Below, piece by piece: positions 1 through 64,000 of a stretch of 64,000 bases of DNA (position 1 is the first letter of the stretch; every line of letters begins with the position of its first letter). The stretch is from an uncultured Alphaproteobacteria bacterium. Its GTDB lineage: Bacteria; Pseudomonadota; Alphaproteobacteria; RF32; CAG-239. The stretch lies in NCBI GenBank assembly GCA_934270475.1, contig CAKQPS010000001.1, positions 42,480 to 106,479 on the forward strand, in the 5' to 3' direction. Both the position numbers and the translations under genes were made by a program. The notes beneath the pieces were generated by a model, which was not told the origin of the DNA, did no database searches, and was given only the letters and a program-made list of their open reading frames with translations.

Positions 1-1167
1 GCTTATCTTTATGAATGTGAAAGCAAAGGCAAACCGGCAGTCGGCTATTTAGGTTCTGATCCAACCGGCGACAGCCTGCATGTCGGGCATATTGTGCCGT
101 TGATGATGATGCGCTGGTTTCAAAAATGTGGTCACAAACCATTGACTTTAGTCGGCGGAGCCACCGCCCGTATCGGCGACCCTTCGGGCAAAGACAAGCT
201 GCGTCCGTTTTTAGATGAAGAAACTTTGGCGCACAATATCGAGGGCTTGAAAAAGTCATTCCGCAAGTTTTTGAAATTCGGCGACGGAGCCAATGACGCA
301 GTTATGGTTGATAACTGGGATTGGTTTAAAGATGTTAACTATTTGGCATTTTTACGCGATATCGGAACTTGCTATTCGGTTAACCGCATGCTGACTATGG
401 AGAGCGTTAAAAGCCGTTTGGAACGCGAACAGCCGATGTCGTTTTTGGAATTTAACTATATGCTTTTGCAAGGCTACGACTTTTGTCAGCTGCTACAAAA
501 ATATAACTGCCGCGCGCAAATCGCCGGCGCCGACCAATGGGGAAATATCACTTCCGGCACAGAACTGGGACGCCGCCGCTATGATACAGAGCTATTTGGT
601 TTTACCAGTCCGATTTTGACTGACTCTTCAGGAAAGAAAATGGGCAAATCCGAAGGCAATGCGGTTTGGATTAACGATGAAAAATTGCCTTCATACGACT
701 ACTATCAATATTTCCGCAATATCGGCGATGCCGAAGTCGGCAAATGCTTGCGCGTGTTTACGGATTTACCGATGGACGAAGTACGCCGTTTGGAACAGCT
801 GAAAGACAAAGAAATTAACGAAGCTAAAAAGATTTTGGCATTTGAAGCCACCAAAATTTGCCGCGGTTTAGATGAAGCACAAAAAGCACAGGAAACAGCC
901 GTTAAAACCTTTGAGCAAGGCGCTGCTGGCGGTGATTTGCCAACCTTGAATGCCGATTTAAATGCTGGAATCGGCGTTTTAGACGCTTTCTTGCAAATCG
1001 GTTTTGTTGCCAGCAAAGGCGAAGCCCGCCGCTTGATTAAGCAAGCAGGCTTAAAAATCAACGACAAACCGATAACCGATGAAAACTATGTCATTACATC
1101 TGCCGATGTAGTTGACGGAGCTGTCAAAATTTCTCAAGGCAAAAAGAAATTCGGTTTAATCAAGTAA
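1..1167 (+). CDS. tyrS: Tyrosyl-tRNA synthetase, 5'-truncated at the window edge
   Basis: Frame 1 from position 1 reads ...GSDPTGDSLHVGH (HIGH motif) continuous with the listed ORF; KMGKS (KMSKS) motif present; C-terminal S4-like domain. Confidence 0.9.
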   Translation, partial: AYLYECESKGKPAVGYLGSDPTGDSLHVGHIVPLMMMRWFQKCGHKPLTLVGGATARIGDPSGKDKLRPFLDEETLAHNIEGLKKSFRKFLKFGDGANDAVMVDNWDWFKDVNYLAFLRDIGTCYSVNRMLTMESVKSRLEREQPMSFLEFNYMLLQGYDFCQLLQKYNCRAQIAGADQWGNITSGTELGRRRYDTELFGFTSPILTDSSGKKMGKSEGNAVWINDEKLPSYDYYQYFRNIGDAEVGKCLRVFTDLPMDEVRRLEQLKDKEINEAKKILAFEATKICRGLDEAQKAQETAVKTFEQGAAGGDLPTLNADLNAGIGVLDAFLQIGFVASKGEARRLIKQAGLKINDKPITDENYVITSADVVDGAVKISQGKKKFGLIK

Positions 1168-1187
1168 TTTGTTTTATACCTAAACTT

Positions 1188-1221
1188 AAACACCGCTCTA
1201 TGTTATGAGAGCGGTGTTTAA
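1188..1221. terminator. 11-bp stem hairpin (AAACACCGCTC...GAGCGGTGTTT) between convergent tyrS and cysS; probable bidirectional terminator
   Basis: Perfect inverted repeat seen in sequence, placed between two convergent stop codons; no long T-tract. Confidence 0.45.
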
Positions 1222-1240
1222 TTATTAAGTTAATATGAAT

Positions 1241-2620
1241 TTACAGCTTTTTCCAAGTTGTGCCAGTCGGGCTGTCTTCCAAAACTATGCCGCGTTCTTT
1301 CAGCTCATTGCGGATAGCGTCGGCAGTGCCCCAATCTTTGTTCTTTTTAGCTTCGGTGCGTTTGGCTATCAAAGCTTCTATTTCAGCATCTTCCTTGTCA
1401 TCAGAAGTTCCTTTGAACCAGCTTTGAGCATCATTATACAGCAATCCCAGCATATAAGCGTTAGCTATAAGTTCGGATTTGTATTTTATACGCTCTTCCT
1501 TGGTTTCAGCTTTGTTCAGATTGCCCAAAGTTTCATGCAGATATGACAAAGCCAGCGGAGTGTTTAAATCATCGGACAAAGCAGCAATCAGTTTTTCGCT
1601 CGGCTCAACTTTTTCTGCCGGAATATCAGCGTTTTTCAGCAGCGCGTTATAGAACTTATCCAAGATTGCTTTAGCCTGCTCCAATCCTTCAAACGTAAAA
1701 TTAAACGGCTGATGATAATGGGTAGTCAAAAACAGCAAGCGCAAAGCTTCTGCCGGATATTTTGCCAATATTTCATCAACGGTGTAGAAATTGCCCAAAG
1801 ACTTAGACATTTTCACGCCGTTAATCATCAGCATTCCAGTGTGCACCCAATAATGGGCAAAGCGTGTTCCAGGGTAGGCACAGCAAGATTGAGCACATTC
1901 GTTTTCATGGTGCGGAAAAATCAAATCCGAACCGCCGCCGTGAATATCAAAGTCGTTGCCCAGCAGTTTAGAGCTCATTGCAGAGCATTCCAAGTGCCAG
2001 CCCGGACGACCGTAACCCCATGGGCTGTCCCACCCCGGCTGGTCAGCATCGGAAGGTTTCCACAAAATAAAATCTGCCGGATTTTTCTTATAGTCGGCAA
2101 CTTCCACACGGGCGCCGGCAACCATTTCTTTCATAGAGCGTCCGGATAAAAAGCCGTAGTTCGGCATAGAATCCACATCAAACAAAACCTGCTTATCGGC
2201 AATATAGGCATGACCGTTTTTCAGCAGCAGCTCCACCAGTTTTATCATTTCCGGAATATACTCGGTTGCACGCGGGCGATAATTTGGCGACAGAACATTT
2301 AACTTTTTCATATCGTCAATATACCAGTTATACGTCTGCTCGGTGATTTCACGGATGGATTTGCCGGTTTCTTTATGCTTGTTCAAAATTTTATCGTCAA
2401 CATCGGTGATGTTAGAAACATAAGTAACATGCTCTTTGCCGTAAACATAGCACAGCAAACGATACAGAACATCATACACCACAGGAGTTTTGGCGTTGCC
2501 TAAATGCGCTTTGTCATAAACGGTCGGACCACAGACATACATTCGCACGTTGTTTGCGTCAATCGGAACAAATTTTTCCTTACGCTGTTTTAAAGTATTG
2601 TGCAAATATATTTCAGTCAT
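1241..2620 (-). CDS. cysS: Cysteinyl-tRNA synthetase
   Basis: CGPTVYDKAHLGN (HIGH-like) and KMSKSLGN motifs; 459 aa. Confidence 0.9.
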   Translation of the reverse strand: MTEIYLHNTLKQRKEKFVPIDANNVRMYVCGPTVYDKAHLGNAKTPVVYDVLYRLLCYVYGKEHVTYVSNITDVDDKILNKHKETGKSIREITEQTYNWYIDDMKKLNVLSPNYRPRATEYIPEMIKLVELLLKNGHAYIADKQVLFDVDSMPNYGFLSGRSMKEMVAGARVEVADYKKNPADFILWKPSDADQPGWDSPWGYGRPGWHLECSAMSSKLLGNDFDIHGGGSDLIFPHHENECAQSCCAYPGTRFAHYWVHTGMLMINGVKMSKSLGNFYTVDEILAKYPAEALRLLFLTTHYHQPFNFTFEGLEQAKAILDKFYNALLKNADIPAEKVEPSEKLIAALSDDLNTPLALSYLHETLGNLNKAETKEERIKYKSELIANAYMLGLLYNDAQSWFKGTSDDKEDAEIEALIAKRTEAKKNKDWGTADAIRNELKERGIVLEDSPTGTTWKKL

Positions 2621-2632
2621 TTTTTCCTCCTG

Positions 2633-3955
2633 TTAAGCTTTTTGTCCTAACAAACGTTTTTTAGCTTTTTCATAGCCAATCAAAGGCAGCAGAGTTTTGA
2701 GCTCCGGTCCGTCGTCTAAAGCAGTCAAAGCTTTGCGCAGCGGGTGAAACAGCTCGCGTCCTTTTTTACCGCTTTGCGCTTTTACGCCTGAAAGCCATTC
2801 ATTAAACGTGTTTTCAGTCCATGGCTCTGCCGGCAGCAATTCTGCCGCTAAGTCGGTTAGAGCTTTATCTTCAATAATCGGGGCAACTTCTTTGTGGCAA
2901 ATATCTTCCCAAACTTTGACATCATCTACCACATTCAAGTTAGCACGCACATCGTTCCAAAATGTTTCATCGGCAGAAATGCGGTCTTTTACCAAAGCAT
3001 ACGGCATAGAACGTACAACTTTAGTGTTGAAATGCTTTAACTCTTCTTCATCAAACTTAGGCTGTGAACGTCCTAATTTGCTGAAATCCAAAGATTCTGC
3101 CAATTCATCTAAAGAATAATACGGCTCAATTGCATCAGATGTTCCCAGTTTTGCTAAAAATGAGCAAATAGCCATAGCCTCAACGCCTTCGGCTTTTAAC
3201 TCGCGCACGCCTAAACTGCCCAAACGCTTAGACAGCTTACCTTCTGTACCAGTTAACAGCGGCAGGTGGGCAAAAGTCGGAACTTTGCCGCCGATGGCTT
3301 CAAACATCTGAATCTGCGAGGCAGTGTTGGTGGTATGGTCTTCGCCGCGCACAATGTGGGTAATGCCGAAATCGCTGTCATCAATGCAGGAAGGCAGGTG
3401 ATACAAATAGCTGCCGTCTTCGCGGATAATAATCGGGTCGCTCAATTTTTCGGCTTCATAGCGGCAATGTCCGCGCACAATATCGTCCCACTCAATCACG
3501 CCGTCCAGCAGCTTAAAGCGATAGTGCGGCTTGCGTCCTTCGGCTTTAAATTTTGCCAAATCTTCAGCAGTATAATGCAGAGCCTGACGGTCGTATACGG
3601 GAGCCAAGCCTTTTGCCATGGCGCGTTTGCGCTTAATTTCCAGCTCTTCAGGAGTTTCATAGCAGGCATAAATTCTGCCTTCGTCCATAAGTTTTTTAGT
3701 TACTTCATTATAGCGGTCAAAGCGGGCGGATTGACGGGCTTCTTCGCTCCACTCAAAGCCCAGCCATACCAAACTTTCACGCATGGCATCTTCATATTCT
3801 TTTTTGGAACGCAGGCGGTCGGTGTCATCAATTCTCAACATAAATTTACCGCCGAGTTTTTTAGCCAGCAGCCAGTTGAACAAAGCCGTTCTGGTGTTGC
3901 CTATGTGCATAAAGCCGGTTGGGCTTGGTGCAAATCTTACTTTTATTTCAGACAT
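2633..3955 (-). CDS. gltX: Glutamyl-tRNA synthetase (possibly non-discriminating GluRS)
   Basis: PSPTGFMHIGN (HIGH) and KLSKR motifs; 440 aa. Confidence 0.9.
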   Translation of the reverse strand: MSEIKVRFAPSPTGFMHIGNTRTALFNWLLAKKLGGKFMLRIDDTDRLRSKKEYEDAMRESLVWLGFEWSEEARQSARFDRYNEVTKKLMDEGRIYACYETPEELEIKRKRAMAKGLAPVYDRQALHYTAEDLAKFKAEGRKPHYRFKLLDGVIEWDDIVRGHCRYEAEKLSDPIIIREDGSYLYHLPSCIDDSDFGITHIVRGEDHTTNTASQIQMFEAIGGKVPTFAHLPLLTGTEGKLSKRLGSLGVRELKAEGVEAMAICSFLAKLGTSDAIEPYYSLDELAESLDFSKLGRSQPKFDEEELKHFNTKVVRSMPYALVKDRISADETFWNDVRANLNVVDDVKVWEDICHKEVAPIIEDKALTDLAAELLPAEPWTENTFNEWLSGVKAQSGKKGRELFHPLRKALTALDDGPELKTLLPLIGYEKAKKRLLGQKA

Positions 3956-4032
3956 TTATTTTCCTATGTATTTTTGCGCAAATTATTTAAAATCTTTGCG
4001 TATCATATAAAGGTTGTTTGTTGATTTCAACC

Positions 4033-4701
4033 CTAAAATGAGCCGGAATCCAAGTTTTGTTGATTTTTTTCTTCATTATCGCGGGTGATAGTCTGCAAAT
4101 CTTCTAAAAACCAGTCAATTTCTTCATCGTTATCATTATATATCATTTTATAAAAGCGGTCGCGGAACGCCAGAAGCAAGCTGCTTTCGCCGATTTTTAA
4201 ATCACGCACCTGAAGCTGACCGTTATTTTTGACTAATGCAAACAAAACATTAAAACCTTTTTGTTCCTGTCCGGCTGCCTGCTGCAACGCTTTAAGCTTG
4301 ATAACGCACCAAACGTCAACTCCGCTTTTGGTCGGCAGAACTTTCGCCACGCTGAAAAAAATTTCACCTTCGCCAAAATCCAGCGGATACCCCTTATAGA
4401 GGCTGTTAATGTATTGTTTAAACAGCGGAATATATTGTTTTTGCTGCTCTGGGGTCATCTTGCGCCAATATTTACCAACAGCAAATTTTGCGGCGTGGTC
4501 AAGGTCTATATCCTTATAAAATATATCGTCAAGCGCTTTATATTTGCGCTCCAAATTTGTGTCGGCAAGAATTTGTAAAATTTGATTGCCTTTATGTTCA
4601 GCCCAGTTTTCCGCCTCTTTTGCGCCGATTTTTTCAGACGCAGTTACAGGCATTGCCAAAGCCAGCAGTAAAAAAAATATGAGTCTTAATAAAACTTTCA
4701 T
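4033..4701 (-). CDS. MlaC/Ttg2D-family periplasmic phospholipid-binding protein (signal peptide)
   Basis: N-terminal signal peptide; AKFAVGKYWRKMTPEQQKQYIPLFKQYINSLY parallels the E. coli MlaC core; about 220 aa. Confidence 0.5.
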   Translation of the reverse strand: MKVLLRLIFFLLLALAMPVTASEKIGAKEAENWAEHKGNQILQILADTNLERKYKALDDIFYKDIDLDHAAKFAVGKYWRKMTPEQQKQYIPLFKQYINSLYKGYPLDFGEGEIFFSVAKVLPTKSGVDVWCVIKLKALQQAAGQEQKGFNVLFALVKNNGQLQVRDLKIGESSLLLAFRDRFYKMIYNDNDEEIDWFLEDLQTITRDNEEKNQQNLDSGSF

Positions 4702-4761
4702 TTTTATTTTGTATCCTTTTAGATATATCGTATATCATATATAATACAGATTAACACAAAA

Positions 4762-5859
4762 ATGGTTAATAAGATGAAAATATTTTCTATATTCGGCATT
4801 TGCGCCTCTTTATTACCGATGTTGGCACATGCGCAACAGGTTCCGCAATTTCAAGAACAGGTATATTATCAGCAGCCTGCGTATTATCACCCGCTGGCGC
4901 CGCAAGTTCAGCAGCAGCGCAGTCCGATTGAACAAATTGTTTGGAACAATAAAGTCCGCTGCGGCAGCGATATGAGCGTCAAAACCTATGCTCATAAAGA
5001 AGACGGCGTATGGAGCGGTATTGATGCTGATTTATGCCGCATAATTGCGCAGGCTCTGTTAGGCGACAACCGAAAAATTCAGATGGTAAACGTATCACAA
5101 AAAAATATGTCTCGCGCTTTGGATGAAGACAGAATTGATATTATGCTGAGCGGCGGAGCTTATTCAGCAAAAACAGAAACCTCCCGCCAAGCCTTGAGTG
5201 CCGGATTTTTGTATTATGACCACCAAATGCTGATGGTGCATAAGGACGCACCTGATGACCTGAAAGAATATAAAGATAAAAAAATCTGCATTTCTACAGA
5301 TTCCGACTATTATAAAAATTTTGACGATTACAACTTAAATAACTCGCTCGGTATGCGTTATTTAACATTTAATACCCTGAAAGAAGCTAAAGAAGCATTC
5401 TTGCTGAACAGATGTCAGATGATGACGGCAAGCGGCTTGATGCTGAACGGTATTTTGCGCGATTTGTCGGGCGGCAGCGCTAAAATTTTGCCGCAGCAAA
5501 TTGCTTTGCATCCGGTTTATGCCTATGTTCAACGTGACAATGCCGAATTGCGTTTGGCGCTGAAATGGATATTCAATGCGCTGTTTTTGGCAGAAAAATA
5601 TGATATAAATGGGCAGAATTTGAGCTTTTTTGCCTCTAACGACAATCCGGAAATCCGCAATTTGCTGGGCGATGACGAACAGCTGTGGCTTGATTTGAAA
5701 GTAAAGCCGCACTGGGTGAAAGAAGTTATTTCTTTGTTTGGCAACTATCGTGATATTTATGATAAAGATTTAGGCAAAGATTCCGACTACAATTTGGAAC
5801 GCGGCGAAGGCAAACTGGTCAAAGACGGCGGCACCATCTACCCCCTGCCGTTTATGTAA
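4762..5859 (+). CDS. Periplasmic amino-acid-binding protein (family 3 SBP, AapJ/BztA-like) with a Q-rich N-terminal extension
   Basis: Signal peptide; WSGIDADLCRIIAQALLGD and DIMLSGGAYS motifs resemble AapJ-type binding proteins. Confidence 0.5.
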   Translation: MVNKMKIFSIFGICASLLPMLAHAQQVPQFQEQVYYQQPAYYHPLAPQVQQQRSPIEQIVWNNKVRCGSDMSVKTYAHKEDGVWSGIDADLCRIIAQALLGDNRKIQMVNVSQKNMSRALDEDRIDIMLSGGAYSAKTETSRQALSAGFLYYDHQMLMVHKDAPDDLKEYKDKKICISTDSDYYKNFDDYNLNNSLGMRYLTFNTLKEAKEAFLLNRCQMMTASGLMLNGILRDLSGGSAKILPQQIALHPVYAYVQRDNAELRLALKWIFNALFLAEKYDINGQNLSFFASNDNPEIRNLLGDDEQLWLDLKVKPHWVKEVISLFGNYRDIYDKDLGKDSDYNLERGEGKLVKDGGTIYPLPFM

Positions 5860-5899
5860 ACTGACGCGTGTTTAAATTCTATGAGTTTTAAGTGACAAA

Positions 5900-6838
5900 C
5901 TATAATGCCTCATTTATAAAATCTTGAACATCTTTTTTAGATTCAGCAACTTTATAAACGTATGTTGTTGTTCGCCCCACACGATTTGAAGCTGTATAAT
6001 TCTTTTCCAACGCTGCATTCTGCAACTCTTTTATTAAAGACTTGCTGTTGCAGGTAATCTCTTTGCTTTCGCTGGAAAATTTCAGGCAAAGTTTAACCTC
6101 TGATGTAACTTTGTCGGAAAAATGTATTTCTATCTGTTTATACTTTTCACCGTTTCCGCAATTTTCCCAATCAAAATAGCAAGCATAAAAAGCGCCTTTC
6201 GGATTATGCACCCACACAATATTAAAATCGTGCCCGTCCAGTGTGGAACTTAAATAACTAAACCATTTTTCGGCGCACCAAGTTTTTATTTCATTATCAT
6301 CACAATTTTTTATCTGCCCTTCTATTTTATCCAGCCTGTTATAATAACTTTCAAAAATTAAATCACATTTACTGTTATCTTTCAGCAATTCTAACATATC
6401 TTTACGCCGCAAAGAACAACAATCACTTTGATGTAACACACTTTCATCAGGCGTTTTATAATCACGCACATAATCCATTGTTTTTAAATAGCATACTTTA
6501 ATCTCTTGCCCTGAATACAATTTGTCATTTTTCAAAGCCTCAACATATCTTGCAATCTGATTATCATGCTCGTTTGTATATGTTTTATCTTCAATAATTA
6601 AAAGATGAGAGTTTGTAACAACTAAAACATCAATATTTAAATATTGCTTCTTTATTTCACAAATTTCTTCATCTTTTGCAATTCTGCATTTTTCCAAGAA
6701 AGAGTGAGCGATGCTAAATTGCTGCGGATATTTATCTTTATATGTTTTTATACCAAAAATCAGCATATAGCAAAGAAAGGCATCTTGTGACAATTCATTT
6801 GTGGCATAGTCAAAAATATTAGGCTGTTCAATATTCAT
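5900..6838 (-). CDS. Hypothetical protein with a PD-(D/E)XK nuclease-like core and a Cys-rich C-terminal half
   Basis: NIDVLVV...LLIIEDKTY gives a D...E-D-K arrangement typical of the restriction-endonuclease-like fold; no family assigned; AT-rich flanks. Confidence 0.35.
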   Translation of the reverse strand: MNIEQPNIFDYATNELSQDAFLCYMLIFGIKTYKDKYPQQFSIAHSFLEKCRIAKDEEICEIKKQYLNIDVLVVTNSHLLIIEDKTYTNEHDNQIARYVEALKNDKLYSGQEIKVCYLKTMDYVRDYKTPDESVLHQSDCCSLRRKDMLELLKDNSKCDLIFESYYNRLDKIEGQIKNCDDNEIKTWCAEKWFSYLSSTLDGHDFNIVWVHNPKGAFYACYFDWENCGNGEKYKQIEIHFSDKVTSEVKLCLKFSSESKEITCNSKSLIKELQNAALEKNYTASNRVGRTTTYVYKVAESKKDVQDFINEAL

Positions 6839-7088
6839 AGTTTTATTCTCTCATAAAAAAAATCATTATTTGCCGATAGTTATCAGGACGCTGCTCTTAT
6901 AAAGTTCAAATTCGATGATAACGTAACTATAAATTAAAGGCAATTTATTATTAAAGCTATTAAGAGTTTATTTAGTACAAATTATAACCATCTAAAACTT
7001 TCAAAAAATTAAGCAAAGAAGATTGTTTTTTTACCGACAAATGAGAAACACCGCAAACGCGCTGTGTGCAACGATTTGAAAAAAACAC

Positions 7089-7117
7089 TTGATTTCTGTA
7101 TTTTTATATTATATAAG
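7089..7117 (+). promoter_or_regulatory. Putative sigma-70 promoter for tRNA-Trp (TTGATT, 17-nt spacer, TATAAG)
   Basis: -35/-10-like hexamers with 17-nt spacing ending about 15 nt before the mature tRNA 5' end. Confidence 0.3.
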
Positions 7118-7132
7118 ACTTAAAGATTTTAT

Positions 7133-7208
7133 AGGGGTATAGCTCAGTTGGTAGAGCATCGGTCTCCAAAACCGAGTGTCGTGAGTTCGAATCTTACTGC
7201 CCCTGCCA
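7133..7208 (+). tRNA. trnW: tRNA-Trp (anticodon CCA)
   Basis: Cloverleaf is readable: acceptor AGGGGTA/TGCCCCT, D-arm GCTC-AGTTGGTAG-AGC, anticodon loop CT-CCA-AA, T-arm GTGAG-TTCGAAT-CTTAC, 3' CCA encoded. Confidence 0.9.
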
Positions 7209-7213
7209 AAAAT

Positions 7214-7240
7214 AAAGCCGCCTTTTGGGCGGTTTTTTTT
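7214..7240 (+). terminator. Rho-independent terminator after tRNA-Trp
   Basis: AAAGCCGCC-ttttg-GGCGGTTT stem followed by T8. Confidence 0.7.
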
Positions 7241-7281
7241 ATGGCATTTTATCCATTTATGCTATTATAAAAATATATGCT

Positions 7282-7310
7282 AAAACGGCGAAAGGGATTT
7301 CGCCGTTTTT
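7282..7310. terminator. Hairpin terminator downstream of trxA (usable from both strands)
   Basis: AAACGGCGAAA-ggga-TTTCGCCGTTT, an 11-bp stem with T/A runs on both sides, 26 nt past the trxA stop. Confidence 0.6.
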
Positions 7311-7335
7311 ATATTCTTGCTAAATACTCTGTCTC

Positions 7336-7653
7336 TTATTTATAGGATTCAATCCAAGAAGAAATTGTTGATTGAGTATTTAAGCCAACTTTAGTATCTA
7401 CCTGTTTGCCGTCTTTAAACAAAAACATAGTCGGAATACTGCGAATGCCAAACTGGCTGGCGGTTTCCGGCGAATCATCAACATTCATTTTATAAATAGT
7501 AACAGCGCCGTTCATTTCTTCGTCAATAGCTTCCAAAATTGGTCCCAACTGACGGCACGGTCCGCACCATTCTGCCCAAAAATCTACCAAAACAAGCCCT
7601 TTGGAATTTAAAACATTTTCAGAAAACTGGCTGTCGGTTAAAGGTTGTGTCAT
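7336..7653 (-). CDS. trxA: Thioredoxin
   Basis: WAEWCGPC active site; 105 aa. Confidence 0.9.
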   Translation of the reverse strand: MTQPLTDSQFSENVLNSKGLVLVDFWAEWCGPCRQLGPILEAIDEEMNGAVTIYKMNVDDSPETASQFGIRSIPTMFLFKDGKQVDTKVGLNTQSTISSWIESYK

Positions 7654-7747
7654 ATTTTTTCTCCTTAATTTTATAAAAATGATATTTTCTATATAGTCTT
7701 ATTTTTTACAAGATTAAAGTCTTCTGCTCAATAAGACCACAAAATTT

Positions 7748-10700
7748 TTAGCTCACCCGCATAAGCCGAGTTTCATTTGTCCACAAAATATACGTTTCAA
7801 CCGTTTTATCGGAATATATTTTGTGCAGCAGCTCGGCATACGCAGCAAGTTGTTTCACATAGTTCAACGGAGTTTGCTCCAAATTTTTGGCTGCCGGACG
7901 ATTGGTTTTAAAATCCACAATCATAATTTTTTGCGGAAGAATCACCAAGCGGTCAAGCTGTGCCGATATGATTTTCCCGCCAACTTCGCCGATTACCGGC
8001 ACTTCGGCGCGTGAATTTTTGCCAAATATCACTGCAAACTCAGGATTTTGCAGCAAATTAAGCACTTCAGATTTTATTTGTTCTTGCTGCCGTTCGCTGA
8101 AATCTGCGGCATTCTTATGCAAATATTCTGCCACCACATTTTCTTGATTTTCTTCGCTTTGCGGTAAAAATTGCAAAAGCTTATGAATAACGGTTCCGCG
8201 GCGATAGAAATTTCCGTTTTCAGTTAAAGGTGAAGTAGAATCTACATCTTCCTCGTCTTCTAAATGCGACGGCGTATATGGTTTTGCTAGCAAAGATTCC
8301 GTTTCTGCCGGTTTATTTATCCATTCTTCCGGCGGTGGCATAACACTTTGCAGGCGCGCCGCATCACTTTTTGCTTTGGCAATAACTTCCGGCTCTTCTT
8401 CTGCAAAATTTTCGCCGGAAGCCACGCCGTTTTCCTGCAAAGTCTGCTTACACAGTTCATACCACGAACGTTTATCGGCGTTTTTCTTGCCGGTAAAGCC
8501 GCAAATATACAGCCTGTCTTCAGCTCTGGTCAACGCCACATACAGCAAACGCCGATATTCTTCCAGTGCCTTACGGTTATTTTCTTCTTTTAAGTTGACA
8601 CAATTTTGGTCATAGCAAGCACTGTTCAGTGGATAATAAGCAATTTCATTCCCCCACAGCAACGCCTGCTCGTTTTTAGCATTTTTAATACGCACCGTAT
8701 CCGGCAAAAAAACCACCGGCGCCTGCAAGCCTTTGGAACCATGAACCGTCATCAAACGCACAGCGTCGGTGTCTTTTTGTTCCGTCTCACGCTTAACTTC
8801 AACCTCGCTGCGGCTAAGCCATTCAATAAAGCCTTGCAAACTCGGTATGTGTTCTTGTTCATAGCTTATGGTTAAATTGATAAACTCGTCCAGTGCGTCT
8901 TCAACTTCCATACCCATACGCTCGGTGAATTTACGCCGTCCGTTTAAGGTAGTCAGGACATAGTTGAAAAGCTCATACGGACGCACAAAGTCCAGCATAC
9001 TCGACAGAGTTTTCAAATTTTCATAAACCTCAGCATACTCGGCATAATCTCCCAGCTTTGACCACAACGGCGCATTGCCGCGGTTGGCGCATAGTTTAAG
9101 CAAATCATCGTCGTTCAAACCGAATATCGGAGATTTTAAAACTTCTGCCAACGATAAATCATCGTTGTTTAACAGTAAAAAACGCCCCAAAGAAATTAAA
9201 TCCTGCACGGCAATCTGCTCGCTCAAGCGCAATTTATCCGCACCGCTGATGTTGACATCAGCATCTTTGCACGCCCGAATAAACTCATCAACAAAACTGC
9301 TGCGCGTTTGCACCAACACCATAATATCGCGGTAATGCAAACCTTCTTTTGTTACCAATTCTTTGATTTTGGCGGCAATTTTTTGAGCCAAGCGGGTTTT
9401 AACCGAAACTTCCTTGCTCATTTCAACCGGAGGCTGCCAGTTATAATCATCTGTTTTTTCTTTTTTCTCCGCCACCAGCAAAGGCCAAATTTCTACTTTA
9501 CCGAACTCTCCGGCTCTAAACGGAATATGATTTACCGTTTCTTCCGGCGCGGCGACGCCCTCTGCCGCTTCAGGCTTGGCAAACAGCTGATTAACGGTGT
9601 TTAGGACAGCTGCGGACGAACGAAACGATACGGCTAAATTAACTTTTTGAAAATCTGCCGCCGCCCGCTCGGCAAAAAGCTGCGACATTGCATCAAACTT
9701 GTCGGGATCGGCTCCCTGAAAGCTGTAAATTGATTGTTTTCTGTCGCCAACGGCAAACACCGTGCGTTTTTTTTCAGAATTTCCAGCTCCGGCGAAAAAT
9801 TCGGAGCTCAATGATTTTACAATTTTCCATTGGTTAGGCGAAGTATCTTGCGCCTCATCAATTAAAATATGATCTATGCCGCCGTCAAGCTTAAATAAAA
9901 CCCACGATGCAACGCCATCGTCCGCCAATAAATTTCGGGTCAAGAGAATCAAATCTTCATAATCCAGTCGCGAATGAAGTTTTTTAAACTCATTATAGCG
10001 CTGCGTCAACTCGCGGGCTATGGCAAACACCGCCTTGGTGGCGTTATATAAACGGACTTTACAAATTTTATCTTCGGTTTGCAGCACCCGTTCGCCTTCT
10101 TTGACCATACGGTCAGGCAAAAGAGAATCGACCGCCTCTGTTTTTTTGCTTGTCAGCTGTTTGCTCAGCGTGCCGTCCTTCGTTAAAAAAATTTGCTTAT
10201 ACAAACTATAATCAGCCGGCTTAAAGCCGTTCTGCAAAATTGTTTCAAATCTTTCAGCCCGCTTTATATCATTTTTGCCGCCATTCAGCAAAGCCTGAAT
10301 ATTTGCCCGCACATCTGCAATGTTTATGCCGCTCATAAAATCGGCTATCACCTTTTCTTCACTATCTTGCGGCGATACCTGCAAATGCTGCGCCAATGCC
10401 TGTTCATACGAAGTTTCATCTGCATAGTTTTTCAGCAAATCCGTAATTTTAGAGCGATTTAACGTAATGTTTTTCATCACGTTCGGAAAAGAATATTCGC
10501 TCAAATTTTCGGTTAAATACTGCAATGAAGATTTTAATGTTCCCTCGGCTCCGTGTTCGGTTTGCTCCAGCAGTTCTTTTTGAATTTGCGCCAAAGCCTC
10601 GGCGGCGCCCTCATCGTCCAAAATATCGAAATACGGCGAAACTCCGGCTTCCAAAGGAAAACGCTTCAAAACTTCTTGGCAGAAGCTGTGGATGGTTTGA

Positions 10701-11134
10701 ATCTTTATGCCGCCAGGGGTATCAAGCAGCACGGCAAATAAAGTTCTTGCTCTTTTTTTATATTCCTGCTGCTGTTTTGCATTACCGATTTCATTTCCCA
10801 GCAGCTTATACAGGCTCTCTTCCAAGTCCGGTTCCGACATTACCGACCATTTGCTGAGGCGCTCGGAAATACGCGTATTCATTTCCACCGCCGCTGCCTT
10901 GGTATAGGTTAGGCAGAGCAAGCGCTGCGGGCTGACTCCGCTTAAAAGCAAACGCAAAACACGGTCGGACAGCACTTTGGTTTTACCAGTTCCGGCAGAA
11001 GCTTCCACCCAAACCGATTTTTGCGGATTAGCCGCGGCTCGCTGCTGTAATGTGGCTAAGTCGCCGCGCTCTTTACGCAAATTTTCAAATTGCTCTTTAG
11101 TCGTCATTAGAACCGTTCTCCTTTGTCTGCTCAT
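7748..11134 (-). CDS. addA: Double-strand break repair helicase/nuclease AddA (UvrD-like helicase plus C-terminal RecB-type nuclease)
   Basis: N-terminal Walker A EASAGTGKTKVL; about 1128 aa; C-terminal nuclease region; classic alphaproteobacterial trxA-addA-addB synteny. Confidence 0.85.
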   Translation of the reverse strand: MSRQRRTVLMTTKEQFENLRKERGDLATLQQRAAANPQKSVWVEASAGTGKTKVLSDRVLRLLLSGVSPQRLLCLTYTKAAAVEMNTRISERLSKWSVMSEPDLEESLYKLLGNEIGNAKQQQEYKKRARTLFAVLLDTPGGIKIQTIHSFCQEVLKRFPLEAGVSPYFDILDDEGAAEALAQIQKELLEQTEHGAEGTLKSSLQYLTENLSEYSFPNVMKNITLNRSKITDLLKNYADETSYEQALAQHLQVSPQDSEEKVIADFMSGINIADVRANIQALLNGGKNDIKRAERFETILQNGFKPADYSLYKQIFLTKDGTLSKQLTSKKTEAVDSLLPDRMVKEGERVLQTEDKICKVRLYNATKAVFAIARELTQRYNEFKKLHSRLDYEDLILLTRNLLADDGVASWVLFKLDGGIDHILIDEAQDTSPNQWKIVKSLSSEFFAGAGNSEKKRTVFAVGDRKQSIYSFQGADPDKFDAMSQLFAERAAADFQKVNLAVSFRSSAAVLNTVNQLFAKPEAAEGVAAPEETVNHIPFRAGEFGKVEIWPLLVAEKKEKTDDYNWQPPVEMSKEVSVKTRLAQKIAAKIKELVTKEGLHYRDIMVLVQTRSSFVDEFIRACKDADVNISGADKLRLSEQIAVQDLISLGRFLLLNNDDLSLAEVLKSPIFGLNDDDLLKLCANRGNAPLWSKLGDYAEYAEVYENLKTLSSMLDFVRPYELFNYVLTTLNGRRKFTERMGMEVEDALDEFINLTISYEQEHIPSLQGFIEWLSRSEVEVKRETEQKDTDAVRLMTVHGSKGLQAPVVFLPDTVRIKNAKNEQALLWGNEIAYYPLNSACYDQNCVNLKEENNRKALEEYRRLLYVALTRAEDRLYICGFTGKKNADKRSWYELCKQTLQENGVASGENFAEEEPEVIAKAKSDAARLQSVMPPPEEWINKPAETESLLAKPYTPSHLEDEEDVDSTSPLTENGNFYRRGTVIHKLLQFLPQSEENQENVVAEYLHKNAADFSERQQEQIKSEVLNLLQNPEFAVIFGKNSRAEVPVIGEVGGKIISAQLDRLVILPQKIMIVDFKTNRPAAKNLEQTPLNYVKQLAAYAELLHKIYSDKTVETYILWTNETRLMRVS

Positions 11135-14015
11135 CTCTTACCGACCATTCTAAAAAGCGTGAAAGATGGTCATAGTCGGAATAATCCGGCGCGTCATGCG
11201 GGTTTGGCTTGGCATAATAAGGCGTACTCTCTTTATCAAAATATGCTATCAGCGTTTGCAAATAGCTCATAGTCCGCTCCAAACCGCGCTGGCTTTGCTC
11301 CTCATCGGCAACAATTTCTTCTTTGCCCAAACGCCAATAGCGCAAAGTTGAAACTTCTTTAGCCGGAATTTCGGAAAAACCTCCACTTTGAACAATCAGC
11401 CCCTCTATTGGCAGCTGAGGCGCCATTCCGCTGGCAATTTCTTTATTTGAACGAGCTTTTCCAGTTTTATAATCCAACACATTTACCCGCCCGTCTTTAG
11501 TTTCATCTATGCGGTCGGCTTTGGCGGTGATAGTGAATTTTCCGCCGTCAGAATCAAAAACCATACTGCCGGATATTTCATTATGTACTTTTTTGACCTC
11601 GGAGCGATATGCTTTTTCGGTTTCAATCAGCCAATCAACGGTTTTAACAAATTTTGGCCACCAGAACGCTTTTATATCCGAACTAATATGGTTAGCGGCA
11701 AACTCATCTTCGCCAATACGCAGCATCTGCACTTTGGCATCATCAGGATAGGCGCCGGTATTGTAAATGTTGTTAAACTTTTCAATAACCGCGTGTATGA
11801 TATTGCCGTAATCACGATAGGCAACATCTTCGTCCAAATCTTCAAGCGGATATAATTTCAAAATATATTTGGCAAAAATTGTGTAAGGATCGCGCATCAG
11901 CATTTCAAAGTTTACAGCCGACAATTTACGCGGGCGCAGGCAAAGCGGCGGACGAGGCTCCGGAGCGCCTATGCGTTTTTGCACAGCGGCGCGTTCCAAA
12001 TATTTTGCCCACAAAGAATATTTGCTATCATATAAAAACGCATATTTTTCCTTGTCTCCGCCGAAATTTGCAGCCAGCACAGTCTCTAACCGCAGCCACC
12101 AGCGTGATTTATTGGTCGGCGTTCCGTCTACACGTTCGGCACGGGTTAAATAAACTTCTTCTGCATTAAGCAGATGAGCAAAATCAGCCGCCATAACTCC
12201 GATTGAACGTTCCGGCAGCGGAAAACCGAAATCTTTTTTCATCGGGCGTGACATCCATAAATCGGCGGAAGGAAGTTTAGGCCAAACACCTTCATTGACT
12301 TCACCGATAATGGTTACATCAAACTGCATCAAGCGGGCCTCTATCGGACCTAAAATTTTCACCCTCGGGTGCATACCGAAGCGCACACGCACATTTTGCT
12401 CTAAAAGCATACTTTCCAGCAAAGGCAGATAGTCTTTAGGCTTGATATGCTCAAGCAATTCGCAATACGGCAAAAAGTCACTGACAAACTTGGCGGCAGC
12501 AGAACCGGCATCGCTTTTCCAAATAATTTTTTCACCGCTTTTAATGTCGGTATCCGCCAAATTTTCGGCAACGCGTATATGTGCGGTAAAAATTTCTTTC
12601 AGACTGGTTTCGGCTTGTCTATAAAGCTCTAGCAGCGGCGCAAATGATGTTTTAATTTTTTCTAAAAATTCAGTCTGACTGTCGGTGAGCTCTTCTTTTT
12701 CACGCCATTTCAACTCCAATTCTCTGACTTTTTGATTGCAATCGGCAGATTTCATTCCGCAGGAAGTAAACGGATGCTTTAAAAGCGAAAGCAAGCTTAC
12801 CTGCGAAAAATCATTTTCCAAAACATTCATAATCAGCCGCAAATAAGTGCCGATAGGCGTCAAACTCAACGGCTGACCAGCCGAATCGTCGGCAACAATG
12901 TTCCACTTTTTCAGCTCCGAAACCACCCGTCTTGCCAAGTTTCTATCCATGGTTACCAAAGCCGCTGTTTTTTCCGGAGTTTCAAGAGTGTTGCGAATCA
13001 GCAGCGCTATAGCCTGCGCCTCTTGCCGAATATCATCACAGTTTAGCAGATGAATACCGGCAAACGCCTCTACAGGAAACGGCTCTGACGACAACTTACG
13101 CCATTCTGCCGACCCAGCTGCCGGACGCATAATTTCTGTAACCAAGCGTTCTTTCGGACTAAAAAGTTTGTGCGGAACATTTATAACTTCCGCTCTGTTG
13201 GCTTTCAAAAAATCAAGAAGTTCTTTAAGTTCAAACTGCGGATGATTTTCATCAATCAATTCCCAGGTCGAATCATCTAAACAATTATCCAGCCCATATA
13301 GCCAAACTTCGCCGTTCGGCAAATTCAGCACCGTCTGCACCAGCTGTTTTAGGCGCGGAAAAGCGGCGGTAGTTCCGGCAACCACAATTTTTTGTTCGGT
13401 TCGGCTTTGCCTCCACATTTTCAGTTCCGCTTCCAAAAGCTGATTGCGGCGAAAAGAAGCATCAACAACTCCGCGTTCTTTTAAAATCTGCGGCCAATAT
13501 TCAGTGATTATGGAAAGCAAATTCAAACTTTCCTGCCAATGCGCCGCATATTCTGCCGGCACAATTTCTTTAAGGCGGGAAAAATCCAAATTTTCATTGT
13601 AGGCAAGGTCGATTAAGTCCGCCAAATTTTTTGCCAACGCATAAGACTGCGCCAAAGAAAGATGTCCCAGTCCAAGCTCCGCCGGCTTTTGCATAATCAG
13701 TTTGGTAAAAATCAAAGTGCGTTCAATTTTAGAAATTTCAGGAGCCAGTCCCTGCAAAATTTTACTGCTGCCGGTTAAAAAAATTTCATCTTCTTCCACG
13801 TCGGCAATCGGCAGAATCCGCGGCAATATCGTCGGGCTAAGCCCTTTTAGCCTCACAAAAGCATCGGACAGGCTTTGGCAAGCACGGCGGTTTGGCAGCA
13901 AAAACAGCATATTAGCCAATTCTTCGGGCTGATTTTCATAATATTTCAAAAAATGCGCCGCCAAAACATCAACAAAAGACTCTCCAGCATTAACATTATA
14001 TATTTTCGGCGCCAT
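11097..14015 (-). CDS. addB: Double-strand break repair protein AddB (alphaproteobacterial type)
   Basis: 972 aa; C-terminal nuclease motif VLDYKTGK; overlaps addA by 38 bp. Confidence 0.8.
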   Translation of the reverse strand: MAPKIYNVNAGESFVDVLAAHFLKYYENQPEELANMLFLLPNRRACQSLSDAFVRLKGLSPTILPRILPIADVEEDEIFLTGSSKILQGLAPEISKIERTLIFTKLIMQKPAELGLGHLSLAQSYALAKNLADLIDLAYNENLDFSRLKEIVPAEYAAHWQESLNLLSIITEYWPQILKERGVVDASFRRNQLLEAELKMWRQSRTEQKIVVAGTTAAFPRLKQLVQTVLNLPNGEVWLYGLDNCLDDSTWELIDENHPQFELKELLDFLKANRAEVINVPHKLFSPKERLVTEIMRPAAGSAEWRKLSSEPFPVEAFAGIHLLNCDDIRQEAQAIALLIRNTLETPEKTAALVTMDRNLARRVVSELKKWNIVADDSAGQPLSLTPIGTYLRLIMNVLENDFSQVSLLSLLKHPFTSCGMKSADCNQKVRELELKWREKEELTDSQTEFLEKIKTSFAPLLELYRQAETSLKEIFTAHIRVAENLADTDIKSGEKIIWKSDAGSAAAKFVSDFLPYCELLEHIKPKDYLPLLESMLLEQNVRVRFGMHPRVKILGPIEARLMQFDVTIIGEVNEGVWPKLPSADLWMSRPMKKDFGFPLPERSIGVMAADFAHLLNAEEVYLTRAERVDGTPTNKSRWWLRLETVLAANFGGDKEKYAFLYDSKYSLWAKYLERAAVQKRIGAPEPRPPLCLRPRKLSAVNFEMLMRDPYTIFAKYILKLYPLEDLDEDVAYRDYGNIIHAVIEKFNNIYNTGAYPDDAKVQMLRIGEDEFAANHISSDIKAFWWPKFVKTVDWLIETEKAYRSEVKKVHNEISGSMVFDSDGGKFTITAKADRIDETKDGRVNVLDYKTGKARSNKEIASGMAPQLPIEGLIVQSGGFSEIPAKEVSTLRYWRLGKEEIVADEEQSQRGLERTMSYLQTLIAYFDKESTPYYAKPNPHDAPDYSDYDHLSRFLEWSVRDEQTKENGSNDD

Positions 14016-14024
14016 TTTTCTCTC

Positions 14025-14615
14025 CTACAGACTTTTTAAATACGCTTTTAGTTTTTCGACAGCCCGTCCGCGGTGCGACACTGAATTTTTTTCTTCTTTG
14101 CTCATTTGTGCAAAACTTTTAGCGAATCCGTCCGGCACAAACAGCGGATCATACCCGAATCCGCCATTTCCATGCTTTTCCAAAGCAATTTGCCCGTCAA
14201 CGCGCCCTTCAAAAAGTTTGTAGCTGCCGTCAGGAAACGCCAAAGATATAACGCAGGAGAAATGTGCTTTTCGGCTTTTATTCGGGCTCTGCGCCATTTC
14301 CGACAATAATTTTTCCATTCCTTTGTCAAAATCGCGGTTCGGAGCATAACGGGCAGAATATACCCCAGGAGCACCGTTCAAAGCATCGACGCACAATCCG
14401 GAATCATCGGCAATGCAAGGCAAACCGGTAAATTTAGCAATAGTTTGGGATTTTAAGAGAGAATTTTCGGCAAAAGTTGCGCCGGTTTCTTCCACGTCAG
14501 GTAATTCCATATCGGAAGACGATTTAACATTTATGCCAAACGGCTGCAAAAGCTCTTTGATTTCCTTAATTTTTCCGGCGTTATGACTGGCAAAAACAAC
14601 TTCTGACAACTTCAT
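14025..14615 (-). CDS. rdgB: dITP/XTP pyrophosphatase (Ham1/RdgB)
   Basis: VVFASHNAGKIKEI N-terminus typical of the Ham1 family; 196 aa. Confidence 0.85.
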   Translation of the reverse strand: MKLSEVVFASHNAGKIKEIKELLQPFGINVKSSSDMELPDVEETGATFAENSLLKSQTIAKFTGLPCIADDSGLCVDALNGAPGVYSARYAPNRDFDKGMEKLLSEMAQSPNKSRKAHFSCVISLAFPDGSYKLFEGRVDGQIALEKHGNGGFGYDPLFVPDGFAKSFAQMSKEEKNSVSHRGRAVEKLKAYLKSL

Positions 14616-14624
14616 ATTTTTCTC

Positions 14625-15335
14625 CTATCCGTTAATGGCTTTTTTCTGTGCCATAATCAACTGATGAATCCCCTGTTTAGCCAAACGAAACAGCTCGCTA
14701 AACTCATTTTCACTGAAAACAGCGCCTTCGGCTGTTGCTTGAATTTCAACTATTTTGCCGCTTTCCGTCAGCACAAAATTTGTGTCGGCTCCGGCATGCG
14801 AATCCTCTTCATAATCTAAATCCAACAACGGTTCGCCCTGACAAATACCGCAAGAAACCGCAGCCACATATTCGCGAATCGGATTGCGCGGCAGCCTGCC
14901 TTCCTGCACCATTTTGCGCATTGCCAAAAACAGCGCCACAAAACCGCCGGTGATTGACGCCGTGCGCGTGCCGCCGTCTGCCTGCAAAACATCGCAATCC
15001 ACCTGCACACACATTTCCGGCATTTCGCTTAAATCAACCGCCGCCCGCAAAGAACGACCGATAAGGCGCTGAATTTCCGCCGTGCGTCCGCCCACGCCTT
15101 TGGTCTCACGATTTACGCGGGTTTGCGTCGCCCGAGGCAAAAGCGAATATTCGGCAGTTATCCAGCCTTTGTTACCGCCTTTGAGCCACGCCGGAACTTC
15201 GCTGCTGACGCTTGCCGTGCATAACACTTTGGTATTTCCACATTTTATTAAACAAGAGCCTTCCGCATATAAATTTACATTCGGGATAATTTCCACTGAA
15301 CGCAAATCCTCGGCTCCGCGGTTATTGCTGCGCAT
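14625..15335 (-). CDS. rph: Ribonuclease PH
   Basis: MRSNNRGAEDLRSV...AEGSCLIKCGNTKVLCTASV is colinear with the RNase PH N-terminus; 236 aa; local GC is higher than the surroundings. Confidence 0.9.
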   Translation of the reverse strand: MRSNNRGAEDLRSVEIIPNVNLYAEGSCLIKCGNTKVLCTASVSSEVPAWLKGGNKGWITAEYSLLPRATQTRVNRETKGVGGRTAEIQRLIGRSLRAAVDLSEMPEMCVQVDCDVLQADGGTRTASITGGFVALFLAMRKMVQEGRLPRNPIREYVAAVSCGICQGEPLLDLDYEEDSHAGADTNFVLTESGKIVEIQATAEGAVFSENEFSELFRLAKQGIHQLIMAQKKAING

Positions 15336-15891
15336 TTATTTTTCCTTTGAATTTGTTTTTCTGCTGAAAAAAGTGATGTACCGCCGACGCCACTCTTTTA
15401 ACAGTGTTTTCCACTTTTTCATCACGGGTTTCTACCACAATATCGGCTTCGGAATAATAAGGATATTCCTCGGTGATATATTCCTGCAGCTTGTTTTTTA
15501 CCGTGGCGTTGTCGCCCAGCAAAAACGGTCGGCGCGTGCGTCCTGCGGTGCGGTGATACAAGGTATCTATATCGGCTTTAAGCCAAATTGTTACAGCATG
15601 CTCTTTTGCCAATTCGCGGGTCTGCTCTGCCACAAACGAACCACCGCCCGACGCCAAAACGCAGGGAGCTCCCTGCAGCAAGCGTTTCATAACTCTTTCC
15701 TCACCGGCGCGGTATTCTTTTTCACCAAAACATTTAAGCACGTCCACCAGCGACAAACCCGCCGCCTTTTCTATTTCTTGGTCGCCGTCAATAAACGGCA
15801 GAGACAGCCGGCGCGCCAATCTTTTTCCCACACTGGTTTTGCCGCTACCCATTAACCCAACCAATAAAATTATTTTATCTATTTTTGACAT
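15322..15891 (-). CDS. aroK: Shikimate kinase
   Basis: P-loop LVGLMGSGKTSVGKRLA; 189 aa. Confidence 0.85.
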   Translation of the reverse strand: MSKIDKIILLVGLMGSGKTSVGKRLARRLSLPFIDGDQEIEKAAGLSLVDVLKCFGEKEYRAGEERVMKRLLQGAPCVLASGGGSFVAEQTRELAKEHAVTIWLKADIDTLYHRTAGRTRRPFLLGDNATVKNKLQEYITEEYPYYSEADIVVETRDEKVENTVKRVASAVHHFFQQKNKFKGKINAQQ

Positions 15892-15992
15892 TTTCTTATT
15901 TTTCTTTGTTCAAACATTTGCTTTCTATTGACCTTATAATATAACCTTGCTACTATTATTCAATCTTTTTTTAATTTGTTGTGAGGAAGAAT

Positions 15993-16154
15993 ATGAGAAG
16001 ACAATCTGCATACACTCAGGGCGGCACCCTAAAAATTGCCTTGTACGCTTTAGGTTTGGTATTGCTCGTTACAATCGGTTTTTTAATGTTCCACGATATT
16101 CAAGTGCCTACAGAACACGTATCGCAGAAAATTTCAGTAGATTTAGATAATTAA
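15993..16154 (+). CDS. Small single-TM membrane protein (53 aa), absent from the ORF track
   Basis: ATG preceded by GAGGAAG RBS; the ORF encodes MRRQSAYTQGGTLKIALYALGLVLLVTIGFLMFHDIQ... and ends 5 nt before the xerD start. Confidence 0.4.
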   Translation: MRRQSAYTQGGTLKIALYALGLVLLVTIGFLMFHDIQVPTEHVSQKISVDLDN

Positions 16155-16159
16155 GGCTG

Positions 16160-17077
16160 ATGCTTGGACGGTTTTTAGAAAGTTTTTTAGAATCTGAAGC
16201 AGCGGAAAAAGGCGCAGCGCAAACTACTTTGTCCGCCTATGAGCAAGATTTGCGGCAATTTTTAGAGTTTACCAAAATAGACCAGCCCAAAGATTTGAAT
16301 GAAGAAATAATAGAAAAATTTATTCAAAATCTGCAAACTGAAGACTATGCCGCCAAAAGCTTAGCCCGCAAGCTTTCTTCCATTAAAGATTTTTGCAAAT
16401 TTCTTTATTCGGAAAAAATTATAGAAAACAATCCCGCTGCCTATATCTTAACTCCTAAGCAAGAAAAGCCTCTGCCTAAATTTTTAACAGTTGCCGAAAT
16501 AAAGCTGCTGATTGAGACGGCTTTTGCCAAAACCGACTACCGCTATTGGCGAATCGGAGTAATGATTGAGCTGATGTATGCAACCGGACTGCGGGTTTCT
16601 GAATTGGTAGGACTACCGGAAAACGCCATAAATTATAAAAAAGGGCTGATAACTATTTTTGGCAAAGGCAGCAAAGAGCGGGTGGTTCCGGTTGCCGAAC
16701 AGGCTCTGAAATCTTTAACGGAATATGCAGATTTACGGTTGGAATTTATCAAAAAAAATTCTGTATCGCACTGGCTGTTCCCGTCTTTGACTTCGGTTTC
16801 CGGTCATTTAACCCGCGACGCCTTTTATAAAGATTTGAAAAAACTGGCGGTGGACTGCGGGATTTATCCGTCACGGGTTTCACCCCATGTTTTACGGCAC
16901 TCGTTTGCCACTCATCTTTTGAATAATGACGCCGACCTGCGCTCCGTGCAAAAAATGCTGGGACATGAGAGTATTGCCACAACGGAGGTTTATACCCATA
17001 TCACCTCGCAAAAATTGGGCGACATCGTGCGCAAAAAACACCCGCTATCCCATTTTACGGAAGAAAAACATGCCTAA
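16160..17077 (+). CDS. xerD: Tyrosine recombinase XerD (or XerC)
   Basis: HVLRHSFATHLL and LGHESIATTEVYTH catalytic motifs; 305 aa; no island context, so treated as housekeeping dif recombinase. Confidence 0.75.
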   Translation: MLGRFLESFLESEAAEKGAAQTTLSAYEQDLRQFLEFTKIDQPKDLNEEIIEKFIQNLQTEDYAAKSLARKLSSIKDFCKFLYSEKIIENNPAAYILTPKQEKPLPKFLTVAEIKLLIETAFAKTDYRYWRIGVMIELMYATGLRVSELVGLPENAINYKKGLITIFGKGSKERVVPVAEQALKSLTEYADLRLEFIKKNSVSHWLFPSLTSVSGHLTRDAFYKDLKKLAVDCGIYPSRVSPHVLRHSFATHLLNNDADLRSVQKMLGHESIATTEVYTHITSQKLGDIVRKKHPLSHFTEEKHA

Positions 17078-17597
17078 GAAAAAAGAAATCATTATCAATA
17101 AAGAGCATACGCTGGAAGATTTGACCAGCGTTTCCAAAACCATTATGCCGCTGGCAAAACAGCTTTTGGGCGCCAAAGGCATGCTGGAAATGGAAATTTT
17201 ATCAGACTGGACCGCTATTGTCGGCGAAGAACTGGCACAATATTCCCTGCCGCAAAAAATATCTTTCCGCAAAGACGAGCGCAGCAACGGAACTCTTGAG
17301 TTGTTGGTTTTAAGCGGAGCGTTTGCCTTGGAAATCCAACACCGCGAATCTCAAATTCTAAACAAAATCAACGCTTATTTCGGATATGACGCCGTGGCAA
17401 AACTGAAAATAATTCAAAACAGCTGCCCTGAAAATTTTTTATTCACTAAAAAACCCATTGATAATGTGAAAAAAAATCTTGTATCTCCCGAAGAACACAA
17501 CTATATTACGGAAATAATTAAAGACGTGGATAACAATGAGCTGCGCCGCCACTTGGAAATTTTAGGCGAAGCGGTATTGGGAAGCAAAAAATCTTAG
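17069..17597 (+). CDS. DUF721/DciA-like protein (putative helicase-loader family)
   Basis: Start re-assigned to the ATG at 17069, overlapping the xerD stop by 9 bp; W..IVG..LA..S.P.K......G.L.L.V.....A.E pattern fits the DUF721 consensus. Confidence 0.4.
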
Positions 17598-17608
17598 GAG
17601 TCATAATT

Positions 17609-18352
17609 TTGGATAAGTTTATAAAATCTCTCAGTAAAATAGCAACCTTTTCGGCGGCTTTTTTAGCAGCAGCTTATTTTTATTTTACCTATAAAGGATT
17701 TGAGATAAATGATGACGGCAATATTGTTTTAAAAGAACAAACCGCCGCTGCAGCTGAGAAAAACGGAATTGCCACCGTATTGCCGAAAGAACTGCATATT
17801 AACGCTTCCACAAAATATGCCATTGGCTCATATAACGCGCCTATTACACTGTATGAATTTTCTTCTCTCGGTTGTCCGCATTGCGCCGATTTTCATTTAA
17901 ACGTGGTGCCGAAACTGGAAAAGGAATATGTTGGCAAAGGCTTGCTGCGTATTGTTTTTGTAAACTTTCCGCTGGACAGAAAAGCCATGCAGGCGGCGCT
18001 TTTGCTGCAATGCGCCTCGGTAGACAACTATCACGGATTTTTATCCCGCCTGTTTGATAAACAGCGTTTTTGGTATTTGGCAAGCGACACTTCGCAATTG
18101 CACAGTTACGCCGCCGAATACGGAATCAGCTATGACGAAGCAGAAAGCTGCCTTCATAACGACGCGATGGCGCAAACAATTATCTCTGACCGCCAGCAAG
18201 GCTTGAAACAACTGGGAATGACCGGAACTCCGGCACTTTTGTTCAGCGGACGCGACGGCAACGAAATTATTTATTCGGCAGCAACTTTCGGAGCGGTAAG
18301 CGAATATTTAAACAGCCGGTATGAAAGAATGGGTATTAAGCCTTTGCCATGA
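17609..18352 (+). CDS. DsbA-family thiol:disulfide oxidoreductase (membrane-anchored/periplasmic)
   Basis: N-terminal hydrophobic segment and CPHC active site. Confidence 0.7.
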   Translation: MDKFIKSLSKIATFSAAFLAAAYFYFTYKGFEINDDGNIVLKEQTAAAAEKNGIATVLPKELHINASTKYAIGSYNAPITLYEFSSLGCPHCADFHLNVVPKLEKEYVGKGLLRIVFVNFPLDRKAMQAALLLQCASVDNYHGFLSRLFDKQRFWYLASDTSQLHSYAAEYGISYDEAESCLHNDAMAQTIISDRQQGLKQLGMTGTPALLFSGRDGNEIIYSAATFGAVSEYLNSRYERMGIKPLP

Positions 18353-18663
18353 AGAAAGACCCGCAAGACATAAAAGAATTGGCTGAACGAATCCGTGAAT
18401 TCAAATCCAAACAAATAAAAAAAGAAAATAAAAGCCAAAATTCTTCGTGGCGCAATTCAGTGGCAGGAGCTTTTAGAATCGGCACCGAATTTGTTGCTGC
18501 GGTAGCAGTTGGAATATGCCTTGGATATACTTTAGATAAAATTTTCGGGACTAAAGTTGTTTTTCTACTTGTATTTTCTGTATTTGGGTGTATGGCTGGT
18601 ATGTTGAATGTTTATCGCTCAGCGCAAGAGATGGATAAAAATATTCAGAAGGAAAAAGATTGA
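18349..18663 (+). CDS. atpI: ATP synthase protein I (AtpI-like, 2 TM)
   Basis: Small two-TM protein translationally coupled to and preceding atpB, as in the alphaproteobacterial atpIBEF'F operon. Confidence 0.55.
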   Translation: MKKDPQDIKELAERIREFKSKQIKKENKSQNSSWRNSVAGAFRIGTEFVAAVAVGICLGYTLDKIFGTKVVFLLVFSVFGCMAGMLNVYRSAQEMDKNIQKEKD

Positions 18664-19388
18664 TGTCAAGTCCGATTGAACAATTTGAAATAAAAAAGAT
18701 TATTCCGTTTGAATTTAACGGAACAGATTTGTCGTTTACAAATTCATCTCTGTGCATGATGATTACCATCTGCGTTATTATGCTGAGCCTTGGCTTATGC
18801 CTTAGAAAAAGAAGTATTGTGCCGACAATGGCGCAAACTATTCCCGAAGCAGTTTACAGTTTTATACAAGGCATTATGGGCGAAACTTTAGGCAAACACG
18901 GCGCTAAGTATGTTTCATTTGTGTTTGCGCTGTTTACTTTTATTGCCGGCGGAAATATTTTGGGACTTTTCCCATATAGTTTTACGTTTACATCGCATAT
19001 TGCCGCCGTGGGCGCTCTTTCTATTTTTTGCTTGCTGCTGAACATTGTATTTGGAATCAAAAAACGCGGCTTGGGCTATTTACGAACCTTTTTTCCGGAG
19101 GGAGTGCCTGTTGCAATGGCACCTTTAATTGTTCCGCTGGAAATAATATCGCTGCTCTCAAAGCCTTTCAGCCTGACAATCCGTTTGGCGGTTAACATGT
19201 CTGTGGGGCATATTATCCTGAAGGTTTTGGGCGGTTTTATCGTTACCATGAAAATTTTTGGCTTTGTGCCATTAGTGGCTGACATGGGAATCATTATGTT
19301 TGAACTATTCGTTACGCTGTTGCAAGCTTATATATACACAACATTGAGCTGTGTGTATTTAAACATGGCAATCAGTAGCGAACACTAA
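18660..19388 (+). CDS. atpB: F0F1 ATP synthase subunit a
   Basis: Polytopic membrane protein with the essential Arg region LTIRLAVNM; 242 aa. Confidence 0.9.
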   Translation: MMSSPIEQFEIKKIIPFEFNGTDLSFTNSSLCMMITICVIMLSLGLCLRKRSIVPTMAQTIPEAVYSFIQGIMGETLGKHGAKYVSFVFALFTFIAGGNILGLFPYSFTFTSHIAAVGALSIFCLLLNIVFGIKKRGLGYLRTFFPEGVPVAMAPLIVPLEIISLLSKPFSLTIRLAVNMSVGHIILKVLGGFIVTMKIFGFVPLVADMGIIMFELFVTLLQAYIYTTLSCVYLNMAISSEH

Positions 19389-19421
19389 CTTTTTTACGTT
19401 AATTAAAGAAAGGAACTCAAA

Positions 19422-19658
19422 ATGGAAAATGAAATTTTGCAAAACAAAACTTTAGCTTATATCGGCGCTGGTATCTGCGCTTTGGCTATGACCGTCGCTG
19501 CTTGGGGTTTGACAAAGCTGTGGGTAGCATTGATTGAAACAGTTGGTCGCAATCCGCAAGTTAAAAAAGACGTTACATTGTTCGGCTTTATCGGTATGGG
19601 TTCTATTGAAGCTATTGCTTTGTACATTTTGGTTATTGCCATTCTGATGATTATATAA
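19422..19658 (+). CDS. atpE: F0F1 ATP synthase subunit c
   Basis: 78-aa two-helix proteolipid with the conserved carboxylate in GSIEAIALY. Confidence 0.85.
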   Translation: MENEILQNKTLAYIGAGICALAMTVAAWGLTKLWVALIETVGRNPQVKKDVTLFGFIGMGSIEAIALYILVIAILMII

Positions 19659-19695
19659 TAGCAGCCGCTCAATAATTTTTTTGAGAGGGAGCAAA

Positions 19696-20178
19696 ATGCC
19701 TCAATTAGACTTATCTACATTTGCCTCGCAGGCTTTTTGGATGGTTATCAGTTTTAGTTTGCTTTGGTTTTTGATGGCAATGTTCATTACGCCGAAAATA
19801 ACTGATGTTTTAGAACAGCGCAAACGCAAGATTGACGACTATATCATTAAAGCCGAAAAATTAAACCAACAGGCTAAAACTTCGTTGGAAAAATATGAGC
19901 AGGCTTTGAATGACGCTAAAGCAAAAGCTGCGGCAGATATTGCGGCGTGCCAAAAAGAATCAGCGGCTTATTTGGCGGCTGAACAAAAATTGCTGAATGA
20001 ACGTCTCAACAAGCAAATTGCCGAAAGCGAATTTAAATTGGCGACAGAAAAAAAGGAAACTTTGCAGCAAATTGAGCAACTGTCACAAAATTTGGCTTTT
20101 GACATTGTGCAAAAACTGGGATTTTTGCATATCAGCAAAGAAGACGTGCAAAAAGCAGCTCACAAAGGAAATGACTGA
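19696..20178 (+). CDS. atpF2: F0F1 ATP synthase subunit b'
   Basis: GAGGGAG RBS then ATG at 19696; single N-terminal TM plus a long coiled-coil; its position in the operon. Confidence 0.7.
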   Translation: MPQLDLSTFASQAFWMVISFSLLWFLMAMFITPKITDVLEQRKRKIDDYIIKAEKLNQQAKTSLEKYEQALNDAKAKAAADIAACQKESAAYLAAEQKLLNERLNKQIAESEFKLATEKKETLQQIEQLSQNLAFDIVQKLGFLHISKEDVQKAAHKGND

Positions 20179-20834
20179 TGGCAGAAGAACTTATATATAA
20201 TTCAGCAAATGATGAGACTGTCAACGCTATTCCCAACGGCAATGATTTGATTGACGCAACCCAAAACGCTATTATTGACGCAGCGGAAAATGTGTCGGAA
20301 GTATTTGATAAAGCAAATCCTGATGTTGCTCAGCAAATTGCCGATGTTCCGTTTTATGCCGATGTGGAATTTTGGGTCGGCATGGCGTTTATTCTTTCAG
20401 TGCTGGTTTTGGCTAAGCCAGCTTGCCGATTTTTAAAAAAGGCAATGCACGGCAAAATTGACTCGGTAAAACAACAAATTTCCGATGCTGAAAAATTACG
20501 CGATGATGCCCAAGAGCTTTTGGCTCAATATGAACGCAAATTTGCAACAACAGAAACTGAGGTGGCGGAAATTTTAAAACAAGCCGAGAAGAATATTGCT
20601 AATCAAAAGAAAAATGATTTAGCTGCTTTGAAGGAAAACACCGCAGTAAAAGAAAAAGAAATAAAACGCCGCATTGCCACTTCTACTGAAAATGCTATGG
20701 CGGAAATAAATCAGTCGGTAGCACATTCTGCAGTTGGTTTGGCGCAAAAAGCAATAAAAGAATACATCAACAAAGCAGATAAAAGCTCATTGATTGACAA
20801 TGCTCTTGCTGGTTTGGATAAGTTTGTAAAATAA
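20178..20834 (+). CDS. atpF: F0F1 ATP synthase subunit b
   Basis: TM segment plus Ala/Lys/Glu-rich coiled-coil; overlaps the b' stop (ATGA). Confidence 0.75.
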   Translation: MAEELIYNSANDETVNAIPNGNDLIDATQNAIIDAAENVSEVFDKANPDVAQQIADVPFYADVEFWVGMAFILSVLVLAKPACRFLKKAMHGKIDSVKQQISDAEKLRDDAQELLAQYERKFATTETEVAEILKQAEKNIANQKKNDLAALKENTAVKEKEIKRRIATSTENAMAEINQSVAHSAVGLAQKAIKEYINKADKSSLIDNALAGLDKFVK

Positions 20835-20851
20835 GTCTTATAACCTTTCCC

Positions 20852-20896
20852 TAAAAATCCTAAGAATTGCTGCAGCGCTTTTTAGGATTTTTATTT
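20852..20896 (+). terminator. atp operon terminator: 12-bp stem (TAAAAATCCTAA...TTAGGATTTTTA) with an 18-nt loop that itself contains the GCTGCAGC palindrome
   Basis: Inverted repeat seen 17 nt after the atpF stop, followed by a T-rich run. Confidence 0.5.
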
Positions 20897-20925
20897 AAAT
20901 CTATACATTTATATCAATGAAATTC

Positions 20926-21040
20926 CACCAGCTTACACAGGTGGTGTCATTTTAGGATTGTCTACATCCACCTGCTCACGCAGGTAGTGTTATATCCGAA
21001 TCATAAAGAAAACTCCATCTGCTTAAAACAGACGGAGTTC
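20926..21040. repeat. Cluster of three similar short hairpins (CCACC..GGTGG, ACCTGC-tcac-GCAGGT, CTCCATCTG..CAGACGGAG) in the atpF/fba convergent intergenic region
   Basis: Inverted repeats read directly from the sequence; similar arm sequences (CACCwGC/CAGGTGG). Confidence 0.4.
21014..21038 (-). terminator. Hairpin plus U-run terminator for fba (minus strand)
   Basis: CTCCATCTG-cttaaaa-CAGACGGAG; on the minus strand it is followed by TTTTCTTTAT. Confidence 0.4.
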
Positions 21041-21063
21041 TCAAAATTAAAGCCGAAAAGCTA

Positions 21064-22113
21064 TTATAATTCGCCGGCAGCGTATCTTTGTGCCATATCA
21101 GACAATTTGATAGCTTTAATTTGATCAGCGTGACCAGCTGCGCCAAAGGCAATATAACGAGCTTCGCAAACTTTCTGCATTTCTTCAATGGCAGGTTTCA
21201 AATATTTACGAGGGTCAAACTCCTTCGGATTTTCCATAAAGAAACGACGGATAGCACCGGTGATAGCCATACGGGAATCGGTATCTACGTTAACTTTGCG
21301 AACGCCGGATTTAATACCGCGGACAATTTCTTCTACAGGAACGCCGTAGGTTTGAGGAATAGCACCGCCGTAAGCGTTGATTAAATCTTGCAATTCTTGC
21401 GGAACAGAAGAAGAACCGTGCATTACCAAGTGGGTGTTAGGCAATTTGGCATGGATTTTTTCAATTACATCAATAGCCAAAATGTCGCCGTCCGGTTTAC
21501 GAGTGAATTTGTAAGCGCCGTGAGAAGTACCAACAGCCACAGCCAAAGCGTCCAAATGAGTCAAAGCCACAAATTCAGCAGCTTCATCAGGATCGGTTAC
21601 CAAGCGTTTTCTATCTAATTTACCTTCAGCTCCGTGACCGTCTTCTTTGTCAGCTTTACCGGTTTCCAAAGAACCAATAACACCCAGCTCGCCTTCAACA
21701 GAAGCGCCGACAGCGTGAGCACGAGCTACAACTTCTTGAGTTACGCGAACGTTATATTCAAATGAAGCCGGAGTTTTGCCGTCAGCTTCCAAAGAACCGT
21801 CCATCATTACAGAGCTGTAACCGTTAACAATAGCAGATTGGCAAATATTTACCGAAGCGCCGTGATCTTGGTGCAAGCAAATCGGCAATTCAGGAAACAT
21901 CTCGATACCAGCCATAACCATATGACGCATCATTGGGTCGCCGGCAAATTTACGAGCACCGGTAGAGGTTTGCAAAATAACCGGAGCGTTTACTTTTTTA
22001 GCAGCTTGCAATACAGCTAAAATTTGTTCCATATCGTTTACGTTGAAAGCCGGAACACCATATCCGTGTTCTGCCGCATGGTCAAGGATTTGACGCATAG
22101 ATACTAAAGGCAT
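21064..22113 (-). CDS. fba: Fructose-bisphosphate aldolase class II
   Basis: 349 aa; colinear with class II FbaA (SVRQILDHA..., metal-binding His residues, HGSSS region). Confidence 0.9.
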   Translation of the reverse strand: MPLVSMRQILDHAAEHGYGVPAFNVNDMEQILAVLQAAKKVNAPVILQTSTGARKFAGDPMMRHMVMAGIEMFPELPICLHQDHGASVNICQSAIVNGYSSVMMDGSLEADGKTPASFEYNVRVTQEVVARAHAVGASVEGELGVIGSLETGKADKEDGHGAEGKLDRKRLVTDPDEAAEFVALTHLDALAVAVGTSHGAYKFTRKPDGDILAIDVIEKIHAKLPNTHLVMHGSSSVPQELQDLINAYGGAIPQTYGVPVEEIVRGIKSGVRKVNVDTDSRMAITGAIRRFFMENPKEFDPRKYLKPAIEEMQKVCEARYIAFGAAGHADQIKAIKLSDMAQRYAAGEL

Positions 22114-22323
22114 TTTTTTCTCCTTAAAAAGTTAAGTTTTATAACTGCCTAAAATATATGCAATTTCTATTTTTTTGCAAGCATTTTGTTTGTCTTTATT
22201 CGGCTTTTTTAGTTAGCACTTTCTTAAAAAAAATAAGATAAACAAATAAATATTGCAATTTATGCTAAATAAGCGCATCATATATGCAGAAGTGTCTTTT
22301 TAATCAGTCAGAGGAAAACTTAT

Positions 22324-23058
22324 ATGAAAAAACAAAGTGAAATTGAAAAATTTTCTGAAAATATTAAAAAGTTAATCAACTATTTTAAAAGCGAAGAATT
22401 ATCAGATGAGAAATTTAATGAGCTCCTCGTACGCAGAAATAAAATAAATTTAAGCAGCATTGAGCAACTTTTAAACAAATTGGAAACAACAAATAATCCG
22501 GAGACTAAAGATTTAATTAAACTAAGTCGCTTAGATAGAAAAGCCGAATATTATAAAGATATTTTGGATAATCCGAAGATGTTTCAGCAAAAAAAACGCT
22601 TCCGCGATTTTTCACACAAAATTGCCGTATTGAAAAACTCTTTTAAAAGAAAACACCCCTATATTTATAAAATTGCTGCCGTGGTCGCTAAAACTGTTTC
22701 TTTTACGGTCGGCGCCATAGGTTCTATGTTTATGGCTGGCGCATCTCCGGAAATTGCCTCGGCTCAAACCGGTAGAAGCGGAGCAGAAAATGCTTATGAA
22801 GCTGAAAGAATCAAACTCAAGTACAAGCTGGATAGAAAAGGGAACAGCCGTTCCGAAGCATCAGAACCATCGGAAAAAAATTCATCTTTGAAAGAAATAT
22901 TGTCGCAAGACAGTGCAAATCATCATAGCTTAAATCGTATCAAAACTAAATTAAATAGCAAACCACTACAGGAAGACGTCCAGAAGCCGCAAATCAGCGA
23001 AAAAACAAAAAATCCGACGCAGAATACTCATATTTCAAGAGGTACACGAGAGATATAG
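22324..23058 (+). CDS. Hypothetical Lys/Ser-rich protein with one central hydrophobic segment
   Basis: 244-aa ORF with a 210-bp AT-rich upstream region; no recognisable domain. Confidence 0.45.
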   Translation: MKKQSEIEKFSENIKKLINYFKSEELSDEKFNELLVRRNKINLSSIEQLLNKLETTNNPETKDLIKLSRLDRKAEYYKDILDNPKMFQQKKRFRDFSHKIAVLKNSFKRKHPYIYKIAAVVAKTVSFTVGAIGSMFMAGASPEIASAQTGRSGAENAYEAERIKLKYKLDRKGNSRSEASEPSEKNSSLKEILSQDSANHHSLNRIKTKLNSKPLQEDVQKPQISEKTKNPTQNTHISRGTREI

Positions 23059-23101
23059 TTATTAAACGCCCGGTATACTTAATTTTTATCAGGCGTTTGT
23101 T

Positions 23102-24838
23102 CTATTTATCAAAATTTTGCAGGCAATAAAATTTGTAATATGCTCCTTTGCGGGCTAAAAGGTCATCATGCGAACCCTGTTCCACAATTTTACCTTTATC
23201 CATAACCACCAATGAATCCATTTCTTTCAAAGTGGAAAGACGATGAGCGATAGCGATAACCGTTTTGCCTTTCATCAATTTTTTGAGCGATTGCTGAATA
23301 TAGTTTTCGCTTTGGCTGTCCAGCGCCGATGTTGCCTCGTCCAAAATCAGAATCGGGGCATTTTTCAGAATAGCACGGGCAATCGCTATGCGCTGGCGTT
23401 CGCCTCCCGAAAGCAGTACACCGCGCTCACCGACTTTGCTGTCATAACCTTCCGGCAGCTGCTTTATAAACTCATCAGCAAATGCTTGTTTTGCGGCAGC
23501 TTCCACTTCCGCATCGGTTGCGTCTAAACGCCCATAGCGGATATTTTCGCGAATCGTGCGATTAAACAAGGTGGTGTCTTGCGGAATCACGGCTATCTGC
23601 GCCCGCAGGCTCTCTTGGCGGACTTTGGCAATATCTTCGCCACCAACCGTAATTTTTCCGCCGCAAACATCAAAATAGCGCACCAGCAGTTTAATCAATG
23701 TGGATTTACCGCTGCCGGAATGTCCTACTAATCCAACTTTTTGCCCTGATTTTATCTTCAGCGAAAACTTGTTGAATAAATTTTCCTTCTGCGGATAGCA
23801 AAAATCTATGTTGGCAAAACTGATAGAGCGATTGCGCATTTTGATATTATGAGCGTCCGGCGCGTCTTGCACCAAACAAGGCTGAAAAATCAAATTCAAC
23901 CCGTCTTTAACCTGCCCGTAAGACTGGGAAAATTCACTGACAAAAAAGCCGATATTGATAACATCAAACATTACACCGTTCAGCAATGACGTTGCCATCA
24001 CCACATCGGCAAAGCCGATTTTTTGCAGATACCAATAATAAAAAACCGCCAAGCACGAGGCCATATAGGTTAAAGCAAAACATAATTTTCCTTCAAAATC
24101 AAACCACGCGTCCTTTGTACGTTCGGCTTGTTCGGCTTTGACCGCAGTTTTCAGCACCTTATAAAAATGCTTTTTTTCGTACAGATAATTGGCAAAACTC
24201 TTAACCAAATCCGAATTGGTAACCGTATCAATAAAAACGCCGTCTGTTTCTGCTCCAAATCTGGCTCTCTTTTCGGAAAATGAGCCTATTCTTTTGCGAA
24301 TATAGATCATAAGCAGCATGAAAATCATATTCAATAAAAAGATTATCAACCCTAATTTCAAATTAGAGTAACATATCAAAAACATAGTAACAAACAGTCC
24401 GCCTACAGGGCGTATAACGCCAAACACTATTTGTCCATAGATGTCTTTAATTCCGGAAACGATATTTTTGGTTTTTGACGCAATTTTACCGGTCATTTCT
24501 TCATTAAAAAAACGAATTGAATGATGGTGAACCACAACAAAAATATCTTTATAAACCAGACTGCAAAAATATGGCATAAACTTTCCGGCCGTGTAGCGCC
24601 AAATATACAAAGCAAGCCCTTCTAACACCAACATTGCCGCCAGCAATCCGATAAACAGCAAAATCTGCGTTAAAACGGCGTTATTGTCAGCGTATTTCGG
24701 CAAATAGCCTATAACCTGCGACATTGCATAAATTTGTCCGCGTTCGGCAATAATACGGACAATAAGCGCCACCAAAATAATCGACGCCATTAATTTTGTT
24801 TTGCGTAAATAATTGAATATAAAGCCAAATACGCTCAT
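23102..24838 (-). CDS. ABC transporter permease/ATP-binding protein (MsbA/exporter type)
   Basis: N-terminal 6-TM domain; Walker A GHSGSGKST, signature LSGGERQR, Walker B ILILDEATS. Confidence 0.85.
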   Translation of the reverse strand: MSVFGFIFNYLRKTKLMASIILVALIVRIIAERGQIYAMSQVIGYLPKYADNNAVLTQILLFIGLLAAMLVLEGLALYIWRYTAGKFMPYFCSLVYKDIFVVVHHHSIRFFNEEMTGKIASKTKNIVSGIKDIYGQIVFGVIRPVGGLFVTMFLICYSNLKLGLIIFLLNMIFMLLMIYIRKRIGSFSEKRARFGAETDGVFIDTVTNSDLVKSFANYLYEKKHFYKVLKTAVKAEQAERTKDAWFDFEGKLCFALTYMASCLAVFYYWYLQKIGFADVVMATSLLNGVMFDVINIGFFVSEFSQSYGQVKDGLNLIFQPCLVQDAPDAHNIKMRNRSISFANIDFCYPQKENLFNKFSLKIKSGQKVGLVGHSGSGKSTLIKLLVRYFDVCGGKITVGGEDIAKVRQESLRAQIAVIPQDTTLFNRTIRENIRYGRLDATDAEVEAAAKQAFADEFIKQLPEGYDSKVGERGVLLSGGERQRIAIARAILKNAPILILDEATSALDSQSENYIQQSLKKLMKGKTVIAIAHRLSTLKEMDSLVVMDKGKIVEQGSHDDLLARKGAYYKFYCLQNFDK

Positions 24839-25785
24839 TCCAGTTCCTTACGGCGTTTCTTTAGCTTTGTAAGTTTTTCACTGACATTACCGGTATCACG
24901 TCCGGTTTTAGCCAAGCGGTCATACATACGGCTGATTTCTTTTTCCAAATAAGCGGTTTCTATTTCATTACGCAAAACGGTCCGTTCCTGATAAGTACCA
25001 GATGTGTTGATTTGATGCATTTTTTCAATACAATCTTCCACTTCTAGATTATAGCTCAGTTTCTGTTTAATAAAATACGGCAATTCATAAACCAGCTGAC
25101 GCGCATTGGCATAAGCTTCCTGCCCGTCCGCACACTTGATGTAGCGCTTTTTCAAAAGGCGGAAAGCAATTTCCAGCTCCTCATTATTATCCACCACAAT
25201 AAACGGCACCGGATTGGCGAATCCCTCTTGAGCAATGTATTTCAAAAACTCCAGCAAGTGATGGAAAAAGCCGTTAATGTTATATATGATAAACGGCTTC
25301 ATCGGCAGCATACCGTCCTGCATTGCCACGCAGTCATAAGCAAGCTCGTCCAAAGTACCAACTCCCCCTGGGGCAAAAACCACAAAGTCGGACTCTAAAA
25401 GCTTTTGCTTGCGCTCTTCCAAGGTTTTGGCAACCACAATATCCATTTTGTTAATAAGCTCATCGTCATTCGGATATAAATCAAAATATTTTTTGGTCGT
25501 AATGCCCTGAATCGGCGAACCTTCCAGCTTACATTGGCGCTTGTTCCAGCCGTCCAGCACGCCTTTGGCAACTGCGCCCATAATACCGCTGTTAGACAAG
25601 CCAAAATCCAGCTTAAACTCCATTTTGACTATTTTTTTACCCAAATTATACGCCTCTTGCGCATAAGCCGTATCATTACCAGAACGAGAGCCGCCGGCAA
25701 CAAACACTCGGATACCCTCTTCTTTGTTGGCCTCCTTAAAACTTTGGATTACTTTTTCTTCAACATTACAGGTTTGTTCTTCCAT
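24835..25785 (-). CDS. LOG-family (TIGR00730-like) nucleotide-binding protein with an extra ~120-aa C-terminal extension
   Basis: PGGVGTLDEL motif and Rossmann-like core; start and stop overlap neighbours (tgt ...ABC) indicating an operon. Confidence 0.65.
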   Translation of the reverse strand: MEEQTCNVEEKVIQSFKEANKEEGIRVFVAGGSRSGNDTAYAQEAYNLGKKIVKMEFKLDFGLSNSGIMGAVAKGVLDGWNKRQCKLEGSPIQGITTKKYFDLYPNDDELINKMDIVVAKTLEERKQKLLESDFVVFAPGGVGTLDELAYDCVAMQDGMLPMKPFIIYNINGFFHHLLEFLKYIAQEGFANPVPFIVVDNNEELEIAFRLLKKRYIKCADGQEAYANARQLVYELPYFIKQKLSYNLEVEDCIEKMHQINTSGTYQERTVLRNEIETAYLEKEISRMYDRLAKTGRDTGNVSEKLTKLKKRRKELE

Positions 25786-25788
25786 ATT

Positions 25789-26913
25789 TTACAGCTCCTC
25801 TATATCACCTTTTGCCTGATTAGCGTAAAATTCGGCGGCAAATTCTGAAAGTGTGTCATTTTTAATGGCAGCACGCAATCCCTGCATCAAACGTTCATAG
25901 TAGCGAATGTTATGCCATGTAAGCAGCATAATTCCCAAAACTTCATTGCATTTTTGCAAATGGTGGATATAGGCGCGGCTGTAATGCGTGCACAACGGGC
26001 AGTCGCAGCCTTCCTCTAGCGGGCGGGGATCTTCGCGGTGGCGGGCGTTACGGATATTTATCGGTCCGTATTTGGTAAATGCCTGCGCCGTGCGTCCGGA
26101 GCGGGTCGGCATAACGCAGTCAAACATATCAACGCCGCGCAAAACCGCACCGACAATATCGTCAGGGCGTCCTACACCCATTAGATAACGCGGCTTATCT
26201 TCCGGCAGCATATTGGGAGCATAATCCAAAACCTCAAACATTTTTTCCTGCCCCTCGCCGATTGCCAATCCGCCGATAGCGTAGCCGTCAAAACCGATTT
26301 CACGCAAGGCTTTTGCAGATTCTTCCCGCAAATCTTTATAGACATTGCCCTGTTGAATGCCAAAAATACCATACCCTTCACGGTCAACAAATGCTTCTTT
26401 GCTGCGTTTTGCCCAACGCATAGACATCCGCATAGACTTGGCGCAGGTTTCATAGGTTGAAGGATATGGCGTACATTCATCCAAGCACATGGTAATATTC
26501 GAATCCAATTTATGTTGAATTTTCATGGACTCTTCCGGACTTAAAAAGAACTTTTTGCCGTCAACATGCGAACGGAAAGTTACACCTTCTTCTGTTAATT
26601 TGCGCAGACCGCTCAGACTCATAACCTGAAAACCGCCGGAATCGGTCAAAATCGGCTTATTCCAATTCATAAATTTGTGCAGTCCGCCCATTTTTTCAAC
26701 TAAATCTGCCCCCGGACGCAGCATTAAATGATAGGTATTGCCCAATAAAATTTCCGCGCCCGTTGCCGCAACGCTTTCCGACATCATGGCTTTAACCGTA
26801 CCGCAGGTTCCCACCGGCATAAACGCAGGCGTATTTACCACGCCGTGTTTGGTGATTAAGCGTCCTAAACGGCTTTTGCCGACTTTTTTATCAATTTCGA
26901 ATTTCAGTCCCAT
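25789..26913 (-). CDS. tgt: Queuine tRNA-ribosyltransferase
   Basis: 374 aa; Zn site CDCPLCTHY...H; conserved Asp-containing TIM barrel. Confidence 0.9.
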
Positions 26914-26925
26914 ATCATATTACCC

Positions 26926-28080
26926 TTATCTTACGTGTGAACGAGGTGGAATAGGATTGCCCATTCCTTTTTCTAAATTTTTTCTTTTTACATATCCGGC
27001 TTCGCCGTTGTCAATGATAATTTTGAACCAAACTTTATCCGGAGTATAGCCGACAACCCGCACGGTTTGCCCTTCGACGCCTTCTTTTAAAACATCATAA
27101 CGGCTGTCCGGTCCGTAATAAATTTTTCCGGCTTTTTTAAGATGAAAAATATAGCTGTCGTCGCTTTTATCGCCGTCAACTTTGATTATGCGGCTTTCAA
27201 TTTGGTCATCTGCCACGCGGACGCCGCCGATTTCCATTTCTTTATAATAACTTGTGTTGGAATGATGAGGCAAATTAACCAATCCGATTTTTCCCATTAA
27301 GAAAACGGCATAAACAGCTGCCACCGCGGCTAAAAATACCGGCAGTAATAATTGACGCAGCCTTAATTCCGCCGCCGACCATTTAGGTAAAGCAACGGCT
27401 TTTTGAGGGTGATAGTCCAAATTATCAATAAATTTCTGCAGCAAAGCATTTTCACGGCTGTTCTGTTTGGTCATCAGCTGCGCCTGCTTGGCATAAATCC
27501 ATGCCAGCTCCTTGCAGTCGGCGTTTTCATATGCCGCGGCGTTGTGCACCAGCAATTTTAAGTTATCTTCATCATTTGCCTGCACGGAATTATAATTAAA
27601 TTTGAGCGCAGCAAGATTTTCGCGAAAAGCTTTTATTCCCCACCAGCCACGCAGCCAATTTGACGCCGAAGTAGAAAGCACCATATCTTTTGCCTCGGCA
27701 TAATTGCAGATATCTTTGGTTTCTTTTTTGTTAAAACCACTGAAAAACGCCGTTATACGCCGCTGTTTCAAAACCCGCAGTGCCGCGTCGTCTTTGCCTT
27801 TTTGATTTTTATAGGCATTCAGCGAATCCATATCAGGAAAATCTTTTTCATTATAAACTATCGACAACAAATCGTATCTCAAGCGCTTTTCCGGAGACTT
27901 CAGCACATTATATGCCACGGAAATTTTTTGGAAAATCTCTACTGCATTGGCATCGTTGTTGTGATCAGGATGCCAATATTTGGCACGGTCGTAATATTGC
28001 CGTTTGATTAACGACAATGGAGCGTCAGGTAAAACTTCCAGCACTTTGTAGTAACCTTTAGCATCAAAATCCGTGCTCAT
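26926..28080 (-). CDS. Membrane-anchored J-domain protein with a C-terminal SH3-like/beta domain
   Basis: N-terminal J domain (YYKVLEV...HPDHN variant of HPD), one central TM segment, C-terminal beta-rich domain. Confidence 0.6.
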   Translation of the reverse strand: MSTDFDAKGYYKVLEVLPDAPLSLIKRQYYDRAKYWHPDHNNDANAVEIFQKISVAYNVLKSPEKRLRYDLLSIVYNEKDFPDMDSLNAYKNQKGKDDAALRVLKQRRITAFFSGFNKKETKDICNYAEAKDMVLSTSASNWLRGWWGIKAFRENLAALKFNYNSVQANDEDNLKLLVHNAAAYENADCKELAWIYAKQAQLMTKQNSRENALLQKFIDNLDYHPQKAVALPKWSAAELRLRQLLLPVFLAAVAAVYAVFLMGKIGLVNLPHHSNTSYYKEMEIGGVRVADDQIESRIIKVDGDKSDDSYIFHLKKAGKIYYGPDSRYDVLKEGVEGQTVRVVGYTPDKVWFKIIIDNGEAGYVKRKNLEKGMGNPIPPRSHVR

Positions 28081-28930
28081 CTACAGTTCCTTTCAGCCAT
28101 AACTTTTTGGCTATATTCATTATATCTTCCGCCGCCTCCGAGTTTGGATAGCGATTCAGGAGCAAAACATGGTTCCTTATGGCGTCGCGCACGCGGGTAT
28201 CGCGGCGGACTACTCCCAGCAAACGAGGAGTTGACGACATATATTGCTCGCAGGCATGCCGCAGCGTGTCATAGGTTCTTATTCCCTCTTCATAAGAATT
28301 AGCATAGTTTATTAAAATTTGCAAACTCTTATATGGAATGTTCCGCCCGCTCTTTTGCAAAAAATCATAGGTTGAAACCACGCTTGCCGGTTCGCCGGTG
28401 CAAATTAAAATTATATTCGCAGGAGGCAGCAAATTAGACAAGACTTTTTCAGAAGATGACAAATCTATAACCACTTCATTATAATTTTGCGCCAGCAAAG
28501 CCAAATCTTCACGCATAATCTGCAATCGTCCGGTGGGCACGCTTTCCAGCAAATCACTGCCGACTACGCCGCTGATTACATCAAACTTTTTTTTGTTTAC
28601 AGGCGTCACTGCCTGATTTAGGGTAATTTTTCCGTCAATAACTTCATTAAGGTAATGCTTATAGTCTAAATCAAGCTGAAAATCAGTGTTTAGCAAACCA
28701 TTGTCAGCATCAAACAGCAAAACGCTTTTATGCAGCAAATTCAAGGCATGAGCCAGCGTTATGGATATCCAAGTTTTTCCGGTGCCGCCCAAGCCCGACA
28801 CCACCGCCGTAACCGAAACTTGAGGCGTTAAAAATAAGTTTTTAGCAAATTTTATATTATCCTGATTTATCATCTTGTACTTTTCTATTTTTGTTATTAT
28901 GATAGTGGCAAATTTATTGTTTTCTTGCAA
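28064..28930 (-). CDS. MinD/ParA/FlhG-family P-loop ATPase
   Basis: Deviant Walker A VVSGLGGTGKTWIS and LLFDADNG; overlaps the J-domain gene start by 17 bp. Confidence 0.5.
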   Translation of the reverse strand: MQENNKFATIIITKIEKYKMINQDNIKFAKNLFLTPQVSVTAVVSGLGGTGKTWISITLAHALNLLHKSVLLFDADNGLLNTDFQLDLDYKHYLNEVIDGKITLNQAVTPVNKKKFDVISGVVGSDLLESVPTGRLQIMREDLALLAQNYNEVVIDLSSSEKVLSNLLPPANIILICTGEPASVVSTYDFLQKSGRNIPYKSLQILINYANSYEEGIRTYDTLRHACEQYMSSTPRLLGVVRRDTRVRDAIRNHVLLLNRYPNSEAAEDIMNIAKKLWLKGTVDEHGF

Positions 28931-28986
28931 ATGATTAAAACCTTTTTAACACAATTTATTTATCATTATTGCAGAAAGAATAAGGA

Positions 28987-29967
28987 ATGCAGATGAAAAG
29001 GCTTTTGTTTTATATTTTATTTTTGCTGACGGCAGCGGCGCAAAGCTGTTTTGCCCAACATATGGTGCAAAAAGAAAGCTATTTGAAAGACGATGTGTCT
29101 GTTATCGGCTTGCCGGATTATCCGCCTTTTTCCTATTATGAATTAGACAATCGCTCAAACTCTATTTATTACAGCGCATTTTTGAAACCTTTACAGGATA
29201 TTGCGCAAAGAAATGAATTTAAACTAAAAATCAGCTATTTTATGGGTATTCCGACACTTGAAAATGTGATTTTGGATATCAGAAGCGGAAAATCCCAGTT
29301 TTTTTTAGGCGCTTATTCCAATACTAAAATGTTTACCGGCATAGAATTAGTGTATCCGGCGGTAGTTTCCAACCCTATTCACGTTATCACGCTGCCGGAA
29401 ACGCAGGAAAAAATAAAATCTGCCAAAGACCTGACTAACCTTAAAGGAGTTATCAGCAAAACAGAATATCTGAGCGATTTTGTTTTACGTAAAATTAAAC
29501 CGCTTAAACTGACTTATCTTGAATCTCCTTACGATACTTATGAAAAATTATTCACCGGCGAGGCTGACTATATTATCGGCGGTTTGTATTATAACCGCAT
29601 AATGGCAAGCCGCTACGGCATTGAGCAATATCTGTCATATTCCACAAAACCGCTGTTCAAAATTCCGGTTTTTGTTGCCTTGTCAAAATTAACGCCGCAA
29701 ATGTCTCTGTATGAAAAAATATTAACTCAAGAATTTAATAAACCGGATTTCGGCAATGCCGTAAAAAAAGAAATTTTACGCATGGTAGAAGAGGAAATTA
29801 CTAAAAATCAAGGTATTGTGCCGCCGGCTTTTGCCAGCCATATTGTGCCTGCTGCCGCCGATACAGAACTACCGGTTACCGATGCTCCAGGGACAAACAA
29901 CGGCGGGAAAATTGTGGAGCAGCAACAAAAAGAAAAATCTATTGATGAAGTGCTTGATGGAATTTAA
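28987..29967 (+). CDS. Periplasmic solute-binding protein (family 3-like), signal peptide
   Basis: Signal peptide MKRLLFYILFLLTAAAQSCFA; SBP-like bilobal size. Confidence 0.45.
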   Translation: MQMKRLLFYILFLLTAAAQSCFAQHMVQKESYLKDDVSVIGLPDYPPFSYYELDNRSNSIYYSAFLKPLQDIAQRNEFKLKISYFMGIPTLENVILDIRSGKSQFFLGAYSNTKMFTGIELVYPAVVSNPIHVITLPETQEKIKSAKDLTNLKGVISKTEYLSDFVLRKIKPLKLTYLESPYDTYEKLFTGEADYIIGGLYYNRIMASRYGIEQYLSYSTKPLFKIPVFVALSKLTPQMSLYEKILTQEFNKPDFGNAVKKEILRMVEEEITKNQGIVPPAFASHIVPAAADTELPVTDAPGTNNGGKIVEQQQKEKSIDEVLDGI

Positions 29968-29980
29968 GGAGGTTTTATAA

Positions 29981-30646
29981 ATGGTTCTTTTGGTGCATAA
30001 TAGTGTTTTGCCTCAATGCCGCAAAATCAGAATTTTGATGGCAGAGAAAAAAATGCTGTTTGTTTTGAAAGAAGAAAATCCGTGGAAATTGTCGAAGGAT
30101 ATTATGAAAATAAATCCTGCCGGCGAGCTCCCTGTGTTTATTTATGACGGAAACATCATTTCCGGCAACTATGCCATCACTGAATTTTTGGAAGAAACCT
30201 ACACCCAAAACCGCCTGATTAACGGCAACAATAAAGAGCGTGCCGAAATCCGGCGTTTGGTTGATTGGTTTGACAACAAATTCAGCCATGAAGTTTATCA
30301 ATATATCGCCGGAGAAAAAATATATAAGCGTTTTGCTTTACAACAGCCGCCGGAATCCCGCCGCATCAAGGCAGGAATAAATAACCTGCGCTTTCATTTG
30401 GAATATATAGACTGGATTACCGAGCGGTACAACTATTTAGCCGGCAATAATTTTTCACTTGCCGATATCAGCGCCGCCGCACAGCTCTCTATTATAGACT
30501 ATTTGGGTGATGTGCCTTGGGAAGACTATAAAAATGCCAAGCTTTGGTATTCTAAAATTAAATCACGACCAAGTTTCAAAGACATTTTAGGCGATAGATT
30601 CAAGGGTATTTATCCGGCTAAACATTATGACGATTTGGATTTTTAA
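29981..30646 (+). CDS. Glutathione S-transferase family protein
   Basis: GST N-terminal thioredoxin-like segment (ELPVFIYDGNIISGNYAITEFLEE) followed by a helical C-domain. Confidence 0.55.
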   Translation: MVLLVHNSVLPQCRKIRILMAEKKMLFVLKEENPWKLSKDIMKINPAGELPVFIYDGNIISGNYAITEFLEETYTQNRLINGNNKERAEIRRLVDWFDNKFSHEVYQYIAGEKIYKRFALQQPPESRRIKAGINNLRFHLEYIDWITERYNYLAGNNFSLADISAAAQLSIIDYLGDVPWEDYKNAKLWYSKIKSRPSFKDILGDRFKGIYPAKHYDDLDF

Positions 30647-30647
30647 T

Positions 30648-31106
30648 ATGAGATATTTACTGCTGGCAACATTGGCTTTTTTGACTTCCTGCTCTTCTTG
30701 GGGCGGAGAAGGACAGATTATTTATCACTGGGAAAGAGAACGCACCGGCGTGCAAAAATTTTCCCGCGACCATTCCGAATGTTTGAAAAAAGCCGAAGGC
30801 TGGCTGCATTGGCCTGATTTCAGCAGTTGGTTATATTCAGAAGAATATCGCTATAACATTGTGGTTGACTGGCACAAAACAAAAGGAATTTGGGCAAGCT
30901 ACGTGCCATACCGCGGCGCTTCGCCTTTATTGGTAAATTCCATCAGAGATTCTGCCGACTCCGACCCGCGCGAATATCGTCTCTGCATGGAAGAAAAAGG
31001 CTATTGGCACAGAAAATATGATATTCCGACCGTGACTAACGTTTTTGTTTATAATCCGCAAAAAGGAACCGACCGCGTGCCTTTAGAAGATATTTACAGC
31101 AAATAA
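30648..31106 (+). CDS. Lipoprotein (lipobox LTSC)
   Basis: MRYLLLATLAFLTSCSS signal/lipobox; start taken at the internal Met. Confidence 0.45.
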   Translation: MRYLLLATLAFLTSCSSWGGEGQIIYHWERERTGVQKFSRDHSECLKKAEGWLHWPDFSSWLYSEEYRYNIVVDWHKTKGIWASYVPYRGASPLLVNSIRDSADSDPREYRLCMEEKGYWHRKYDIPTVTNVFVYNPQKGTDRVPLEDIYSK

Positions 31107-32488
31107 CCGCCGCCGCAAGCTTTATAATACGCAACCAAATTTTGAAATACCTGCGCCTTGCTTTGCAAGCTGTTGTTTTGCGCTTGCAAGCGGTTTTGCT
31201 CCATTGTCAAAAAATCGGAAAATTCAATTAAGCCGTTACGATAGCGTTCGGCAGAAGCTGAAACAACTTTGTTCATTTTTGCCACAGCGTTGTTTTGCGC
31301 CTGATTGCTTTTCAGCTCGTTCTGCACGGCAATCATCGCATTTTTTAGCTCTGCAACGGCAGAAAGCACCGATTTTTTATATTGCGCAAAAGCCTCTTCC
31401 TTTTGCGCTTTTTGTTTTTCTACCTGATTTTGCAGCCGGTTCCAATCCAAAAGCGGAACAGAAACCAATGGTTCATAATTATAGCTTTGACTTTTAGAAT
31501 TAAACAGGCTGTTGCCCCCGCTGGCGGCATAGCCCCACAGCGCCGATATGCTGACATTTGGATATAAATCTGCCACCGCCGCACCGACCAAAGCATTTTG
31601 CGCTATCAAATTTTGCTCTGCCGCCGCCACATCGGGACGATTGCGAATTACATCTGCCGGCAAGGCATATAAGGCTTTGGTATTATACTGATAACTGCCG
31701 GCAAATATCGGAGATTTTTTTTCGCTATCCACCGGCAGCTGCGACGGCAAAACTCCCGCCAACACCGCCAGTGTATTTTTATATTGCTCCATTTCGCTTT
31801 GCAACGCTGGTATCTGCGCTTCTGTCGCCGCAACCAAATATTCTGCCTGATTATAAGCTATATCATCGGTTAATCCGCTTTTATATTTAGCGGAAACCGT
31901 TGAAAATATGTCTTTTTGCAAAGCTAAATTTTGACGCGCTATCCGCAATTTTTCTGCTGCTAATTTCATATTGATATAATTTGCAGCCAATTCTGCCGCC
32001 ACCACGGTTTTAACATTGCTCAACGTATAGCTTTCCGCTTTCAGCTGAGCTGCAGCCGCCTCATCTTGCCGACGTCCTTTACCCCATAAATCAAATTCCC
32101 ATGAAGCATCGAATCCGGCGGAGTAATAATGACTGTCGGCGGTCGGACCGATATTTTTGCTGTTTTTTTGATAGTCATAGCCGCCGCGTCCGTTTATTTG
32201 CGGCAAAAATCCGGCTTGACTTATTTTCAAAGACGCGCGCGCTTGTTTTAGGCGAGATACAGCAACTTCTATATCTGTACTGTTTTGCAACCCCATATCA
32301 ATAAGACGATTTAAATCCTCGTCACCAAATAAGGCATACCAATTTTTTGCCGGCTGAACTCCGTTTTTTAACGCCAATTCCTGTTTTATAACGCTGTCAT
32401 TGTAGCGGTTGGTTTTGGCATAGTCCTGTCCTACTGTACAGGCTGCCGCCGCAAAACACATAACCAGCACAGAACTTGTTTTACGCAT
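31094..32488 (-). CDS. Outer-membrane efflux lipoprotein (OprM/NodT family)
   Basis: Lipobox AAAACTV; two repeated TolC-like coiled halves; 3' gene of the RND operon. Confidence 0.8.
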
Positions 32489-35400
32489 TTTTATCCTCCG
32501 TTTTACTAATATCACGCGGACCGAAATATTCTTTTACATGCTCAAAAAAGGCAAACAGCGCCGGAATAAAGATGATGCCAATTAAAGTCGCTGCTATCAT
32601 GCCGTAAAACACCGATGAGCCGATGGCAATTTGCGAGCTGGCACCAGCGCCGGTTGCCACAATCATTGGAAACACGCCTAAAATAAAGGTAAACGCCGTC
32701 ATCAAAACCGCACGGTAGCGTTCTTCGGCGCCGCGGCGCGCTGCCTCGGTTATATCCAATCCCTGCTCACGATACATTTTGGTAAATTCCACAATAAGAA
32801 TAGCATTCTTCGCTGCCAAACCGATAAGCATTATCAATCCCAGCTGCGCGTAAATACTGAGCGACTGTCCCATAAACAGCAATCCGACCAAGGCGCCTAA
32901 GATTGCAAAAACTGTCGAAAATATAACCGCTAACGCCAAAAGCCAACTTTCATACAAAGCTACCAAAAACAAATAACAGAAAACCACCGCCAAACTAATC
33001 AGAATCACTGCCAAACCTCGGGTTTCCACCTCTTGCAAGCTTAAACCAGTCCACCAAATTCCATATTCTTTCGGCAGCTCTTTTTCCAAATGTTCTATTT
33101 CATTTAAAGCCGTGCCGCTGCTTACGCCGACTTTAGACTGGGCGGTTACCGATGCTGCCGTATATTGATTGAAGCGATAAATAATTTTGGGCGAAAGTTC
33201 ATTTTTAACTTCGGCAAAGCTATTTATCCGCACTAAATTACCATCAGACGAGCGCGCATATAAATTTCCTATATCTTCCGGCTGGCGGCGGTATTGATAA
33301 TCTGCCTGCAAAATAACTTTATTGACCTGTCCGCTTAGAGTTATGTTATTGATATAGCGCGAACCTAAGTTATTTTGCAAAGTAGTAAACAGCGACGACA
33401 CCGGAATTTTATAATATTCCGCCTTTTTGCGGTCTATGTCTAAATATATGTGCGGCGTCTGCGCAGTAAAAGTGGTGAAAGCATAGTCAAAATATCCGCT
33501 TTTATTTATGGTGCGTAAATATTTCTGAAGCTGCTCATATAGCTTTTGCGGCGAAGTATTGCCGTTCATGGTAACAAAATCCCATGATATGCCGTTGCTT
33601 TGCCCAACTCCGGGAATTGCCGGCGGAGCAAAAAAGTTTATAACCGCCTGTTTATTGCCGGAAAATTGCCACCGCAAATCGCTGCTTATGGCTTCTATTG
33701 ATAAATTTTTAGATTTCCGTTCGTCCCAATTATCTAATCCGATAACGCCCAAAGCCACGTTTTCACCGCTGCCGCCGAGCATACTGTAGCCGGCAACTGA
33801 AATAAAATATTTAACGCCTTTGGCTTGGAGTATTTTATCCTTCATTTCGCCCAAAACTTTATTGGTTTCGTTTATACTGGAAGTATCTGCCAATTGGATA
33901 TTAGCAAAAATAATGCCCTGATCTTCTTCCGGCAAAAATGAAGTCGGCGTATAAACAAAACCTAAGGCAATCAACCCCATTGTTCCCAGCATACACAACA
34001 GCATAATTTTCAAATGTTCGGAAAAATAGACAACTGCTTTTAAGTAGTGCCCCTTGCTTTTATCCAGCATTTTATCAAACCAAGCAAAAAAGCCGTGCGG
34101 CTGAGAGTTTTCGTCGCCGCGCAGAAATATAGCGCATAAAGCCGGACTTAAAGTCAAGGCGTTGACCGCCGAAAAAGTAACAGCCGTAGCAATTGTAACC
34201 GCAAACTGCTGATAGATTTTACCGGTAATTCCCGCCATTAAACCAACTGGAATAAAGATAGCCAGCAAAACAAACGTGGTGGCGACAATGGCGCTGCCGA
34301 TTTGCTGCATTGCGATGATTGAGGCGGTTTTTGCGTCTTGTTTTTCATTCAGAATCAAATACTGCACCCGCTCCACCACAATAATGGCGTCATCAACCAC
34401 CAAGCCTATTGCCAAAATCATTGCAAACAATGTTAATATGTTGATGTTAAACCCAAGAAGATACACCACTATAAAAGTAGCAATCAGCGACACCGGAATT
34501 GTAAACAGCGGGATAAGCGTGGTTTTCAATTTTTGCAGAAAAATATAAGTTACCAGCACCACCAGCAAAAAGGTAATAACCAGCGTATCTATAATACTTT
34601 GAATGGAGGCGCGCACATATTCCGTGGAATCATAAGCAACCTGAAAGTCCATATCATCAGGCAAAACTTCTGCTAAATCGGCAATTTTTTGGCGCAGGTT
34701 ATCCATAATCTGCAAAGAATTGGAATTTGGCAGCTGATTGATTGCCATAATCAGCGCCGGAGCATTGTTAAAACCGGATTTTATATTATAGGTATCCGCT
34801 CCAAGCTCAACCTTTGCCACATCTTTAAGATATATTTGAGCACCATCGGCACCGGAAGCGATGACAATATTTTCAAAATCTGCCACACTGTTCAGCAAGC
34901 CTTTTGCCGTCAGCGACAGAACCATTTTATTATCTTTAGCACTGGGTGCAGAACCAATGCTGCCGACCGATGCCTGCACATTTTGACTTTTTACAGCATT
35001 CATTACATCACTGCTGTTCAGCCCCAAAGCATTCAGCTTATCCAAATTCAGCCAAATGCGCATACTGTATTGCGGACCGAATATCTGCACCCCACCCACA
35101 CCTTTAACACGAGCCAAGGCATTTTTTATGTTGGTATAAGCATAGTTGCTCAAAAATAAATCATCATAAGTATGGTTCGGCGAACGTAAAACCAACAGCG
35201 CTAAAATATTCGGGTTTTGCGTTTTGACGCTTACTCCATATTGATTAACCTCATCAGGCAGCTCCGATGTTACCTGCTGCAAGCGGTTTTGCACCTTTAC
35301 CTGCGCAATATCTGCATCTGTCCCGACATCAAATGTCACCGTCAGTTCGTAGGAACCGTTATCATCAGAAGACGAAGACATATAAAGCATATTTTCCACG

Positions 35401-35615
35401 CCGTTGATTTCATTTTCTATCGGCACGGCAACCGTATCAACCAGCACTTGCGAACCAGCGCCGGAATATGTAGTGGAAACGACTATTTGCGGCGGAGTAA
35501 TTTCCGGATATTGCGCCACCGGCAAAACAGCCAGCGAAAGCAAGCCCAAAATTATAAGCACAATGGAAAGCACAATGGCAAAACGCGGACGATTGATAAA
35601 AAATGCCGAAAACAT
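32481..35615 (-). CDS. RND multidrug efflux transporter (AcrB/MexB family)
   Basis: 1044 aa, 12 TM; N-terminus [24 protein letters not shown] typical of AcrB. Confidence 0.9.
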
Positions 35616-35618
35616 AGC

Positions 35619-36743
35619 TTATTTCTCCTCTGTCTGAGCTGATTCAACCTCTGCCTTTTGCCCCAATAACCTTGGTTCAATTTCTTGAGTTATAAGCATT
35701 TCACCGGTGCCGAAATCATTTTTAACTACATAATCGCCGTCTTTTTCGGTAATGACTTTTATTGTTTTTTCGGCAATTATTTTATTTTTCAAAACATAAA
35801 CCGTGTAACCGTCATTTTTTATCTGCACCAAATTTTTGGGCAGAAGCAGCACATTTTTATATGTATGCTCCAACAAAACTTTTACATAGGCATTTGGCAC
35901 AAGAACTCGCTTTTGATTTTCAAACTCGGCATAAACAGCCAAAGTATTAGTGCTTTTTTCCAAAGCATTTTCAGTATAAATCACTTTGCCGGAAAACGGG
36001 TACAATTCTCCGTCTGAAAGAATAATTTTAACTTTATCGGCAAACAAATCATGATTTTGCAAAAATTCTTTATCCGTTACCGAAAAAATTACCCGCGCCG
36101 GATTATATTGCACAATCCGCACCAAAGCCGGCGACATATCCGGTGAAACAAAATCGCCGACGGCAACGTTGATATTGCCCAATACTCCGTCAAACGGAGC
36201 CCGTACAAAAGTATAATTCAAATTTATGCGCGCTGTTTCAAACTCAGCCTCTGCTTGCTTGGAAGCCGCTTCGGCGTTTAACAATGCGGTTTTAGCATTG
36301 TCAAGCTCGGTTTGCGACACCGCCTTGGCTCCGGCCTTTTGCAAACGATTATATTGGCTTTGCGCGTTCTGCAAATCGGCGGCGCAGGAAAGAATTTTTG
36401 CATACGCCGAAGTAAGAGCTGTTTTATATTCGTCCTGTTTTAATATAACGATAACATCGCCTTTATTGACGGTTTGTCCGCTGTCTGCCGGAATCTGCGT
36501 GATATATCCGCTTAAATACGGCAAAATATTTACACTGCGCACGGCGGCGACGCGTCCGATAAAACTTTTAGCCACCTCAACGTCTTGCGGCTCGGGAAAC
36601 TCCGCCGACACAGCAGGTAAACTGCTTGGTTCAGCCTTTTCAACCAGCTGCGGGTGCTTATGCATATACAAAAACAACGCACCGCCCGCTATTATCAATA
36701 ACAGAATTAAAATAAGCAAATTTTTGAACGTGTCCTTTTTCAT
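35619..36743 (-). CDS. RND membrane fusion protein (AcrA/MexA family)
   Basis: Start taken at the internal Met (MKKDTF...) with GAGG RBS; lipoyl/beta-barrel MFP architecture; 4-bp gap to the RND gene. Confidence 0.8.
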   Translation of the reverse strand: MKKDTFKNLLILILLLIIAGGALFLYMHKHPQLVEKAEPSSLPAVSAEFPEPQDVEVAKSFIGRVAAVRSVNILPYLSGYITQIPADSGQTVNKGDVIVILKQDEYKTALTSAYAKILSCAADLQNAQSQYNRLQKAGAKAVSQTELDNAKTALLNAEAASKQAEAEFETARINLNYTFVRAPFDGVLGNINVAVGDFVSPDMSPALVRIVQYNPARVIFSVTDKEFLQNHDLFADKVKIILSDGELYPFSGKVIYTENALEKSTNTLAVYAEFENQKRVLVPNAYVKVLLEHTYKNVLLLPKNLVQIKNDGYTVYVLKNKIIAEKTIKVITEKDGDYVVKNDFGTGEMLITQEIEPRLLGQKAEVESAQTEEK

Positions 36744-36815
36744 TTTATCTTGAGCCTCTCTAAACTTTTGATTGACTCCTAGATATGTGATAAAAAACAC
36801 TTTTCAAGTGATTGA

Positions 36816-37700
36816 CTACTGCAAAACCTCTATGGCTTTAGAAATTTTACGAATAGAATTTAGTTCTATTTGGCGCACTCGTTCTTTTGAGATGTTATAA
36901 GCCTGACTTAAATCCTCTAAAGTTATGGTTTCATCGCTCATACGACGTTTAAACAAAATATCTTTTTCCCGCGGGTTTAATACCGTGATTGCCTGATTAA
37001 ACAATTTGCGCCGATAGTTCATGGTTTCTTTATAGGCATAGCGTTCTTCCTGATTAGGCTTGCCGTCCGAAATAAAATCCATCCATTCGGCCGTGCGCTC
37101 AGAATCGCTGTCTACCGGAGAATTAAGCGAACCGTCATGAGCCTTCAAGCGCATATTCATATCCGTAACTTCCTGCACACTGACATCAAGCAAGCGGGAT
37201 ATATCTTTTAAAACATCAGATGAGAGTTCGCGGTCGTCCACTAAATTCAAGCTGTTTTTAATTTTACGCAAGTTGAAAAACAGCTTCTTTTGCGCAGCGG
37301 TGGTGCCGAGTTTAACCAACGACCAAGAATTTAAAATATATTTCTGCACCGAGGCTTTTATCCACCACAAAGCATAAGTAGAAAAACGGAAGCCTTTATC
37401 CGGTTCAAACTTGTCAATGGCATACAGCAAACCAATATTGCCTTCGGAAATCATTTCACTTACCGGCAAACCGTAACCGCGATAACGCGAAACCACTTTA
37501 ACCACCAGCCGTAAATGCGAGGTAATAAGTTGATATGCCACATCTTTGTTGCCGGTTTCTTTATATTTTGTTGCCAGCTTATATTCTTCTTCCTGAGTTA
37601 AAATCGGATATTTACGAATGTTTTGCAAATATCTAGCCATGTTAATTTCCGGAGAAAAATCAACTCCGGTAAGTGCTGTTAAATTTTCCATTACATTCAC
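36816..37700 (-). CDS. rpoH: RNA polymerase sigma-32 factor
   Basis: Sigma-70 regions 2 and 4 plus the RpoH box QRKLFFNLRKIK. Confidence 0.85.
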   Translation of the reverse strand: MNVMENLTALTGVDFSPEINMARYLQNIRKYPILTQEEEYKLATKYKETGNKDVAYQLITSHLRLVVKVVSRYRGYGLPVSEMISEGNIGLLYAIDKFEPDKGFRFSTYALWWIKASVQKYILNSWSLVKLGTTAAQKKLFFNLRKIKNSLNLVDDRELSSDVLKDISRLLDVSVQEVTDMNMRLKAHDGSLNSPVDSDSERTAEWMDFISDGKPNQEERYAYKETMNYRRKLFNQAITVLNPREKDILFKRRMSDETITLEDLSQAYNISKERVRQIELNSIRKISKAIEVLQ

Positions 37701-37801
37701 TTCCCCTGTTAGTTGTTTAGAAGTATGATATAGAGGAAAATTTTTATAAACAACCTATACTTTAGTTTTATTTTTAGCTAAATATCAACTAAAGATTAGC
37801 T

Positions 37802-38773
37802 TTACTCTGAAAGTTTTTGCACTAGCTCAGCCATATCTGAAGGCAGTTCAGAATCAAACTGCATAAACTTTTGCGTGCGAGGGTGAACAAACCCCAAACT
37901 CTTTGCATGCAAGGCTTGCCGCGGAAAATCATTTACATAATTTTTTAGATTTTGCGGCAAATTAACAGCTGTTTTATGGTTCTTTACATAAACTTTGTCA
38001 CCGACCAAAGCATTTCCTACACTTGTTAGGTGTACCCGAATCTGGTGAGTGCGTCCGGTTTCCAAGTTGCACTGCACTAAAGAAACCGCATTTTTAAACA
38101 CTTGCAGTGTTTTGTAATGCGTAACTGCAGGCTTGCCGCCACTGGCTACCAACGCCATTTTTTTGCGGTCAGCCGGACTGCGCCCTATATTGCCGTCAAT
38201 TCGTCCGGCAAGCGGATTAGGCACACCGTAAACCACCGCATAATATGTGCGCTCAATTGAATGTTCGGCAAACTGTTCACTTAAAAAACGATGGGCATTG
38301 TCATTTTTTGCCACCACCAGCAAACCGCTGGTTTCGCGGTCTATGCGGTGCACAATGCCGGGGCGTTTGACCCCGCCGATTCCCGACAAACTGTCCCGAC
38401 AATGGAATAATAAGGCGTTAACCAGCGTTCCACGTGAAACACCGGCGGCAGGGTGAACAGTCATACCTGCCGGTTTGTTAACCACCAATAAGTCGCTATC
38501 TTCATAGACCACTTCCAAAGGAATATCCTCGGCAAGCGGCTCCGCCTCTTCTGCCGGAGGCACGGTAACCGTAAACGAATCGCCGACTTTTACTTTATAG
38601 GAATTGTCAGAAATAACAACATCTTCCGCCAGCACATTGCCGTCGGCAATCAACCGCTGCAGCTGCGAACGGGAAAAAACCGGCAGCACCTTTGCCAAGA
38701 ATTTATCTAAACGCTGCTTTTTATCGCTATCAGTCACTTCCGGAGTGGAAAATATTGTTTCTTCCATATTCAT
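37802..38773 (-). CDS. rluD: 23S rRNA pseudouridine synthase RluD (RluA family)
   Basis: N-terminal S4 domain; catalytic HRIDRETSG motif. Confidence 0.85.
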   Translation of the reverse strand: MNMEETIFSTPEVTDSDKKQRLDKFLAKVLPVFSRSQLQRLIADGNVLAEDVVISDNSYKVKVGDSFTVTVPPAEEAEPLAEDIPLEVVYEDSDLLVVNKPAGMTVHPAAGVSRGTLVNALLFHCRDSLSGIGGVKRPGIVHRIDRETSGLLVVAKNDNAHRFLSEQFAEHSIERTYYAVVYGVPNPLAGRIDGNIGRSPADRKKMALVASGGKPAVTHYKTLQVFKNAVSLVQCNLETGRTHQIRVHLTSVGNALVGDKVYVKNHKTAVNLPQNLKNYVNDFPRQALHAKSLGFVHPRTQKFMQFDSELPSDMAELVQKLSE

Positions 38774-38874
38774 TTTTAGCCTTTGTTAAGTATCTTTAAG
38801 TTATATTGTATAATTAAATGGTCTTGCCGCTAAATGCAAGTAAAGATTCTGCAAATATTCGGGAGTGTAAAAAC

Positions 38875-39888
38875 ATGGCAAACAGCGATGTGATGGAAGA
38901 TGATGACTTTGAAAAACTGTTAAACAGCTTTATAAATGATTCTTTGGAAGAAGAATCGGCTGAAAAAGCTTCGTCTATGCCGGCGGAAGAAAAAATCAGC
39001 CAACTTAAAAACAATCAAAACAATGACGGCACTGCCGAAGATGATGATGAATTGCAAGAAGATGAGATTGACTATGCTTCTGCTTTGAGTCCAGAAGACC
39101 AAGCAGTTAATAACTTTATTTCGCAAAACGATATGGACGACGCCTTAGTTTCTTCTTTGCAAGACGCCAAAGCCGAAGCTCAAAATGCCCAAGAAGAACC
39201 GACGCTCGGCAATGATGAATCTGAATTGGCGCAAGCCTTTATGAATTATTACAACTCCGTAAATAAACTGTCGTTGACTAAACTAAACACTCCGTATATG
39301 TGCACGTTTTCGGTTGAAGACCTTTACCCGAACTATAAACCAAGCGTGGGACATATTCTTACTAGCGATATTGCCGCCGGCTGGGTATTGCTGTGCAAAA
39401 TGTTTCCTGAACAAGTAGGAACATTTCCGCTTAACTCCAGCGATGAAGAATTTTTGAGCTTTGCAGAAAAACTGACTGACAATGATTTGCAGCTGGCAGT
39501 TATTTCATATGTTGAAATTTTAATAGACATAGAAGGGTGTGAATTAAGCTATCAAGCTAAGTTTTTAAAATATCAGGAAAAACACATCAAGCGTCTTATG
39601 TATGAAGAATATATGAACCGCAAAGAAAGACAGCGCAAATTTACCGAAGCTTTAGCGGCAAAAAATTTTCCGGTAGACGCAGACAGGCTGATAAGCAATT
39701 ATTTTAGAGTGGCGCAAAAAGACGTTGACGGCGCGTTTAAGGCGTTAACCACCAATCCAGCGATTTTTGCCCCGATTGACTTCAGCAAAATAAAACCGCG
39801 CTGGTTTGGCTTGGTAAAAGTATCACCAAAGGACGGTATCCGCATAAATTTGGAAATCGGTAACTTTTTGAAAAGACTCAAAGTTTAG
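38875..39888 (+). CDS. Hypothetical acidic protein (operon gene A)
   Basis: ATG with upstream GGAG; D/E-rich N-terminal ~150 aa then a globular C-terminal domain; no known motif. Confidence 0.5.
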   Translation: MANSDVMEDDDFEKLLNSFINDSLEEESAEKASSMPAEEKISQLKNNQNNDGTAEDDDELQEDEIDYASALSPEDQAVNNFISQNDMDDALVSSLQDAKAEAQNAQEEPTLGNDESELAQAFMNYYNSVNKLSLTKLNTPYMCTFSVEDLYPNYKPSVGHILTSDIAAGWVLLCKMFPEQVGTFPLNSSDEEFLSFAEKLTDNDLQLAVISYVEILIDIEGCELSYQAKFLKYQEKHIKRLMYEEYMNRKERQRKFTEALAAKNFPVDADRLISNYFRVAQKDVDGAFKALTTNPAIFAPIDFSKIKPRWFGLVKVSPKDGIRINLEIGNFLKRLKV

Positions 39889-39960
39889 CAATAAATAATA
39901 ATAGACAAAAATCTTTTTTTATGGTATATTGGCAAGAAAGTAGTAAATGGAGTAACAACA

Positions 39961-41928
39961 ATGGCTGATAACAAGCAAGAAGAAATGCAATTGAAAAAAG
40001 CGGCTAATCTCTTTTTAAAGGCAGTAAAAGAAAACGCCTCCGACAAAAAATTTTCGGAATTGCTGGCTAAAAATCCCAAATTGTTAGTATCTAAGGAATT
40101 TACGGATAAATTGTTTCCGAATCAAATGACAAAACAGAAAGGATTTGCTTCTTTAGACAAAATGATGATGAACATCAGCAAAGTAAAAGAACTTGCCGAC
40201 AAAGGCATTATCAGTTCGGAACAACTTGAAACATTTATGGAATCCAGCCATTCGCAAACCGGTGAGACTTTTGCCACCGCTGCCGCTCAGCAAGCTGAAG
40301 CCGCCAAAGAAAAAGCAAATCATGAAAATCCTTCTTTTTCGGAAGAAGGAAAAAACAAGCTGTCGGATAATTTGCAAAACTATGAAGACTGTTTGGAAAA
40401 AATGGAAGAACTCGGCGTACCGATGGATTTGCCAAACCGCGCCGGAAAAAATGCGAAAGATATATATTCTAAAAACGCCGAAGACAGCAAAGATTTCGCA
40501 AATGCTCTGCAGGTCAGCATTGAAGACAACAGCAATGAAAAAGGAAATTTGGAAATAGACGGCGAAGCGCTGAAAGTTAAGGTTGAAGAAAAACCGGTTG
40601 AAGAAAAACCGGTTAAAGTAAATGTTGCGGAAGAATCTAACAAAAAAGAAGAAGATGAAGTCGACGCCGATGTTACAAAAGCTCCGAAAGATGATTCCGC
40701 TAAAAGCGGCAATTCTGACATCGATCTTGTAAAAGAACAAGACATTATTGATTATATGTATAACCAATGGTTCTTAGCATCTGTGAATTGGACAATTCGC
40801 AAAGGAGTCCGCTGGTCTGATAACAAAGTGGACAACCTGTGCGAAAAATTTGATAAAAAATGCATGGAAAACAGCAAAAATAAAGAAGAAAAACAGAAAA
40901 ACAGAGTCAGTGAATTTCAAAAAGGCGGACAATATCTGCTGACCGACGGTGCTAAAAAATTAAGAGACGGTTACTCGGTTGATAAAGATAAAAGACTGGC
41001 AATGTGGAAAGAAGTTGCCGCTAACTTAGGCAAAGACCCGCAGACTTGGACGGTTTTGAATCCGAAAAACGACAAAACTAAGCAATTTATCTGCATGATA
41101 AATACCGAATACAAGCAAGACCCGCAGCATTGCACCAACAAAGTTAAAGGCATTATTCAAAATTATGATAAAAATCAAGATGAAGAAACTCAGCTTTATG
41201 CTTTAGCCGTTGAGCTGGCTGCCACCGAAATAGCCTATGAAGGAATGGGCAGCGGACGTGCCAAACGCGGAGTGCAATTCCAATATAACTTGGGCGATTT
41301 AACCGCTAAAGAGATGGATACAAAGCTAAAAAAGAGAACTATAGAAAAAACCAAAGAATTGCTGGAAAACCTTGAAAAATTACAATTATTTGCAGAACTA
41401 AAAGCAGCTCAAGAAGGCATAACTGATAAAGAAAAGATTGAAAAAGCAAAAGGCGATTTTATCAAAGTATATCTTGATACTTTATCCGATAAAACCATTG
41501 ACTGTCAGAAAAAACTGCTGAAAGATTTGAATGAAGAAAACTTCAGCCGCGCCAAAACCGGTGTTATAAAAGACTTATTCAATAAAGGACTGTCTAAAGA
41601 TTCTATTGAGAGCTATTCGGCTATAAAAAAGCTTAAAAACATTGATAACTTAGGCTATTCTGTACTTGTTAAAGGGCACAAGGACGAAATTAAAGACTTG
41701 CGGGCTGATGCAGTAGAGCGCCTTACAAAATCTCCGCTAGATGAGTTAAATGACAAGTTCAATAGAAAAATGCAACAAGAGACCACTTCTCAGGAAGAGC
41801 ATAATTCCCGCGAAACTAAATTCAGACAGCTGAAAAAAGAAATACTGAGAGGTGAAAATTCCGGTAAAATATTGAACGACAAAAATAATGGCTTAAACAA
41901 TCTTTGGAAAACATCGCAAGGACGCTGA
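39961..41928 (+). CDS. Hypothetical Lys/Glu-rich coiled-coil protein, 655 aa (operon gene B)
   Basis: GGAG RBS; long ORF with a strong codon periodicity; internal EEKPVEEKPV repeat. Confidence 0.55.
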   Translation: MADNKQEEMQLKKAANLFLKAVKENASDKKFSELLAKNPKLLVSKEFTDKLFPNQMTKQKGFASLDKMMMNISKVKELADKGIISSEQLETFMESSHSQTGETFATAAAQQAEAAKEKANHENPSFSEEGKNKLSDNLQNYEDCLEKMEELGVPMDLPNRAGKNAKDIYSKNAEDSKDFANALQVSIEDNSNEKGNLEIDGEALKVKVEEKPVEEKPVKVNVAEESNKKEEDEVDADVTKAPKDDSAKSGNSDIDLVKEQDIIDYMYNQWFLASVNWTIRKGVRWSDNKVDNLCEKFDKKCMENSKNKEEKQKNRVSEFQKGGQYLLTDGAKKLRDGYSVDKDKRLAMWKEVAANLGKDPQTWTVLNPKNDKTKQFICMINTEYKQDPQHCTNKVKGIIQNYDKNQDEETQLYALAVELAATEIAYEGMGSGRAKRGVQFQYNLGDLTAKEMDTKLKKRTIEKTKELLENLEKLQLFAELKAAQEGITDKEKIEKAKGDFIKVYLDTLSDKTIDCQKKLLKDLNEENFSRAKTGVIKDLFNKGLSKDSIESYSAIKKLKNIDNLGYSVLVKGHKDEIKDLRADAVERLTKSPLDELNDKFNRKMQQETTSQEEHNSRETKFRQLKKEILRGENSGKILNDKNNGLNNLWKTSQGR

Positions 41929-41933
41929 AAAAA

Positions 41934-42422
41934 ATGATAGAAAAGACTCTTCACTGCATTTGTGTTTTAGCCGCCGGAGCATTGTTCAGCGCTTTGCTGC
42001 TGCTAATCTACCAGCTTGCCTTTTTTTACTGCTATCAAATAGACATTATGGCTCCGCAAACCTATGCCTCTATCCGCAATTATTGGGATGACGGCGGAGT
42101 TTTGAAAGCCGGCGATTTATTTATGCTGATTGGGATTTTTTCATATTTTCCATTGATATTTTTTGTTTGGCGCAAGTTAATTAAATATCAATATATGAAC
42201 CTGATTACCAAGCCTGTTAACTGGCTGGCAAATTTGGGAATGGACAAATACAGCGGCGGTATGCCGGAAGTAAATATTAAAAACCTGAAAATTGAGGAGA
42301 GAAAAACTATAGAACAACTGGTGCAAGAGCGTATAGAGCTGGAAAATAAAAAGAATCCTAAAACCGATACAGCGCAATTTAGAAAAGAAATTGTTGAAAA
42401 GATAGAAAATGACATCAATTAA
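41934..42422 (+). CDS. Hypothetical small membrane protein (operon gene C)
   Basis: Two hydrophobic segments then a charged coiled-coil tail; starts 5 nt after the gene B stop (alternative start 41904 overlaps B). Confidence 0.45.
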   Translation: MIEKTLHCICVLAAGALFSALLLLIYQLAFFYCYQIDIMAPQTYASIRNYWDDGGVLKAGDLFMLIGIFSYFPLIFFVWRKLIKYQYMNLITKPVNWLANLGMDKYSGGMPEVNIKNLKIEERKTIEQLVQERIELENKKNPKTDTAQFRKEIVEKIENDIN

Positions 42423-42476
42423 CACTCTCTTTATAAATTCGTTTTATACTGACAAGAAAAATATGGAGTAAAGCGG

Positions 42477-43985
42477 GTGAAATCCTTAATTGTCTTTGCA
42501 AGAATAATTATCGTGGGGTGCCTATGGAGCATTGTCTTCGTAGAGGGCATTCGCGTAATTATGCTCTGCAACTGGCACTTTGATATTTTTTGGCCTGATC
42601 ACTGGCGCCAAGCCTATGCGCTGTGGAAAGCGGGCTGGGTAATTCGCGCGCCTAAAGAATGGGCTTTTGTGATTATTCTCGTGACATTTTTCCCAATGCT
42701 TATCACTGGTTGGTGGACGCTGTGCATGGTGGCGTGGGAACGCATTATATATGACATTATAATGTCGCCGATTATGCTTTACCGCCGCTTGATTAAAGCT
42801 CCTATCAATGTGATTAAAACCAACAATAAATACGGCGTGGTAAAGAAAAAATCATATAAACAGGTACGCCCTGCCGGTGTTGGTTTCAGAATGCCTATTT
42901 CTGATTATTCCGACAATAAATCGGCAGCTCCGGTAACGGCTGGCGTGGGCGGCAACGCGGTTTTGCCATCGCAAGTCCGTCAAGTTCCAACAGCCCCGAG
43001 CGCCTCGGCGCCAGCGGCGTCTAAAACAGCAAGAAAAACCGACATTCCGTCAACTATCGACCATGCTTTATTCAAATTTGATGATGATGACGATGATTTT
43101 GATTTGGATATAGATTCTTTTGAAAAAGCCGATATCTTAAAGAAAAAAGAACCGGCAAAGCCAAAAAAACCTCTGTTTGATGATGATGACGATGAAGATG
43201 ACGAGGATTTCCAGCCGCGCAAAAATAAACGCGATGACGACAGCGGCTCTAAGCGTTCGGCGAAAAAACCTGTTTTTGATGATGACGATGATGAAGATGA
43301 CGAGGATTTCCAGCCGCGCAGCAACAATCGCCGCAACAACAAAAACGACCGCAATTCTGACAATGGCGGCAAAGACCCGCGGCAGAAAAATAACAAGCAA
43401 AATCGTACAGATTCCAAAGCGGACAAGTCTAACCGCGGCAATAAACAAAACAACAGCTCTGATGATTCTGATGAGGCTAATACTCCGCACAGTCCGGTTT
43501 ATGACAGCCTGCAGCAAAAAGGCTACGACGTTATCGCCGGAGTTAATGTCAACAACACTGTGATTGACTTTGTCGGCGTTTCCGAAACAGAAATCTGTTT
43601 GTGTTTGGTAGACAAGGAAAACGGCGACTGGTTGGCTGATGAAGAATTGTTTAACGGCGAAGAGCCTCTGTGGTTTTCAGAAAACAGCCATAGAATTTCA
43701 CCGGTACGCAAATTAGATGTTGCGCGCAATGTGATTCGTGATAAACTTGCCGAAGAAGACTTTGAGCAAGAAGTTAAATCTTATGTGGTGGTGCAAATGG
43801 CAAACATTATCAATGCCGACGATATGTTTGAAGTTTGGAATAAAATGGATATTGAAGTAACTAGAATCAACCGCGGCGCACCGAAAGAAATTCATCTGTT
43901 TTCAAAGTCGCTTGATGAAGCCGACGGACAAATCGACCACAAAGAACTCAACCGTTTGCGCAAAGTTTTAAAAAACATTAAATAG
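42477..43985 (+). CDS. Hypothetical inner-membrane protein with D/E-rich tandem repeats and a C-terminal globular domain (operon gene D), translationally coupled to the T4CP
   Basis: GTG start with GGAG RBS; ~110-aa N-terminal multi-TM region, low-complexity linker with the repeat FDDDDDEDDEDFQPR, then a ~170-aa C-terminal domain; stop lies 8 nt before the next start. Confidence 0.6.
   Translation: MKSLIVFARIIIVGCLWSIVFVEGIRVIMLCNWHFDIFWPDHWRQAYALWKAGWVIRAPKEWAFVIILVTFFPMLITGWWTLCMVAWERIIYDIIMSPIMLYRRLIKAPINVIKTNNKYGVVKKKSYKQVRPAGVGFRMPISDYSDNKSAAPVTAGVGGNAVLPSQVRQVPTAPSASAPAASKTARKTDIPSTIDHALFKFDDDDDDFDLDIDSFEKADILKKKEPAKPKKPLFDDDDDEDDEDFQPRKNKRDDDSGSKRSAKKPVFDDDDDEDDEDFQPRSNNRRNNKNDRNSDNGGKDPRQKNNKQNRTDSKADKSNRGNKQNNSSDDSDEANTPHSPVYDSLQQKGYDVIAGVNVNNTVIDFVGVSETEICLCLVDKENGDWLADEELFNGEEPLWFSENSHRISPVRKLDVARNVIRDKLAEEDFEQEVKSYVVVQMANIINADDMFEVWNKMDIEVTRINRGAPKEIHLFSKSLDEADGQIDHKELNRLRKVLKNIK
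43163..43332 (+). repeat. In-frame tandem DNA repeat (~99-bp unit, 2 copies plus a partial upstream copy) encoding K-P-x-FDDDDDEDDEDFQPR
   Basis: AAAAAACCTsTkTTTGATGATGAyGAyGATGAAGATGACGAGGATTTCCAGCCGCGCA is seen twice. Confidence 0.6.
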
Positions 43986-43993
43986 AGGTTAAA

Positions 43994-46207
43994 ATGGCAT
44001 TAAAAGAACGTGGTGAAGAATGGAAAGAATATGACAGCGCCGTCCGCTGGATGATGATTACTTTTCTGATTTGTTTGGGACTGACAATTTTTCTGTTTGT
44101 TTTTGCCCTGCCCTTGTCATATTTGGTTGGACACGGTATTTCAAAAGCATCTTTTGAAATGATACAAAAGTTTTTGGGTTTGATTGTAGAAAAACCAAGC
44201 CATTTGTGGGCAATGTATGCCAAATGGTTCAGGCAGCTTATCCGCTATCACGGCGCTTTTTCACTTAGTTTGTGGCTGCCGATTCTGCCGTTTATTACTC
44301 TGCCGGTGGGTTTGATTGTCGGCTCTTTGCTCAGCCCGTATAAATTCCAAGTTAATACTCAAGGTTCGGCACGAATCGCAGAACTGCGTGACATTAACAA
44401 AATGGCGCTGCTGGGATTTGACGGCTTTTGTCAGGTTGTGGGCAAATTTAAAGGGCGTTTCTTAATGCTGAAAGAAACCTTATCCACTTTGTGCTGTGCT
44501 CCTCCGGGTACTGGTAAAACAGCCGGCGTGGTTATTCCGACAATTTTTAACTCCGATAAATTAAGCATTATCGTAAACGACCCGAAGCCGGAACTTTGCT
44601 ATTCCACTACCGGTGCCCGCGCTAAGGTTGGTCCCGTGTTTGTAATTAACTGGGGTGCCGAAGACAATCCGAGCGAAGGTATTTATTACCCAAGCTGGAA
44701 TCCGCTGTCGCCGAACTCGATGCCTGATGCTGGTCCGGACCGCGATATGTATGTGGACTCTATGTGCAACATTTTGGTGGAAGACCCTAAAGGCGGCACT
44801 GACCCGCACTGGTCAAATACCGGTCGTGCCGCACTAACCGGCTTTATTAACTTTGTGGCGTCTAAATGTGACCGCGCCCGCGCCAACGATTATTTTATCG
44901 GGCGAATTTATGAGGGCAAGCTGGACGCTAAAGATAAAGAAGTGCTGGAAGGCTACTATATGGAAATGCGCGATCCAGCGGCTCCGCGCGCTATTCAAAA
45001 CCTAAAAAACGGCACGTTAACCATGGAAAACTATCTGCCAATCGGCACTTGGAACTTGCTGCCGGCACGTTGGATGGGACGCGAAGCCTGCATTGCCATG
45101 ATTATGGAATGGATTACTGAAGCGCAAATCAACGCCGCCCAAGAAATTCAACGCCGTATGGACGAAGGCGACCAAATGGCTGCCATGGCCGACCCAACGC
45201 ATGATATGCTGGAAGAAGCCGTGAAAGAAGCCCGCAACTTTGGTTATTCGCAGCGCTGTATCACTGAATTAAGCTCACTCAGCAGTATGCCGGATAAAGA
45301 GCGCGGCTCCGTGCTTTCCACTGCTTTTGCCGGTATCGGCTGTTTCAAAAACCAAGCGGTAAAAGCCCGCACCAGCTTTTCGGATATTCAATTCAAAGAC
45401 CTGCGCGGTATGAAAGACCCTGTCACCGGCGAATGGAAGCCGATTTCGGTATATCTTTCCGTAAACCAAGTAGACGCACGAGCTTTGGGCGTTATCAGCA
45501 GTACATTTATTGAATTGATGTCGTCATACCTGATTTCTAACCCGCCTAACCATGTTAATAAAACAGACGGCAAAATGGGACCTTTCCCAGCATTGTTCAT
45601 CTTGGACGAGTTTCCGCAAATGCCGAAAATGAAAGCTATTATCGACGGACCTGCCGTAGGTCGTGGTCAAAAAGTGTCTTATTTGCTGATTGGACAAGAC
45701 TTGGGGCAAATCTCCGGCAAATATGGTAAAGATGACCTTGAAACGGTTATTTCCACCACTGCCTGCAAGATTATTCTTTCTCAAAACAACGAGGTTACAG
45801 CGCAGCGTTTTTCCAAGATGATTGGCAACAAAACCGTGCAAGTTTCGTCTTTTAGCCGTACAGAAGGCAGCTTGGGCAAAGACTTTAACCCGCTCGCTAA
45901 AAATGTAAATTATCAAATGCAAGGCGTGCCGGTTATCAGTTCAACTCAATTATTGAGCTTGCCTATGCTTAAACAAGTTGTTTTGATGCAAAGCTACATT
46001 GACCGTCCGATTATGGCGGATTCGCCTCGTTGGTATCTAGACCCGAAAATGCGTAAGTTGGCTAAAATACCGCCTTGCCCGAATGTTCCGGATTGGATTG
46101 TGGCACAGCGTGAAGATATCAACGACGATATGCTGGCAAAACTCGGAATTGAATATGAGGCTGACGAAGATAACGACAATTTTGAGGTCGACAGTCCGCA
46201 AGCCTAA
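43994..46207 (+). CDS. Type IV secretion coupling protein (VirD4/TraG/DotL family, T4CP)
   Basis: Two N-terminal TM helices; Walker A CCAPPGTGKTAG (~44498-44527), IVNDPKPEL (the DPKGE-type motif of the TraG/VirD4 family), Walker B ALFILDEFPQM (~45590-45615), acidic C-terminal tail EADEDNDNFEVD. Confidence 0.8.
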   Translation: MALKERGEEWKEYDSAVRWMMITFLICLGLTIFLFVFALPLSYLVGHGISKASFEMIQKFLGLIVEKPSHLWAMYAKWFRQLIRYHGAFSLSLWLPILPFITLPVGLIVGSLLSPYKFQVNTQGSARIAELRDINKMALLGFDGFCQVVGKFKGRFLMLKETLSTLCCAPPGTGKTAGVVIPTIFNSDKLSIIVNDPKPELCYSTTGARAKVGPVFVINWGAEDNPSEGIYYPSWNPLSPNSMPDAGPDRDMYVDSMCNILVEDPKGGTDPHWSNTGRAALTGFINFVASKCDRARANDYFIGRIYEGKLDAKDKEVLEGYYMEMRDPAAPRAIQNLKNGTLTMENYLPIGTWNLLPARWMGREACIAMIMEWITEAQINAAQEIQRRMDEGDQMAAMADPTHDMLEEAVKEARNFGYSQRCITELSSLSSMPDKERGSVLSTAFAGIGCFKNQAVKARTSFSDIQFKDLRGMKDPVTGEWKPISVYLSVNQVDARALGVISSTFIELMSSYLISNPPNHVNKTDGKMGPFPALFILDEFPQMPKMKAIIDGPAVGRGQKVSYLLIGQDLGQISGKYGKDDLETVISTTACKIILSQNNEVTAQRFSKMIGNKTVQVSSFSRTEGSLGKDFNPLAKNVNYQMQGVPVISSTQLLSLPMLKQVVLMQSYIDRPIMADSPRWYLDPKMRKLAKIPPCPNVPDWIVAQREDINDDMLAKLGIEYEADEDNDNFEVDSPQA

Positions 46208-46228
46208 CGTATTTAAATATTTGCCAAA

Positions 46229-46273
46229 CCGTCGTCTTTGTTGGCGGCGGTTTTTGCTTTTTTATGTATTTTG
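46229..46273 (+). terminator. Rho-independent terminator after the T4CP gene
   Basis: ACCGTCGTC-tttgtt-GGCGGCGGT stem (with G-U pairs) followed by TTTTTGCTTTTTTAT. Confidence 0.6.
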
Positions 46274-46395
46274 AAAAAAATTGCACAAAGAACCTGCCAA
46301 CAAATTGAAAATTGGCAAATGAACGGTTAAATTTAGATTGTTTAACGCACGCAAAATATTAGCTCAAAAATTAAATTTTTTAGGGGAGAATAATA

Positions 46396-46850
46396 TGAAT
46401 AAATTTTTATTGACCACCGTACTTTCTACTGTTATCGCCTTTTCGGCTTATTCCAACGCCTTTGCCAAAGCAGCTGCTAATCCGGCAGAACCAATGCAGC
46501 AAGCCGAGAAAATGCCAAAACCGCATAAAAAAATGCACAAGCTTCCCAAACCGAAAAAATTAGATAAATTCTTAAATCTGACCGATGAGCAAAAAGCTAA
46601 GGTCAAGGAAATCCGCGAGCAAAGCCGAAAGGAAATTGAACCGCTAAAGAAAGAAAAGGAAGCTATCAATGAAAAAATTGATAAAATCCATGAAGCGGAT
46701 ATGAAAAAATTTGAAGAGATTTTGACACCGGAGCAAAAGGCTAAATGGGAAGCCAGCAAAAAGCATCACGAAAAAAAATTTAAAGGCGGTGAAAAACACA
46801 AACTTCCGCCGCGCGATTTTAAGGACTTTTCAAAACACAGCAAAAACTAG
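46396..46850 (+). CDS. Spy/CpxP-family periplasmic protein (LTxxQ motif)
   Basis: GGGGAG RBS then the ATG of MNKFLLTTVLSTVIAFSAYSNAFA (signal peptide); two LTxxQ motifs (LTDEQKAK, LTPEQKAKW). Confidence 0.6.
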
Positions 46851-46857
46851 ACAAACT

Positions 46858-46900
46858 TACCGCTGGATTTTTATTTGTCCGGCGGTTTTCTCTTTTTTTA
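46858..46900. terminator. Hairpin plus T-run terminator between convergent genes
   Basis: CCGCTGGA-tttttatttg-TCCGGCGG followed by TTTTCTCTTTTTTTA. Confidence 0.55.
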
Positions 46901-47818
46901 TTTCTTATCCTTTTTATTTTTAGCCGATTTTGCGGCTTTTGTTTTTTTAGCCGATTTTTTGACTCTGGAGCCATTATTTTTTGCTGTCGGCAATAGCGTA
47001 TCATTTTTTAACGAATCCATGGCTGTATTCTCATCTAACGGACTCGGATTTTCCGGTGAAAAAATCTCCAGCTGCGACTGAATTACCATCATAATCATCA
47101 CGACATACAAACAAATAATATAATTTGCGGCAAAATCAACCACAATAGTTGTTACGAAATAAAAATTCTTATATAAAAATATTTTCAATAAAATATTCAA
47201 CTGAAAAGAGATAAAGTTGATTAAGAGCAAAATTACACCATATGTAAAAACAATGCTGAAACTTTTATCGGTTGTTTGCTTCCATATAAGTTTTAGCGAT
47301 GGAAATTTTCCATTTGCCATATAACTACCGACAGCGCCTGCCATACGCACAATTAAAAACGGTACCCAGCAGCAGGCAAATGCTATCAGAAAATAAATAA
47401 ACTCAATTTTCCAATTTGGATTCGGCTCTTTTGTAACCATAGCAACAACCATTACTAATGAAAAAATCAGCAGCAGCAAAACCAAAAACAATAAACCGAT
47501 TTTTTTCAGGCGTCCGCGTTCCAAACTGATTATATTTTTTAGAGAAAATTTTTTGCCGTTAAATTCTATATCGTAAAAATCTACAAAAAAGGCAAAAATA
47601 ACGCATAGCATTAAAAATTTATCGACAAAGAACATTGCCGAAGTTAAATTTGGACACCACCATGCTGGATTCATCATATCACAGGAATAATTTTGCCCAA
47701 AAGCTAAAGAAATTACCGTCATAATCAAAGCATAAAAAGCTATAGCTTTATAGTGCTCAAAACTGTTTTGAAATAAAGACAACGTTTTCCAAACCAATTT
47801 AGGGAATGTAAATTTCAT
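46898..47818 (-). CDS. Hypothetical polytopic membrane protein with a Lys-rich C-terminal tail
   Basis: 306 aa, at least 6 hydrophobic segments; ATG 1 nt after the dnaE stop (co-transcribed). Confidence 0.5.
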   Translation of the reverse strand: MKFTFPKLVWKTLSLFQNSFEHYKAIAFYALIMTVISLAFGQNYSCDMMNPAWWCPNLTSAMFFVDKFLMLCVIFAFFVDFYDIEFNGKKFSLKNIISLERGRLKKIGLLFLVLLLLIFSLVMVVAMVTKEPNPNWKIEFIYFLIAFACCWVPFLIVRMAGAVGSYMANGKFPSLKLIWKQTTDKSFSIVFTYGVILLLINFISFQLNILLKIFLYKNFYFVTTIVVDFAANYIICLYVVMIMMVIQSQLEIFSPENPSPLDENTAMDSLKNDTLLPTAKNNGSRVKKSAKKTKAAKSAKNKKDKK

Positions 47819-47819
47819 T

Positions 47820-50800
47820 TTATATTTCCTTTACCAATGAAACGCCGGCAATGGCGCGGATTGACGACAGCAAGTCGCCGTTTGCCAAAGCATAGCCGTT
47901 TTTAAGTTCTATACGAATATCCCAATCGTCATTTTCCGGCTTGATATAAACCTTATTGGTGCCGTAGCGCTCATGCGACAGCACTTCGCGAATCGGACGC
48001 ACGGCTTCAACATTGTTCACAACAATAATCAGCCCTTTTGAGTTTTCCGTTATTTCCTCGTCCAAAGTTTTTATGACATTAAACAGCATGCGCGGAGGCA
48101 TATCTTCTGCCTGCTTTTCTATTTTTACTTTGACGAAAAGCGGCAAACCGCTGTTTATGGCATGTTCAAATTTAGTTATTCCGTCAGAAAATAACAAGCC
48201 TTCGTAAGCTGACGTGGTGTCTGAAAGCTTTACAAAAGCAAACGGCTTGCCGCTTTTGCTGATTTTTTTCTGAAATCCCTGCAAACAGCCGGCAAGGTTA
48301 GCATAAATTGTATCGCCGGTTTTTATACCTTTTATCGCATCAGCGTAAGTAGTGACGCCTAAACGCTCCATACTTTCTTTATAGACATCAAGCGGGTGCG
48401 CCGATAAATAGAAGCCAATGGCTTCTGCCTCAAACTGCAGGCGTTCCAAAGCCGGCCAATCCGGTTTATCCTGTAATTTTACGGTTGAGTTGAGCTCTTC
48501 ACTGCCAAACAGCGAGGTTTGCGAACTGTTTTTAAGCTCTGCCGCAGCGGCAATGTGGCGCATGATATTTTCAATATTGGCAAAAAGCTTGCCGCGGTTG
48601 GTATCTAAGCAGTCAAAAGCACCGGCTTTTATCAGCTGCTCGAGCTGTTTGCGGTTGATTTGCTTTACGTCCACGCGGTGAATAAAGTCGGAAATGCTTT
48701 TAAATTTGCCGTTTTTCTCACGTTCTTCGACAATAGCGTTCATATTTGCCTCGCCCACGCCTTTTAAGCCGGCAAGAGCAAAGCGGATATTATTTCCCTC
48801 AACCTTAAACAAGGCATTAGACATATTGATATCCGGCGACAAAACCTTATAACCCATTTTTTTGAACTCTTCGGTATAGAACAAAACCTTGTCGGTGTTG
48901 GTTATATCAAAGTCCATAATGGCGCACATAAATTCTACCGGATAATGGGCTTTTAAATACGCTGTTTGGTAAGAAATCAGCGAATATGCAGCGGCGTGTG
49001 ATTTGTTAAACCCGTAAGACGCAAACTTTTCCATTTGGTCAAAAATGGTCTTGGCAACTTCGCCGTCTATGCCTTTTTTGATGGCACCGTCGGTAAACAT
49101 TTGGCGCTGATGCGGAATTTCATCGCGCATTTTTTTACCCATAACCTTACGCAGCTTATCGGCACCACCCAAAGTATAGCCTCCCAAAACCTGAGCAATT
49201 TTCATCACCTGCTCTTGGTAAACCATAATTCCGTAGGTTTCGCCCAAAATCGGTTCCAAGTCAGGGTGCAGATATTTAATCTCTTCCCGTCCGTGCTTGC
49301 GGTTGATATAGGTTGGAATATTATCCATCGGTCCCGGGCGGTAAAGAGAAATAACGGCGATTAAATCTTCAAAACGGTCAGGTTTTATTTGTTTCATTAC
49401 ATCGCGCATGCCGGAAGATTCAAATTGGAAAATAGCACTGGTATTGCCTTCCTGCATCAGCTCATAAGTCGGCTTATCGTCCAAAGGAACCGCCGCCATA
49501 TCCAGTTCAATGCCATGGGTCTTCTTTACCCAATCCACCGCGCGCTTGATAACTGTCAGAGTTTTCAGCCCCAAAAAGTCAAACTTAATCAGACCGGTTT
49601 CTTCTACAAACTTCATATCATATTGAGTTACCGGCATTTCGGCACGCGGATCTTTATAAAGCGGCACCAGCTGGTCAAGCGGTCTATCGCCGATAACCAC
49701 ACCGGCGGCATGCATACCGGAGTTGCGGTATAAGCCTTCAAGTTTCATGGCTATATCAAACAGCTTGTTAATCTGCGGATCTTTTACCCGCATTTCTTCC
49801 AGCTCAGGCACTTGGTCTAAAGCTTCCTGCAAGGTTGGGTTTTTACCACCCTGCCCCGGCGGAATCATTTTAGAAATTCTATCCGCTTGGCTATACGGCA
49901 TTTGCAGCACACGCGCCACATCGCGAATTACAGCTTTTGACTGCAATTTACCATAGGTGATAATTTGCGCCACATGGTCGTAACCATATTTTTTTTGCAC
50001 ATATTCAATGGTTTTATGGCGGTTTTCCTGACACAAGTCCACGTCAAAATCCGGCATGTTAACGCGTTCCGGATTCAAAAATCTTTCAAACAGCAAATCT
50101 AAGCGAATCGGATCCAAGTCGGTAATTTTCAGCGACCACGCCACAATGGAACCGGCACCGGAACCACGCCCCGGACCAATCGGCACGCCGTGGGTCTTAG
50201 ACCAGCGGATAAAATCAGACACGATAAGGAAATAACCAGGGAAGCCCATTTTTTTGATAACGCTTAATTCATAATCCAAGCGCTCATAATAATGACGGTC
50301 GATTTCAGCACGTTCTTCCGCGCTCATTCCCTTGTGATAAACTTGAACCTTCATACGTTCATTTAAACCCTTATAGGCTTCTTCGGTAATGAACTCGTCT
50401 TGGGTTTTGCCTTCGGGACAAATAAAAATCGGCAGCAGCGGCTCCATTTTATAGGAAAGATAGTTGCAGCGCTTGGCAATATTAACCGTATTTTCTACAG
50501 CTTCCGGAATATCCTTGAAAAGCTCCAGCATTTCGGTTTCACTGCGCCAGTGATTACCAGGGAGATATTTGCGGCGGTTCTCATTTGCCACATATTCTCC
50601 GGCAGCAATGCAGCAAAGTGCGTCGTGCGCCTCATACATGCTTTCATCAAAAAAGAAAACATCGTTCGTTGCCACCAGTGGGATATTATGCTTATAGGCA
50701 AGCTTTAAAAACACTGATTCGGTTTTCTTTTCTTCCTCATAGCCGACGCGGGAAATTTCCATATAGAGCCGGTCACCGAAAATTTCTTTATATTCAAGCA

Positions 50801-51293
50801 GCTTTTGTTCGGCTTCATCATTGCGGTTTTGCAAAATGAGCCGCCCGATTGGTCCTTCATAGCCGCCGGTAAGACAAATTAAACCCTCATTGAAATCACG
50901 CAGATTCTGCATAGTCAGCTGCGGAGTGTCGCTATGTTCCATATTATCCAAATAATAGCGGCGAAACATTTTCATAATAGATTTATAGCCGGTTTCATCT
51001 TTTACCAGCAAAATAATTCTATCCGGCGGCAGTTCCTTGCCTTTTGACAAAGCTAAGTTTTCCGAATCCTCATTATGCACGCAAAGCTCCGAGCCGAGAA
51101 TCGGCTTAACTCCTTCATCTGAAGCATATTTTGAAAAGCATTTTCCGCCAAACAAATTGCCTCGGTCGGTAATGGCGCAGCAAGGTATGCCCAAATCGTG
51201 CATTTTATGCACCAACTTAGGTACAAGCATAGCGCCAAGCGATAAAGAATAAGCGGTATGAACGCGCAAATGTATAAATTTCGGATCGGTCAT
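47820..51293 (-). CDS. dnaE: DNA polymerase III alpha subunit
   Basis: 1157 aa; N-terminal PHP domain (HLRVHTAYSL) and polymerase core motifs. Confidence 0.9.
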   Translation of the reverse strand: MTDPKFIHLRVHTAYSLSLGAMLVPKLVHKMHDLGIPCCAITDRGNLFGGKCFSKYASDEGVKPILGSELCVHNEDSENLALSKGKELPPDRIILLVKDETGYKSIMKMFRRYYLDNMEHSDTPQLTMQNLRDFNEGLICLTGGYEGPIGRLILQNRNDEAEQKLLEYKEIFGDRLYMEISRVGYEEEKKTESVFLKLAYKHNIPLVATNDVFFFDESMYEAHDALCCIAAGEYVANENRRKYLPGNHWRSETEMLELFKDIPEAVENTVNIAKRCNYLSYKMEPLLPIFICPEGKTQDEFITEEAYKGLNERMKVQVYHKGMSAEERAEIDRHYYERLDYELSVIKKMGFPGYFLIVSDFIRWSKTHGVPIGPGRGSGAGSIVAWSLKITDLDPIRLDLLFERFLNPERVNMPDFDVDLCQENRHKTIEYVQKKYGYDHVAQIITYGKLQSKAVIRDVARVLQMPYSQADRISKMIPPGQGGKNPTLQEALDQVPELEEMRVKDPQINKLFDIAMKLEGLYRNSGMHAAGVVIGDRPLDQLVPLYKDPRAEMPVTQYDMKFVEETGLIKFDFLGLKTLTVIKRAVDWVKKTHGIELDMAAVPLDDKPTYELMQEGNTSAIFQFESSGMRDVMKQIKPDRFEDLIAVISLYRPGPMDNIPTYINRKHGREEIKYLHPDLEPILGETYGIMVYQEQVMKIAQVLGGYTLGGADKLRKVMGKKMRDEIPHQRQMFTDGAIKKGIDGEVAKTIFDQMEKFASYGFNKSHAAAYSLISYQTAYLKAHYPVEFMCAIMDFDITNTDKVLFYTEEFKKMGYKVLSPDINMSNALFKVEGNNIRFALAGLKGVGEANMNAIVEEREKNGKFKSISDFIHRVDVKQINRKQLEQLIKAGAFDCLDTNRGKLFANIENIMRHIAAAAELKNSSQTSLFGSEELNSTVKLQDKPDWPALERLQFEAEAIGFYLSAHPLDVYKESMERLGVTTYADAIKGIKTGDTIYANLAGCLQGFQKKISKSGKPFAFVKLSDTTSAYEGLLFSDGITKFEHAINSGLPLFVKVKIEKQAEDMPPRMLFNVIKTLDEEITENSKGLIIVVNNVEAVRPIREVLSHERYGTNKVYIKPENDDWDIRIELKNGYALANGDLLSSIRAIAGVSLVKEI

Positions 51294-51344
51294 AGCATCG
51301 GAAAGGCGCCCTGTTTTAGAAGGACGCCCCTTATTTACTAAAAG

Positions 51345-51590
51345 CTATTTGTTATCTGAGCTGGCTTTTTGATAGCAACGGCAGTGGCAAATTCCATCGC
51401 GTTCAATATCGCTGCGGCAAAGTTCAGAAATGCAGTATCTTTTTTCATTGTTACCGTCGCATGGGCAGCGCTGCCATTCATTGTCGCCAAACATCATATT
51501 TTTAGCTTTGGCAATTTTTTCAATATTCTGAGTCGGATAGTATCCGGCTTTTTTGCAGTTTTCCAACATTTTTTCTAAAATTGTAGCCAT
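51345..51590 (-). CDS. Small Cys-rich protein resembling the ferredoxin-thioredoxin reductase catalytic subunit (CPC...CHC)
   Basis: 81 aa with QRCPCDG and ICHCRCY motifs, matching the FTR-B signature. Confidence 0.4.
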   Translation of the reverse strand: MATILEKMLENCKKAGYYPTQNIEKIAKAKNMMFGDNEWQRCPCDGNNEKRYCISELCRSDIERDGICHCRCYQKASSDNK

Positions 51591-51600
51591 TTCAATTCTC

Positions 51601-52515
51601 CTATCTTTGTTCTAATATATCTAAAATTGAGCTTAATTCAGCCGGTGTGTTATAGTGCAATGTTATACTACCTTTACCTTTTTTTCCAGCATTTATTTTA
51701 ACTTTCAGCTTTAATTTTTCTTCCAAATCCGCCATAATTTTTTGCAAATCCAAATCCACCGGTTTAGGCTCTTTTGGCGTGATATTGTTTACGGTTATTC
51801 CTTTGGCATTGGCAGCTAAGGTTTCTGCCTCACGCACGCTCAAGCCTTCTTTAACAATTTTGTTTGCCAGCTCAACCGCATTTTCGCAGCCAATCAAAGC
51901 GCGGGCATGACCGGCTGAGAGCTTATTTTCTTTTACCAGCTGTTTAATTTCTTCAGGCAAGCTAAGCAAACGCAAAGTATTGGCTATATAGCTGCGTGAT
52001 TTACCGATAACTTTGCCAATAATTTCCTGCGTATATTCATATTCATTCATTAAGCGGTTCAAGCCTTCAGCTTCTTCAATAGCCGAAAGATTTTCACGCT
52101 GCAGGTTTTCGATTAAAGCAATCTCTAAAGTTTCGCTGTCTGACAAATCTTTTACAATTGCCGGAACTTTATCTAATCCGGCAAGCTGAGCGGCGCGCCA
52201 ACGGCGTTCACCGGCAATAATTTCATATTTATCATTTTTCTTACGAACCAACAGCGGCTGTAAAACACCTTTCTCCTTAATTGATGCGGCTAAAGATTCC
52301 AAAGCATCGCGATCAAATTCCGTACGCGGCTGGAAAGCACACGGTATAATATCAGCGACTTTTATTTCATTTGAATTTTCTTTTTTAAATACAGTGTTTT
52401 CAACCAAGCTTTCAACATCTGCGGTCTCATCATCTAAATTCAGGTTTATTTCTTCATCACCAAGCAGCGCTTCCAAACCGCGACCAAGACCAAATTTTTT
52501 ATTATTAGTGTTCAT
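51601..52515 (-). CDS. parB: Chromosome partitioning protein ParB
   Basis: GERRWRAAQLAG ParB box and HTH; 304 aa. Confidence 0.85.
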   Translation of the reverse strand: MNTNNKKFGLGRGLEALLGDEEINLNLDDETADVESLVENTVFKKENSNEIKVADIIPCAFQPRTEFDRDALESLAASIKEKGVLQPLLVRKKNDKYEIIAGERRWRAAQLAGLDKVPAIVKDLSDSETLEIALIENLQRENLSAIEEAEGLNRLMNEYEYTQEIIGKVIGKSRSYIANTLRLLSLPEEIKQLVKENKLSAGHARALIGCENAVELANKIVKEGLSVREAETLAANAKGITVNNITPKEPKPVDLDLQKIMADLEEKLKLKVKINAGKKGKGSITLHYNTPAELSSILDILEQR

Positions 52516-53283
52516 CTACAACTCCTTTTCTCTTTTTAAAACTTCTTTTGCCAGCTGAATATAGGCTTGCGCACCAGCGCTTTTAAAATCATAAATCAAA
52601 ATCGGCTTGCCATGCGACGGAGCTTCAGCAATTCTCACGCTTCTTGGAATAACCGTTTGATAAACTTTGTCGCCAAAATATTTACGCACATCAGCCTCTA
52701 TCATTTGGCTAAGATTGTTTTGTTTGCTGTACATTGTGAGAATAATACCCTGCAAAGTCAAAGCTGGATTAAAATTACGCTTGATAGCATTGATATTTTT
52801 CATTAAATCCGCTAAGCCTTCCAACGCTAAAAATTCGCATTGCAGCGGAACCATTACCGAATTTGAACTAACCAGCGCGTTAATAGTAATTAAATTCAGC
52901 GACGGCGGGCAGTCAATCAGCACATAATCATATACTGCCTCTAAGCTGCTCAAAGCTTTTTTCAGCACAAACTCGCGCTTTTCAACTTCTACCAATTCAA
53001 TTTCGGCAGCAGCCAAATCCGGTGAGGACGGTATCATATCAAATCTCGGCAAATCGGTATGCAAAATCGCCTCTTTGACATCGCACTTGCCAATCAAAAC
53101 ATCATAGGAAGAATAGTTTTCTTTTTGCTTGGCTATTCCCATAGAAGTTGTAGCATTGCCTTGCGGGTCAAAATCTATGACCAGCACACGGCGCCCGATT
53201 GCCGACAAAGCTGTAGCAATATTGATTGTTGTTGTTGTTTTTCCCACACCGCCTTTGCGGTTTGCAACAGATATTATTTTCAT
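52516..53283 (-). CDS. parA: Chromosome partitioning ATPase ParA
   Basis: Deviant Walker A NRKGGVGKTTT; 255 aa. Confidence 0.85.
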   Translation of the reverse strand: MKIISVANRKGGVGKTTTTINIATALSAIGRRVLVIDFDPQGNATTSMGIAKQKENYSSYDVLIGKCDVKEAILHTDLPRFDMIPSSPDLAAAEIELVEVEKREFVLKKALSSLEAVYDYVLIDCPPSLNLITINALVSSNSVMVPLQCEFLALEGLADLMKNINAIKRNFNPALTLQGIILTMYSKQNNLSQMIEADVRKYFGDKVYQTVIPRSVRIAEAPSHGKPILIYDFKSAGAQAYIQLAKEVLKREKEL

Positions 53284-53927
53284 TTTCTAGTCACCTCTGT
53301 CAAACAAAAAACATAGCCTTCTTTTCCACGTTCAACTTCAAACGGGCGGGCATAAAAGTTTTCAAAAATATCTACGCTCATATTCCACTTTTTATCTGCC
53401 TCTTCCAATTCTGCCATACCGGTATGACCTTTCGGCAAAACATATTCTGTATTTTTAGAACACAAACCAGTTGTGCAAGCTAGAATTTTATCAATTGAAG
53501 CCACAGCGCGGGCAGTAATGTAGTCAACATTTTTAAATACAACGTTTTCAGCTCGATTATTTATAACTTCGACATTTTGCAAATTTAACCGCTGACACAC
53601 GTCTTTTAAATATACCGTCTTTTTAGTTATACTTTCAATTAAAACAACTTTAGCCGCTGGAAATTTCTCTGCCATAGCAATAGCCAAAACAACTCCGGGG
53701 AAACCGGAGCCGCTGCCGACATCAACAAGCAATTTCACATCATCTCGCAGATAATCTATCAGCTGCAGCGAATCTAACACATGGCGCAATTCTAGTTCTT
53801 TTTCAGCATTTTTACTGACTAAATTTATTTTTTGATTCCATTCCAAAAGAATTTGCATAAAATCTTTCAATTTTTGCAATGTTTCACGTGAAACATGATA
53901 ATTTAAAACTTCTTCATCAAAATTCAT
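53280..53927 (-). CDS. rsmG: 16S rRNA m7G527 methyltransferase RsmG (GidB)
   Basis: SAM motif VGSGSGFPGVVLAI; 215 aa; synteny with mnmG. Confidence 0.85.
   Translation of the reverse strand: MNFDEEVLNYHVSRETLQKLKDFMQILLEWNQKINLVSKNAEKELELRHVLDSLQLIDYLRDDVKLLVDVGSGSGFPGVVLAIAMAEKFPAAKVVLIESITKKTVYLKDVCQRLNLQNVEVINNRAENVVFKNVDYITARAVASIDKILACTTGLCSKNTEYVLPKGHTGMAELEEADKKWNMSVDIFENFYARPFEVERGKEGYVFCLTEVTRK
53880..53895. repeat. 16-bp perfect palindrome TGTTTCACGTGAAACA, copy 1 (inside rsmG; extends to the 18-bp ATGTTTCACGTGAAACAT)
   Basis: Exact string match to the copies at 55130 and 57963. Confidence 0.8.
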
Positions 53928-53993
53928 TTTGTACCTCTAAAGACAGAGTATAGATTATTTGCTTTTTATGCAACAAAATATAATGGTTATTAA

Positions 53994-54836
53994 CTAAAAC
54001 TTTAAACGATTTTTTATGCCAAACCGCGATAAACACGCTTCAGCTAAATCAAATCTATCGCCGAGTTCGGAAACAGCGTGTGCATCATCGCTGATAACAA
54101 ACTTTATATTGCGTTCTGCCGCGGCAGCTAAAATTGTTTTACACGGATAAAAGTCTCCGATTTTACGCAAACCTTTGGTGCTTATCTCCATTGGTCTATT
54201 TTGTTTTTGCAAAACATCTAATATCTCAAGTTGTTCAGGCAGATAATTTTCCGGCACATAAATTCCGTCACCAAGCTTACGAGCATAATCAATATGGGCT
54301 AAAAATTTAAATACACCGCTTTCAACAGCTCTTTTAATAGTTTTAAAGTGACGGTATAAAAATTCCTGCTGCATTGAATAGTCAGAATATAGAATCGGCA
54401 AATCATATATATCAAAAAGATTTTCGCATTTTTCATCAAACAGCATATGATTACCAGTGATGACATAATCATAATCTAGTTTACTCAAAAAATCTTTAAA
54501 TTCTTCCAACCAACCGTCATAGGTAAAGAAATCAACCTCGAAGCCGATATATAGTTTTATACTTTCTGTTTTTGAAAGTTTGCGGATTTCCTCACAGTGT
54601 TTTTGAAATTCCGGCAAAGCTGCTTTAAAATCATTTTTAAAAATATGGTCGTTGCCGCGTTTTTTCCATAAGGGACAAGACAAACTTTGCTGCATATTTT
54701 TATGAATACAAAGATGGTCGCTAATTCCGAGTTCACAAAAGCCCAAAGACTTTGCTTTAGTCACCATTTCTTCTAAAGAGTTTTTGCCGTCCGAAAAATT
54801 TGTATGCGTATGATATGAAAAATTTTGCACCATCAT
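53994..54836 (-). CDS. PHP-domain phosphoesterase (histidinol-phosphatase-like)
   Basis: [10 protein letters not shown]-terminal metal-binding motif and C-terminal DDAH; start overlaps the mnmG stop (ATGA). Confidence 0.65.
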
Positions 54837-56677
54837 TTTTTTATGTATCCCAATATAGCAGTTACAGCTGCCGGAGTTACACCTTTTATACGAGATGCCT
54901 CACCGATAGTTTTAGGCTTAACTGCACTAAAACGCTGTATCATTTCCGTAGAAAGTCCACCGATTTTAGAGTAGTCTATATCATCGCTGATTTGCAGATT
55001 TTCATCACGTTTAAATACAGCGATATCTTCATATTCACGTTTCAAATAGCCCGAATACTTAGCATTTATTTCAACTTGTTCGAAAATATCGTCTTCTATG
55101 TTACTGCTTTCAGGTGCAATTTTAGATATTGTTTCACGTGAAACATCTTGATAGCCCAGCAGGTCTTTTAAGGTCTTTTTACCATTATGCTTAACCGTAA
55201 TTCCTAAAGATTCAATTTCAGGATAAGAGATAAATTTGCAGGAACAATACTCATCAAACTTTTTGATTTTTTCCTCTTTATTTTTAAATACAGTGTATCT
55301 ATTATTTGAAACACAGCCGATATTATAACCAAGTTCGGTTAAACGCGCATCTGCATTATCTGCCCGCAGCACCAAACGATATTCAGAACGAGATGTAAAC
55401 ATACGGTATGGCTCATCAACACCTTTGGTAATTAAATCATCAACCATAACGCCGATATAACCTTGACTGCGGTCAATTGTAAATTCCTTGCCGCGGTTAA
55501 GAGCGAATAGCGCAGCATTAACGCCAGCAAGCAATCCTTGGGCAGCAGCCTCTTCATATCCAGTTGTGCCGTTAATTTGCCCTGCCAAATAAAGACCTTT
55601 AGACTTTTTAACCGCTAAGCAATGGTCAAGTTCTTGCGGATTTACATAGTCATATTCAATTGCATAGGCGTATCGCAGAATCTCAACATTTTCCAATCCC
55701 TTCATTGTATGAATAAATGCGTCTTGCACATCAGCCGGCAACGATGTAGAAATACCGTTCGGATACACAACATTTGTTTCATACCCCTCAGGTTCCAAAA
55801 ATATTTGATGCGATGTTCTATCGGCAAAACGAACAAGTTTATCTTCAATACTTGGACAATAACGAGGTCCTTTTCCCGTAATCAAACCAGAAAATAATGC
55901 GCACTTAGAAAAATTATCCCTAATTATTTTATGTGTCGCCTCATTTGTATATGTTACTCCGCAATCAATTTGGCGGTTGTGCAGTTCTTTAGTTAAAAAA
56001 GAAAACGGAACCGGATTTTTATCACCGGACTGCTTCTCTAAAATATTCCAATTTATAGTGTCGCCGTTTAAACGTGACGGCGTACCGGTTTTTAAACGTC
56101 CAAGCTGCAAACCGAGAGATTTTAAATACGGTGTTACACCTGTGCAAGAAATATCGCCGACACGACCGCCGATTGAAGTTTGGTGACCGGTAAACATCAC
56201 ACCATTTAAAAATGTGCCAGTAGTTAAAACTACAGCCTTGGCGAAAATTTCGGTTTCATCAGCCAGCTTTACACCGCAGACATTGTTATCTTTTATCAGC
56301 AAGCCTTCAACAGCACCTTCTTTTAATTCCAAATTTGGAGTTTCTTGCAGTGCTTCAAGCATATATTTTTTATATAAACTTCTATCAGCTTGAGCTCGAG
56401 GTCCTCGAACAGCAGGTCCTTTAGATAAATTCAGCATTCTAAATTGAATACCTGCTTTATCAATAACACGCCCCATTAAACCATCCAAAGCATCTACTTC
56501 GCGCACCAAATGCCCTTTTCCCAATCCGCCGATAGCTGGATTGCAAGACATTTCGCCGATTGTTGAAATTTTATGCGTAACAAGCAGCGTTTCAGCACCA
56601 GTTCGAGCTGCAGCAGCACAAGCTTCACAGCCGGCATGACCACCGCCGACAACAATTACATCAAAAGTATTCTTCAT
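54833..56677 (-). CDS. mnmG: tRNA uridine-5-carboxymethylaminomethyl modification enzyme MnmG (GidA)
   Basis: FAD motif [13 protein letters not shown]; start taken at MKNTFDV with AGAGGAAAAAATG RBS. Confidence 0.9.
55130..55145. repeat. 16-bp perfect palindrome TGTTTCACGTGAAACA, copy 2 (inside mnmG)
   Basis: Exact string match. Confidence 0.8.
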
Positions 56678-56801
56678 TTTTTCCTCTAAAATTTTTCTTA
56701 CACTAAAGCACAATTCTATAATAAATGCAAATCAAAATACGCTGCATACATTTAAATACAGCGTATTTTTATACATAAAATTTTAAATACAGCGTGTTTT
56801 G

Positions 56802-58145
56802 TTATTTACCAATACAAAAACTACTGAATATTTTATCAAGAATCTCATCTACTTCGACCTGACCAGTAATTTTTCCTATTGCCCGACAGGCTAAACGAAT
56901 ATCTTCGGCAGACAACTCTATTTCTTTTTGCAAATTAAAACGCTCTAAATTTTCCAAACATTCTAGAAGCGATTCTTTATAACGCTGACGGGTTATCAGC
57001 TGAGCCGAGCTTTTTTCATACATATTTTGGAAGGTTTCATAAATTTTATCAGTAATCGCATTTATGTTTTTATTTTCTTTAGCCGAAATTAAAATACAAC
57101 CTTCAGCCTGCAACTTTTTTTGCTGTTCCGGTGATATTTTATCCATTTTATTAGCAATTAAAGCATACGGCACTTTTACTGTCTTTACATATTCAGCAAA
57201 AATTGCCGAAGCGTCTTTTTCTGCATCAAACATAAACAAACAAAAATCAGCTTCTGCAATTTTATCTTTTGCAAGCTTGATGCCTATTTGCTCAATTTCA
57301 TCATCAGATTCACGCAGTCCGGCTGTGTCAGAAAAAATTACCGGAAAACCTTTTAAGTCAACATAAGCTTCTATGACGTCGCGCGTGGTTCCGGCAATAT
57401 CCGAAACTATTGCGATATTCCTTTTGACAATCGCATTTATAAGGCTTGACTTTCCGGCATTGGTCGGTCCGGCGATAACCACCTTAAACCCCTCGCGCAG
57501 ACGCTCTTCAACATTATTTTGCTGCAAATGCGTTTTAATTTCTTTTGCCACTTTAAATACACCGTTTTCAATTTTTTGCACAGTATCTTGCGGGATATTC
57601 TCATCAGGAAAATCGATATAAGCTTCAATATAAGAAAGGACACCAACCAAACGTGTGCGCCAATCATTATACAAATCAAACAAAGTTCCGCCCATTTGCT
57701 GCAAGGCAACCTTCTGCTGCAAAGCGGTTTCGGCGTCTATCAAATCTGCCAAGCCATCGGCTTCCGTCAAATCCATTTTACCGTTATAAAATGAGCGGCG
57801 GGAAAACTCCCCTGGTTCTGCTAAACGAAAGTTAGGCAAGTTAGAAAGAGCTTCCAAAAAACTGCGGATAACAGCTTTTGAGCCATGACAGTTTATCTCT
57901 ACGGTATCTTCACCGGTAAACGATGCCGGAGTTTTGAAAGCAACAAGCAATGAATTGTCTAATGTTTCACGTGAAACAGGATTATAAAATTTAGTCAAAT
58001 ACATTTTGCGGCTGACAATTTTTGCAGCATCTAAATCCGTCATTTTTGAAATAATCTCAAAAGCGCTTGTTCCGGAAACACGAATCACCGCAACACCGGA
58101 TTTACCAAAAACCGTAGATAAAGCATAAATAGTTTTGTTGTCCAT
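56802..58145 (-). CDS. mnmE: tRNA modification GTPase MnmE (TrmE)
   Basis: G1 GPTNAGKSSL; C-terminal CIGK; 447 aa. Confidence 0.9.
   Translation of the reverse strand: MDNKTIYALSTVFGKSGVAVIRVSGTSAFEIISKMTDLDAAKIVSRKMYLTKFYNPVSRETLDNSLLVAFKTPASFTGEDTVEINCHGSKAVIRSFLEALSNLPNFRLAEPGEFSRRSFYNGKMDLTEADGLADLIDAETALQQKVALQQMGGTLFDLYNDWRTRLVGVLSYIEAYIDFPDENIPQDTVQKIENGVFKVAKEIKTHLQQNNVEERLREGFKVVIAGPTNAGKSSLINAIVKRNIAIVSDIAGTTRDVIEAYVDLKGFPVIFSDTAGLRESDDEIEQIGIKLAKDKIAEADFCLFMFDAEKDASAIFAEYVKTVKVPYALIANKMDKISPEQQKKLQAEGCILISAKENKNINAITDKIYETFQNMYEKSSAQLITRQRYKESLLECLENLERFNLQKEIELSAEDIRLACRAIGKITGQVEVDEILDKIFSSFCIGK
57963..57978. repeat. 16-bp perfect palindrome TGTTTCACGTGAAACA, copy 3 (inside mnmE)
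   Basis: Exact string match. Confidence 0.8.
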
Positions 58146-58285
58146 TTTTGTTTCCTTTACCGCAAATGTAAATTAACCGTCATTTTTTGACCGTACAGAG
58201 CAATTAAGATTCCGCTTGATAGTTTTATCATTTTTTATTAAATACCCATCTCAAAATGCATTTGGCAAAGACAAATTTTTTGGCA

Positions 58286-64000: not shown

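Follow-up and report, generated by a model that had tools for sequence, protein, structure and literature searches.

A solitary PDDEXK_4 nuclease gene beside tRNA-Trp in an uncultured alphaproteobacterium, a probable relic of a tRNA-associated island family

RESULTS

Organization of the nuclease locus

We analyzed a 64,000-nucleotide stretch of contig CAKQPS010000001.1 from an uncultured alphaproteobacterium, referred to here as the window. All positions are those of the window, and loci from other genomes carry handles of the form L001. The gene under study encodes a 312-residue nuclease-like protein and lies between housekeeping genes, with cysS, gltX, MlaC, and an SBP gene on one side and trx, addA, and addB on the other. 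As originally described, it is convergent with the amino-acid SBP gene (SBP_bac_3; 4762–5859), and the two stop codons are 40 bp apart. The features of the locus are as follows.

5900–6838, minus strand: PDDEXK_4 nuclease gene (ORF listing), ATG start, 312 aa, stop codon at 5900–5902
5903–6241, minus strand: C-terminal alpha/beta domain (~residues 200–312), an antiparallel beta-sheet backed by helices, with G215, Q235, and G288 invariant
6374–6838, minus strand: N-terminal PD-(D/E)XK catalytic domain (~residues 1–155), with E15, Q18, D19, D70, E83, D84, K85, Q94, and Y98 invariant
6584–6631, minus strand: codons for the D70...E83-x-K85 motif (IDVLVV...IIEDK), read from the sequence and invariant in 75/75 aligned homologs
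6839–7020, no strand assigned: AT-rich (24% GC) leader/promoter region of the nuclease gene, delimited by GC content; part of an indel of ~1.1 kb and absent from L033–L036
7021–7132, plus strand: upstream arm of tRNA-Trp with a conserved promoter (-35 TTGATT at 7089–7094; -10 TATAAG at 7112–7117)
7133–7208, plus strand: tRNA-Trp (CCA), found by ARAGORN and Rfam; attachment site of the island family in related genomes, where positions 1–41 form the repeat
7214–7236, plus strand: intrinsic terminator of tRNA-Trp (terminator scan)

The spacer between the nuclease ORF and tRNA-Trp (6839–7132) measures 294 bp at 26.2% GC, in agreement with the AT-rich spacer of ~290 bp first reported. The nuclease ORF itself has a GC content of 32.1%, compared with 41.5% for the whole window and 40–46% for the neighboring genes. 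When a 939-bp window was slid along the sequence, 7 of 631 positions fell below the nuclease ORF in GC, and all 7 overlap the nuclease locus, which is the lowest-GC stretch of the 64 kb. The other low-GC patches of the window proved to be housekeeping genes rather than additional islands.

No ORF lies between the nuclease gene and the tRNA, and 6839–7132 contains no coding remnant; remnants of island proteins were sought in this spacer and none were found. In an Rfam search of the spacer, the tRNA alone passes threshold. The leader of the nuclease gene evolves fast, with 79% identity to L002 and 68% to L001, and a promoter scan found promoter-like hexamers to be no commoner there than expected by chance. 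The tRNA-Trp is the sole tRNA within the 64-kb window. Searching the window for other copies of it gave nothing beyond chance matches, none of them longer than 14 nt, and a direct repeat of the tRNA 3' end flanking the nuclease gene was not found. No integrase, methyltransferase, or small partner gene adjoins the nuclease gene in the window, which bears out the earlier statement that no methyltransferase, immunity gene, or integrase is visible there. The only integrase-like match in the 64 kb (16160–17077) is a housekeeping gene of the XerC/D type and not an island integrase.

A two-domain protein with a PD-(D/E)XK nuclease core

The 312-aa ORF contains NIDVLVV (with D70) and LLIIEDKTY (with E83-D84-K85) exactly as first quoted. 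Pfam assigns residues 60–155 to PDDEXK_4 (PF14281) with 35.4 bits, against a gathering cutoff of 22.3, and an E value of 1.3e-8. Weaker profile matches were obtained to NERD (Pfam, sub-threshold) and to CARF_PDDEXK (PADLOC), while an NCBIfam search gave no match and PHROGs gave nothing significant. An alignment of 75 homologs, with identity down to about 26–30%, has 19 invariant positions; E15, which lies on helix 1, is among them. AlphaFold2, run with the homolog alignment, returned a confident two-domain model (pLDDT 93.4, pTM 0.87) in which D70, E83, and K85 lie on strands E69-75 and E78-85. The model matches the cleavage domains of BspD6I and FokI. Both hallmarks of the PD-(D/E)XK superfamily are present in the protein, namely the D...(D/E)xK motif on core beta-strands and a restriction-endonuclease-like alpha/beta fold. 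The proposal of a restriction-endonuclease-fold nuclease is therefore upheld by the Pfam match, by the weaker NERD and CARF_PDDEXK matches, and by the AlphaFold2 model. From the fold and the invariant motif, we predict that the protein is likely an active nuclease.

Structural relatives are confined to the nuclease core. Searches of the PDB by sequence and by profile returned nothing, a Foldseek search against the PDB gave no match at E<=1e-3, and no full-length relative was found in the PDB or BFVD; the BFVD matches are generic phage PD-(D/E)XK proteins and cover only the nuclease domain. The C-terminal domain has no Pfam match, no PADLOC sensor match, and no convincing structural relative, so that target recognition by this domain is a guess. 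The original prediction described the C-terminal half as rich in Cys and Trp. It is rich in both, and the tryptophans are conserved (W187 is invariant and W192 occurs in 73/75 homologs, both in linker helices before the C-terminal domain), but the cysteines are not. Distant homologs have hydrophobic residues in their place, and a Cys-rich metal-binding cluster was therefore ruled out.

Family size and distribution of homologs

We collected 504 homologs, nearly all of which have the same Pfam assignment. An exhaustive profile search yielded 4374 clusters at 50% identity (E<=1e-3), and 1136 of these reach E<=1e-30. Members of the latter are almost all 320–350 aa in length and are matched over their whole length, which makes the two-domain architecture that of a large, conserved, uncharacterized subfamily. 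The only domain fusion seen in the family is to an N-terminal DUF6530, whose function is unknown. A 2012 survey of the superfamily gave the function of PDDEXK_4 as unknown. Our searches found no curated or experimental link of PDDEXK_4 to defense, and none of the homologs is a validated defense gene.

The closest homologs, at 50–92% identity, all come from uncultured gut Alphaproteobacteria. More distant members occur in variable regions beside McrBC, WYL, NERD, Fic, PIN, HipA, and PemK genes. One distant member, L043, is instead flanked by metabolic genes, and the other ORFs in its vicinity are all small and unannotated. Four homologs of 26–29% identity are encoded on plasmids, in unannotated neighborhoods. 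No homolog was found in 50,697 phage records, and the viral contigs of IMG/VR contain two weak relatives only.

Homologs inside tRNA-linked islands

L006, L007, L011, and L012 each contain a compact island with a homolog of the nuclease gene inside it. Starting at the intact tRNA, these islands comprise, in order, variable cargo, an XRE repressor, the nuclease, small ORFs, PrimPol+DUF3987, a putative excisionase, an integrase, and a tRNA fragment. The variable cargo consists of AAA_23+MC5+CTD9, or AAA_21+GIY-YIG, or DUF488. The XRE repressor is 115 aa long, and the nuclease gene is divergent from it. The small ORFs beside the nuclease include one for a Septknot protein. The integrase is a tyrosine integrase and lies next to the displaced tRNA fragment. 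A protein of ~123 aa is the putative excisionase, judged from its position and sequence; Pfam returned nothing informative for the small island ORFs, this one included. In the tRNA-His islands, the nuclease is present without the XRE repressor. None of the island contexts examined contains a methyltransferase gene. These contexts were retrieved via the nuclease and are thus ascertainment-biased; L028–L030 were retrieved via PrimPol instead. The islands are bounded as follows.

L007, L011, and L012: perfect direct repeats of 42–43 bp, formed by tRNA-Trp positions 1–41; islands of 9.6–9.9 kb
L006: perfect direct repeat of 52 bp, formed by the 3' part of tRNA-His; island of 7.3 kb

In L028, L029, and L030 as well, the integrase adjoins a half-copy of tRNA-Trp (the 5' half). 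By the Islander criteria, an island has an integrase and a displaced tRNA fragment on the correct side. Both are present in L006, L007, L011, and L012. An island integrase, PrimPol, repressor, and tRNA fragment are all missing from the 64-kb window, so that a remnant is the most it can hold.

Islands of the tRNA-Trp branch lie upstream of the regenerated tRNA, whose promoter they supply. Upstream integration with a repeat of the tRNA 5' half is a recognized but uncommon configuration. The nuclease gene lies 5' of tRNA-Trp in the window because recombination of the related islands takes place within the 5' half of this tRNA, and its placement and orientation relative to the tRNA are the same as in L007, L011, and L012. 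The block architecture of the upstream arm (7021–7132) is shared with the island-internal arms by the intact tRNA-Trp in L007, L011, L012, and L030, and CTTGATTT and TATA are invariant in the upstream-arm alignment A3. In both the window and L033, the ~110 bp that precede the tRNA share this block structure and are less similar to the sequences natively upstream of the tRNA in L037 and L007. This pattern in the sequence suggests that the tRNA-Trp promoter in the window may itself be island-derived. At the other end of the tRNA, the tRNA 3' end and terminator (7190–7249) correspond to a unit that is tandemly repeated in L001 and L033–L037.

The nuclease is island cargo

Among the loci found via PrimPol, L028 has the nuclease; L029 and L030, islands of the same family, have the integrase, PrimPol, and Septknot and lack the nuclease. 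An excisionase-like small ORF was matched in L029 only of these last two. The XRE gene is kept in L030, where the slot adjoining it is filled by two unrelated genes. Between L011 and L012, the nuclease is 100% identical, compared with 79% identity for PrimPol and 86% for the integrase; between other islands, the nuclease diverges faster than PrimPol (52% vs 70%). The nuclease is cargo of the island and not one of its core genes.

Empty sites, the indel, and stages of decay

Using the neighboring SBP protein as a probe, we retrieved cysS-gltX-MlaC-SBP-tRNA-Trp loci from relatives. The locus is present without the nuclease in L033–L036, where the SBP protein is 89% identical and the gap between the SBP gene and the tRNA is 168 bp, and again in L037–L040, where the corresponding values are 75% and 89 bp. 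In L038, tRNA-Trp is followed by secE-nusG. In a sister species (L014, L015, L017, and L018, contigs that exactly match the window thioredoxin), synteny after trx differs from that of the window, a difference that does not bear on the tRNA-Trp site.

Homology between the window and L033 runs past the SBP stop codon to ~5893 and resumes at ~7020, and 93/96 bases of 7045–7140 are identical to this empty site. The two differ by an indel of ~1.1 kb (~5897–7020) that comprises just the ORF and its leader and replaces ~38 bp in L033. Identities of the flanking genes give the tree ((window, L016, L002), (L001, (L033, L034))), (L037, L038). L001 has the nuclease and its sister lineage L033 does not, which makes this a presence/absence polymorphism between close lineages. 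The indel reflects either a loss on the L033 side or lateral acquisition by the window and L001 lineages. When the window is compared with L001, the nuclease cassette is a mosaic of 79–96% identity, and the SBP flank is 83–84% identical.

A comparative check at the tRNA-Trp locus had been proposed, with conserved presence and housekeeping-like evolution across the family as the result that would speak against a mobile origin. The gene is present or absent among close lineages at the site between SBP and tRNA-Trp, and homologs reside in intact islands at other tRNAs; it is therefore not conserved in the manner of a housekeeping gene. The proposed mini-island draws support from the homologs in integrative islands and from the ~1.1-kb indel.

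Intermediate states between an island and a lone gene are found in relatives. The series begins with the intact island of L012 and passes through L003 and L010 to the window, where the nuclease gene stands alone. L003 is the same locus as L012 (LptG-gmk flank) with the segment from Septknot through PrimPol, excisionase, and integrase to the tRNA fragment deleted; the nuclease and two small ORFs are kept. L010 is the tRNA-His locus of L006, in which the nuclease is kept and the integrase and PrimPol are gone.

Selection on solitary copies

The dN/dS of the window nuclease is 0.175 against L001, 0.236 against L002, and 0.097 against L003, and dS for the comparisons of solitary copies is 0.20–0.27. 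Neighboring housekeeping genes have dN/dS values of 0.03–0.13. The reading frame of 312 codons is unbroken in the window, in L013 (100% identical DNA), and in L016, L001, and L002, and the solitary nuclease keeps all 19 family-invariant residues. The solitary gene is under purifying selection without any partner gene. The choice originally offered between a remnant and a single-gene system thus ends with both: the gene is a leftover or copy from an island, and it is under purifying selection on its own.

DISCUSSION

An island-derived nuclease retained alone

The best overall explanation of the locus is, in our view, an island-derived accessory nuclease kept as a single-gene defense or exclusion system, to which we give a probability of about 0.55. 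The origin of the gene as an island-derived accessory gene is very likely. A defense or exclusion role for the host is tentative, with odds near even at best. In its favor are the neighborhoods of distant members, with McrBC, WYL, and the other genes listed above, and the resemblance of the core to PDC-S26, Can2, Card1, and Cap4. Against it, the PADLOC matches are limited to the nuclease core, and L043 lies among metabolic genes.

Under this explanation, small islands would insert either at tRNA-His or in the 5' half of tRNA-Trp, which they would provide with a promoter of their own. The nuclease ORF and ~180 bp of leader would then be all that remains at the present locus, with the SBP gene to one side and the promoter of tRNA-Trp to the other, the solitary state being reached by island decay or by recombinational transfer of the cassette. 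Counting against decay in situ, no tRNA fragment or integrase remnant is left in the window. The protein would most likely be a Mg2+-dependent DNA endonuclease, DNA being the presumed substrate, with a FokI/BspD6I-like cleavage domain (E15, D70, E83, K85) joined by a helical linker to the C-terminal beta-sheet domain. The latter may supply target recognition or regulation. Because the gene survives under purifying selection without a methyltransferase, antitoxin, or repressor, foreign DNA is probably discriminated intrinsically, via DNA modification, DNA structure, or a trigger; the enzyme would then be type IV-like, structure-specific, or trigger-dependent.

Comparison with known systems

The protein appears to work most like a stand-alone restriction-type nuclease. 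It shares the D...ExK motif with PDDEXK_4 (PF14281), but the Pfam model describes the nuclease core only, whereas the subfamily is a full-length two-domain protein of ~320–350 aa with a C-terminal domain outside Pfam. Sequence identity to the cleavage domains of type IIS and nicking restriction enzymes (FokI, N.BspD6I, and the R.BspD6I small subunit) is only 11–14%. The order of domains is the reverse of theirs, the cleavage domain being N-terminal, and there is neither a recognizable FokI-type recognition domain nor a methyltransferase partner. The PADLOC candidate single-gene system PDC-S26 aligns over residues 46–118 with profile positions 85–150 of 413, which falls short of a full-length match. 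The same core-only PDC-S26 pattern occurs in 10 other family members, with ~70–130 residues aligned to profiles of ~400 positions. Structural matches to Cap4, Can2, and Card1 span ~100 residues of the nuclease domain, but no CARF/SAVED sensor, cyclase, or CRISPR partner is present here. Type II/IIS restriction-modification systems differ in that no cognate methyltransferase adjoins the gene in the window, and type II toxin-antitoxin systems in that the window has no co-transcribed small antitoxin gene.

The related loci resemble tRNA-integrating genomic islands and small phage-satellite-like islands of the PICI/PICMI type in having a tyrosine integrase, a putative excisionase, PrimPol+DUF3987, a regenerated tRNA, a displaced fragment, and variable defense-like cargo. 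The window, however, has none of the island genes of that type (integrase, AlpA, DUF3987 primase), and the related islands are at most candidate satellites.

Alternative explanations

The alternative that survives best, although we consider it unlikely, is that the nuclease serves the island. It would be expressed on induction, as part of the operon that diverges from the island XRE repressor, and cut the DNA of a helper phage, the host, or a rival element, and the solitary copy would be a recent leftover. Satellite-encoded interference nucleases favor the replication or spread of their own element. Such service would fit L007, L011, and L012, where the nuclease leads the genes that run divergently from the XRE repressor and is inherited together with it, and the integrase, small putative excisionase, and DUF3987 primase resemble the mandatory genes of PICMI satellites. 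However, L029 and L030 do without the nuclease, the tRNA-His islands carry it without the repressor, and at least three lineages keep it without an island, at dN/dS of 0.18–0.24. Its homologs also occur on plasmids and in chromosomal islets without such an island, and the near absence from viral sequences (0 of 50,697 phage records, two weak relatives in IMG/VR) argues against it as well.

A selfish, free-standing cassette of the homing-endonuclease type, which cuts nuclease-less alleles near tRNA genes or in sister islands and is copied in by repair, would account for the tightness of the indel around the ORF and leader. It would also account for homology that ends ~15–30 bp from the ORF ends between contexts, for identical nuclease genes in otherwise diverged islands, for the repeated location of the gene beside tRNA genes, and for the modular architecture of a cleavage domain with a separate putative binding domain. 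We nevertheless hold this to be improbable. No co-conversion tract is seen, as the window and L001 share 83–84% identity in the SBP flank and 79 to 96% in the ORF; the empty site differs by a replacement of ~38 bp, not a clean insertion; the slot of L030 holds other genes; and insertion contexts vary between loci.

Slightly less probable still is a toxin or abortive-infection effector restrained by a partner (the XRE protein or the product of a small upstream ORF), of which the window copy would be tolerated only as a silent or attenuated form. The XRE gene does adjoin the nuclease in the tRNA-Trp islands, but it is divergent and not co-transcribed, and it is kept in the nuclease-less L030. 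Small or unrelated ORFs are found directly upstream of the homolog in L025, L026, L043, and L044, and toxin-antitoxin genes are common in the neighborhoods of homologs; against this, no partner of any kind accompanies the gene in the window, L001, L002, L010, or L004, and the catalytic residues are without exception preserved and under purifying selection. A gene that has lost its function and is turning into a pseudogene would suit the loss of the rest of the island and the sister lineages without the gene, but it is the least probable of all given a frame intact in five copies, dN/dS of 0.18–0.24 over dS of 0.20–0.27, and 19/19 invariant residues kept.

Significance of the locus

If the island-derived nuclease does act in defense, it would be a compact and tractable representative of a large uncharacterized PD-(D/E)XK family (1136 clusters at E<=1e-30), and a nuclease without a partner would add a single-gene system to the anti-phage and anti-plasmid catalog. 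A broader version of this reading, which we think rather doubtful, is that the two-domain PDDEXK_4 subfamily as a whole consists of nucleases that act singly in immunity or exclusion. The C-terminal beta-sheet domain, novel on this view, would read the modification or structure of foreign DNA without a methyltransferase, and the gene would hop as a bare ORF cassette among tRNA-linked islands, plasmids, and chromosomes, possibly in a homing-like manner.

The locus also records the life history of a family of small tRNA-targeting islands in uncultured gut Alphaproteobacteria, with integration at the 5' half of tRNA-Trp and supply of its promoter, exchange of cargo, and stepwise decay that keeps one gene. 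Current understanding is not overturned, as remnants of island cargo beside tRNA genes are a common pattern. Two aspects are somewhat unusual: the integration of the parent islands at the 5' half of tRNA-Trp with replacement of its promoter, and the size of the uncharacterized two-domain subfamily.

Island attachment and cargo

The island family encoding an integrase and PrimPol/DUF3987 recombines within positions 1-41 of tRNA-Trp, in its 5′ half. We located these sites on both sides of three tRNA-Trp islands that carry the nuclease.

tRNA-Trp 5′-half sites
L007 1753-1795 and 11434-11476
L011 5025-5066 and 14967-15008
L012 5288-5330 and 14919-14961

The islands found via PrimPol (L028-L030) belong among the loci of this branch. 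Recombination in the 5′ half of tRNA-Trp places the island upstream of the regenerated tRNA, and the island must therefore provide the tRNA promoter. The tRNA-His island, L006, represents a sister branch that uses the 3′ part of its tRNA in the usual manner. The integrases of the tRNA-Trp and tRNA-His branches are ~65% identical.

Each island has a different putative conflict system in the slot between the XRE repressor and the tRNA.

Slot cargo
L007 2155-5185, AAA_23, MC5 and CTD9
L011 5473-7191, AAA_21 and GIY-YIG
L030 14787-16799, 670-aa GHKL-ATPase protein

Judging from this cargo, the slot looks like a defence hotspot, resembling those described in phage satellites.

A conserved island gene encodes a “Septknot” protein (PF19647) of ~95 aa with repeated DDKYDA motifs. 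It often lies immediately 3′ of the nuclease and is kept in islands that do not have the nuclease. The gene was found in L028-L030 and in the loci listed here; its occurrences include an unrelated defence-rich locus.

Septknot genes
L004 8790-9077
L006 6986-7273
L011 10395-10724
L025/L026 1843-2124

The tRNA-Trp neighborhood in the window

The only integrase-like match in the window is a 305-aa tyrosine recombinase (16160-17077), whose gene adjoins shikimate kinase and a DUF-type gene. We rejected it as an island integrase, as its length and context look like those of a housekeeping XerC/XerD. Two ORFs in other low-GC patches, of 244 aa (22324-23058) and 306 aa (46898-47818), had no Pfam match; the genes beside them (class II FBP aldolase, an LTXXQ protein) have a housekeeping appearance.

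The 3′ side of tRNA-Trp is a rearrangement breakpoint. Based on two SBP-tRNA-Trp loci without the nuclease, L038 (5641-6799) and L037, secE-nusG appears to be the ancestral downstream neighbor. Both genes are absent throughout the 64-kb window, where trx-addA-addB follows tRNA-Trp (7209-7335 and beyond). After trx, the arrangement is different again in one related species whose thioredoxin is identical (L014, L015, L017, and L018).

In relatives, tRNA-Trp is followed directly on its 3′ side by a tandem array that repeats every 160 bp, each unit beginning with the final ~19 nt of tRNA-Trp plus the terminator.

Tandem arrays
L035 7369-8257, 5.5 copies at 93% identity
L033 7533-8080
L001 (with nuclease) 7066-7438

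The array also occurs in L034, L036, and L037; copy numbers outside L035 are 2-6, and the window has a single copy of the unit (7190-7249). Beyond the array lie variable genes of defense type: HsdR, Fic, GmrSD_N, AAA_21, DnaB_C, and an integrase fragment. The array is possibly the scars of serial integration and excision, or possibly an amplified att site.

Follow-up and report, generated by a model that had tools for sequence, protein, structure and literature searches.

In a clade of uncultured Alphaproteobacteria from the gut and rumen, the genes A-E form a functional operon that is inherited vertically and belongs to the core chromosome. Judged by alignment, the product of gene E belongs to an undescribed subfamily of VirD4 coupling ATPases, with a conserved 57-residue insertion and an N-terminal membrane domain of its own. 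Coupling-protein genes normally stand with channel or relaxase genes and, to our knowledge, the only role understood for their products is that of gatekeeper to channels for conjugation or effector secretion. We tentatively favour, with confidence somewhat below even, the explanation that A-E encode a membrane ATPase derived from VirD4 and not linked to virB genes, which, with a tethered partner of nuclease fold, would handle DNA.

The layout of the operon was examined in the window, i.e. the whole 64-kb stretch of DNA that was analysed. The initial annotation had described five genes with gaps of 72, ~5, 54 and 8 nt, ribosome-binding sites and a strong terminator, and the same arrangement was recovered (Table 1). 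All five genes are co-directional, with a Shine-Dalgarno site each (GGAG, AGGA or GAGG, 6-11 nt 5′ of every start codon) and intergenic gaps of 72, 5, 54 and 8 nt when starts were taken as in public gene calls, and the operon is closed by a strong terminator hairpin (11-bp stem, 6 GC pairs) and T-run. A promoter scan of the operon region gave a signal not above chance, and the rluD-A junction was kept in about 70 loci. The GC content of the operon (0.38-0.47) was inside the range of the window and host-like. The other genes of the window were all housekeeping genes, including aaRS genes, addAB, a xerD-like gene, ATP synthase F0, an RND efflux system, rpoH, rluD, dnaE, parAB, gidAB, mnmE and typA; no T4SS or relaxase genes were found within the 64 kb, as had been claimed. 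An LTxxQ Spy/CpxP-like gene, previously taken as a hint of an envelope-stress link, was syntenic solely in the closest relatives, and the proposed link was not upheld.

Table 1. Coordinates of the A-E operon and its features in the window (protein lengths from public gene calls on identical contigs)
Feature	Position (nt)	Strand	Description
rluD/gene A divergent intergenic region	38774..38874	.	rluD on - strand; presumed operon promoter region
Gene A, 337 aa, soluble	38875..39888	+	pI 4.4, acidic; ORF map 38818/38875-39888 (two candidate starts)
A motif DDDFEKLLNSFI	38899-38934		Residues 9-20, disordered N-terminus
Gene B, 655 aa	39961..41928	+	Lys/Glu-rich, 15% Lys, without TM segment; ORF map 39961-41928
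B element DIIDYMYNQWFLASVNW	40741-40791		Residues 261-277
Gene C, 162 aa	41934..42422	+	2 TM segments and charged cytoplasmic tail (hydropathy); ORF map 41904/41934-42422 (two candidate starts)
Gene D, 502 aa	42477..43985	+	2-TM anchor, linker, C-terminal domain; ORF map 42477-43985
D linker motif HALFKFDDDDDDFDLDIDSFEK	43062-43127		Residues 196-217, invariant
D linker, two D/E-rich repeats	43164-43220 and 43263-43319
D C-terminal domain	43494-43982		Residues 340-502
Gene E, 737 aa	43994..46207	+	VirD4-type coupling ATPase by Pfam, profile comparison and alignment; ORF map 43994-46207
E hydrophobic/TM segments			Residues 15-50 and 87-115, N-terminal
E Walker A, APPGTGKTAG	44498-44527		Residues 169-178
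E motif NDPKPE			Residues 195-200
E subfamily insertion, 57 aa	44873-45043		Residues 294-350
E Walker B, FILDEF	45596-45613		Residues 535-540
E acidic C-terminal tail	46094-46204
Intrinsic-terminator-like hairpin and T-run	46226..46263	+	Closes the A-E operon; hairpin 46226-46253, then T-run

The conservation of the operon was then compared among related genomes. Among 80 species-level MAGs, about 70 kept the gene order rpoH-rluD/A-B-C-D-E, which answered a check put forward with the initial annotation, and the identity of E across the 80 species genomes was 74-99%. All five genes were under purifying selection. The dN/dS of E (0.03-0.04) was the same as that of dnaE and rpoH; values were 0.05-0.09 for A, 0.05-0.18 for A, C and D together and 0.22-0.28 for B. 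Together with the GC content, this synteny and selection bear out the view that the module is long-resident. The third reading of the initial annotation was that A-E are a decayed remnant of an ICE or conjugative plasmid. A lone coupling protein, with neither channel nor relaxase, is the expected leftover when a conjugative element decays, and a xerD-like integrase gene lies 22 kb from the operon. This candidate was refuted by the synteny between housekeeping flanks, by the strong purifying selection on every gene of the operon and by the best plasmid homologue, which was only 33% identical; the composition is host-like and D had no plasmid match. The integrase gene adjoins dciA, with no tRNA or repeat boundary close by, and was read as chromosomal xerD. 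The sole tRNA of the window is at 7133, no tRNA or repeat boundaries were found at the operon flanks, and A-E showed no adjacent integrase or tRNA boundary, patchy distribution or foreign composition. We give the decayed-element explanation a negligible probability.

E had been called an unambiguous coupling protein on its Walker motifs, NDPKPE motif, two TM segments and acidic tail, and the profile searches agreed. It matched the Pfam family T4SS-DNA_transf (PF02534) with 191.8 bits (cut-off 20.1), and also TraG-D_C (78.3 bits) and TrwB_AAD_bind (61 bits). Residue K175 was invariant in 33 family members. The acidic tail was present in all members compared, with a median net charge of -9 over the last 20 residues, and the tails of the partner proteins were mildly to strongly basic. 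Against the NCBIfam equivalogs (VirD4 PRK13897/PRK13850, IncP TraG, Ti TraG, F TraD and CD1115), E scored below every cut-off, the best being CD1115 with 140.9 bits (cut-off 250); VirD4 PRK13897 gave 117 (cut-off 728). The best solved relative of the E-family profile was the VirD4 homologue Cag5 (E 2e-13), whereas DotL gave a marginal match only (E 1.5e-3, 20 bits), indicating that E is, on profile comparison, VirD4-type and not DotL-type. The DotL(IcmO)-DotM(IcmP)-DotN complex and IncI TrbC/TrbA resemble A-E in general plan: the coupling ATPase has a dedicated membrane partner, encoded just upstream, and soluble adaptors. However, no dot/icm genes were found in the window, and the soluble domain of D has a restriction-endonuclease fold. 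The DotL/DotM flavour first ascribed to the module was not supported.

The relationship of E to T4SS-linked coupling proteins was examined by alignment. The closest of these, P0543, is a chromosomal VirD4 encoded behind virB8-virB11 in another uncultured alphaproteobacterium. In the motor domain the two proteins were 48-49% identical, over residues 107-293 and 351-706 of E; the gap in the alignment was exactly the insertion, and the N-terminus of E could not be aligned. The insertion falls in the stretch that holds the all-alpha, substrate-binding domain of coupling proteins, and was found in all colinear relatives (57-59 aa, 36-53% identical), even where core identity was 27-30%. The correlation between insertion and orphan status was perfect. 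All eight insert-bearing lineages read had the gene among housekeeping genes and away from virB genes, while the insert-less relatives read (5/5) were directly behind virB11, giving orphans in 8/8 insert-bearing and 0/5 insert-less cases. Orphan status refers here to local linkage, i.e. the 64-kb window, ±10 kb of related loci and the neighbourhoods of the eight lineages. No T4SS or relaxase linkage was found in the ±10-kb surroundings of the related loci (more than 170) or beside the eight insert-bearing lineages, and a search of the fetched loci, 2.78 Mb in all, found no virB similarity. In a rough NJ tree the insert-bearing proteins were not resolved as a single clade, an observation that weighs against the reading we favour.

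Compared with VirD4 of the alphaproteobacterial virB/virD4 (P-type) T4SSs, E has the same Pfam families, Walker A/B motifs, two TM segments and acidic tail. Examples of this kind are the chromosomal virB8-virB9-virB10-virB11-virD4 clusters (L172, L176), Sphingomonadales plasmid conjugative clusters and H. pylori Cag5. E was never beside virB11 or any virB gene in the loci read. Moreover, P-type VirD4 lacks the insertion, the N-terminal membrane domains could not be aligned and, unlike P-type VirD4, E is a vertically inherited core gene with the low dN/dS given above. The main rival explanation, the first reading of the initial annotation, holds that A-E are the substrate-recruitment platform of a dispersed T4SS, in which E works for a virB-type channel with genes elsewhere in the chromosome. 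In this view C and D would take the part that DotM or TrbA has as membrane partner, A would serve as adaptor, and B, perhaps with A, would be secreted as an effector. DnaE of the two organisms compared was 44% identical, so that the E-VirD4 identity (up to 49%) is about that expected for orthologues, and E could therefore still be the coupling protein of such a system. Intact Walker motifs and an acidic tail like the adaptor-binding tails of other coupling proteins also fit this explanation. However, virB genes were absent from all the neighbourhoods described above, the insert-less relatives were the ones directly behind virB11, and the part of E that does not align with the closest T4SS-linked VirD4 is the N-terminal membrane domain, which contacts the channel in known systems. 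The nuclease fold of D, with a weak NERD match as its sole family match, would speak against a DotM-like partner. We regard the dispersed T4SS as only slightly less probable than the explanation that we favour.

Gene D encodes a membrane-anchored protein in three parts: two TM segments within residues 1-~110, a disordered acidic/basic linker of ~230 residues and a cytoplasmic C-terminal domain with a restriction-endonuclease-like (NERD-like) fold. The linker carries an invariant motif and two D/E-rich repeats (Table 1), and two copies of KKP[LV]FDDDDDEDDEDFQPR are present in D. The C-terminal domain has the alpha-beta-beta-beta-alpha-beta core of a PD-(D/E)xK fold. Residues D364, D379 and K380 were at least 90% conserved and E381 was invariant. 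The resulting order, D364...D379-K380-E381, differs from the canonical D...ExK and could be a BamHI-like D...DxE variant forming a putative catalytic site. Thus D shares with NERD/PD-(D/E)xK nucleases the core and conserved acidic residues, but differs in its membrane anchor, its linker and the D...DKE motif. Against Pfam NERD (PF08378), D scored 16.5 bits, below the cut-off of 22.1; a precomputed PF08378 match was found in four of the D orthologues listed. Apart from this weak match, D had no Pfam or NCBIfam family, and no sequence similarity to solved nucleases was detectable. The sub-threshold NERD score and the D...DKE order in place of D...ExK also count against the favoured reading. A passage of PMC6499999 that cites Francia et al. 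2013 describes MOBC relaxases as related to restriction endonucleases. These relaxases are nucleases of the restriction-endonuclease superfamily that work beside a coupling protein, as D may do, the likeness being at the level of superfamily fold only.

Both C and D have a pair of hydrophobic segments. C aligned with residues 1-135 of D with a probability of 98.8% (E 1e-16, hhalign), and the C-HMM matched the D orthologue of L085, indicating that the membrane domain of C is, on profile alignment, a paralogue of the N-terminal anchor of D. A has a predicted helical bundle (residues ~110-260, pLDDT >85) behind its disordered N-terminus, and had no match in Pfam, NCBIfam, PADLOC, PHROGs or PDB sequences. 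An acidic-aromatic linear motif was common to A and D only (0/6850 shuffles). For B, none of 42 orthologues matched a Pfam family, identity across the clade was under 25% and the element in Table 1 was the only one conserved. The claim that A-D had no recognisable family needs one correction: D proved to have a nuclease fold and C to be a paralogue of the D anchor. The fast evolution of B (dN/dS about 0.25) is often seen in effectors, in keeping with a dispersed T4SS; it would also fit a secreted effector and in that respect speaks against our preferred reading.

The partners of E differed among its relatives. D was replaced by a pentapeptide-repeat protein or was absent; pentapeptide-repeat proteins precede E in four other lineages, and an HNH-like gene lies 3′ of E in distant members. 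The pentapeptide-repeat fold is a known DNA mimic. The C-terminal tails of these neighbours are Arg/Lys-rich and resemble VirB/D4 translocation signals, a likeness that would suit the dispersed T4SS. An ATPase with a PD-(D/E)xK fold and TM proteins is also the architecture of many defence systems, and the HNH-like gene in relatives is in line with it, so that A-E might instead be an anti-plasmid or anti-phage defence whose membrane ATPase and nuclease intercept incoming DNA at the inner membrane. However, none of the five proteins matched a PADLOC model (no match at E<=1), the locus has one fixed position beside rluD-rpoH in about 70 species rather than lying in patchy islands, and E is as constrained as DnaE, unlike defence genes. 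We consider a defence function quite improbable.

The correlation between insertion and orphan status, the unalignable N-terminus of E and the DNA-related partners lead us to lean towards a coupling-protein-driven system unrelated to conjugation, the second of the earlier readings. In the mechanism we propose for the favoured DNA-handling ATPase, E would form a hexamer in the inner membrane, as is usual for coupling proteins, and the anchors of C and D would pack onto its membrane domain. The long acidic linker of D may keep the nuclease-fold domain at the opening of the ATPase that faces the cytoplasm. There this domain would nick, cut or hold DNA, and the DNA would then be translocated by E at the membrane without a linked virB channel. 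A would be an adaptor sharing one docking site with the D linker, possibly the E insertion, and B a rapidly evolving accessory protein or cargo. No outer-membrane route for the DNA has been identified, a point against the favoured reading. A precedent is TdtA of Thermus thermophilus, identified as a putative DNA translocase on ICETh1, a membrane hexameric translocase in a short operon with nucleases needed for DNA export and no T4SS channel (PMC5365140). It suggests that a membrane translocase with nucleases can export DNA without a T4SS (PMC5365140). The comparison with E is a functional analogy only. TdtA is on a mobile element, whereas A-E are a fixed chromosomal locus known from sequence alone.

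A broader proposal, which we think rather unlikely, is that the VirD4 proteins with the insertion are DNA translocases that work on their own in the inner membrane. They would have been freed from the T4SS channel, would be fixed as near-essential core genes in several uncultured alphaproteobacterial lineages and would perform a housekeeping DNA transaction at the membrane, such as chromosomal DNA export, uptake or clearance. Their DNA-related partners would be lineage-specific: in A-E a membrane-tethered nuclease of restriction fold, and in other lineages an HNH-like protein or pentapeptide-repeat proteins that mimic DNA. If this is true, coupling proteins would gain a new biological role.

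E is a vertically inherited VirD4 derivative whose rate of evolution is as low as that of DnaE. It is marked by a diagnostic insertion and, in the loci read, is consistently unlinked from channel genes in deep alphaproteobacterial lineages. The lineages with insert-bearing E are all uncultured, and many are abundant in the human gut and rumen. If A-E serve a dispersed T4SS, they would define a recruitment complex of a new kind, in which the membrane partner has a nuclease fold, and would suggest that little-known Alphaproteobacteria of the gut engage in interactions that depend on a T4SS. If E works without a T4SS, this would show that a coupling ATPase can become domesticated and take on a cellular function. 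The insertion would then be a clean sequence marker to tell such proteins from those of conjugation when the mobilome and ICEs are annotated; without it, annotation pipelines would count insert-bearing proteins as conjugation genes.

The ORF map reproduced the five-gene operon of the initial annotation, and public gene calls on contigs encoding identical proteins gave products of 337, 655, 162, 502 and 737 aa (A to E). With the called starts of A and C, the intergenic gaps were the expected 72, 5, 54 and 8 nt. GGAG, AGGA or GAGG lies ahead of every start, and the strong terminator described 3′ of E is a hairpin of 11 bp, 6 of them GC, followed by a T-run (coordinates are collected in the table). 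The assignment of E to the VirD4/TraG family was confirmed by Pfam T4SS-DNA_transf (191.8 bits), TraG-D_C and TrwB_AAD_bind. The motifs APPGTGKTAG, NDPKPE and FILDEF, two N-terminal hydrophobic segments and the acidic tail were all in the places reported; over all orthologues the median net charge of the final 20 residues is −9. No NCBIfam equivalog cut-off was reached by E, and a PDB search with E as a single sequence returned nothing useful. The family profile of E matched Cag5, the VirD4 homologue of H. pylori, with an E-value of 2e-13, whereas DotL was marginal (1.5e-3). E is therefore VirD4-type and not DotL-type, and DotL/DotM membership of the operon was judged unsupported. The coupling-protein identity of E is known biology.

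Across the 64-kb window neither a T4SS gene nor a relaxase was found, as had been noted. The remainder is ordinary core chromosome, with three aminoacyl-tRNA synthetase genes, addAB, RNase PH, an xerD-like gene adjoining dciA, ATP synthase F0, tgt, an RND efflux system, rpoH, rluD, dnaE, parAB, gidAB, mnmE and typA. The lowest-GC kilobase (0.31) holds a PDDEXK_4 nuclease-family ORF adjoining the sole tRNA gene of the window, and this region may be a small foreign insertion. Four more ORFs (244–645 aa) had no Pfam match at E≤1e-5; one of them, of 306 aa, is a predicted multi-pass membrane protein and adjoins dnaE in most relatives whose locus included dnaE. The LTxxQ (Spy/CpxP-like) gene 3′ of the terminator had been taken as a hint of an envelope-stress link. 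It was found downstream of E in the closest relatives only (E at least 93% identical), at variable distance, and does not belong to the conserved module; because its synteny does not extend past these relatives, the link was rejected.

Positions of the features described in the window and in the fetched relative loci (L-numbers)
Feature	Location	Size
Operon A–E, + strand	window 38875-46207	
Start of A	window 38875	
Start of C	window 41934	
15-bp tandem repeat inside B	window 40581-40622	2.8 copies
Terminator 3′ of E	window 46226-46263	
PDDEXK_4 ORF region	window 5900-7208	312 aa
tRNA-Trp	window 7133-7208	
LTxxQ gene	window 46338-46850	
ORF without Pfam match	window 58286-60223	
ORF without Pfam match	window 22324-23058	
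ORF without Pfam match	window 28987-29967	
ORF without Pfam match, adjoining dnaE	window 46898-47818	306 aa
A-B tandem	L079:2772-8224	
DUF6476 gene	L039:5260-5541	~94 aa
Gene H	L039:12241-12864	
Gene H	L052:12277-12834	
Gene H	L076:12262-12861	
Gene H	L085:12265-12903	
Pentapeptide-repeat gene	L086:9006-9998	330–441 aa (range of the four)
Pentapeptide-repeat gene	L087:8672-9997	
Pentapeptide-repeat gene	L088:8772-10001	
Pentapeptide-repeat gene	L089:8789-9979	
Cas9-like gene and cas1	L088:1-2444	
virB/virD4 cluster	L172:1-12040	
virB/virD4 cluster	L176:6937-19838	

Proteins identical or nearly identical to the operon products are encoded on many gut metagenome contigs. A one-genome-per-species scan gave 200 stretches encoding relatives, and the best 80 of these, all at least 74% identical, were used; a few mis-binned contigs excepted, they come from MAGs that bear the title Alphaproteobacteria and were obtained from human gut, rumen and chicken. 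A metagenome scan with a 14-sequence alignment recovered the same clade only, from human-gut and rumen samples, and no new outgroup contexts. The conserved A–E neighbourhood that the initial annotation proposed to look for was found: the order rpoH-rluD followed by A-B-C-D-E holds in ~70 of the 80 best loci, and the downstream side is variable. At one locus an A-B pair (282 + 533 aa) occurs twice around a 134-aa C-like fragment, through either a true duplication or an error of assembly. Across the clade, identity to the window was 74–99% for E, 76–98% for dnaE, 58–98% for rpoH, 34–95% for A, 32–95% for D and 20–97% for C, and B was often undetectable by tblastn. Pairwise dN/dS between the window and four relatives was 0.03–0.04 for E, 0.02–0.03 for rpoH and dnaE, 0.05–0.09 for A, 0.05–0.10 for D, 0.09–0.18 for C and 0.22–0.28 for B. 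These low values indicate that A–E are all genuine genes kept by purifying selection, and the constraint on E is like that on core replication and transcription genes. A decayed ICE remnant had been one of the readings offered. Purifying selection, the constraint on E, a GC content inside the range of the window (host-like, as first described) and the lack of any boundary formed by a tRNA, an att site or an integrase together rule it out. Among plasmid proteins the best homologue was only 33% identical to E, and D had no plasmid match; we regard this reading as extremely improbable.

The partners A–D had been described as belonging to no recognisable family. This held for Pfam, NCBIfam, PADLOC and PHROGs searches, except for a weak match of D to Pfam NERD, just below threshold in the window and recorded for some orthologues. 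The membrane domain of C, a 2-TM protein, is paralogous to that of D (hhalign 98.8%, E 1e-16), a relationship that only profiles revealed and that BLASTP of C versus D missed. Searches of A and D as single sequences against the PDB returned nothing useful, and the D profile matched low-complexity tails only. D has two hydrophobic segments (AF2 helices 2-30 and 59-106), the second of which is followed by a strongly basic stretch. Basic flanks of TM segments lie on the cytoplasmic side (the positive-inside rule), and the remainder of D is therefore predicted to be cytoplasmic. Residues ~113-330 are disordered; this linker carries two D/E-rich repeats and, at residues 196-217, an acidic-aromatic motif without variation, HALFKFDDDDDDFDLDIDSFEK. 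A linear motif of this type is shared by A and D (motif peptides DDDFEKLLNSFI in A and DDDFDLDIDSFEK in D). The tails of A and D have a net charge of about +3 versus a background of +1. In the nuclease-fold domain (residues 340-502, restriction-endonuclease-like), conservation is at least 90% at D364, D379 and K380 and complete at E381. This D...D-K-E pattern departs from D...ExK, and catalysis by D is thus plausible but unproven. B is Lys/Glu-rich, without a TM segment and with only one conserved 17-residue motif; Pfam searches of 42 B orthologues gave no family match. A 15-bp tandem repeat within B encodes (V/K)EEKP repeats, which fits rapid low-complexity evolution. The operon thus encodes two paralogous membrane anchors, one of which tethers a cytoplasmic nuclease-fold domain, and a partner set of this kind appears undescribed. 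PADLOC models matched none of A–D, and the operon being a defence module is a decidedly unlikely reading.

Relatives of E, sought exhaustively among 1.8 billion cluster representatives, were of two kinds: a series of full-length colinear proteins (29–55% identity) and other coupling proteins that aligned in two blocks. The closest two-block relative (P0366/P0543) belongs to another uncultured alphaproteobacterium, whose DnaE is 44% identical to that of the window; it is encoded after virB4...virB8-virB9-virB10-virB11 in a cluster on the chromosome. E shares 48–49% identity with this relative in two stretches, residues 107-293 and 351-706; the 57 residues in between (294-350, RARANDYF...NYLPI) are an insertion in E, and the N-terminal membrane domains were not alignable. 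The insertion-bearing segment aligns to Cag5 residues ~210-309, between the halves of the nucleotide-binding domain, where TrwB-like coupling proteins have their all-alpha domain. In a joint alignment the insertion was present in every colinear relative (57–59 aa, 36–53% identical to that of E), even at ATPase-core identities of 27–30%, and absent (1–12 aa) in two-block relatives. In all eight insert-bearing lineages whose neighbourhoods were read, the protein is an orphan among housekeeping genes (this clade, window/L001; P0362, L084; P0361, L085; P0378, L086; P0369, L087; P0363, L088; P0408, L089; P0364, L175), whereas all five insert-less cases read lie directly after virB11 (P0366, L090; P0543, L172; P0371, L176; a Sphingosinicella plasmid, L173; an Erythrobacter plasmid, L174). 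With lineages treated as independent, the probability of this split is ~1/1287. A tblastn search of all fetched loci, which cover neighbourhoods of E only, with the virB4-virB11 set from L090 gave no match, and insert-bearing proteins were never linked to virB genes at the loci read.

The chromosomal virB4/virB8/virB9/virB10/virB11/virD4 clusters at L172 and L176 have housekeeping flanks and belong to other uncultured Alphaproteobacteria. At L172 virD4 is followed 4 kb downstream by dnaE, recalling the position of E close to dnaE in the window, and at L176 a secretin is encoded beside virB9. At L088 a Cas9-like gene (RuvC_III, faint HNH match) and cas1 lie upstream of the orphan coupling protein, ~8 kb away, and are probably unrelated to it. 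In a rough NJ tree built on the ATPase core, the insert-bearing proteins were not resolved as one clade, so that a single origin can be called no more than likely. Named members of the family are all MAGs. Literature searches on coupling proteins that stand alone or go with pentapeptide repeats, on VirD4 with NERD and on the gut alphaproteobacterial clade found no description of it, and a subfamily that combines a diagnostic insertion with orphan status and the behaviour of a core gene appears undescribed.

The main rival explanation is that a virB channel lies elsewhere, with E as its coupling protein and A and B as adaptor or effector. The fast evolution of B, and a similarity of E to T4SS-linked VirD4 that equals the DnaE divergence, speak for such a dispersed system, but the strict correlation between insertion and orphan status, the unalignable N-terminal domain of E and the nature of D speak against it, and we consider it possible, if on the doubtful side.

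The genes beside E differ among lineages. Distant clade members carry a small DUF6476 gene before A; it encodes a membrane-anchored protein, lies between rluD and A at the tabulated locus and 41 others, and is missing from the window's subclade. DUF6476 and pentapeptide repeats were the sole Pfam matches among pooled neighbour genes. Distant members also often have H, a ~200-aa gene directly downstream of E (the four tabulated loci, the outgroup L085 among them, and 14 more), which is absent from the window. H had no Pfam match. In a PDB profile search it matched pyocin AP41 alone, at the HNH DNase domain (E 0.14), and the alignment falls exactly on the pattern PENYNxHxKIPxxFGGx5NLxLIxxHPxHxxIH; H is therefore HNH-like, with the usual second His replaced. 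The outgroup L085, at 55% identity, retains of the module only E and orthologues of D and H. Four lineages (31–41% identity) encode a cytoplasmic pentapeptide-repeat protein immediately upstream of E, and in three of the four its tail is strongly basic, with a charge of +4 to +9 in the final 20 residues; to our knowledge no such conserved gene pair has been described. No recognisable partner was found at E in L084 and L175. These differences indicate that the constant element is the insert-bearing ATPase and that the partners are lineage-specific. Three of the four recognisable partner kinds are DNA-related (restriction-fold domain, HNH-like domain and pentapeptide fold); the pentapeptide fold mimics DNA, as in MfpA/Qnr.

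E, an ATPase derived from VirD4, has kept its motifs intact, and its gene is a fixed part of the chromosome under strong constraint. The best reading, which we hold tentatively, is that DNA is processed and moved at the inner membrane by E without a linked virB channel. E would form a membrane hexamer, with the anchors C and D associated with its divergent membrane domain, and D, through its linker, would hold the nuclease-fold domain at the entrance of the ATPase. A and the D linker may compete for one docking site via their common motif, and the subfamily-specific insertion of E is a candidate for that site. The nearest functional precedent is Thermus TdtA, a hexameric membrane translocase whose operon nucleases are needed for DNA donation without a T4SS (PMC5365140). 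In the MOBC family, enzymes that resemble restriction endonucleases already serve as relaxases beside coupling proteins (PMC6499999).

A VirD4 protein that evolves like DnaE and stands systematically apart from channel genes would be surprising to a T4SS specialist, and the A–E operon makes the channel-free working of coupling proteins a directly testable question.

Follow-up and report, generated by a model that had tools for sequence, protein, structure and literature searches.

Organization of the Operon

The stretch of DNA analyzed here (64 kb, referred to as the window) contains a five-gene chromosomal operon, A-B-C-D-T4CP, and all of the features described below lie on the + strand. Gene A, the first gene of the operon (positions 38875–39888), encodes a protein of 337 aa whose N-terminus is acidic and whose conserved C-terminal domain has an unknown fold. 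Its orthologues were located in 63 loci, and an alignment of 46 sequences revealed a universal motif, [DE]3-F-x-[KR]-L-L-x-x-F-I, within which F12, L16 and F19 are invariant. The gene A protein of the window has no Pfam match, a weak NYN match was obtained for 2 of the 46 family members, and a search of the PDB with the family profile returned no match. Gene B (39961–41928) specifies a hypervariable, highly charged protein of 655 aa with a basic C-terminal tail ending in ...SQGR. Its orthologues are 16–83% identical to one another, and in 60/60 loci the gap between genes A and C is filled by a single ORF of 430–1070 aa. The dipeptide [GS]R was found within the last four residues of 26/36 gene B orthologues and of 2/51 proteins of the window, which we record simply as a pattern. 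Gene B had no match in Pfam, PADLOC or plasmids, tblastn likewise found no plasmid homologue of gene A, and Pfam scans of both families gave sporadic weak matches. We regard gene B as a candidate substrate or effector.

Gene C (41934–42422) encodes a membrane protein of 162 aa with two transmembrane (TM) segments and is located upstream of gene D in 73 loci. Gene D itself (42477–43985) begins with a GTG codon, preceded by a GGAG ~10 nt to its 5′ side, and its 502-aa product is composed of a 2-TM anchor, a disordered, block-charged linker and a NERD-like C-terminal domain. The gene for the coupling protein (T4CP; 43994–46207) follows, and the operon is closed by a terminator-like hairpin with an 11 bp stem and a T-run (46226–46253). 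The original prediction held that gene D and the T4CP gene are translationally coupled. The closeness of the two genes was evident, since 8 nt separate them and a GAGG overlaps the TAG stop codon, but the reading frames do not overlap; translational coupling is therefore plausible.

The Coupling Protein

The assignment of the gene located 3′ of gene D to the T4CPs was confirmed by domain searches (PF02534, 2.7e-56; TraG-D_C, 6e-22; TrwB_AAD_bind, 1e-16). The protein, a VirD4-type T4CP of 737 aa, displayed an N-terminal transmembrane domain (TMD), a P-loop nucleotide-binding domain with Walker A (APPGTGKT) and Walker B (LFILDE) motifs, the domains PF02534, PF12696 and PF10412, and an acidic, Phe-containing C-terminal tail (...EDNDNFEVDSPQA). 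Its best NCBIfam matches are VirD4/TraG families, with scores that are all far below the equivalog cut-offs, which marks it as a divergent member. The closest plasmid relatives are the VirD4 genes that end virB8-B9-B10-B11-virD4 operons (33% identity, full length), as compared to 20% identity over just 244 aa for TrbC of R64. Judged by its sequence, the T4CP is thus VirD4-like (type IVA) and not DotL-like.

Linkage, Distribution and Inheritance

A relative of gene D is encoded by 373 species genomes. In the clade to which the window belongs, gene D was followed by the T4CP gene after 8–30 nt in 82/82 loci, and the same pairing was present in 3/3 loci of a sister clade; the earlier proposal that the membrane protein is functionally tied to the T4CP is therefore supported. 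Between the two clades the gene D C-domain is 35–39% identical and the T4CP 55% identical. A weak SUKH-like (immunity-type) gene was observed 3′ of the T4CP gene in the sister clade. There is also a far clade of 2TM-NERD proteins without an adjacent T4CP.

Across the clade of the window, T4CP identity amounts to 70–98%, a level equal to or above those of DnaE, ParA and sigma-70. The operon shows no GC anomaly, no gene D homologue was detected on plasmids (tblastn) or viral contigs, PADLOC matched none of the five operon proteins, and PHROGs gave no meaningful match. Only housekeeping genes were found in the 10 kb past the end of the window. The operon is vertically inherited and belongs to the core genome of a large clade of uncultured Alphaproteobacteria from gut and rumen. 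A search for channel components of a type IV secretion system (T4SS) detected no VirB4, VirB6 or VirB8-11 anywhere in the window, nor less than 10 kb away from gene D in more than 80 genomes. VirB8-B11 of the two closest plasmid systems, when used as tblastn queries, matched neither the window nor any of the loci; these negative results weigh against a secretion role for the module. Literature searches returned nothing relevant on T4SSs in RF32/CAG-239, on NERD domains associated with a coupling protein, or on an orphan VirD4.

Gene D Membrane Anchor

Gene D is an uncharacterised inner-membrane protein of uncultured gut Alphaproteobacteria. Its N-domain (aa 1–107; 42477–42797) consists of TM1, a Trp-rich loop helix, TM2 and a juxtamembrane helix, which were modeled by AF2 as helices at residues 2–33, 40–51, 59–84 and 87–107 (pLDDT 83–94, generally ~90), and the N-terminal multi-TM anchor that had been predicted is thereby upheld. 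Residues N32, W33, W43, G53, W54, W79 and W87 are invariant when the two clades are aligned. A basic flank follows TM2, and by the positive-inside rule this implies that the protein downstream of TM2 is cytoplasmic. Comparison of the gene D N-domain with the gene C family using hhalign (probability 98.8%, E 5e-17) established that the anchor of gene D is a paralogue of gene C, and the same method found no relationship of either anchor to the TMD of the T4CP.

An Acidic-Aromatic Motif and Its Reiteration in the Linker

The linker of gene D (~220 aa) is intrinsically disordered and block-charged. It harbors an acidic-aromatic linear motif (motif 1; aa 193–217, TIDHALFKFDDDDDDFDLDIDSFEK; 43053–43127) that contains acidic block 1, and in which H196, L198, F199, D213 and F215 are invariant in 82/82 gene D orthologues. 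In the AF2 model of full-length gene D the motif has a pLDDT below 50 and no secondary structure, and the isolated protein model leaves it undocked, including with respect to the C-domain. A homologous motif, PSFLDDEDFANIPLDDIxLPER, is present in the T4CP-linked sister clade, and motif 1 is absent from the far clade of 2TM-NERD proteins without T4CP linkage. The gene A N-terminus, the d1 protein of the sister clade and the C-tail of the T4CP contain similar acidic-Phe motifs. A possible resemblance of the linker motif to the C-tail of SSB or to the C-terminal peptide of FtsZ was also considered.

The linker had originally been described as carrying a near-perfect 99-bp tandem repeat that encodes two acidic blocks and arose by recent expansion. 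The 99-nt periodicity stands: the repeat search paired copy 2 (acidic block 2, KKPLFDDDDDEDDEDFQPR...; 43164–43232) with copy 3 (acidic block 3, KKPVFDDDDDEDDEDFQPR...; 43263–43331) over 69 nt with 88% identity and a spacing of 99 nt. The description as near-perfect does not, because identity between the full 99-nt units 2 and 3 falls to 72%; unit 1 is 40–42% identical to the others, and TRF called no period-99 array in gene D. There are three acidic blocks rather than two, positioned in register at 43077, 43176 and 43275, and the repeated blocks are acidic F-(D/E)n sequences that are Asp-rich, so that the likeness drawn earlier to the Glu-rich signals recognised by DotM was not supported. The repeat peptides KKP[L/V]FDDDDDEDDEDFQPR (aa 230–248 and 263–281) are identical at 18/19 positions. 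The longest exact run is 31 nt (43191–43221 = 43290–43320), which exceeds the maxima reached in 500 codon shuffles (14 for the whole of gene D and 18 for the linker), and hence this run is not due to chance.

Both the exact run and the near-identity of the two peptides are what a very recent tandem duplication, or else an artefact of assembly, would produce, yet we consider either origin extremely unlikely. The three-block layout with its 33-aa spacing is already present in relatives down to ~70% identity, and the nearest relative (98% identity) differs solely in a short patch of block 2. In the window this patch of ~12 nt (about 43206–43217), by which APLPP became EDFQP, is unlike that of all close relatives and equal to block 3, which indicates gene conversion with copy 3 as the donor. 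A micro gene-conversion tract of ~12–31 nt partly homogenised blocks 2 and 3 in the window strain. An assembly artefact, a possibility raised in the original prediction, is contradicted by the calling of the identical 502-aa protein on 11 contigs, the four shown being derived from four different samples. Block 1 belongs to the universal acidic-aromatic motif, and blocks 2 and 3 are lineage-specific reiterations. The number of blocks varies from 0 to 4 among species, and protein P0015 corresponds to P0010 less exactly one 33-aa unit, in agreement with the expectation that the copy number of the repeat can change. Micro gene conversion can thus give an old motif array the look of a recent duplication.

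The C-Terminal Domain

The C-domain of gene D (aa 335–502; 43479–43982) was modeled as a folded unit of ~168 aa with pLDDT values of 86–97. The original prediction of a folded C-terminal domain with a restriction-endonuclease-like or other alpha/beta fold was corroborated by this structure prediction, which displayed the alpha-beta-beta-beta-alpha-beta restriction-endonuclease-like core of a NERD-like PD-(D/E)xK protein. NERD (PF08378) was the only recurrent family, matched at E ≤ 0.01 by 38 of 103 family members, with 7.8e-7 as the best value; the gene D protein of the window scored 16.5 bits (E 0.012) against a gathering cut-off of 22.1. Precomputed PF08378 annotation is carried by some homologues. 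A Foldseek search of the PDB gave weak matches, the best being NucS at E 0.012, and a PDB sequence search with the gene D family profile returned low-complexity noise only.

The catalytic D ... (D/E)-x-K signature is not preserved in gene D, where D364 is followed by D379-K380-E381 and the Lys position is taken by an invariant Glu. Residue D364 is found in 80/82 and D379 in 81/82 of the membrane-anchored members. In the wider domain family neither D364 nor the DKE triplet is conserved, whereas the DWLADEE...SP loop is; in gene D this loop reads GDWLADEE..FNGEEPLWFSE.SHR.SPV and is invariant. The same hallmark loop was found inside TPR-X-Roc-COR-TIR and AAA+ multidomain proteins. The C-domain carries a net charge of -12 (pI 4.8). 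Metal-dependent catalysis of the BamHI type can be accommodated by a D...D-x-E triad, and the conservation of D364 and D379 would therefore be compatible with nuclease activity of gene D. Compared with the NERD proteins and the PD-(D/E)xK superfamily at large (Upx, AF1548, N.BspD6I, XisH, Can2, NucS), gene D stands apart in scoring below the gathering threshold, in the replacement of the (D/E)xK Lys, in having the acidic/aromatic loop DWLADEE..PLWFSE..H..SP as its hallmark, and in the fusion of the domain to a 2-TM anchor and its tie to a T4CP.

Discussion

We propose, with about even confidence, that gene D serves as an accessory subunit, tethered to the membrane, in a chromosomal coupling-protein module of VirD4 type (A-B-C-D-T4CP) that is inherited vertically. 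In this proposal the anchors of genes D and C would sit in the inner membrane beside the transmembrane domain of the T4CP, and the disordered linker of gene D would act as a flexible tether whose multivalent acidic-aromatic motifs could attach to a partner at a basic or hydrophobic site. The candidate partners are basic C-terminal substrate tails, such as that of the hypervariable gene B, or the T4CP itself, and docking would raise the local concentration of the partner near the ATPase. The C-domain, acidic and marked by the invariant DWLADEE...PLWFSE..H..SP loop, may then have a binding or regulatory function on the T4CP and would not be a canonical nuclease. Gene D would in effect be a DotM-like adaptor that is built from unrelated parts and follows an inverted charge logic. 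The pairing with the T4CP in both clades, the vertical inheritance, the predicted architecture with its gene C paralogy, the conservation and distribution of the motif, the non-canonical features of the C-domain and a hypervariable but ever-present gene B with basic C-termini speak for this reading. The undocked state of the motif in the model, the lack of VirB genes near gene D, the conservation of D364 and D379 and the far clade with no neighbouring T4CP speak against it.

The main rival to this proposal is a DNA-processing role. Held at the membrane by its anchor, gene D would then be catalytically active as a nuclease or nickase and would prepare DNA as the substrate of the T4CP motor, either as a relaxase analogue or as the nuclease of a HerA-NurA-style ATPase-nuclease pair. 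Such an enzyme could serve to export chromosomal DNA, to take up DNA or to clear it, and the acidic blocks would gate it by mimicking DNA in cis. We judge this role unlikely. The PD-(D/E)xK/NERD fold speaks for it, as do the near invariance of D364 and D379 in the T4CP-linked clade, a linker in which K/R-rich stretches, potential DNA-binding sites, alternate with the acidic blocks, the ancestry of T4CPs as DNA translocases, and an operon without any other relaxase-like gene. There is moreover a precedent in the MOBC relaxases (CloDF13 MobC, pAD1 TraX), which are restriction-endonuclease-like PD-(D/E)xK enzymes (PMC12857230) tied to conjugative DNA transfer. Gene D differs from these in being a core chromosomal gene with no oriT, mobile-element setting or plasmid homologue, in its membrane anchor and in its non-canonical catalytic motif. 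HerA and NurA are a pair made up of an FtsK/HerA-superfamily ATPase and a nuclease. The arrangement of gene D and the T4CP is similar, in that a ring ATPase of the FtsK/HerA/VirD4 superfamily is encoded beside a nuclease-fold partner, but here both are membrane proteins, the fold of NurA differs from that of the gene D C-domain, and nuclease activity of gene D is doubtful. Several points tell against the rival: the canonical Lys has given way to an invariant Glu, the wider family dispenses with the catalytic positions and keeps a different loop invariant, the C-domain is strongly acidic, the setting is that of a core chromosomal gene, and AF2 leaves the acidic motif off the C-domain.

The occurrence of the C-domain hallmark in TPR-X-Roc-COR-TIR and AAA+ proteins typical of conflict systems, together with the hypervariability of gene B and the SUKH-like gene of the sister clade, could instead point to a defence or conflict system, with a membrane NERD effector coupled to an FtsK/VirD4-like ATPase that senses or expels invading DNA while gene B is engaged in an arms race. 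This is improbable for near-universal, syntenic and vertically inherited core genes with a T4CP at the level of DnaE, which are unlike patchy, mobile defence islands, are absent from phages and plasmids, and have no PADLOC match. Least probable of all, and hardly to be entertained, is that gene D is a divergent homologue of DotM/IcmP or TrbA and the pair part of a type IVB system. The original prediction drew this parallel to DotM/IcmP-DotL and TrbA-TrbC, and as regards position it holds, since a membrane protein is encoded just 5′ of the T4CP and combines N-terminal TM segments with a cytoplasmic domain. Kinship, however, was not borne out: the T4CP is closer to VirD4 of virB8-11 operons than to TrbC, no IcmP/DotM match was found in Pfam or NCBIfam, and the cytoplasmic domain is acidic alpha/beta and not basic all-alpha. 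The gene D family profile, compared with R64 TrbA by hhalign, gave a probability of 0.4%, and homology to TrbA was ruled out on this ground.

If gene D is an accessory subunit as we propose, its resemblance to DotM (IcmP)-DotL of the Legionella type IVB system and to TrbA-TrbC of R64 is one of role: these are likewise membrane-anchored proteins with a cytoplasmic domain that are encoded beside a T4CP and presumed to work with it. The cytoplasmic domain of DotM is basic and all-alpha, with patches that bind Glu-rich peptides, and charge-based recognition is proposed for both proteins. In gene D, by contrast, the partner is a VirD4/IVA-type T4CP, the cytoplasmic domain has an acidic PD-(D/E)xK fold, and the acidic motifs are on the putative receptor and not on the substrate. 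A second comparison is offered by TraD of the F plasmid, whose acidic C-terminal tail binds TraM; there, docking in a complex centred on the T4CP depends on a critical Phe within a short acidic peptide. The T4CP of the window has a similar acidic, Phe-containing end. The motifs of gene D, by contrast, are multivalent and lie within the chain of a separate membrane protein, and no partner resembling TraM was identified.

T4CPs are the substrate gates of conjugation and effector-secretion systems, and their genes usually belong to virulence loci or mobile elements. The T4CP described here, of VirD4 type, is core, vertically inherited and as slow to change as the replicative polymerase in ~370 species, and it invariably comes with a 2TM-NERD protein not described before and three more orphan genes. 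Should gene D prove to be an adaptor, it would represent a new solution to substrate recruitment, in which the receptor carries the acidic, multivalent linear motifs, and would provide candidate effectors (gene B) for abundant, unstudied gut bacteria. A bolder idea, to which we attach a rather low probability, is that the VirD4-type ATPase and its NERD-fold partner, together with genes A, B and C, make up an inner-membrane machine that is self-contained, operates independently of a T4SS and has become indispensable as a housekeeping system to an entire order-level clade of gut Alphaproteobacteria. This machine might be a device for DNA or protein translocation or processing near the origin region. 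It would account both for the DnaE-like conservation of the T4CP and for the lack of accompanying VirB genes, and a module of this kind, working without a T4SS channel, would alter the notion of a "coupling protein".

Results

Gene D (42477-43985, + strand) encodes a 502-aa protein from a GTG start codon with GGAG ahead of it. The ORF of the type IV coupling protein (T4CP; 43994-46207, + strand; 737 aa) starts 8 nt past the TAG stop of gene D, and a GAGG overlaps that stop. The T4CP matched PF02534 (2.7e-56), TraG-D_C (6e-22) and TrwB_AAD_bind (1e-16) and contains the P-loop APPGTGKT and the Walker B motif LFILDE; its top NCBIfam matches were VirD4/TraG families, every score being far under the equivalog cut-off. 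A strong terminator-like hairpin (46226-46253) lies 3' of the T4CP gene, and the base composition of the operon region is that of its surroundings.

A protein search identified 796 relatives, all unnamed or "hypothetical" and from uncultured Alphaproteobacteria; in GTDB contigs (one genome per species) 373 species encode a relative, and the best 80 loci of the listing are nearly all from gut, rumen or faecal MAGs, with a few mislabelled bins among them. The T4CP start was found 8-30 nt past gene D in 82/82 loci. Gene C lies 31-90 nt upstream of gene D in nearly all loci, with gene A (38875-39888, + strand) and the large ORF B ahead; the gap between genes A and C holds one ORF of 430-1070 aa in 60/60 loci, often abutting or overlapping gene C. 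The 162-aa product of gene C (41934-42422, + strand) and the two-TM domain at the gene D N-terminus are paralogous (hhalign 98.8%, E 5e-17), and the operon hence encodes two related anchors. Gene B is hypervariable (16-83% identity), and a weak NYN match was obtained for gene A in 2/46 orthologues.

The T4CP is 70-98% identical clade-wide, at least as conserved as DnaE, ParA and sigma-70 for the same pairs of genomes; one comparison at comparable divergence gave 86% versus 78%, 82% and 86%, respectively. The DnaE comparison used the T4CP of the window (43994-46207) against 47820-51293, plus orthologues. Such DnaE-level conservation is unusual for a conjugation-type gene. The operon is flanked by rluD and sigma-70 in most loci; it is inherited vertically under strong constraint and is not a mobile element. 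No homologue of genes D, A or B was present on 72,556 plasmids, nor one of gene D among IMG/VR viral contigs. A dnaE-parB-parA-gidB-(PHP)-gidA-trmE block (47820-58145), a layout typical of origin-proximal regions, lies ~1.6 kb from the operon, and the dnaE-to-trmE neighbours recur in many, not all, species (L097 was compared). Elsewhere in the window, an AddA/AddB-type helicase-nuclease pair (UvrD + PDDEXK_1; 7748-14015), a DciA helicase-loader homologue (16926-17597) and a PDDEXK_4 protein (5900-6838) are ordinary housekeeping genes unrelated to gene D.

A full-length AlphaFold model of gene D, built on 130 sequences, displayed the following features: (i) TM helices at residues 2-33 and 59-84, plus two further helices, one Trp-rich in the loop (40-51) and one juxtamembrane (87-107), all with pLDDT ~90; (ii) a disordered linker at residues 111-330 (pLDDT <50); and (iii) a folded C-domain at residues 335-502 (pLDDT 88-97). 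The basic stretch after the second TM helix would place both linker and C-domain in the cytoplasm. The C-domain is acidic (net charge -12). D364 is kept in 80/82 orthologues and D379 in 81/82, and the (D/E)xK position is occupied by the triplet D379-K380-E381 with an invariant Glu at the expected lysine site; the catalytic signature is thus non-canonical. These positions are variable across the wider family, and likewise in soluble multidomain proteins with the same domain; there the loop G383-D-W-L-A-D-E-E..F-N-x-E-x-P-L-W-F-S-E..H..S-P409 is near-invariant; N446, W454 and R463 are conserved throughout the membrane-anchored family.

When 1.84 billion representatives were searched with a profile, 419 relatives were returned, 189 at E<1e-10; among the full-length matches listed, most consist of two N-terminal TM segments and the C-domain, and some are TPR-X-Roc-COR-TIR or AAA+ proteins. 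The hallmark DWLADEE..PLWFSE..H..SP is also found inside such TPR-X-Roc-COR-TIR giants and AAA+ proteins (P0200, P0215, P0263, P0269), and thus marks a distinct, unnamed NERD-like fold subfamily used in conflict-type architectures.

Within the linker, K/R-rich and D/E-rich segments alternate. A motif at residues 193-217 (TIDHALFKFDDDDDDFDLDIDSFEK), unstructured in the model, contains H196, L198, F199, D213 and F215, all invariant in 82/82 orthologues; acidic blocks 2 and 3 of the repeat, the two singled out in the original prediction, reiterate its acidic part. A homologous motif, PSFLDDEDFANIPLDDIxLPER, directly precedes the C-domain in the T4CP-linked sister clade. A far 2TM-NERD clade (L094 10001-11305, L095 5110-6318, L096 6343-7545), encoded upstream of accB-accC in 3/3 loci with no adjoining T4CP, lacks the acidic-aromatic motif and has its own conserved linker elements, EEERxKLQxKIKEIM and DMNFKNISEE; the motif therefore tracks with T4CP linkage.

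Kindred acidic-Phe motifs were observed in the T4CP's own C-tail, at the gene A N-terminus, where [DE]3-F-x-[KR]-L-L-x-x-F-I is universal, and at the N-terminus (DDDFRKELEAFI) of d1, a post-T4CP gene of the sister clade. At L092 (13403-14041), the sole sister-clade locus checked, the d1 protein is unrelated to gene A. The N-terminal element of gene A and d1 may be a shared targeting motif. In the sister clade, d1 (180-223 aa) and d2 (146-152 aa), both conserved, follow the gene D-T4CP pair (L091 13324-14326; L092 13403-14573; L093 13277-14391); d2 gave weak SUKH/SMI1_KNR4 matches (E 0.004-0.02) in 3/3 loci.

The original prediction described a near-perfect 99-bp tandem repeat in gene D. A repeat search revealed 69-nt copies (43164-43232 and 43263-43331) of 88% identity at a spacing of 99 nt, plus three in-register acidic blocks (43077, 43176, 43275). 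The longest exact match is 31 nt (43191-43221 = 43290-43320); the maximum in 500 codon shuffles was 14 nt for the whole gene and 18 nt for the linker alone, demonstrating that the local identity and periodicity are real and non-random. However, "near-perfect" is too strong, as the full 99-nt units 2 and 3 are 72% identical, with unit 1 at ~40% to the others. No array of period 99 was called by Tandem Repeats Finder. Proteins of 70-98% identity already possess three F-(D/E)n blocks at 33-aa spacing; this older array essentially excludes a recent duplication, and the proposed recent expansion did not hold. Only block 2 differs, reading ...DDAPLPPR in the nearest relative (P0001, 98%) and the next nearest, L008 and L009, and ...DEDFQPR in the window; at the DNA level the difference is a ~12-nt patch matching the block-3 sequence, a short gene-conversion tract.

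Gene calls on 11 contigs give the identical 502-aa protein, and the four contigs shown represent four different samples, so an assembly artefact can essentially be dismissed. The suggested copy-number variation is seen over a longer scale, with 0-4 blocks across 87 loci. P0015 equals P0010 less exactly one 33-aa unit between acidic blocks 2 and 3, the two being otherwise near-identical, which may reflect either genuine unequal exchange or a collapse in the assembly; P0016 carries a 57-aa linker deletion, likewise real variation or assembly collapse. The evidence firmly supports the view that the repeat flagged in gene D belongs to an old array of acidic-aromatic linear motifs that is evolvable and sits in a disordered tether.

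Discussion

The data firmly support gene D as an inner-membrane protein that works with a VirD4-type ATPase encoded on the chromosome. The proposed parallel with the DotM/IcmP-DotL and TrbA-TrbC pairs of type IVB systems is apt for position, but not for kinship. The alignment of the T4CP to R64 TrbC (DotL-type) spans 244 aa with 20% identity, and R64 TrbA was not matched by the gene D profile, showing that the two genes are not relatives of a type IVB pair. The nearest plasmid T4CPs, on Sphingosinicella, Microvirga and Erythrobacter plasmids, are 33% identical over 94-97% of the length, and the two inspected are the last gene of virB8-virB9-virB10-virB11-virD4 operons; type IVB homology is essentially excluded.

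We put the chance at about even that gene D acts as a tethered subunit, either an adaptor or an accessory one. In this view the gene D anchor and its paralogue, gene C, would lie next to the T4CP, a basic or hydrophobic site on a partner would be the docking point for the multivalent acidic motifs, and the acidic NERD-like domain would be a binding or regulatory module. The main rival, that gene D is an active nuclease or nickase feeding DNA to the T4CP, seems to us unlikely; D364, D379 and E381 could make a BamHI-like acidic triad, at the positions that vary in the wider family. Precedents for a nuclease are ATPase-nuclease pairs and the MOBC relaxases, which are PD-(D/E)xK enzymes (PMC12857230). 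A defence role for the operon is less likely; PADLOC gave no match for the operon proteins.

For the adaptor reading, candidate clients, which are suggestive only, would be gene B and proteins resembling it in having a basic C-terminus with a final GR. Gene B (39961-41928, + strand) ends in ...SQGR, and [GS]R occurs in the last four residues of 26/36 orthologues. Only one other of the 51 window proteins, an orphan 645-aa ORF with no Pfam match (58286-60223; ...RQTRGGR), shares this ending, and sister-clade d1 proteins have a C-terminal PGR or GRGR. The GR ending may be a C-terminal export signal.

No T4SS channel genes were found in the 64-kb window or the 10 kb past its end, and VirB8-B11 tblastn detected none at up to 10 kb from gene D across 80+ genomes; a scattered T4SS may exist elsewhere in these genomes, as in Rickettsiales. 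Our literature search found no description of the gene D family, a NERD-fold T4CP partner or an A-B-C-D-T4CP operon. Gene D belongs with a known kind of protein, the T4CP accessory proteins, as a new form; should the module prove to work without a T4SS, it would be a more unusual case.

Follow-up and report, generated by a model that had tools for sequence, protein, structure and literature searches.

Palindromes shared by RNA-modification genes beside parAB are very probably parS centromere sites of an uncultured gut alphaproteobacterium

Why should one perfect 16-bp palindrome, TGTTTCACGTGAAACA, stand in three genes for RNA-modification enzymes, with a near-copy in a fourth, and be read each time as almost the same pentapeptide? 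The question is raised by a 64-kb stretch of DNA (the window) in which the palindrome has three exact copies, at 53880, 55130 and 57963, just where a preliminary description had placed them in rsmG, mnmG and mnmE; the translated minus-strand open reading frames likewise return the peptides HVSRET, DVSRET and PVSRET that it had listed. The rluD near-copy encoding VSRGT is also real, its earlier end coordinate of 38442 being off by two. The sites are as follows.

53880-53895, parS site 1: exact TGTTTCACGTGAAACA; in rsmG, 33-48 nt in, codons 12-16 (VSRET); 1.4 kb upstream of the parB start
55130-55145, parS site 2: exact TGTTTCACGTGAAACA; in the 3' part of mnmG, codons 524-528 (VSRET)
57963-57978, parS site 3: exact TGTTTCACGTGAAACA; in the 5' part of mnmE, codons 57-61 (VSRET)
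38426-38441, probable parS site 4 (degenerate): CGTTCCACGTGAAACA on the plus strand, TGTTTCACGTGGAACG on the gene strand; in rluD (VSRGT), 13.2 kb past the parB stop codon

The earlier claim that the repeat is non-random is borne out by sequence shuffling, which leads one to expect 0.03 matches to TGTTTCACGTGAAACA at up to two mismatches and which reached four matches in 0 of 100 shuffles. All four sites fall within 38.4-58.0 kb, around parAB, a pattern repeated in the loci of relatives; positions 0-38 kb of the window hold no site with the palindrome. The core hexamer CACGTG occurs five times in the window, four of these being the palindrome sites. The genes concerned, all on the minus strand, are listed below.

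37802-38773, minus strand: rluD, RluD-type pseudouridine synthase (Pfam S4 and PseudoU_synth_2)
51601-52515, minus strand: parB, 304 aa, predicted CTP-dependent parS-binding partition protein (TIGR00180 parB_part, 196 bits against a cutoff of 58)
52516-53283, minus strand: parA (soj), 255 aa, Walker-type partition ATPase with KGGVGKTT
53280-53927, minus strand: rsmG, RsmG by NCBIfam
53994-54836, minus strand: HisJ-family PHP phosphatase
54833-56713, minus strand: mnmG, MnmG by NCBIfam
56802-58145, minus strand: mnmE, MnmE by NCBIfam

The genes mnmE, mnmG, PHP phosphatase and rsmG (53280-58145) are co-directional with parAB, and rsmG is followed directly by parA and then parB, the parA reading frame ending 1 nt before the parB start. 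Both partners of a partition system are thus encoded next to the palindromes. ParB aligns with solved Spo0J/ParB structures, that of Caulobacter ParB (6T1F) included, at E-values from 1e-55 to 1e-46, and it conserves the LGRGLEALL segment, the CTP motif (GERRWRA, of the form GERRxRA) and the helix-turn-helix; its closest relative, 89% identical, comes from a Hadza gut MAG. The alignment of its DNA-binding domain to Caulobacter ParB is free of gaps and shows parS-type specificity, with R, T, S and G standing at the positions of R173, T179, A184 and G201; of these Caulobacter residues, R173 and G201 contact parS. The adjacent ParA/Soj has a deviant Walker A motif and matches a solved ParA at 7e-78 and the Soj proteins of H. 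pylori and T. thermophilus at 1e-66 to 1e-61, while its NCBIfam matches (ParA, MinD and RepA families) all stay under the equivalog cutoffs.

The palindrome itself fits this setting. The chromosomal parS consensus is TGTTNCACGTGAAACA (PMC7022226, PMC2346475), and the perfect palindrome TGTTTCACGTGAAACA has been published as parS in Hyphomonas and mycobacteria (PMC7022226; PMC2346475), the mycobacterial copies including one at the 5' end of gidB (rsmG) and one within parA (PMC2346475). Three sites of the window are perfect 16-bp inverted repeats, and the fourth matches at the 14-bp core GTTNCACGTGNAAC. Among 80 loci anchored on parB and drawn from Alphaproteobacteria, Clostridia, Bacilli, Bacteroidota and others, 35 carry the exact 16-mer and 43 a copy with up to two mismatches, mostly about 5 kb or less upstream of parB. 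Judged from these sequence relationships, we are highly confident that the three palindromes represent parS, the cis-acting centromere of a chromosomal ParABS system; the rluD near-copy very probably does so too. The identification rests on the exact consensus match, the neighbouring parA and parB, the parS-type ParB residues, recurrence beside parB across phyla and conservation at the DNA level, whatever the coding context. The preliminary description was right in seeing selection on DNA and in taking the dyad as the mark of a protein-binding site; it missed the parAB neighbours and the parS identity, and its link to RNA modification does not hold. The palindrome has no connection with RNA modification: the hosts are RNA-modification genes because the origin-proximal order mnmE-mnmG-rsmG-parA-parB is conserved, and elsewhere the 16-mer lies between genes, in other genes or within parB.

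What is conserved at these positions was followed in relatives, compared as 20-kb parB-anchored loci. At rsmG, the identical DNA is found at the same position of the protein in L001, L002, L005 and L007; RsmG of L003 and L004 has no site and unrelated peptides there. The mnmG site recurs with unchanged DNA at the corresponding place of the gene in L001, L002, L003 and L005, and more distant MnmG orthologues without it read VKREV, VSVSR, VTVAN and others. The mnmE site is kept in L001 and has decayed to TGTTTCACATGAAACA (VSHET) in L005; the remaining MnmE orthologues lack it, their peptides being gapped and unrelated. Orthologues that do read VSRET all have identical DNA despite differing flanking codons. 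Across 1.46 Mb of loci translated in six frames, VSRET is written not in many other codon combinations: 166 of 170 reads are the parS core. The earlier argument that the synonymous codon choice is improbable can be quantified, since the window's own codon usage gives GTT-TCA-CGT-GAA-ACA a probability of 0.0025 per site given VSRET, TCA being the rarest Ser codon (12%) and ACA making up 22% of Thr codons. Conservation of the DNA is independent of coding context, in that the 16-mer of other genomes appears in two reading frames (VSRET and FHVK) and in intergenic DNA, with synonymous positions frozen as the flanks drift. By this comparison of sequences, the DNA dictates the peptide and not the reverse.

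A functional VSRET peptide common to RNA-modification enzymes, encoded alike through codon bias, would have explained why the four hosts act on RNA and why the four sites are in one common reading frame. The latter, pointed out in the preliminary description, is weak evidence because the palindrome, read in three frames, gives C-F-T-stop (TGA) in one of them, and coding DNA can read only VSRET or FHVK. Against the peptide stand the site-less RsmG, MnmG and MnmE orthologues, in which VSRET is not kept without the palindrome but replaced by unrelated peptides, together with the disfavoured codons, the use of the same DNA between genes or in the FHVK frame, and the position of the RsmG site, which is N-terminal to the conserved domain (the TIGR00138 match begins at residue 21). 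With VSRET reads being nearly all parS DNA, this explanation was rejected and is given practically no credence. Two further readings, both raised earlier, take the dyad for something other than a ParB site, and each is considered very improbable. The palindrome, with its PmlI-type core, could be the target of a restriction-modification system or an orphan methyltransferase, and the strong avoidance of other 6-bp palindromes in the window (ATTAAT, GAATTC, CTTAAG) does point to restriction-modification pressure in this genome. CACGTG, however, shows neither excess nor deficit when judged by a maximal-order Markov model (5 copies against 6.3 expected; 1 against 4.5 with the four sites masked), on which ground the target reading was dismissed; moreover, the conserved span is 14-16 bp and not 6, and the 16-mer tracks parB across phyla, unlike a strain-specific restriction-modification system. 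Dinucleotide shuffles had hinted at CACGTG depletion outside the sites. As an mRNA hairpin controlling how the host transcripts are translated or degraded, each site could fold into a stem of 6-7 bp with a 4-nt loop, but the predicted stabilities of the three perfect sites are weak (-4.7 to -5.6 kcal/mol), and the hairpin was discarded for these weak stems. RNA structure would also allow compensatory changes, and it is the primary sequence that is invariant; other genomes have the same DNA in untranscribed contexts or in opposite orientation. An Rfam scan of the window returned one tRNA only, far from the sites, and no known RNA family at the sites. The DNA-uptake role that had been listed beside these two found no more support than they did.

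A different kind of proposal would add to the centromere role instead of replacing it: ParB bound at the intragenic sites, or spreading from them, may also regulate transcription of mnmE-mnmG-rsmG-parAB by roadblock or autoregulation, in which case their location in these genes would serve a function and not be a matter of chance. We regard this addition as unlikely, though less so than the readings just discussed. The rsmG site lies 33 nt beyond the start codon and closely follows a 66-bp gap with a weak promoter-like match (53977-54006, minus strand, 9/12); the rsmG 5' site is retained among distant alphaproteobacteria; and in mycobacteria, where one parS overlaps the gidB promoter, ParB bound there has been proposed to regulate gidB-parA (PMC2346475). 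Promoter-like matches are, however, no better than in shuffled sequence (3 against 1.5 +/- 1.3), and site positions turn over fast, the mnmE site being present in the closest relative only and the sites of L003 and L004 lying elsewhere. Such rapid turnover is what one would expect if sites are required close to parAB and not in particular genes. Still more doubtful is the stronger form, in which ParB clamps loaded within the mnmE-mnmG-rsmG transcription unit, which runs on into parAB, might throttle the tRNA/rRNA modification genes along with parAB, the N-terminal RsmG site perhaps being kept precisely there for autoregulation; if true, the throttling would make adjustment of the translation machinery depend on the status of chromosome segregation.

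As parS, the sites are understood as members of the chromosomal type found in the Spo0J/Soj-parS system of B. subtilis and the ParAB-parS systems of Caulobacter, Hyphomonas and Mycobacterium, which use the same 16-bp sequence (consensus TGTTNCACGTGAAACA). Shared with these are several copies around parAB, some of them intragenic, the 5' end of gidB/rsmG included, and a cognate ParB with CTP motif and parS-type specificity residues. There is no substantive difference; the host set of mnmE, mnmG, rsmG and rluD is lineage-specific here, and one of the sites is degenerate. The plasmid and secondary-chromosome centromeres (P1 parS, F sopC, Burkholderia chromosome II parS) follow a common logic of repeated ParB-binding sites adjoining a parAB operon, but they are replicon-specific, as in the gTTTATGCGCATAAAc of Burkholderia chromosome II (PMC7022226), whereas the sites here are of the universal primary-chromosome type. 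Noc, the ParB paralogue for nucleoid occlusion in Firmicutes, to which it is limited, resembles the present case in combining a ParB-family protein with a 16-bp palindrome (NBS), and the top NCBIfam score of the window's ParB is in fact to the noc model. That score (239 bits) falls short of the model's cutoff of 315, the four specificity positions carry R, T, S and G in place of the Q, K, K and R of Noc, with no lysines at the equivalents of 179 and 184, and the site has the sequence of parS, which differs from NBS at half-site positions 1 and 6; together these exclude Noc/NBS. The repeated palindrome is a well-known centromere site, and the finding is real, ordinary and already known. It is an example of DNA-level constraint written into protein sequence and not new biology, and parS explains the recurrence of VSRET (or FHVK) in unrelated proteins encoded close to parAB.

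By analogy with the known systems, ParB dimers would use their helix-turn-helix domains to recognise each 16-bp dyad, then bind CTP, close into clamps and slide to adjacent DNA, so that one nucleoprotein complex would form over the roughly 20 kb with the sites. Nucleoid-borne ParA-ATP would pull this complex, together with the origin region, into each daughter cell, and the loading of SMC condensin that is usual for ParB complexes is proposed here as well. Binding, spreading, segregation and SMC loading at these particular sites are what we infer from that analogy. That the sites stand within genes follows from the gene density of the region: selection acting on DNA fixes the codon choice, and stretches of protein that tolerate it read VSRET as a result.

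The rluD near-copy shows what might happen where the protein is less accommodating. Homologues of the encoding gene carry the name 23S rRNA pseudouridine1911/1915/1917 synthase, and an exact match to the RluD protein is found in the same species only. Two letters set the site, CGTTCCACGTGAAACA, apart from the perfect palindrome; at 38427-38440 it has no mismatch to the 14-bp core GTTNCACGTGNAAC. VSRGT is kept in 23 of 26 RluD homologues of the clade (P0001-P0025 and the window); the core GTTTCACGTGGAAC is invariant in four of five genomes at 70-80% identity of the gene DNA, with flanking codons that vary synonymously, and the site is absent from the more distant relative L002. A core that is perfect and invariant amid synonymous drift of its flanks is, as far as sequence can tell, probably a fourth parS in degenerate form, its degeneracy arising because RluD needs Gly-Thr at this position, which blocks the perfect palindrome. 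The site would thus embody a compromise between the constraint on the DNA and the essential Gly-Thr of the protein.

Lastly, the sites are useful for annotating this uncultured gut alphaproteobacterium, as they mark its centromere and hence, probably, the domain near its origin. Within the 64-kb window, oriC was not found: GC skew has no sign switch, and DnaA boxes form no cluster, the DnaA-box-like 9-mers (24 against 14.2 expected) being dispersed. Proximity of the sites to the origin is suggested by the gene order and the direction of the skew, which places the origin beyond the mnmE side, the usual arrangement.

The repeated 16-bp palindrome is understood as the canonical chromosomal centromere site parS adjoining its parAB operon, an element that is already known. 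TGTTTCACGTGAAACA occurs exactly three times in the window (53880, 55130 and 57963), CGTTCCACGTGAAACA at 38426-38441 is its only two-mismatch relative there, and no further copies were found in the window at up to three mismatches. Dinucleotide-preserving shuffles give a chance expectation of 0.03 matches at up to two mismatches and 0.35 at up to three; exact-match count and shuffles thus confirm the three copies and near-copy of the preliminary description as strongly non-random. The encoded peptides (HVSRET, DVSRET, PVSRET and, in rluD, GVSRGT) are all as stated there, the sole slip being the rluD end coordinate of 38442, since the 14-bp match ends at 38440. The repeat sites account for four of the five CACGTG hexamers in the window. 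The host genes and the pair beside them are:

37802-38773, minus strand, RluD-type pseudouridine synthase, the fourth host
51601-52515, ParB-family protein, 304 aa, directly after the 255-aa ATPase
52516-53283, Walker ATPase, 255 aa, with KGGVGKTT, overlapping rsmG by 4 bp
53280-53927, minus strand, RsmG (NCBIfam, well over the curated cutoff)
54833-56713, minus strand, MnmG (NCBIfam, well over the curated cutoff)
56802-58145, minus strand, MnmE (NCBIfam, well over the curated cutoff)

The site in RsmG is N-terminal to the conserved domain, the model match starting at residue 21. The mnmG frame as listed begins at TTG with a 12-residue extension (56678-56713, minus strand); because the MnmG model match starts at residue 17, translation probably begins at the ATG of residue 13 (MKNTFDV...). 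Between mnmG and rsmG lies a HisJ-family PHP histidinol-phosphatase-like gene (53994-54836, minus strand; TIGR01856, 98.8 bits against a cutoff of 90.2) that overlaps the mnmG stop by 4 bp and represents an unusual insertion in the mnmG-rsmG pair, conserved elsewhere.

The parA/parB pair beside rsmG had been overlooked in the first reading. The window ParB passes TIGR00180 (parB_part) with 196 bits against a cutoff of 58 and matches solved chromosomal ParB/Spo0J structures, including Caulobacter ParB (6T1F) and H. pylori ParB (4UMK), at E 1e-55 to 1e-46; the 255-aa ATPase matches solved ParA at E 7e-78 and Soj of H. pylori and T. thermophilus at E 1e-66 to 1e-61. With these identities next to rsmG, the string mnmE-mnmG-(PHP phosphatase)-rsmG-parA-parB forms the gid/par cluster that classically lies near the origin. 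According to Jalal et al., preference for parS or NBS is set by four interface residues, R173, T179, A184 and G201 in Caulobacter ParB and Q, K, K, R in Noc. The Caulobacter chain, aligned to the window ParB without gaps across the specificity region, carries R163, T169, A174 and G191, which agree with the published four in spacing (6/5/17) and identity at a numbering offset of 10, and the window ParB has R, T, S and G at these columns. Identity as Noc was considered and rejected: the noc model gives the top NCBIfam score, yet its 239 bits fall under the cutoff of 315. From residues and score together, the protein is therefore assigned, on sequence grounds, as a parS-type ParB. It also carries GERRWRA (the CTP-binding motif) and an N-terminal LGRGLEALL motif.

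Neither the sequence nor its placement in this set of genes is new to the literature. In a review on chromosomal ParB (PMC7022226), TGTTNCACGTGAAACA is the strongly conserved parS palindrome found on the primary chromosomes of bacteria; the review lists TGTTTCACGTGAAACA, a perfect palindrome, for the alphaproteobacterium Hyphomonas neptunium. In mycobacteria, where TGTTTCACGTGAAACA was noted to be identical to B. subtilis parS, one copy lies at the gidB (rsmG) 5' end or promoter and another within the parA coding sequence (PMC2346475).

The preliminary description had tied the repeat to RNA-modification genes, a tie that dissolves once the same sequence is seen to accompany parB across phyla. 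Using ParB as query and scanning one genome per species, we obtained 80 loci, the closest from a Hadza gut "uncultured Alphaproteobacteria bacterium" MAG (ParB identity 89%), followed by four gut or rumen alphaproteobacterial MAGs (62-68%). By these nearest matches the window belongs to a gut alphaproteobacterium that has not been cultured. Counted from the locus listing, the exact 16-mer is present in 35 of the 80 and a copy within two mismatches of it in 43, spanning Alphaproteobacteria, Clostridia, Bacilli, Bacteroidota and others. Most of the sites are upstream of parB at distances of up to ~5 kb; some are in parB itself. Because the sequence tracks parB in this way, it appears to be a ParB binding site and not a feature of RNA-modification genes. 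Site positions vary even between relatives with 62-68% ParB identity. Decayed copies (position 4284 of the parB-anchored locus L005, the rluD locus L087 of a relative, and the RluD homologues P0006, P0010 and P0023) involve mostly central-CpG transitions, seen in DNA as CACGTG to CACATG and deduced from peptides as Arg to His or Cys, a pattern that fits a turnover of sites by mutation of the CpG.

Whether orthologues keep the peptide while lacking the palindrome, a check proposed at the outset, was examined by aligning RsmG, MnmG and MnmE of the loci to the window proteins and reading off the VSRET column. Wherever VSRET is present the DNA is always TGTTTCACGTGAAACA, despite differing flanking codons; site-less orthologues carry unrelated peptides (VKREV, VSVSR, VTVAN or LNYDL in MnmG; -DGEL, CG-EI or PEDEK, gapped, in MnmE; IGEQE or ISEAE in RsmG), and mnmE of L005 has a decayed site, TGTTTCACATGAAACA, read VSHET. 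The loci, 1.46 Mb in all, contain 170 six-frame reads of VSRET, and 166 of these are the parS core (each palindrome counted on both strands). The joint probability of the five codons is 0.0025 under the window's codon usage, TCA being the least-used Ser codon. By alignments, counts and codon usage, therefore, it is the DNA that dictates the peptide; neither varied codon combinations for VSRET nor codon bias alone agrees with these results. The palindrome's three frames, identical on both strands, read C-F-T-stop, V-S-R-E-T and F-H-V-K; of the exact sites across the loci, a long open frame (stop-to-stop heuristic, at least 120 codons) reads 32 as VSRET and 16 as FHVK, and 24 are outside any such frame. 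Since coding DNA can use only two of the three frames, the shared frame of the three sites, to which weight had been given, has a chance of about 1 in 4 and is unremarkable.

The rluD copy reads TGTTTCACGTGGAACG on the gene strand and matches the 14-bp core GTTNCACGTGNAAC perfectly; GGAAC-type variants adjoin parB in many Firmicutes loci. GVSRGT is found in 23 of 26 clade members (the window protein and P0001-P0025, RluD homologues of 79-96% identity), more distant homologues (≤77%) and the parB-anchored locus L002 having GAY[HNSD]GT instead. Among five genomes compared at the DNA level (the window and four clade homologues, 70-80% identical to it gene-wide), GTTTCACGTGGAAC is identical in four, two of them with the outer base that yields TGTTTCACGTGGAACA, and the fifth has TGTTTCACATGAAACA; 9 of the 11 codons directly upstream show synonymous changes. 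In the VSHET homologue CAT was seen directly at that codon, and central-CpG transitions can be deduced from the peptide variants VSCGT and VSHGT. A site kept in four of five genomes amid synonymous flank drift suggests DNA-level constraint, and the rluD site is therefore probably one more parS, the fourth, which is slightly degenerate and originated in this clade. What keeps it from becoming a perfect palindrome is the Gly-Thr within the conserved motif G-T-L-V-N-A-L. A longer imperfect palindrome around it, CCGGTGTTTCACGTGGAACGCTGG (38416-38451, minus strand; RNA fold predicted at -15.1 kcal/mol), looks incidental because its flanking bases vary in relatives.

Other roles had been proposed for the palindrome. 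No support was obtained for a restriction or methylation target, as CACGTG is near expectation (5 against 6.3 under a maximal-order Markov model; 1 against 4.5 with the four sites masked) and the conserved span is 14-16 bp, not 6. RNA hairpins are a weak explanation, given predicted energies of only -4.7 to -5.6 kcal/mol at the three perfect sites and an invariant primary sequence in which covariation is absent. Additional regulation of the mnmE-rsmG-parAB transcripts by ParB would parallel roles proposed in mycobacteria (PMC2346475), but close relatives differ in where their sites lie and the sole promoter-like matches are at background level, so that we regard it as improbable.

With the repeat read as parS, established ParABS biology suggests how it may work. 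Each dyad would nucleate ParB dimers that, on CTP binding, would close into sliding clamps and spread, giving one partition complex over the 38-58 kb region; ParA-ATP would move this complex, which typically would also recruit SMC. Plus-strand GC skew is negative throughout the window and the genes here point leftward, which places oriC right of mnmE, probably beyond the window; neither a GC-skew switch nor a DnaA-box cluster was found in the 64 kb. DnaA-box-like 9-mers (TTATCCACA, at most one mismatch) are mildly enriched and scattered (24 against 14.2 ± 3.8 expected). Four large ORFs lie within the presumed ParB-spreading zone:

38818-39888, plus strand, flanking rluD
39961-41928, plus strand, 655 aa, Lys/Glu-rich, flanking rluD
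58286-60223, minus strand, flanking mnmE
60284-60850, minus strand, flanking mnmE

The two beside rluD have no Pfam match on record in same-species contigs, and AT skew around the 655-aa ORF is strongly positive (40-42 kb, 0.285). The sole Rfam match in the window is one tRNA gene (7133-7205, plus strand). Several 6-bp palindromes are strongly avoided across the 64 kb, observed against expected under the maximal-order Markov model (ATTAAT 1 against 21.9, GAATTC 2 against 16.8, CTTAAG 0 against 7.7, GATATC 9 against 23.4, CATATG 6 against 16.8). This avoidance suggests that the lineage has been exposed to AseI/VspI-, EcoRI- and AflII-type restriction-modification pressure.
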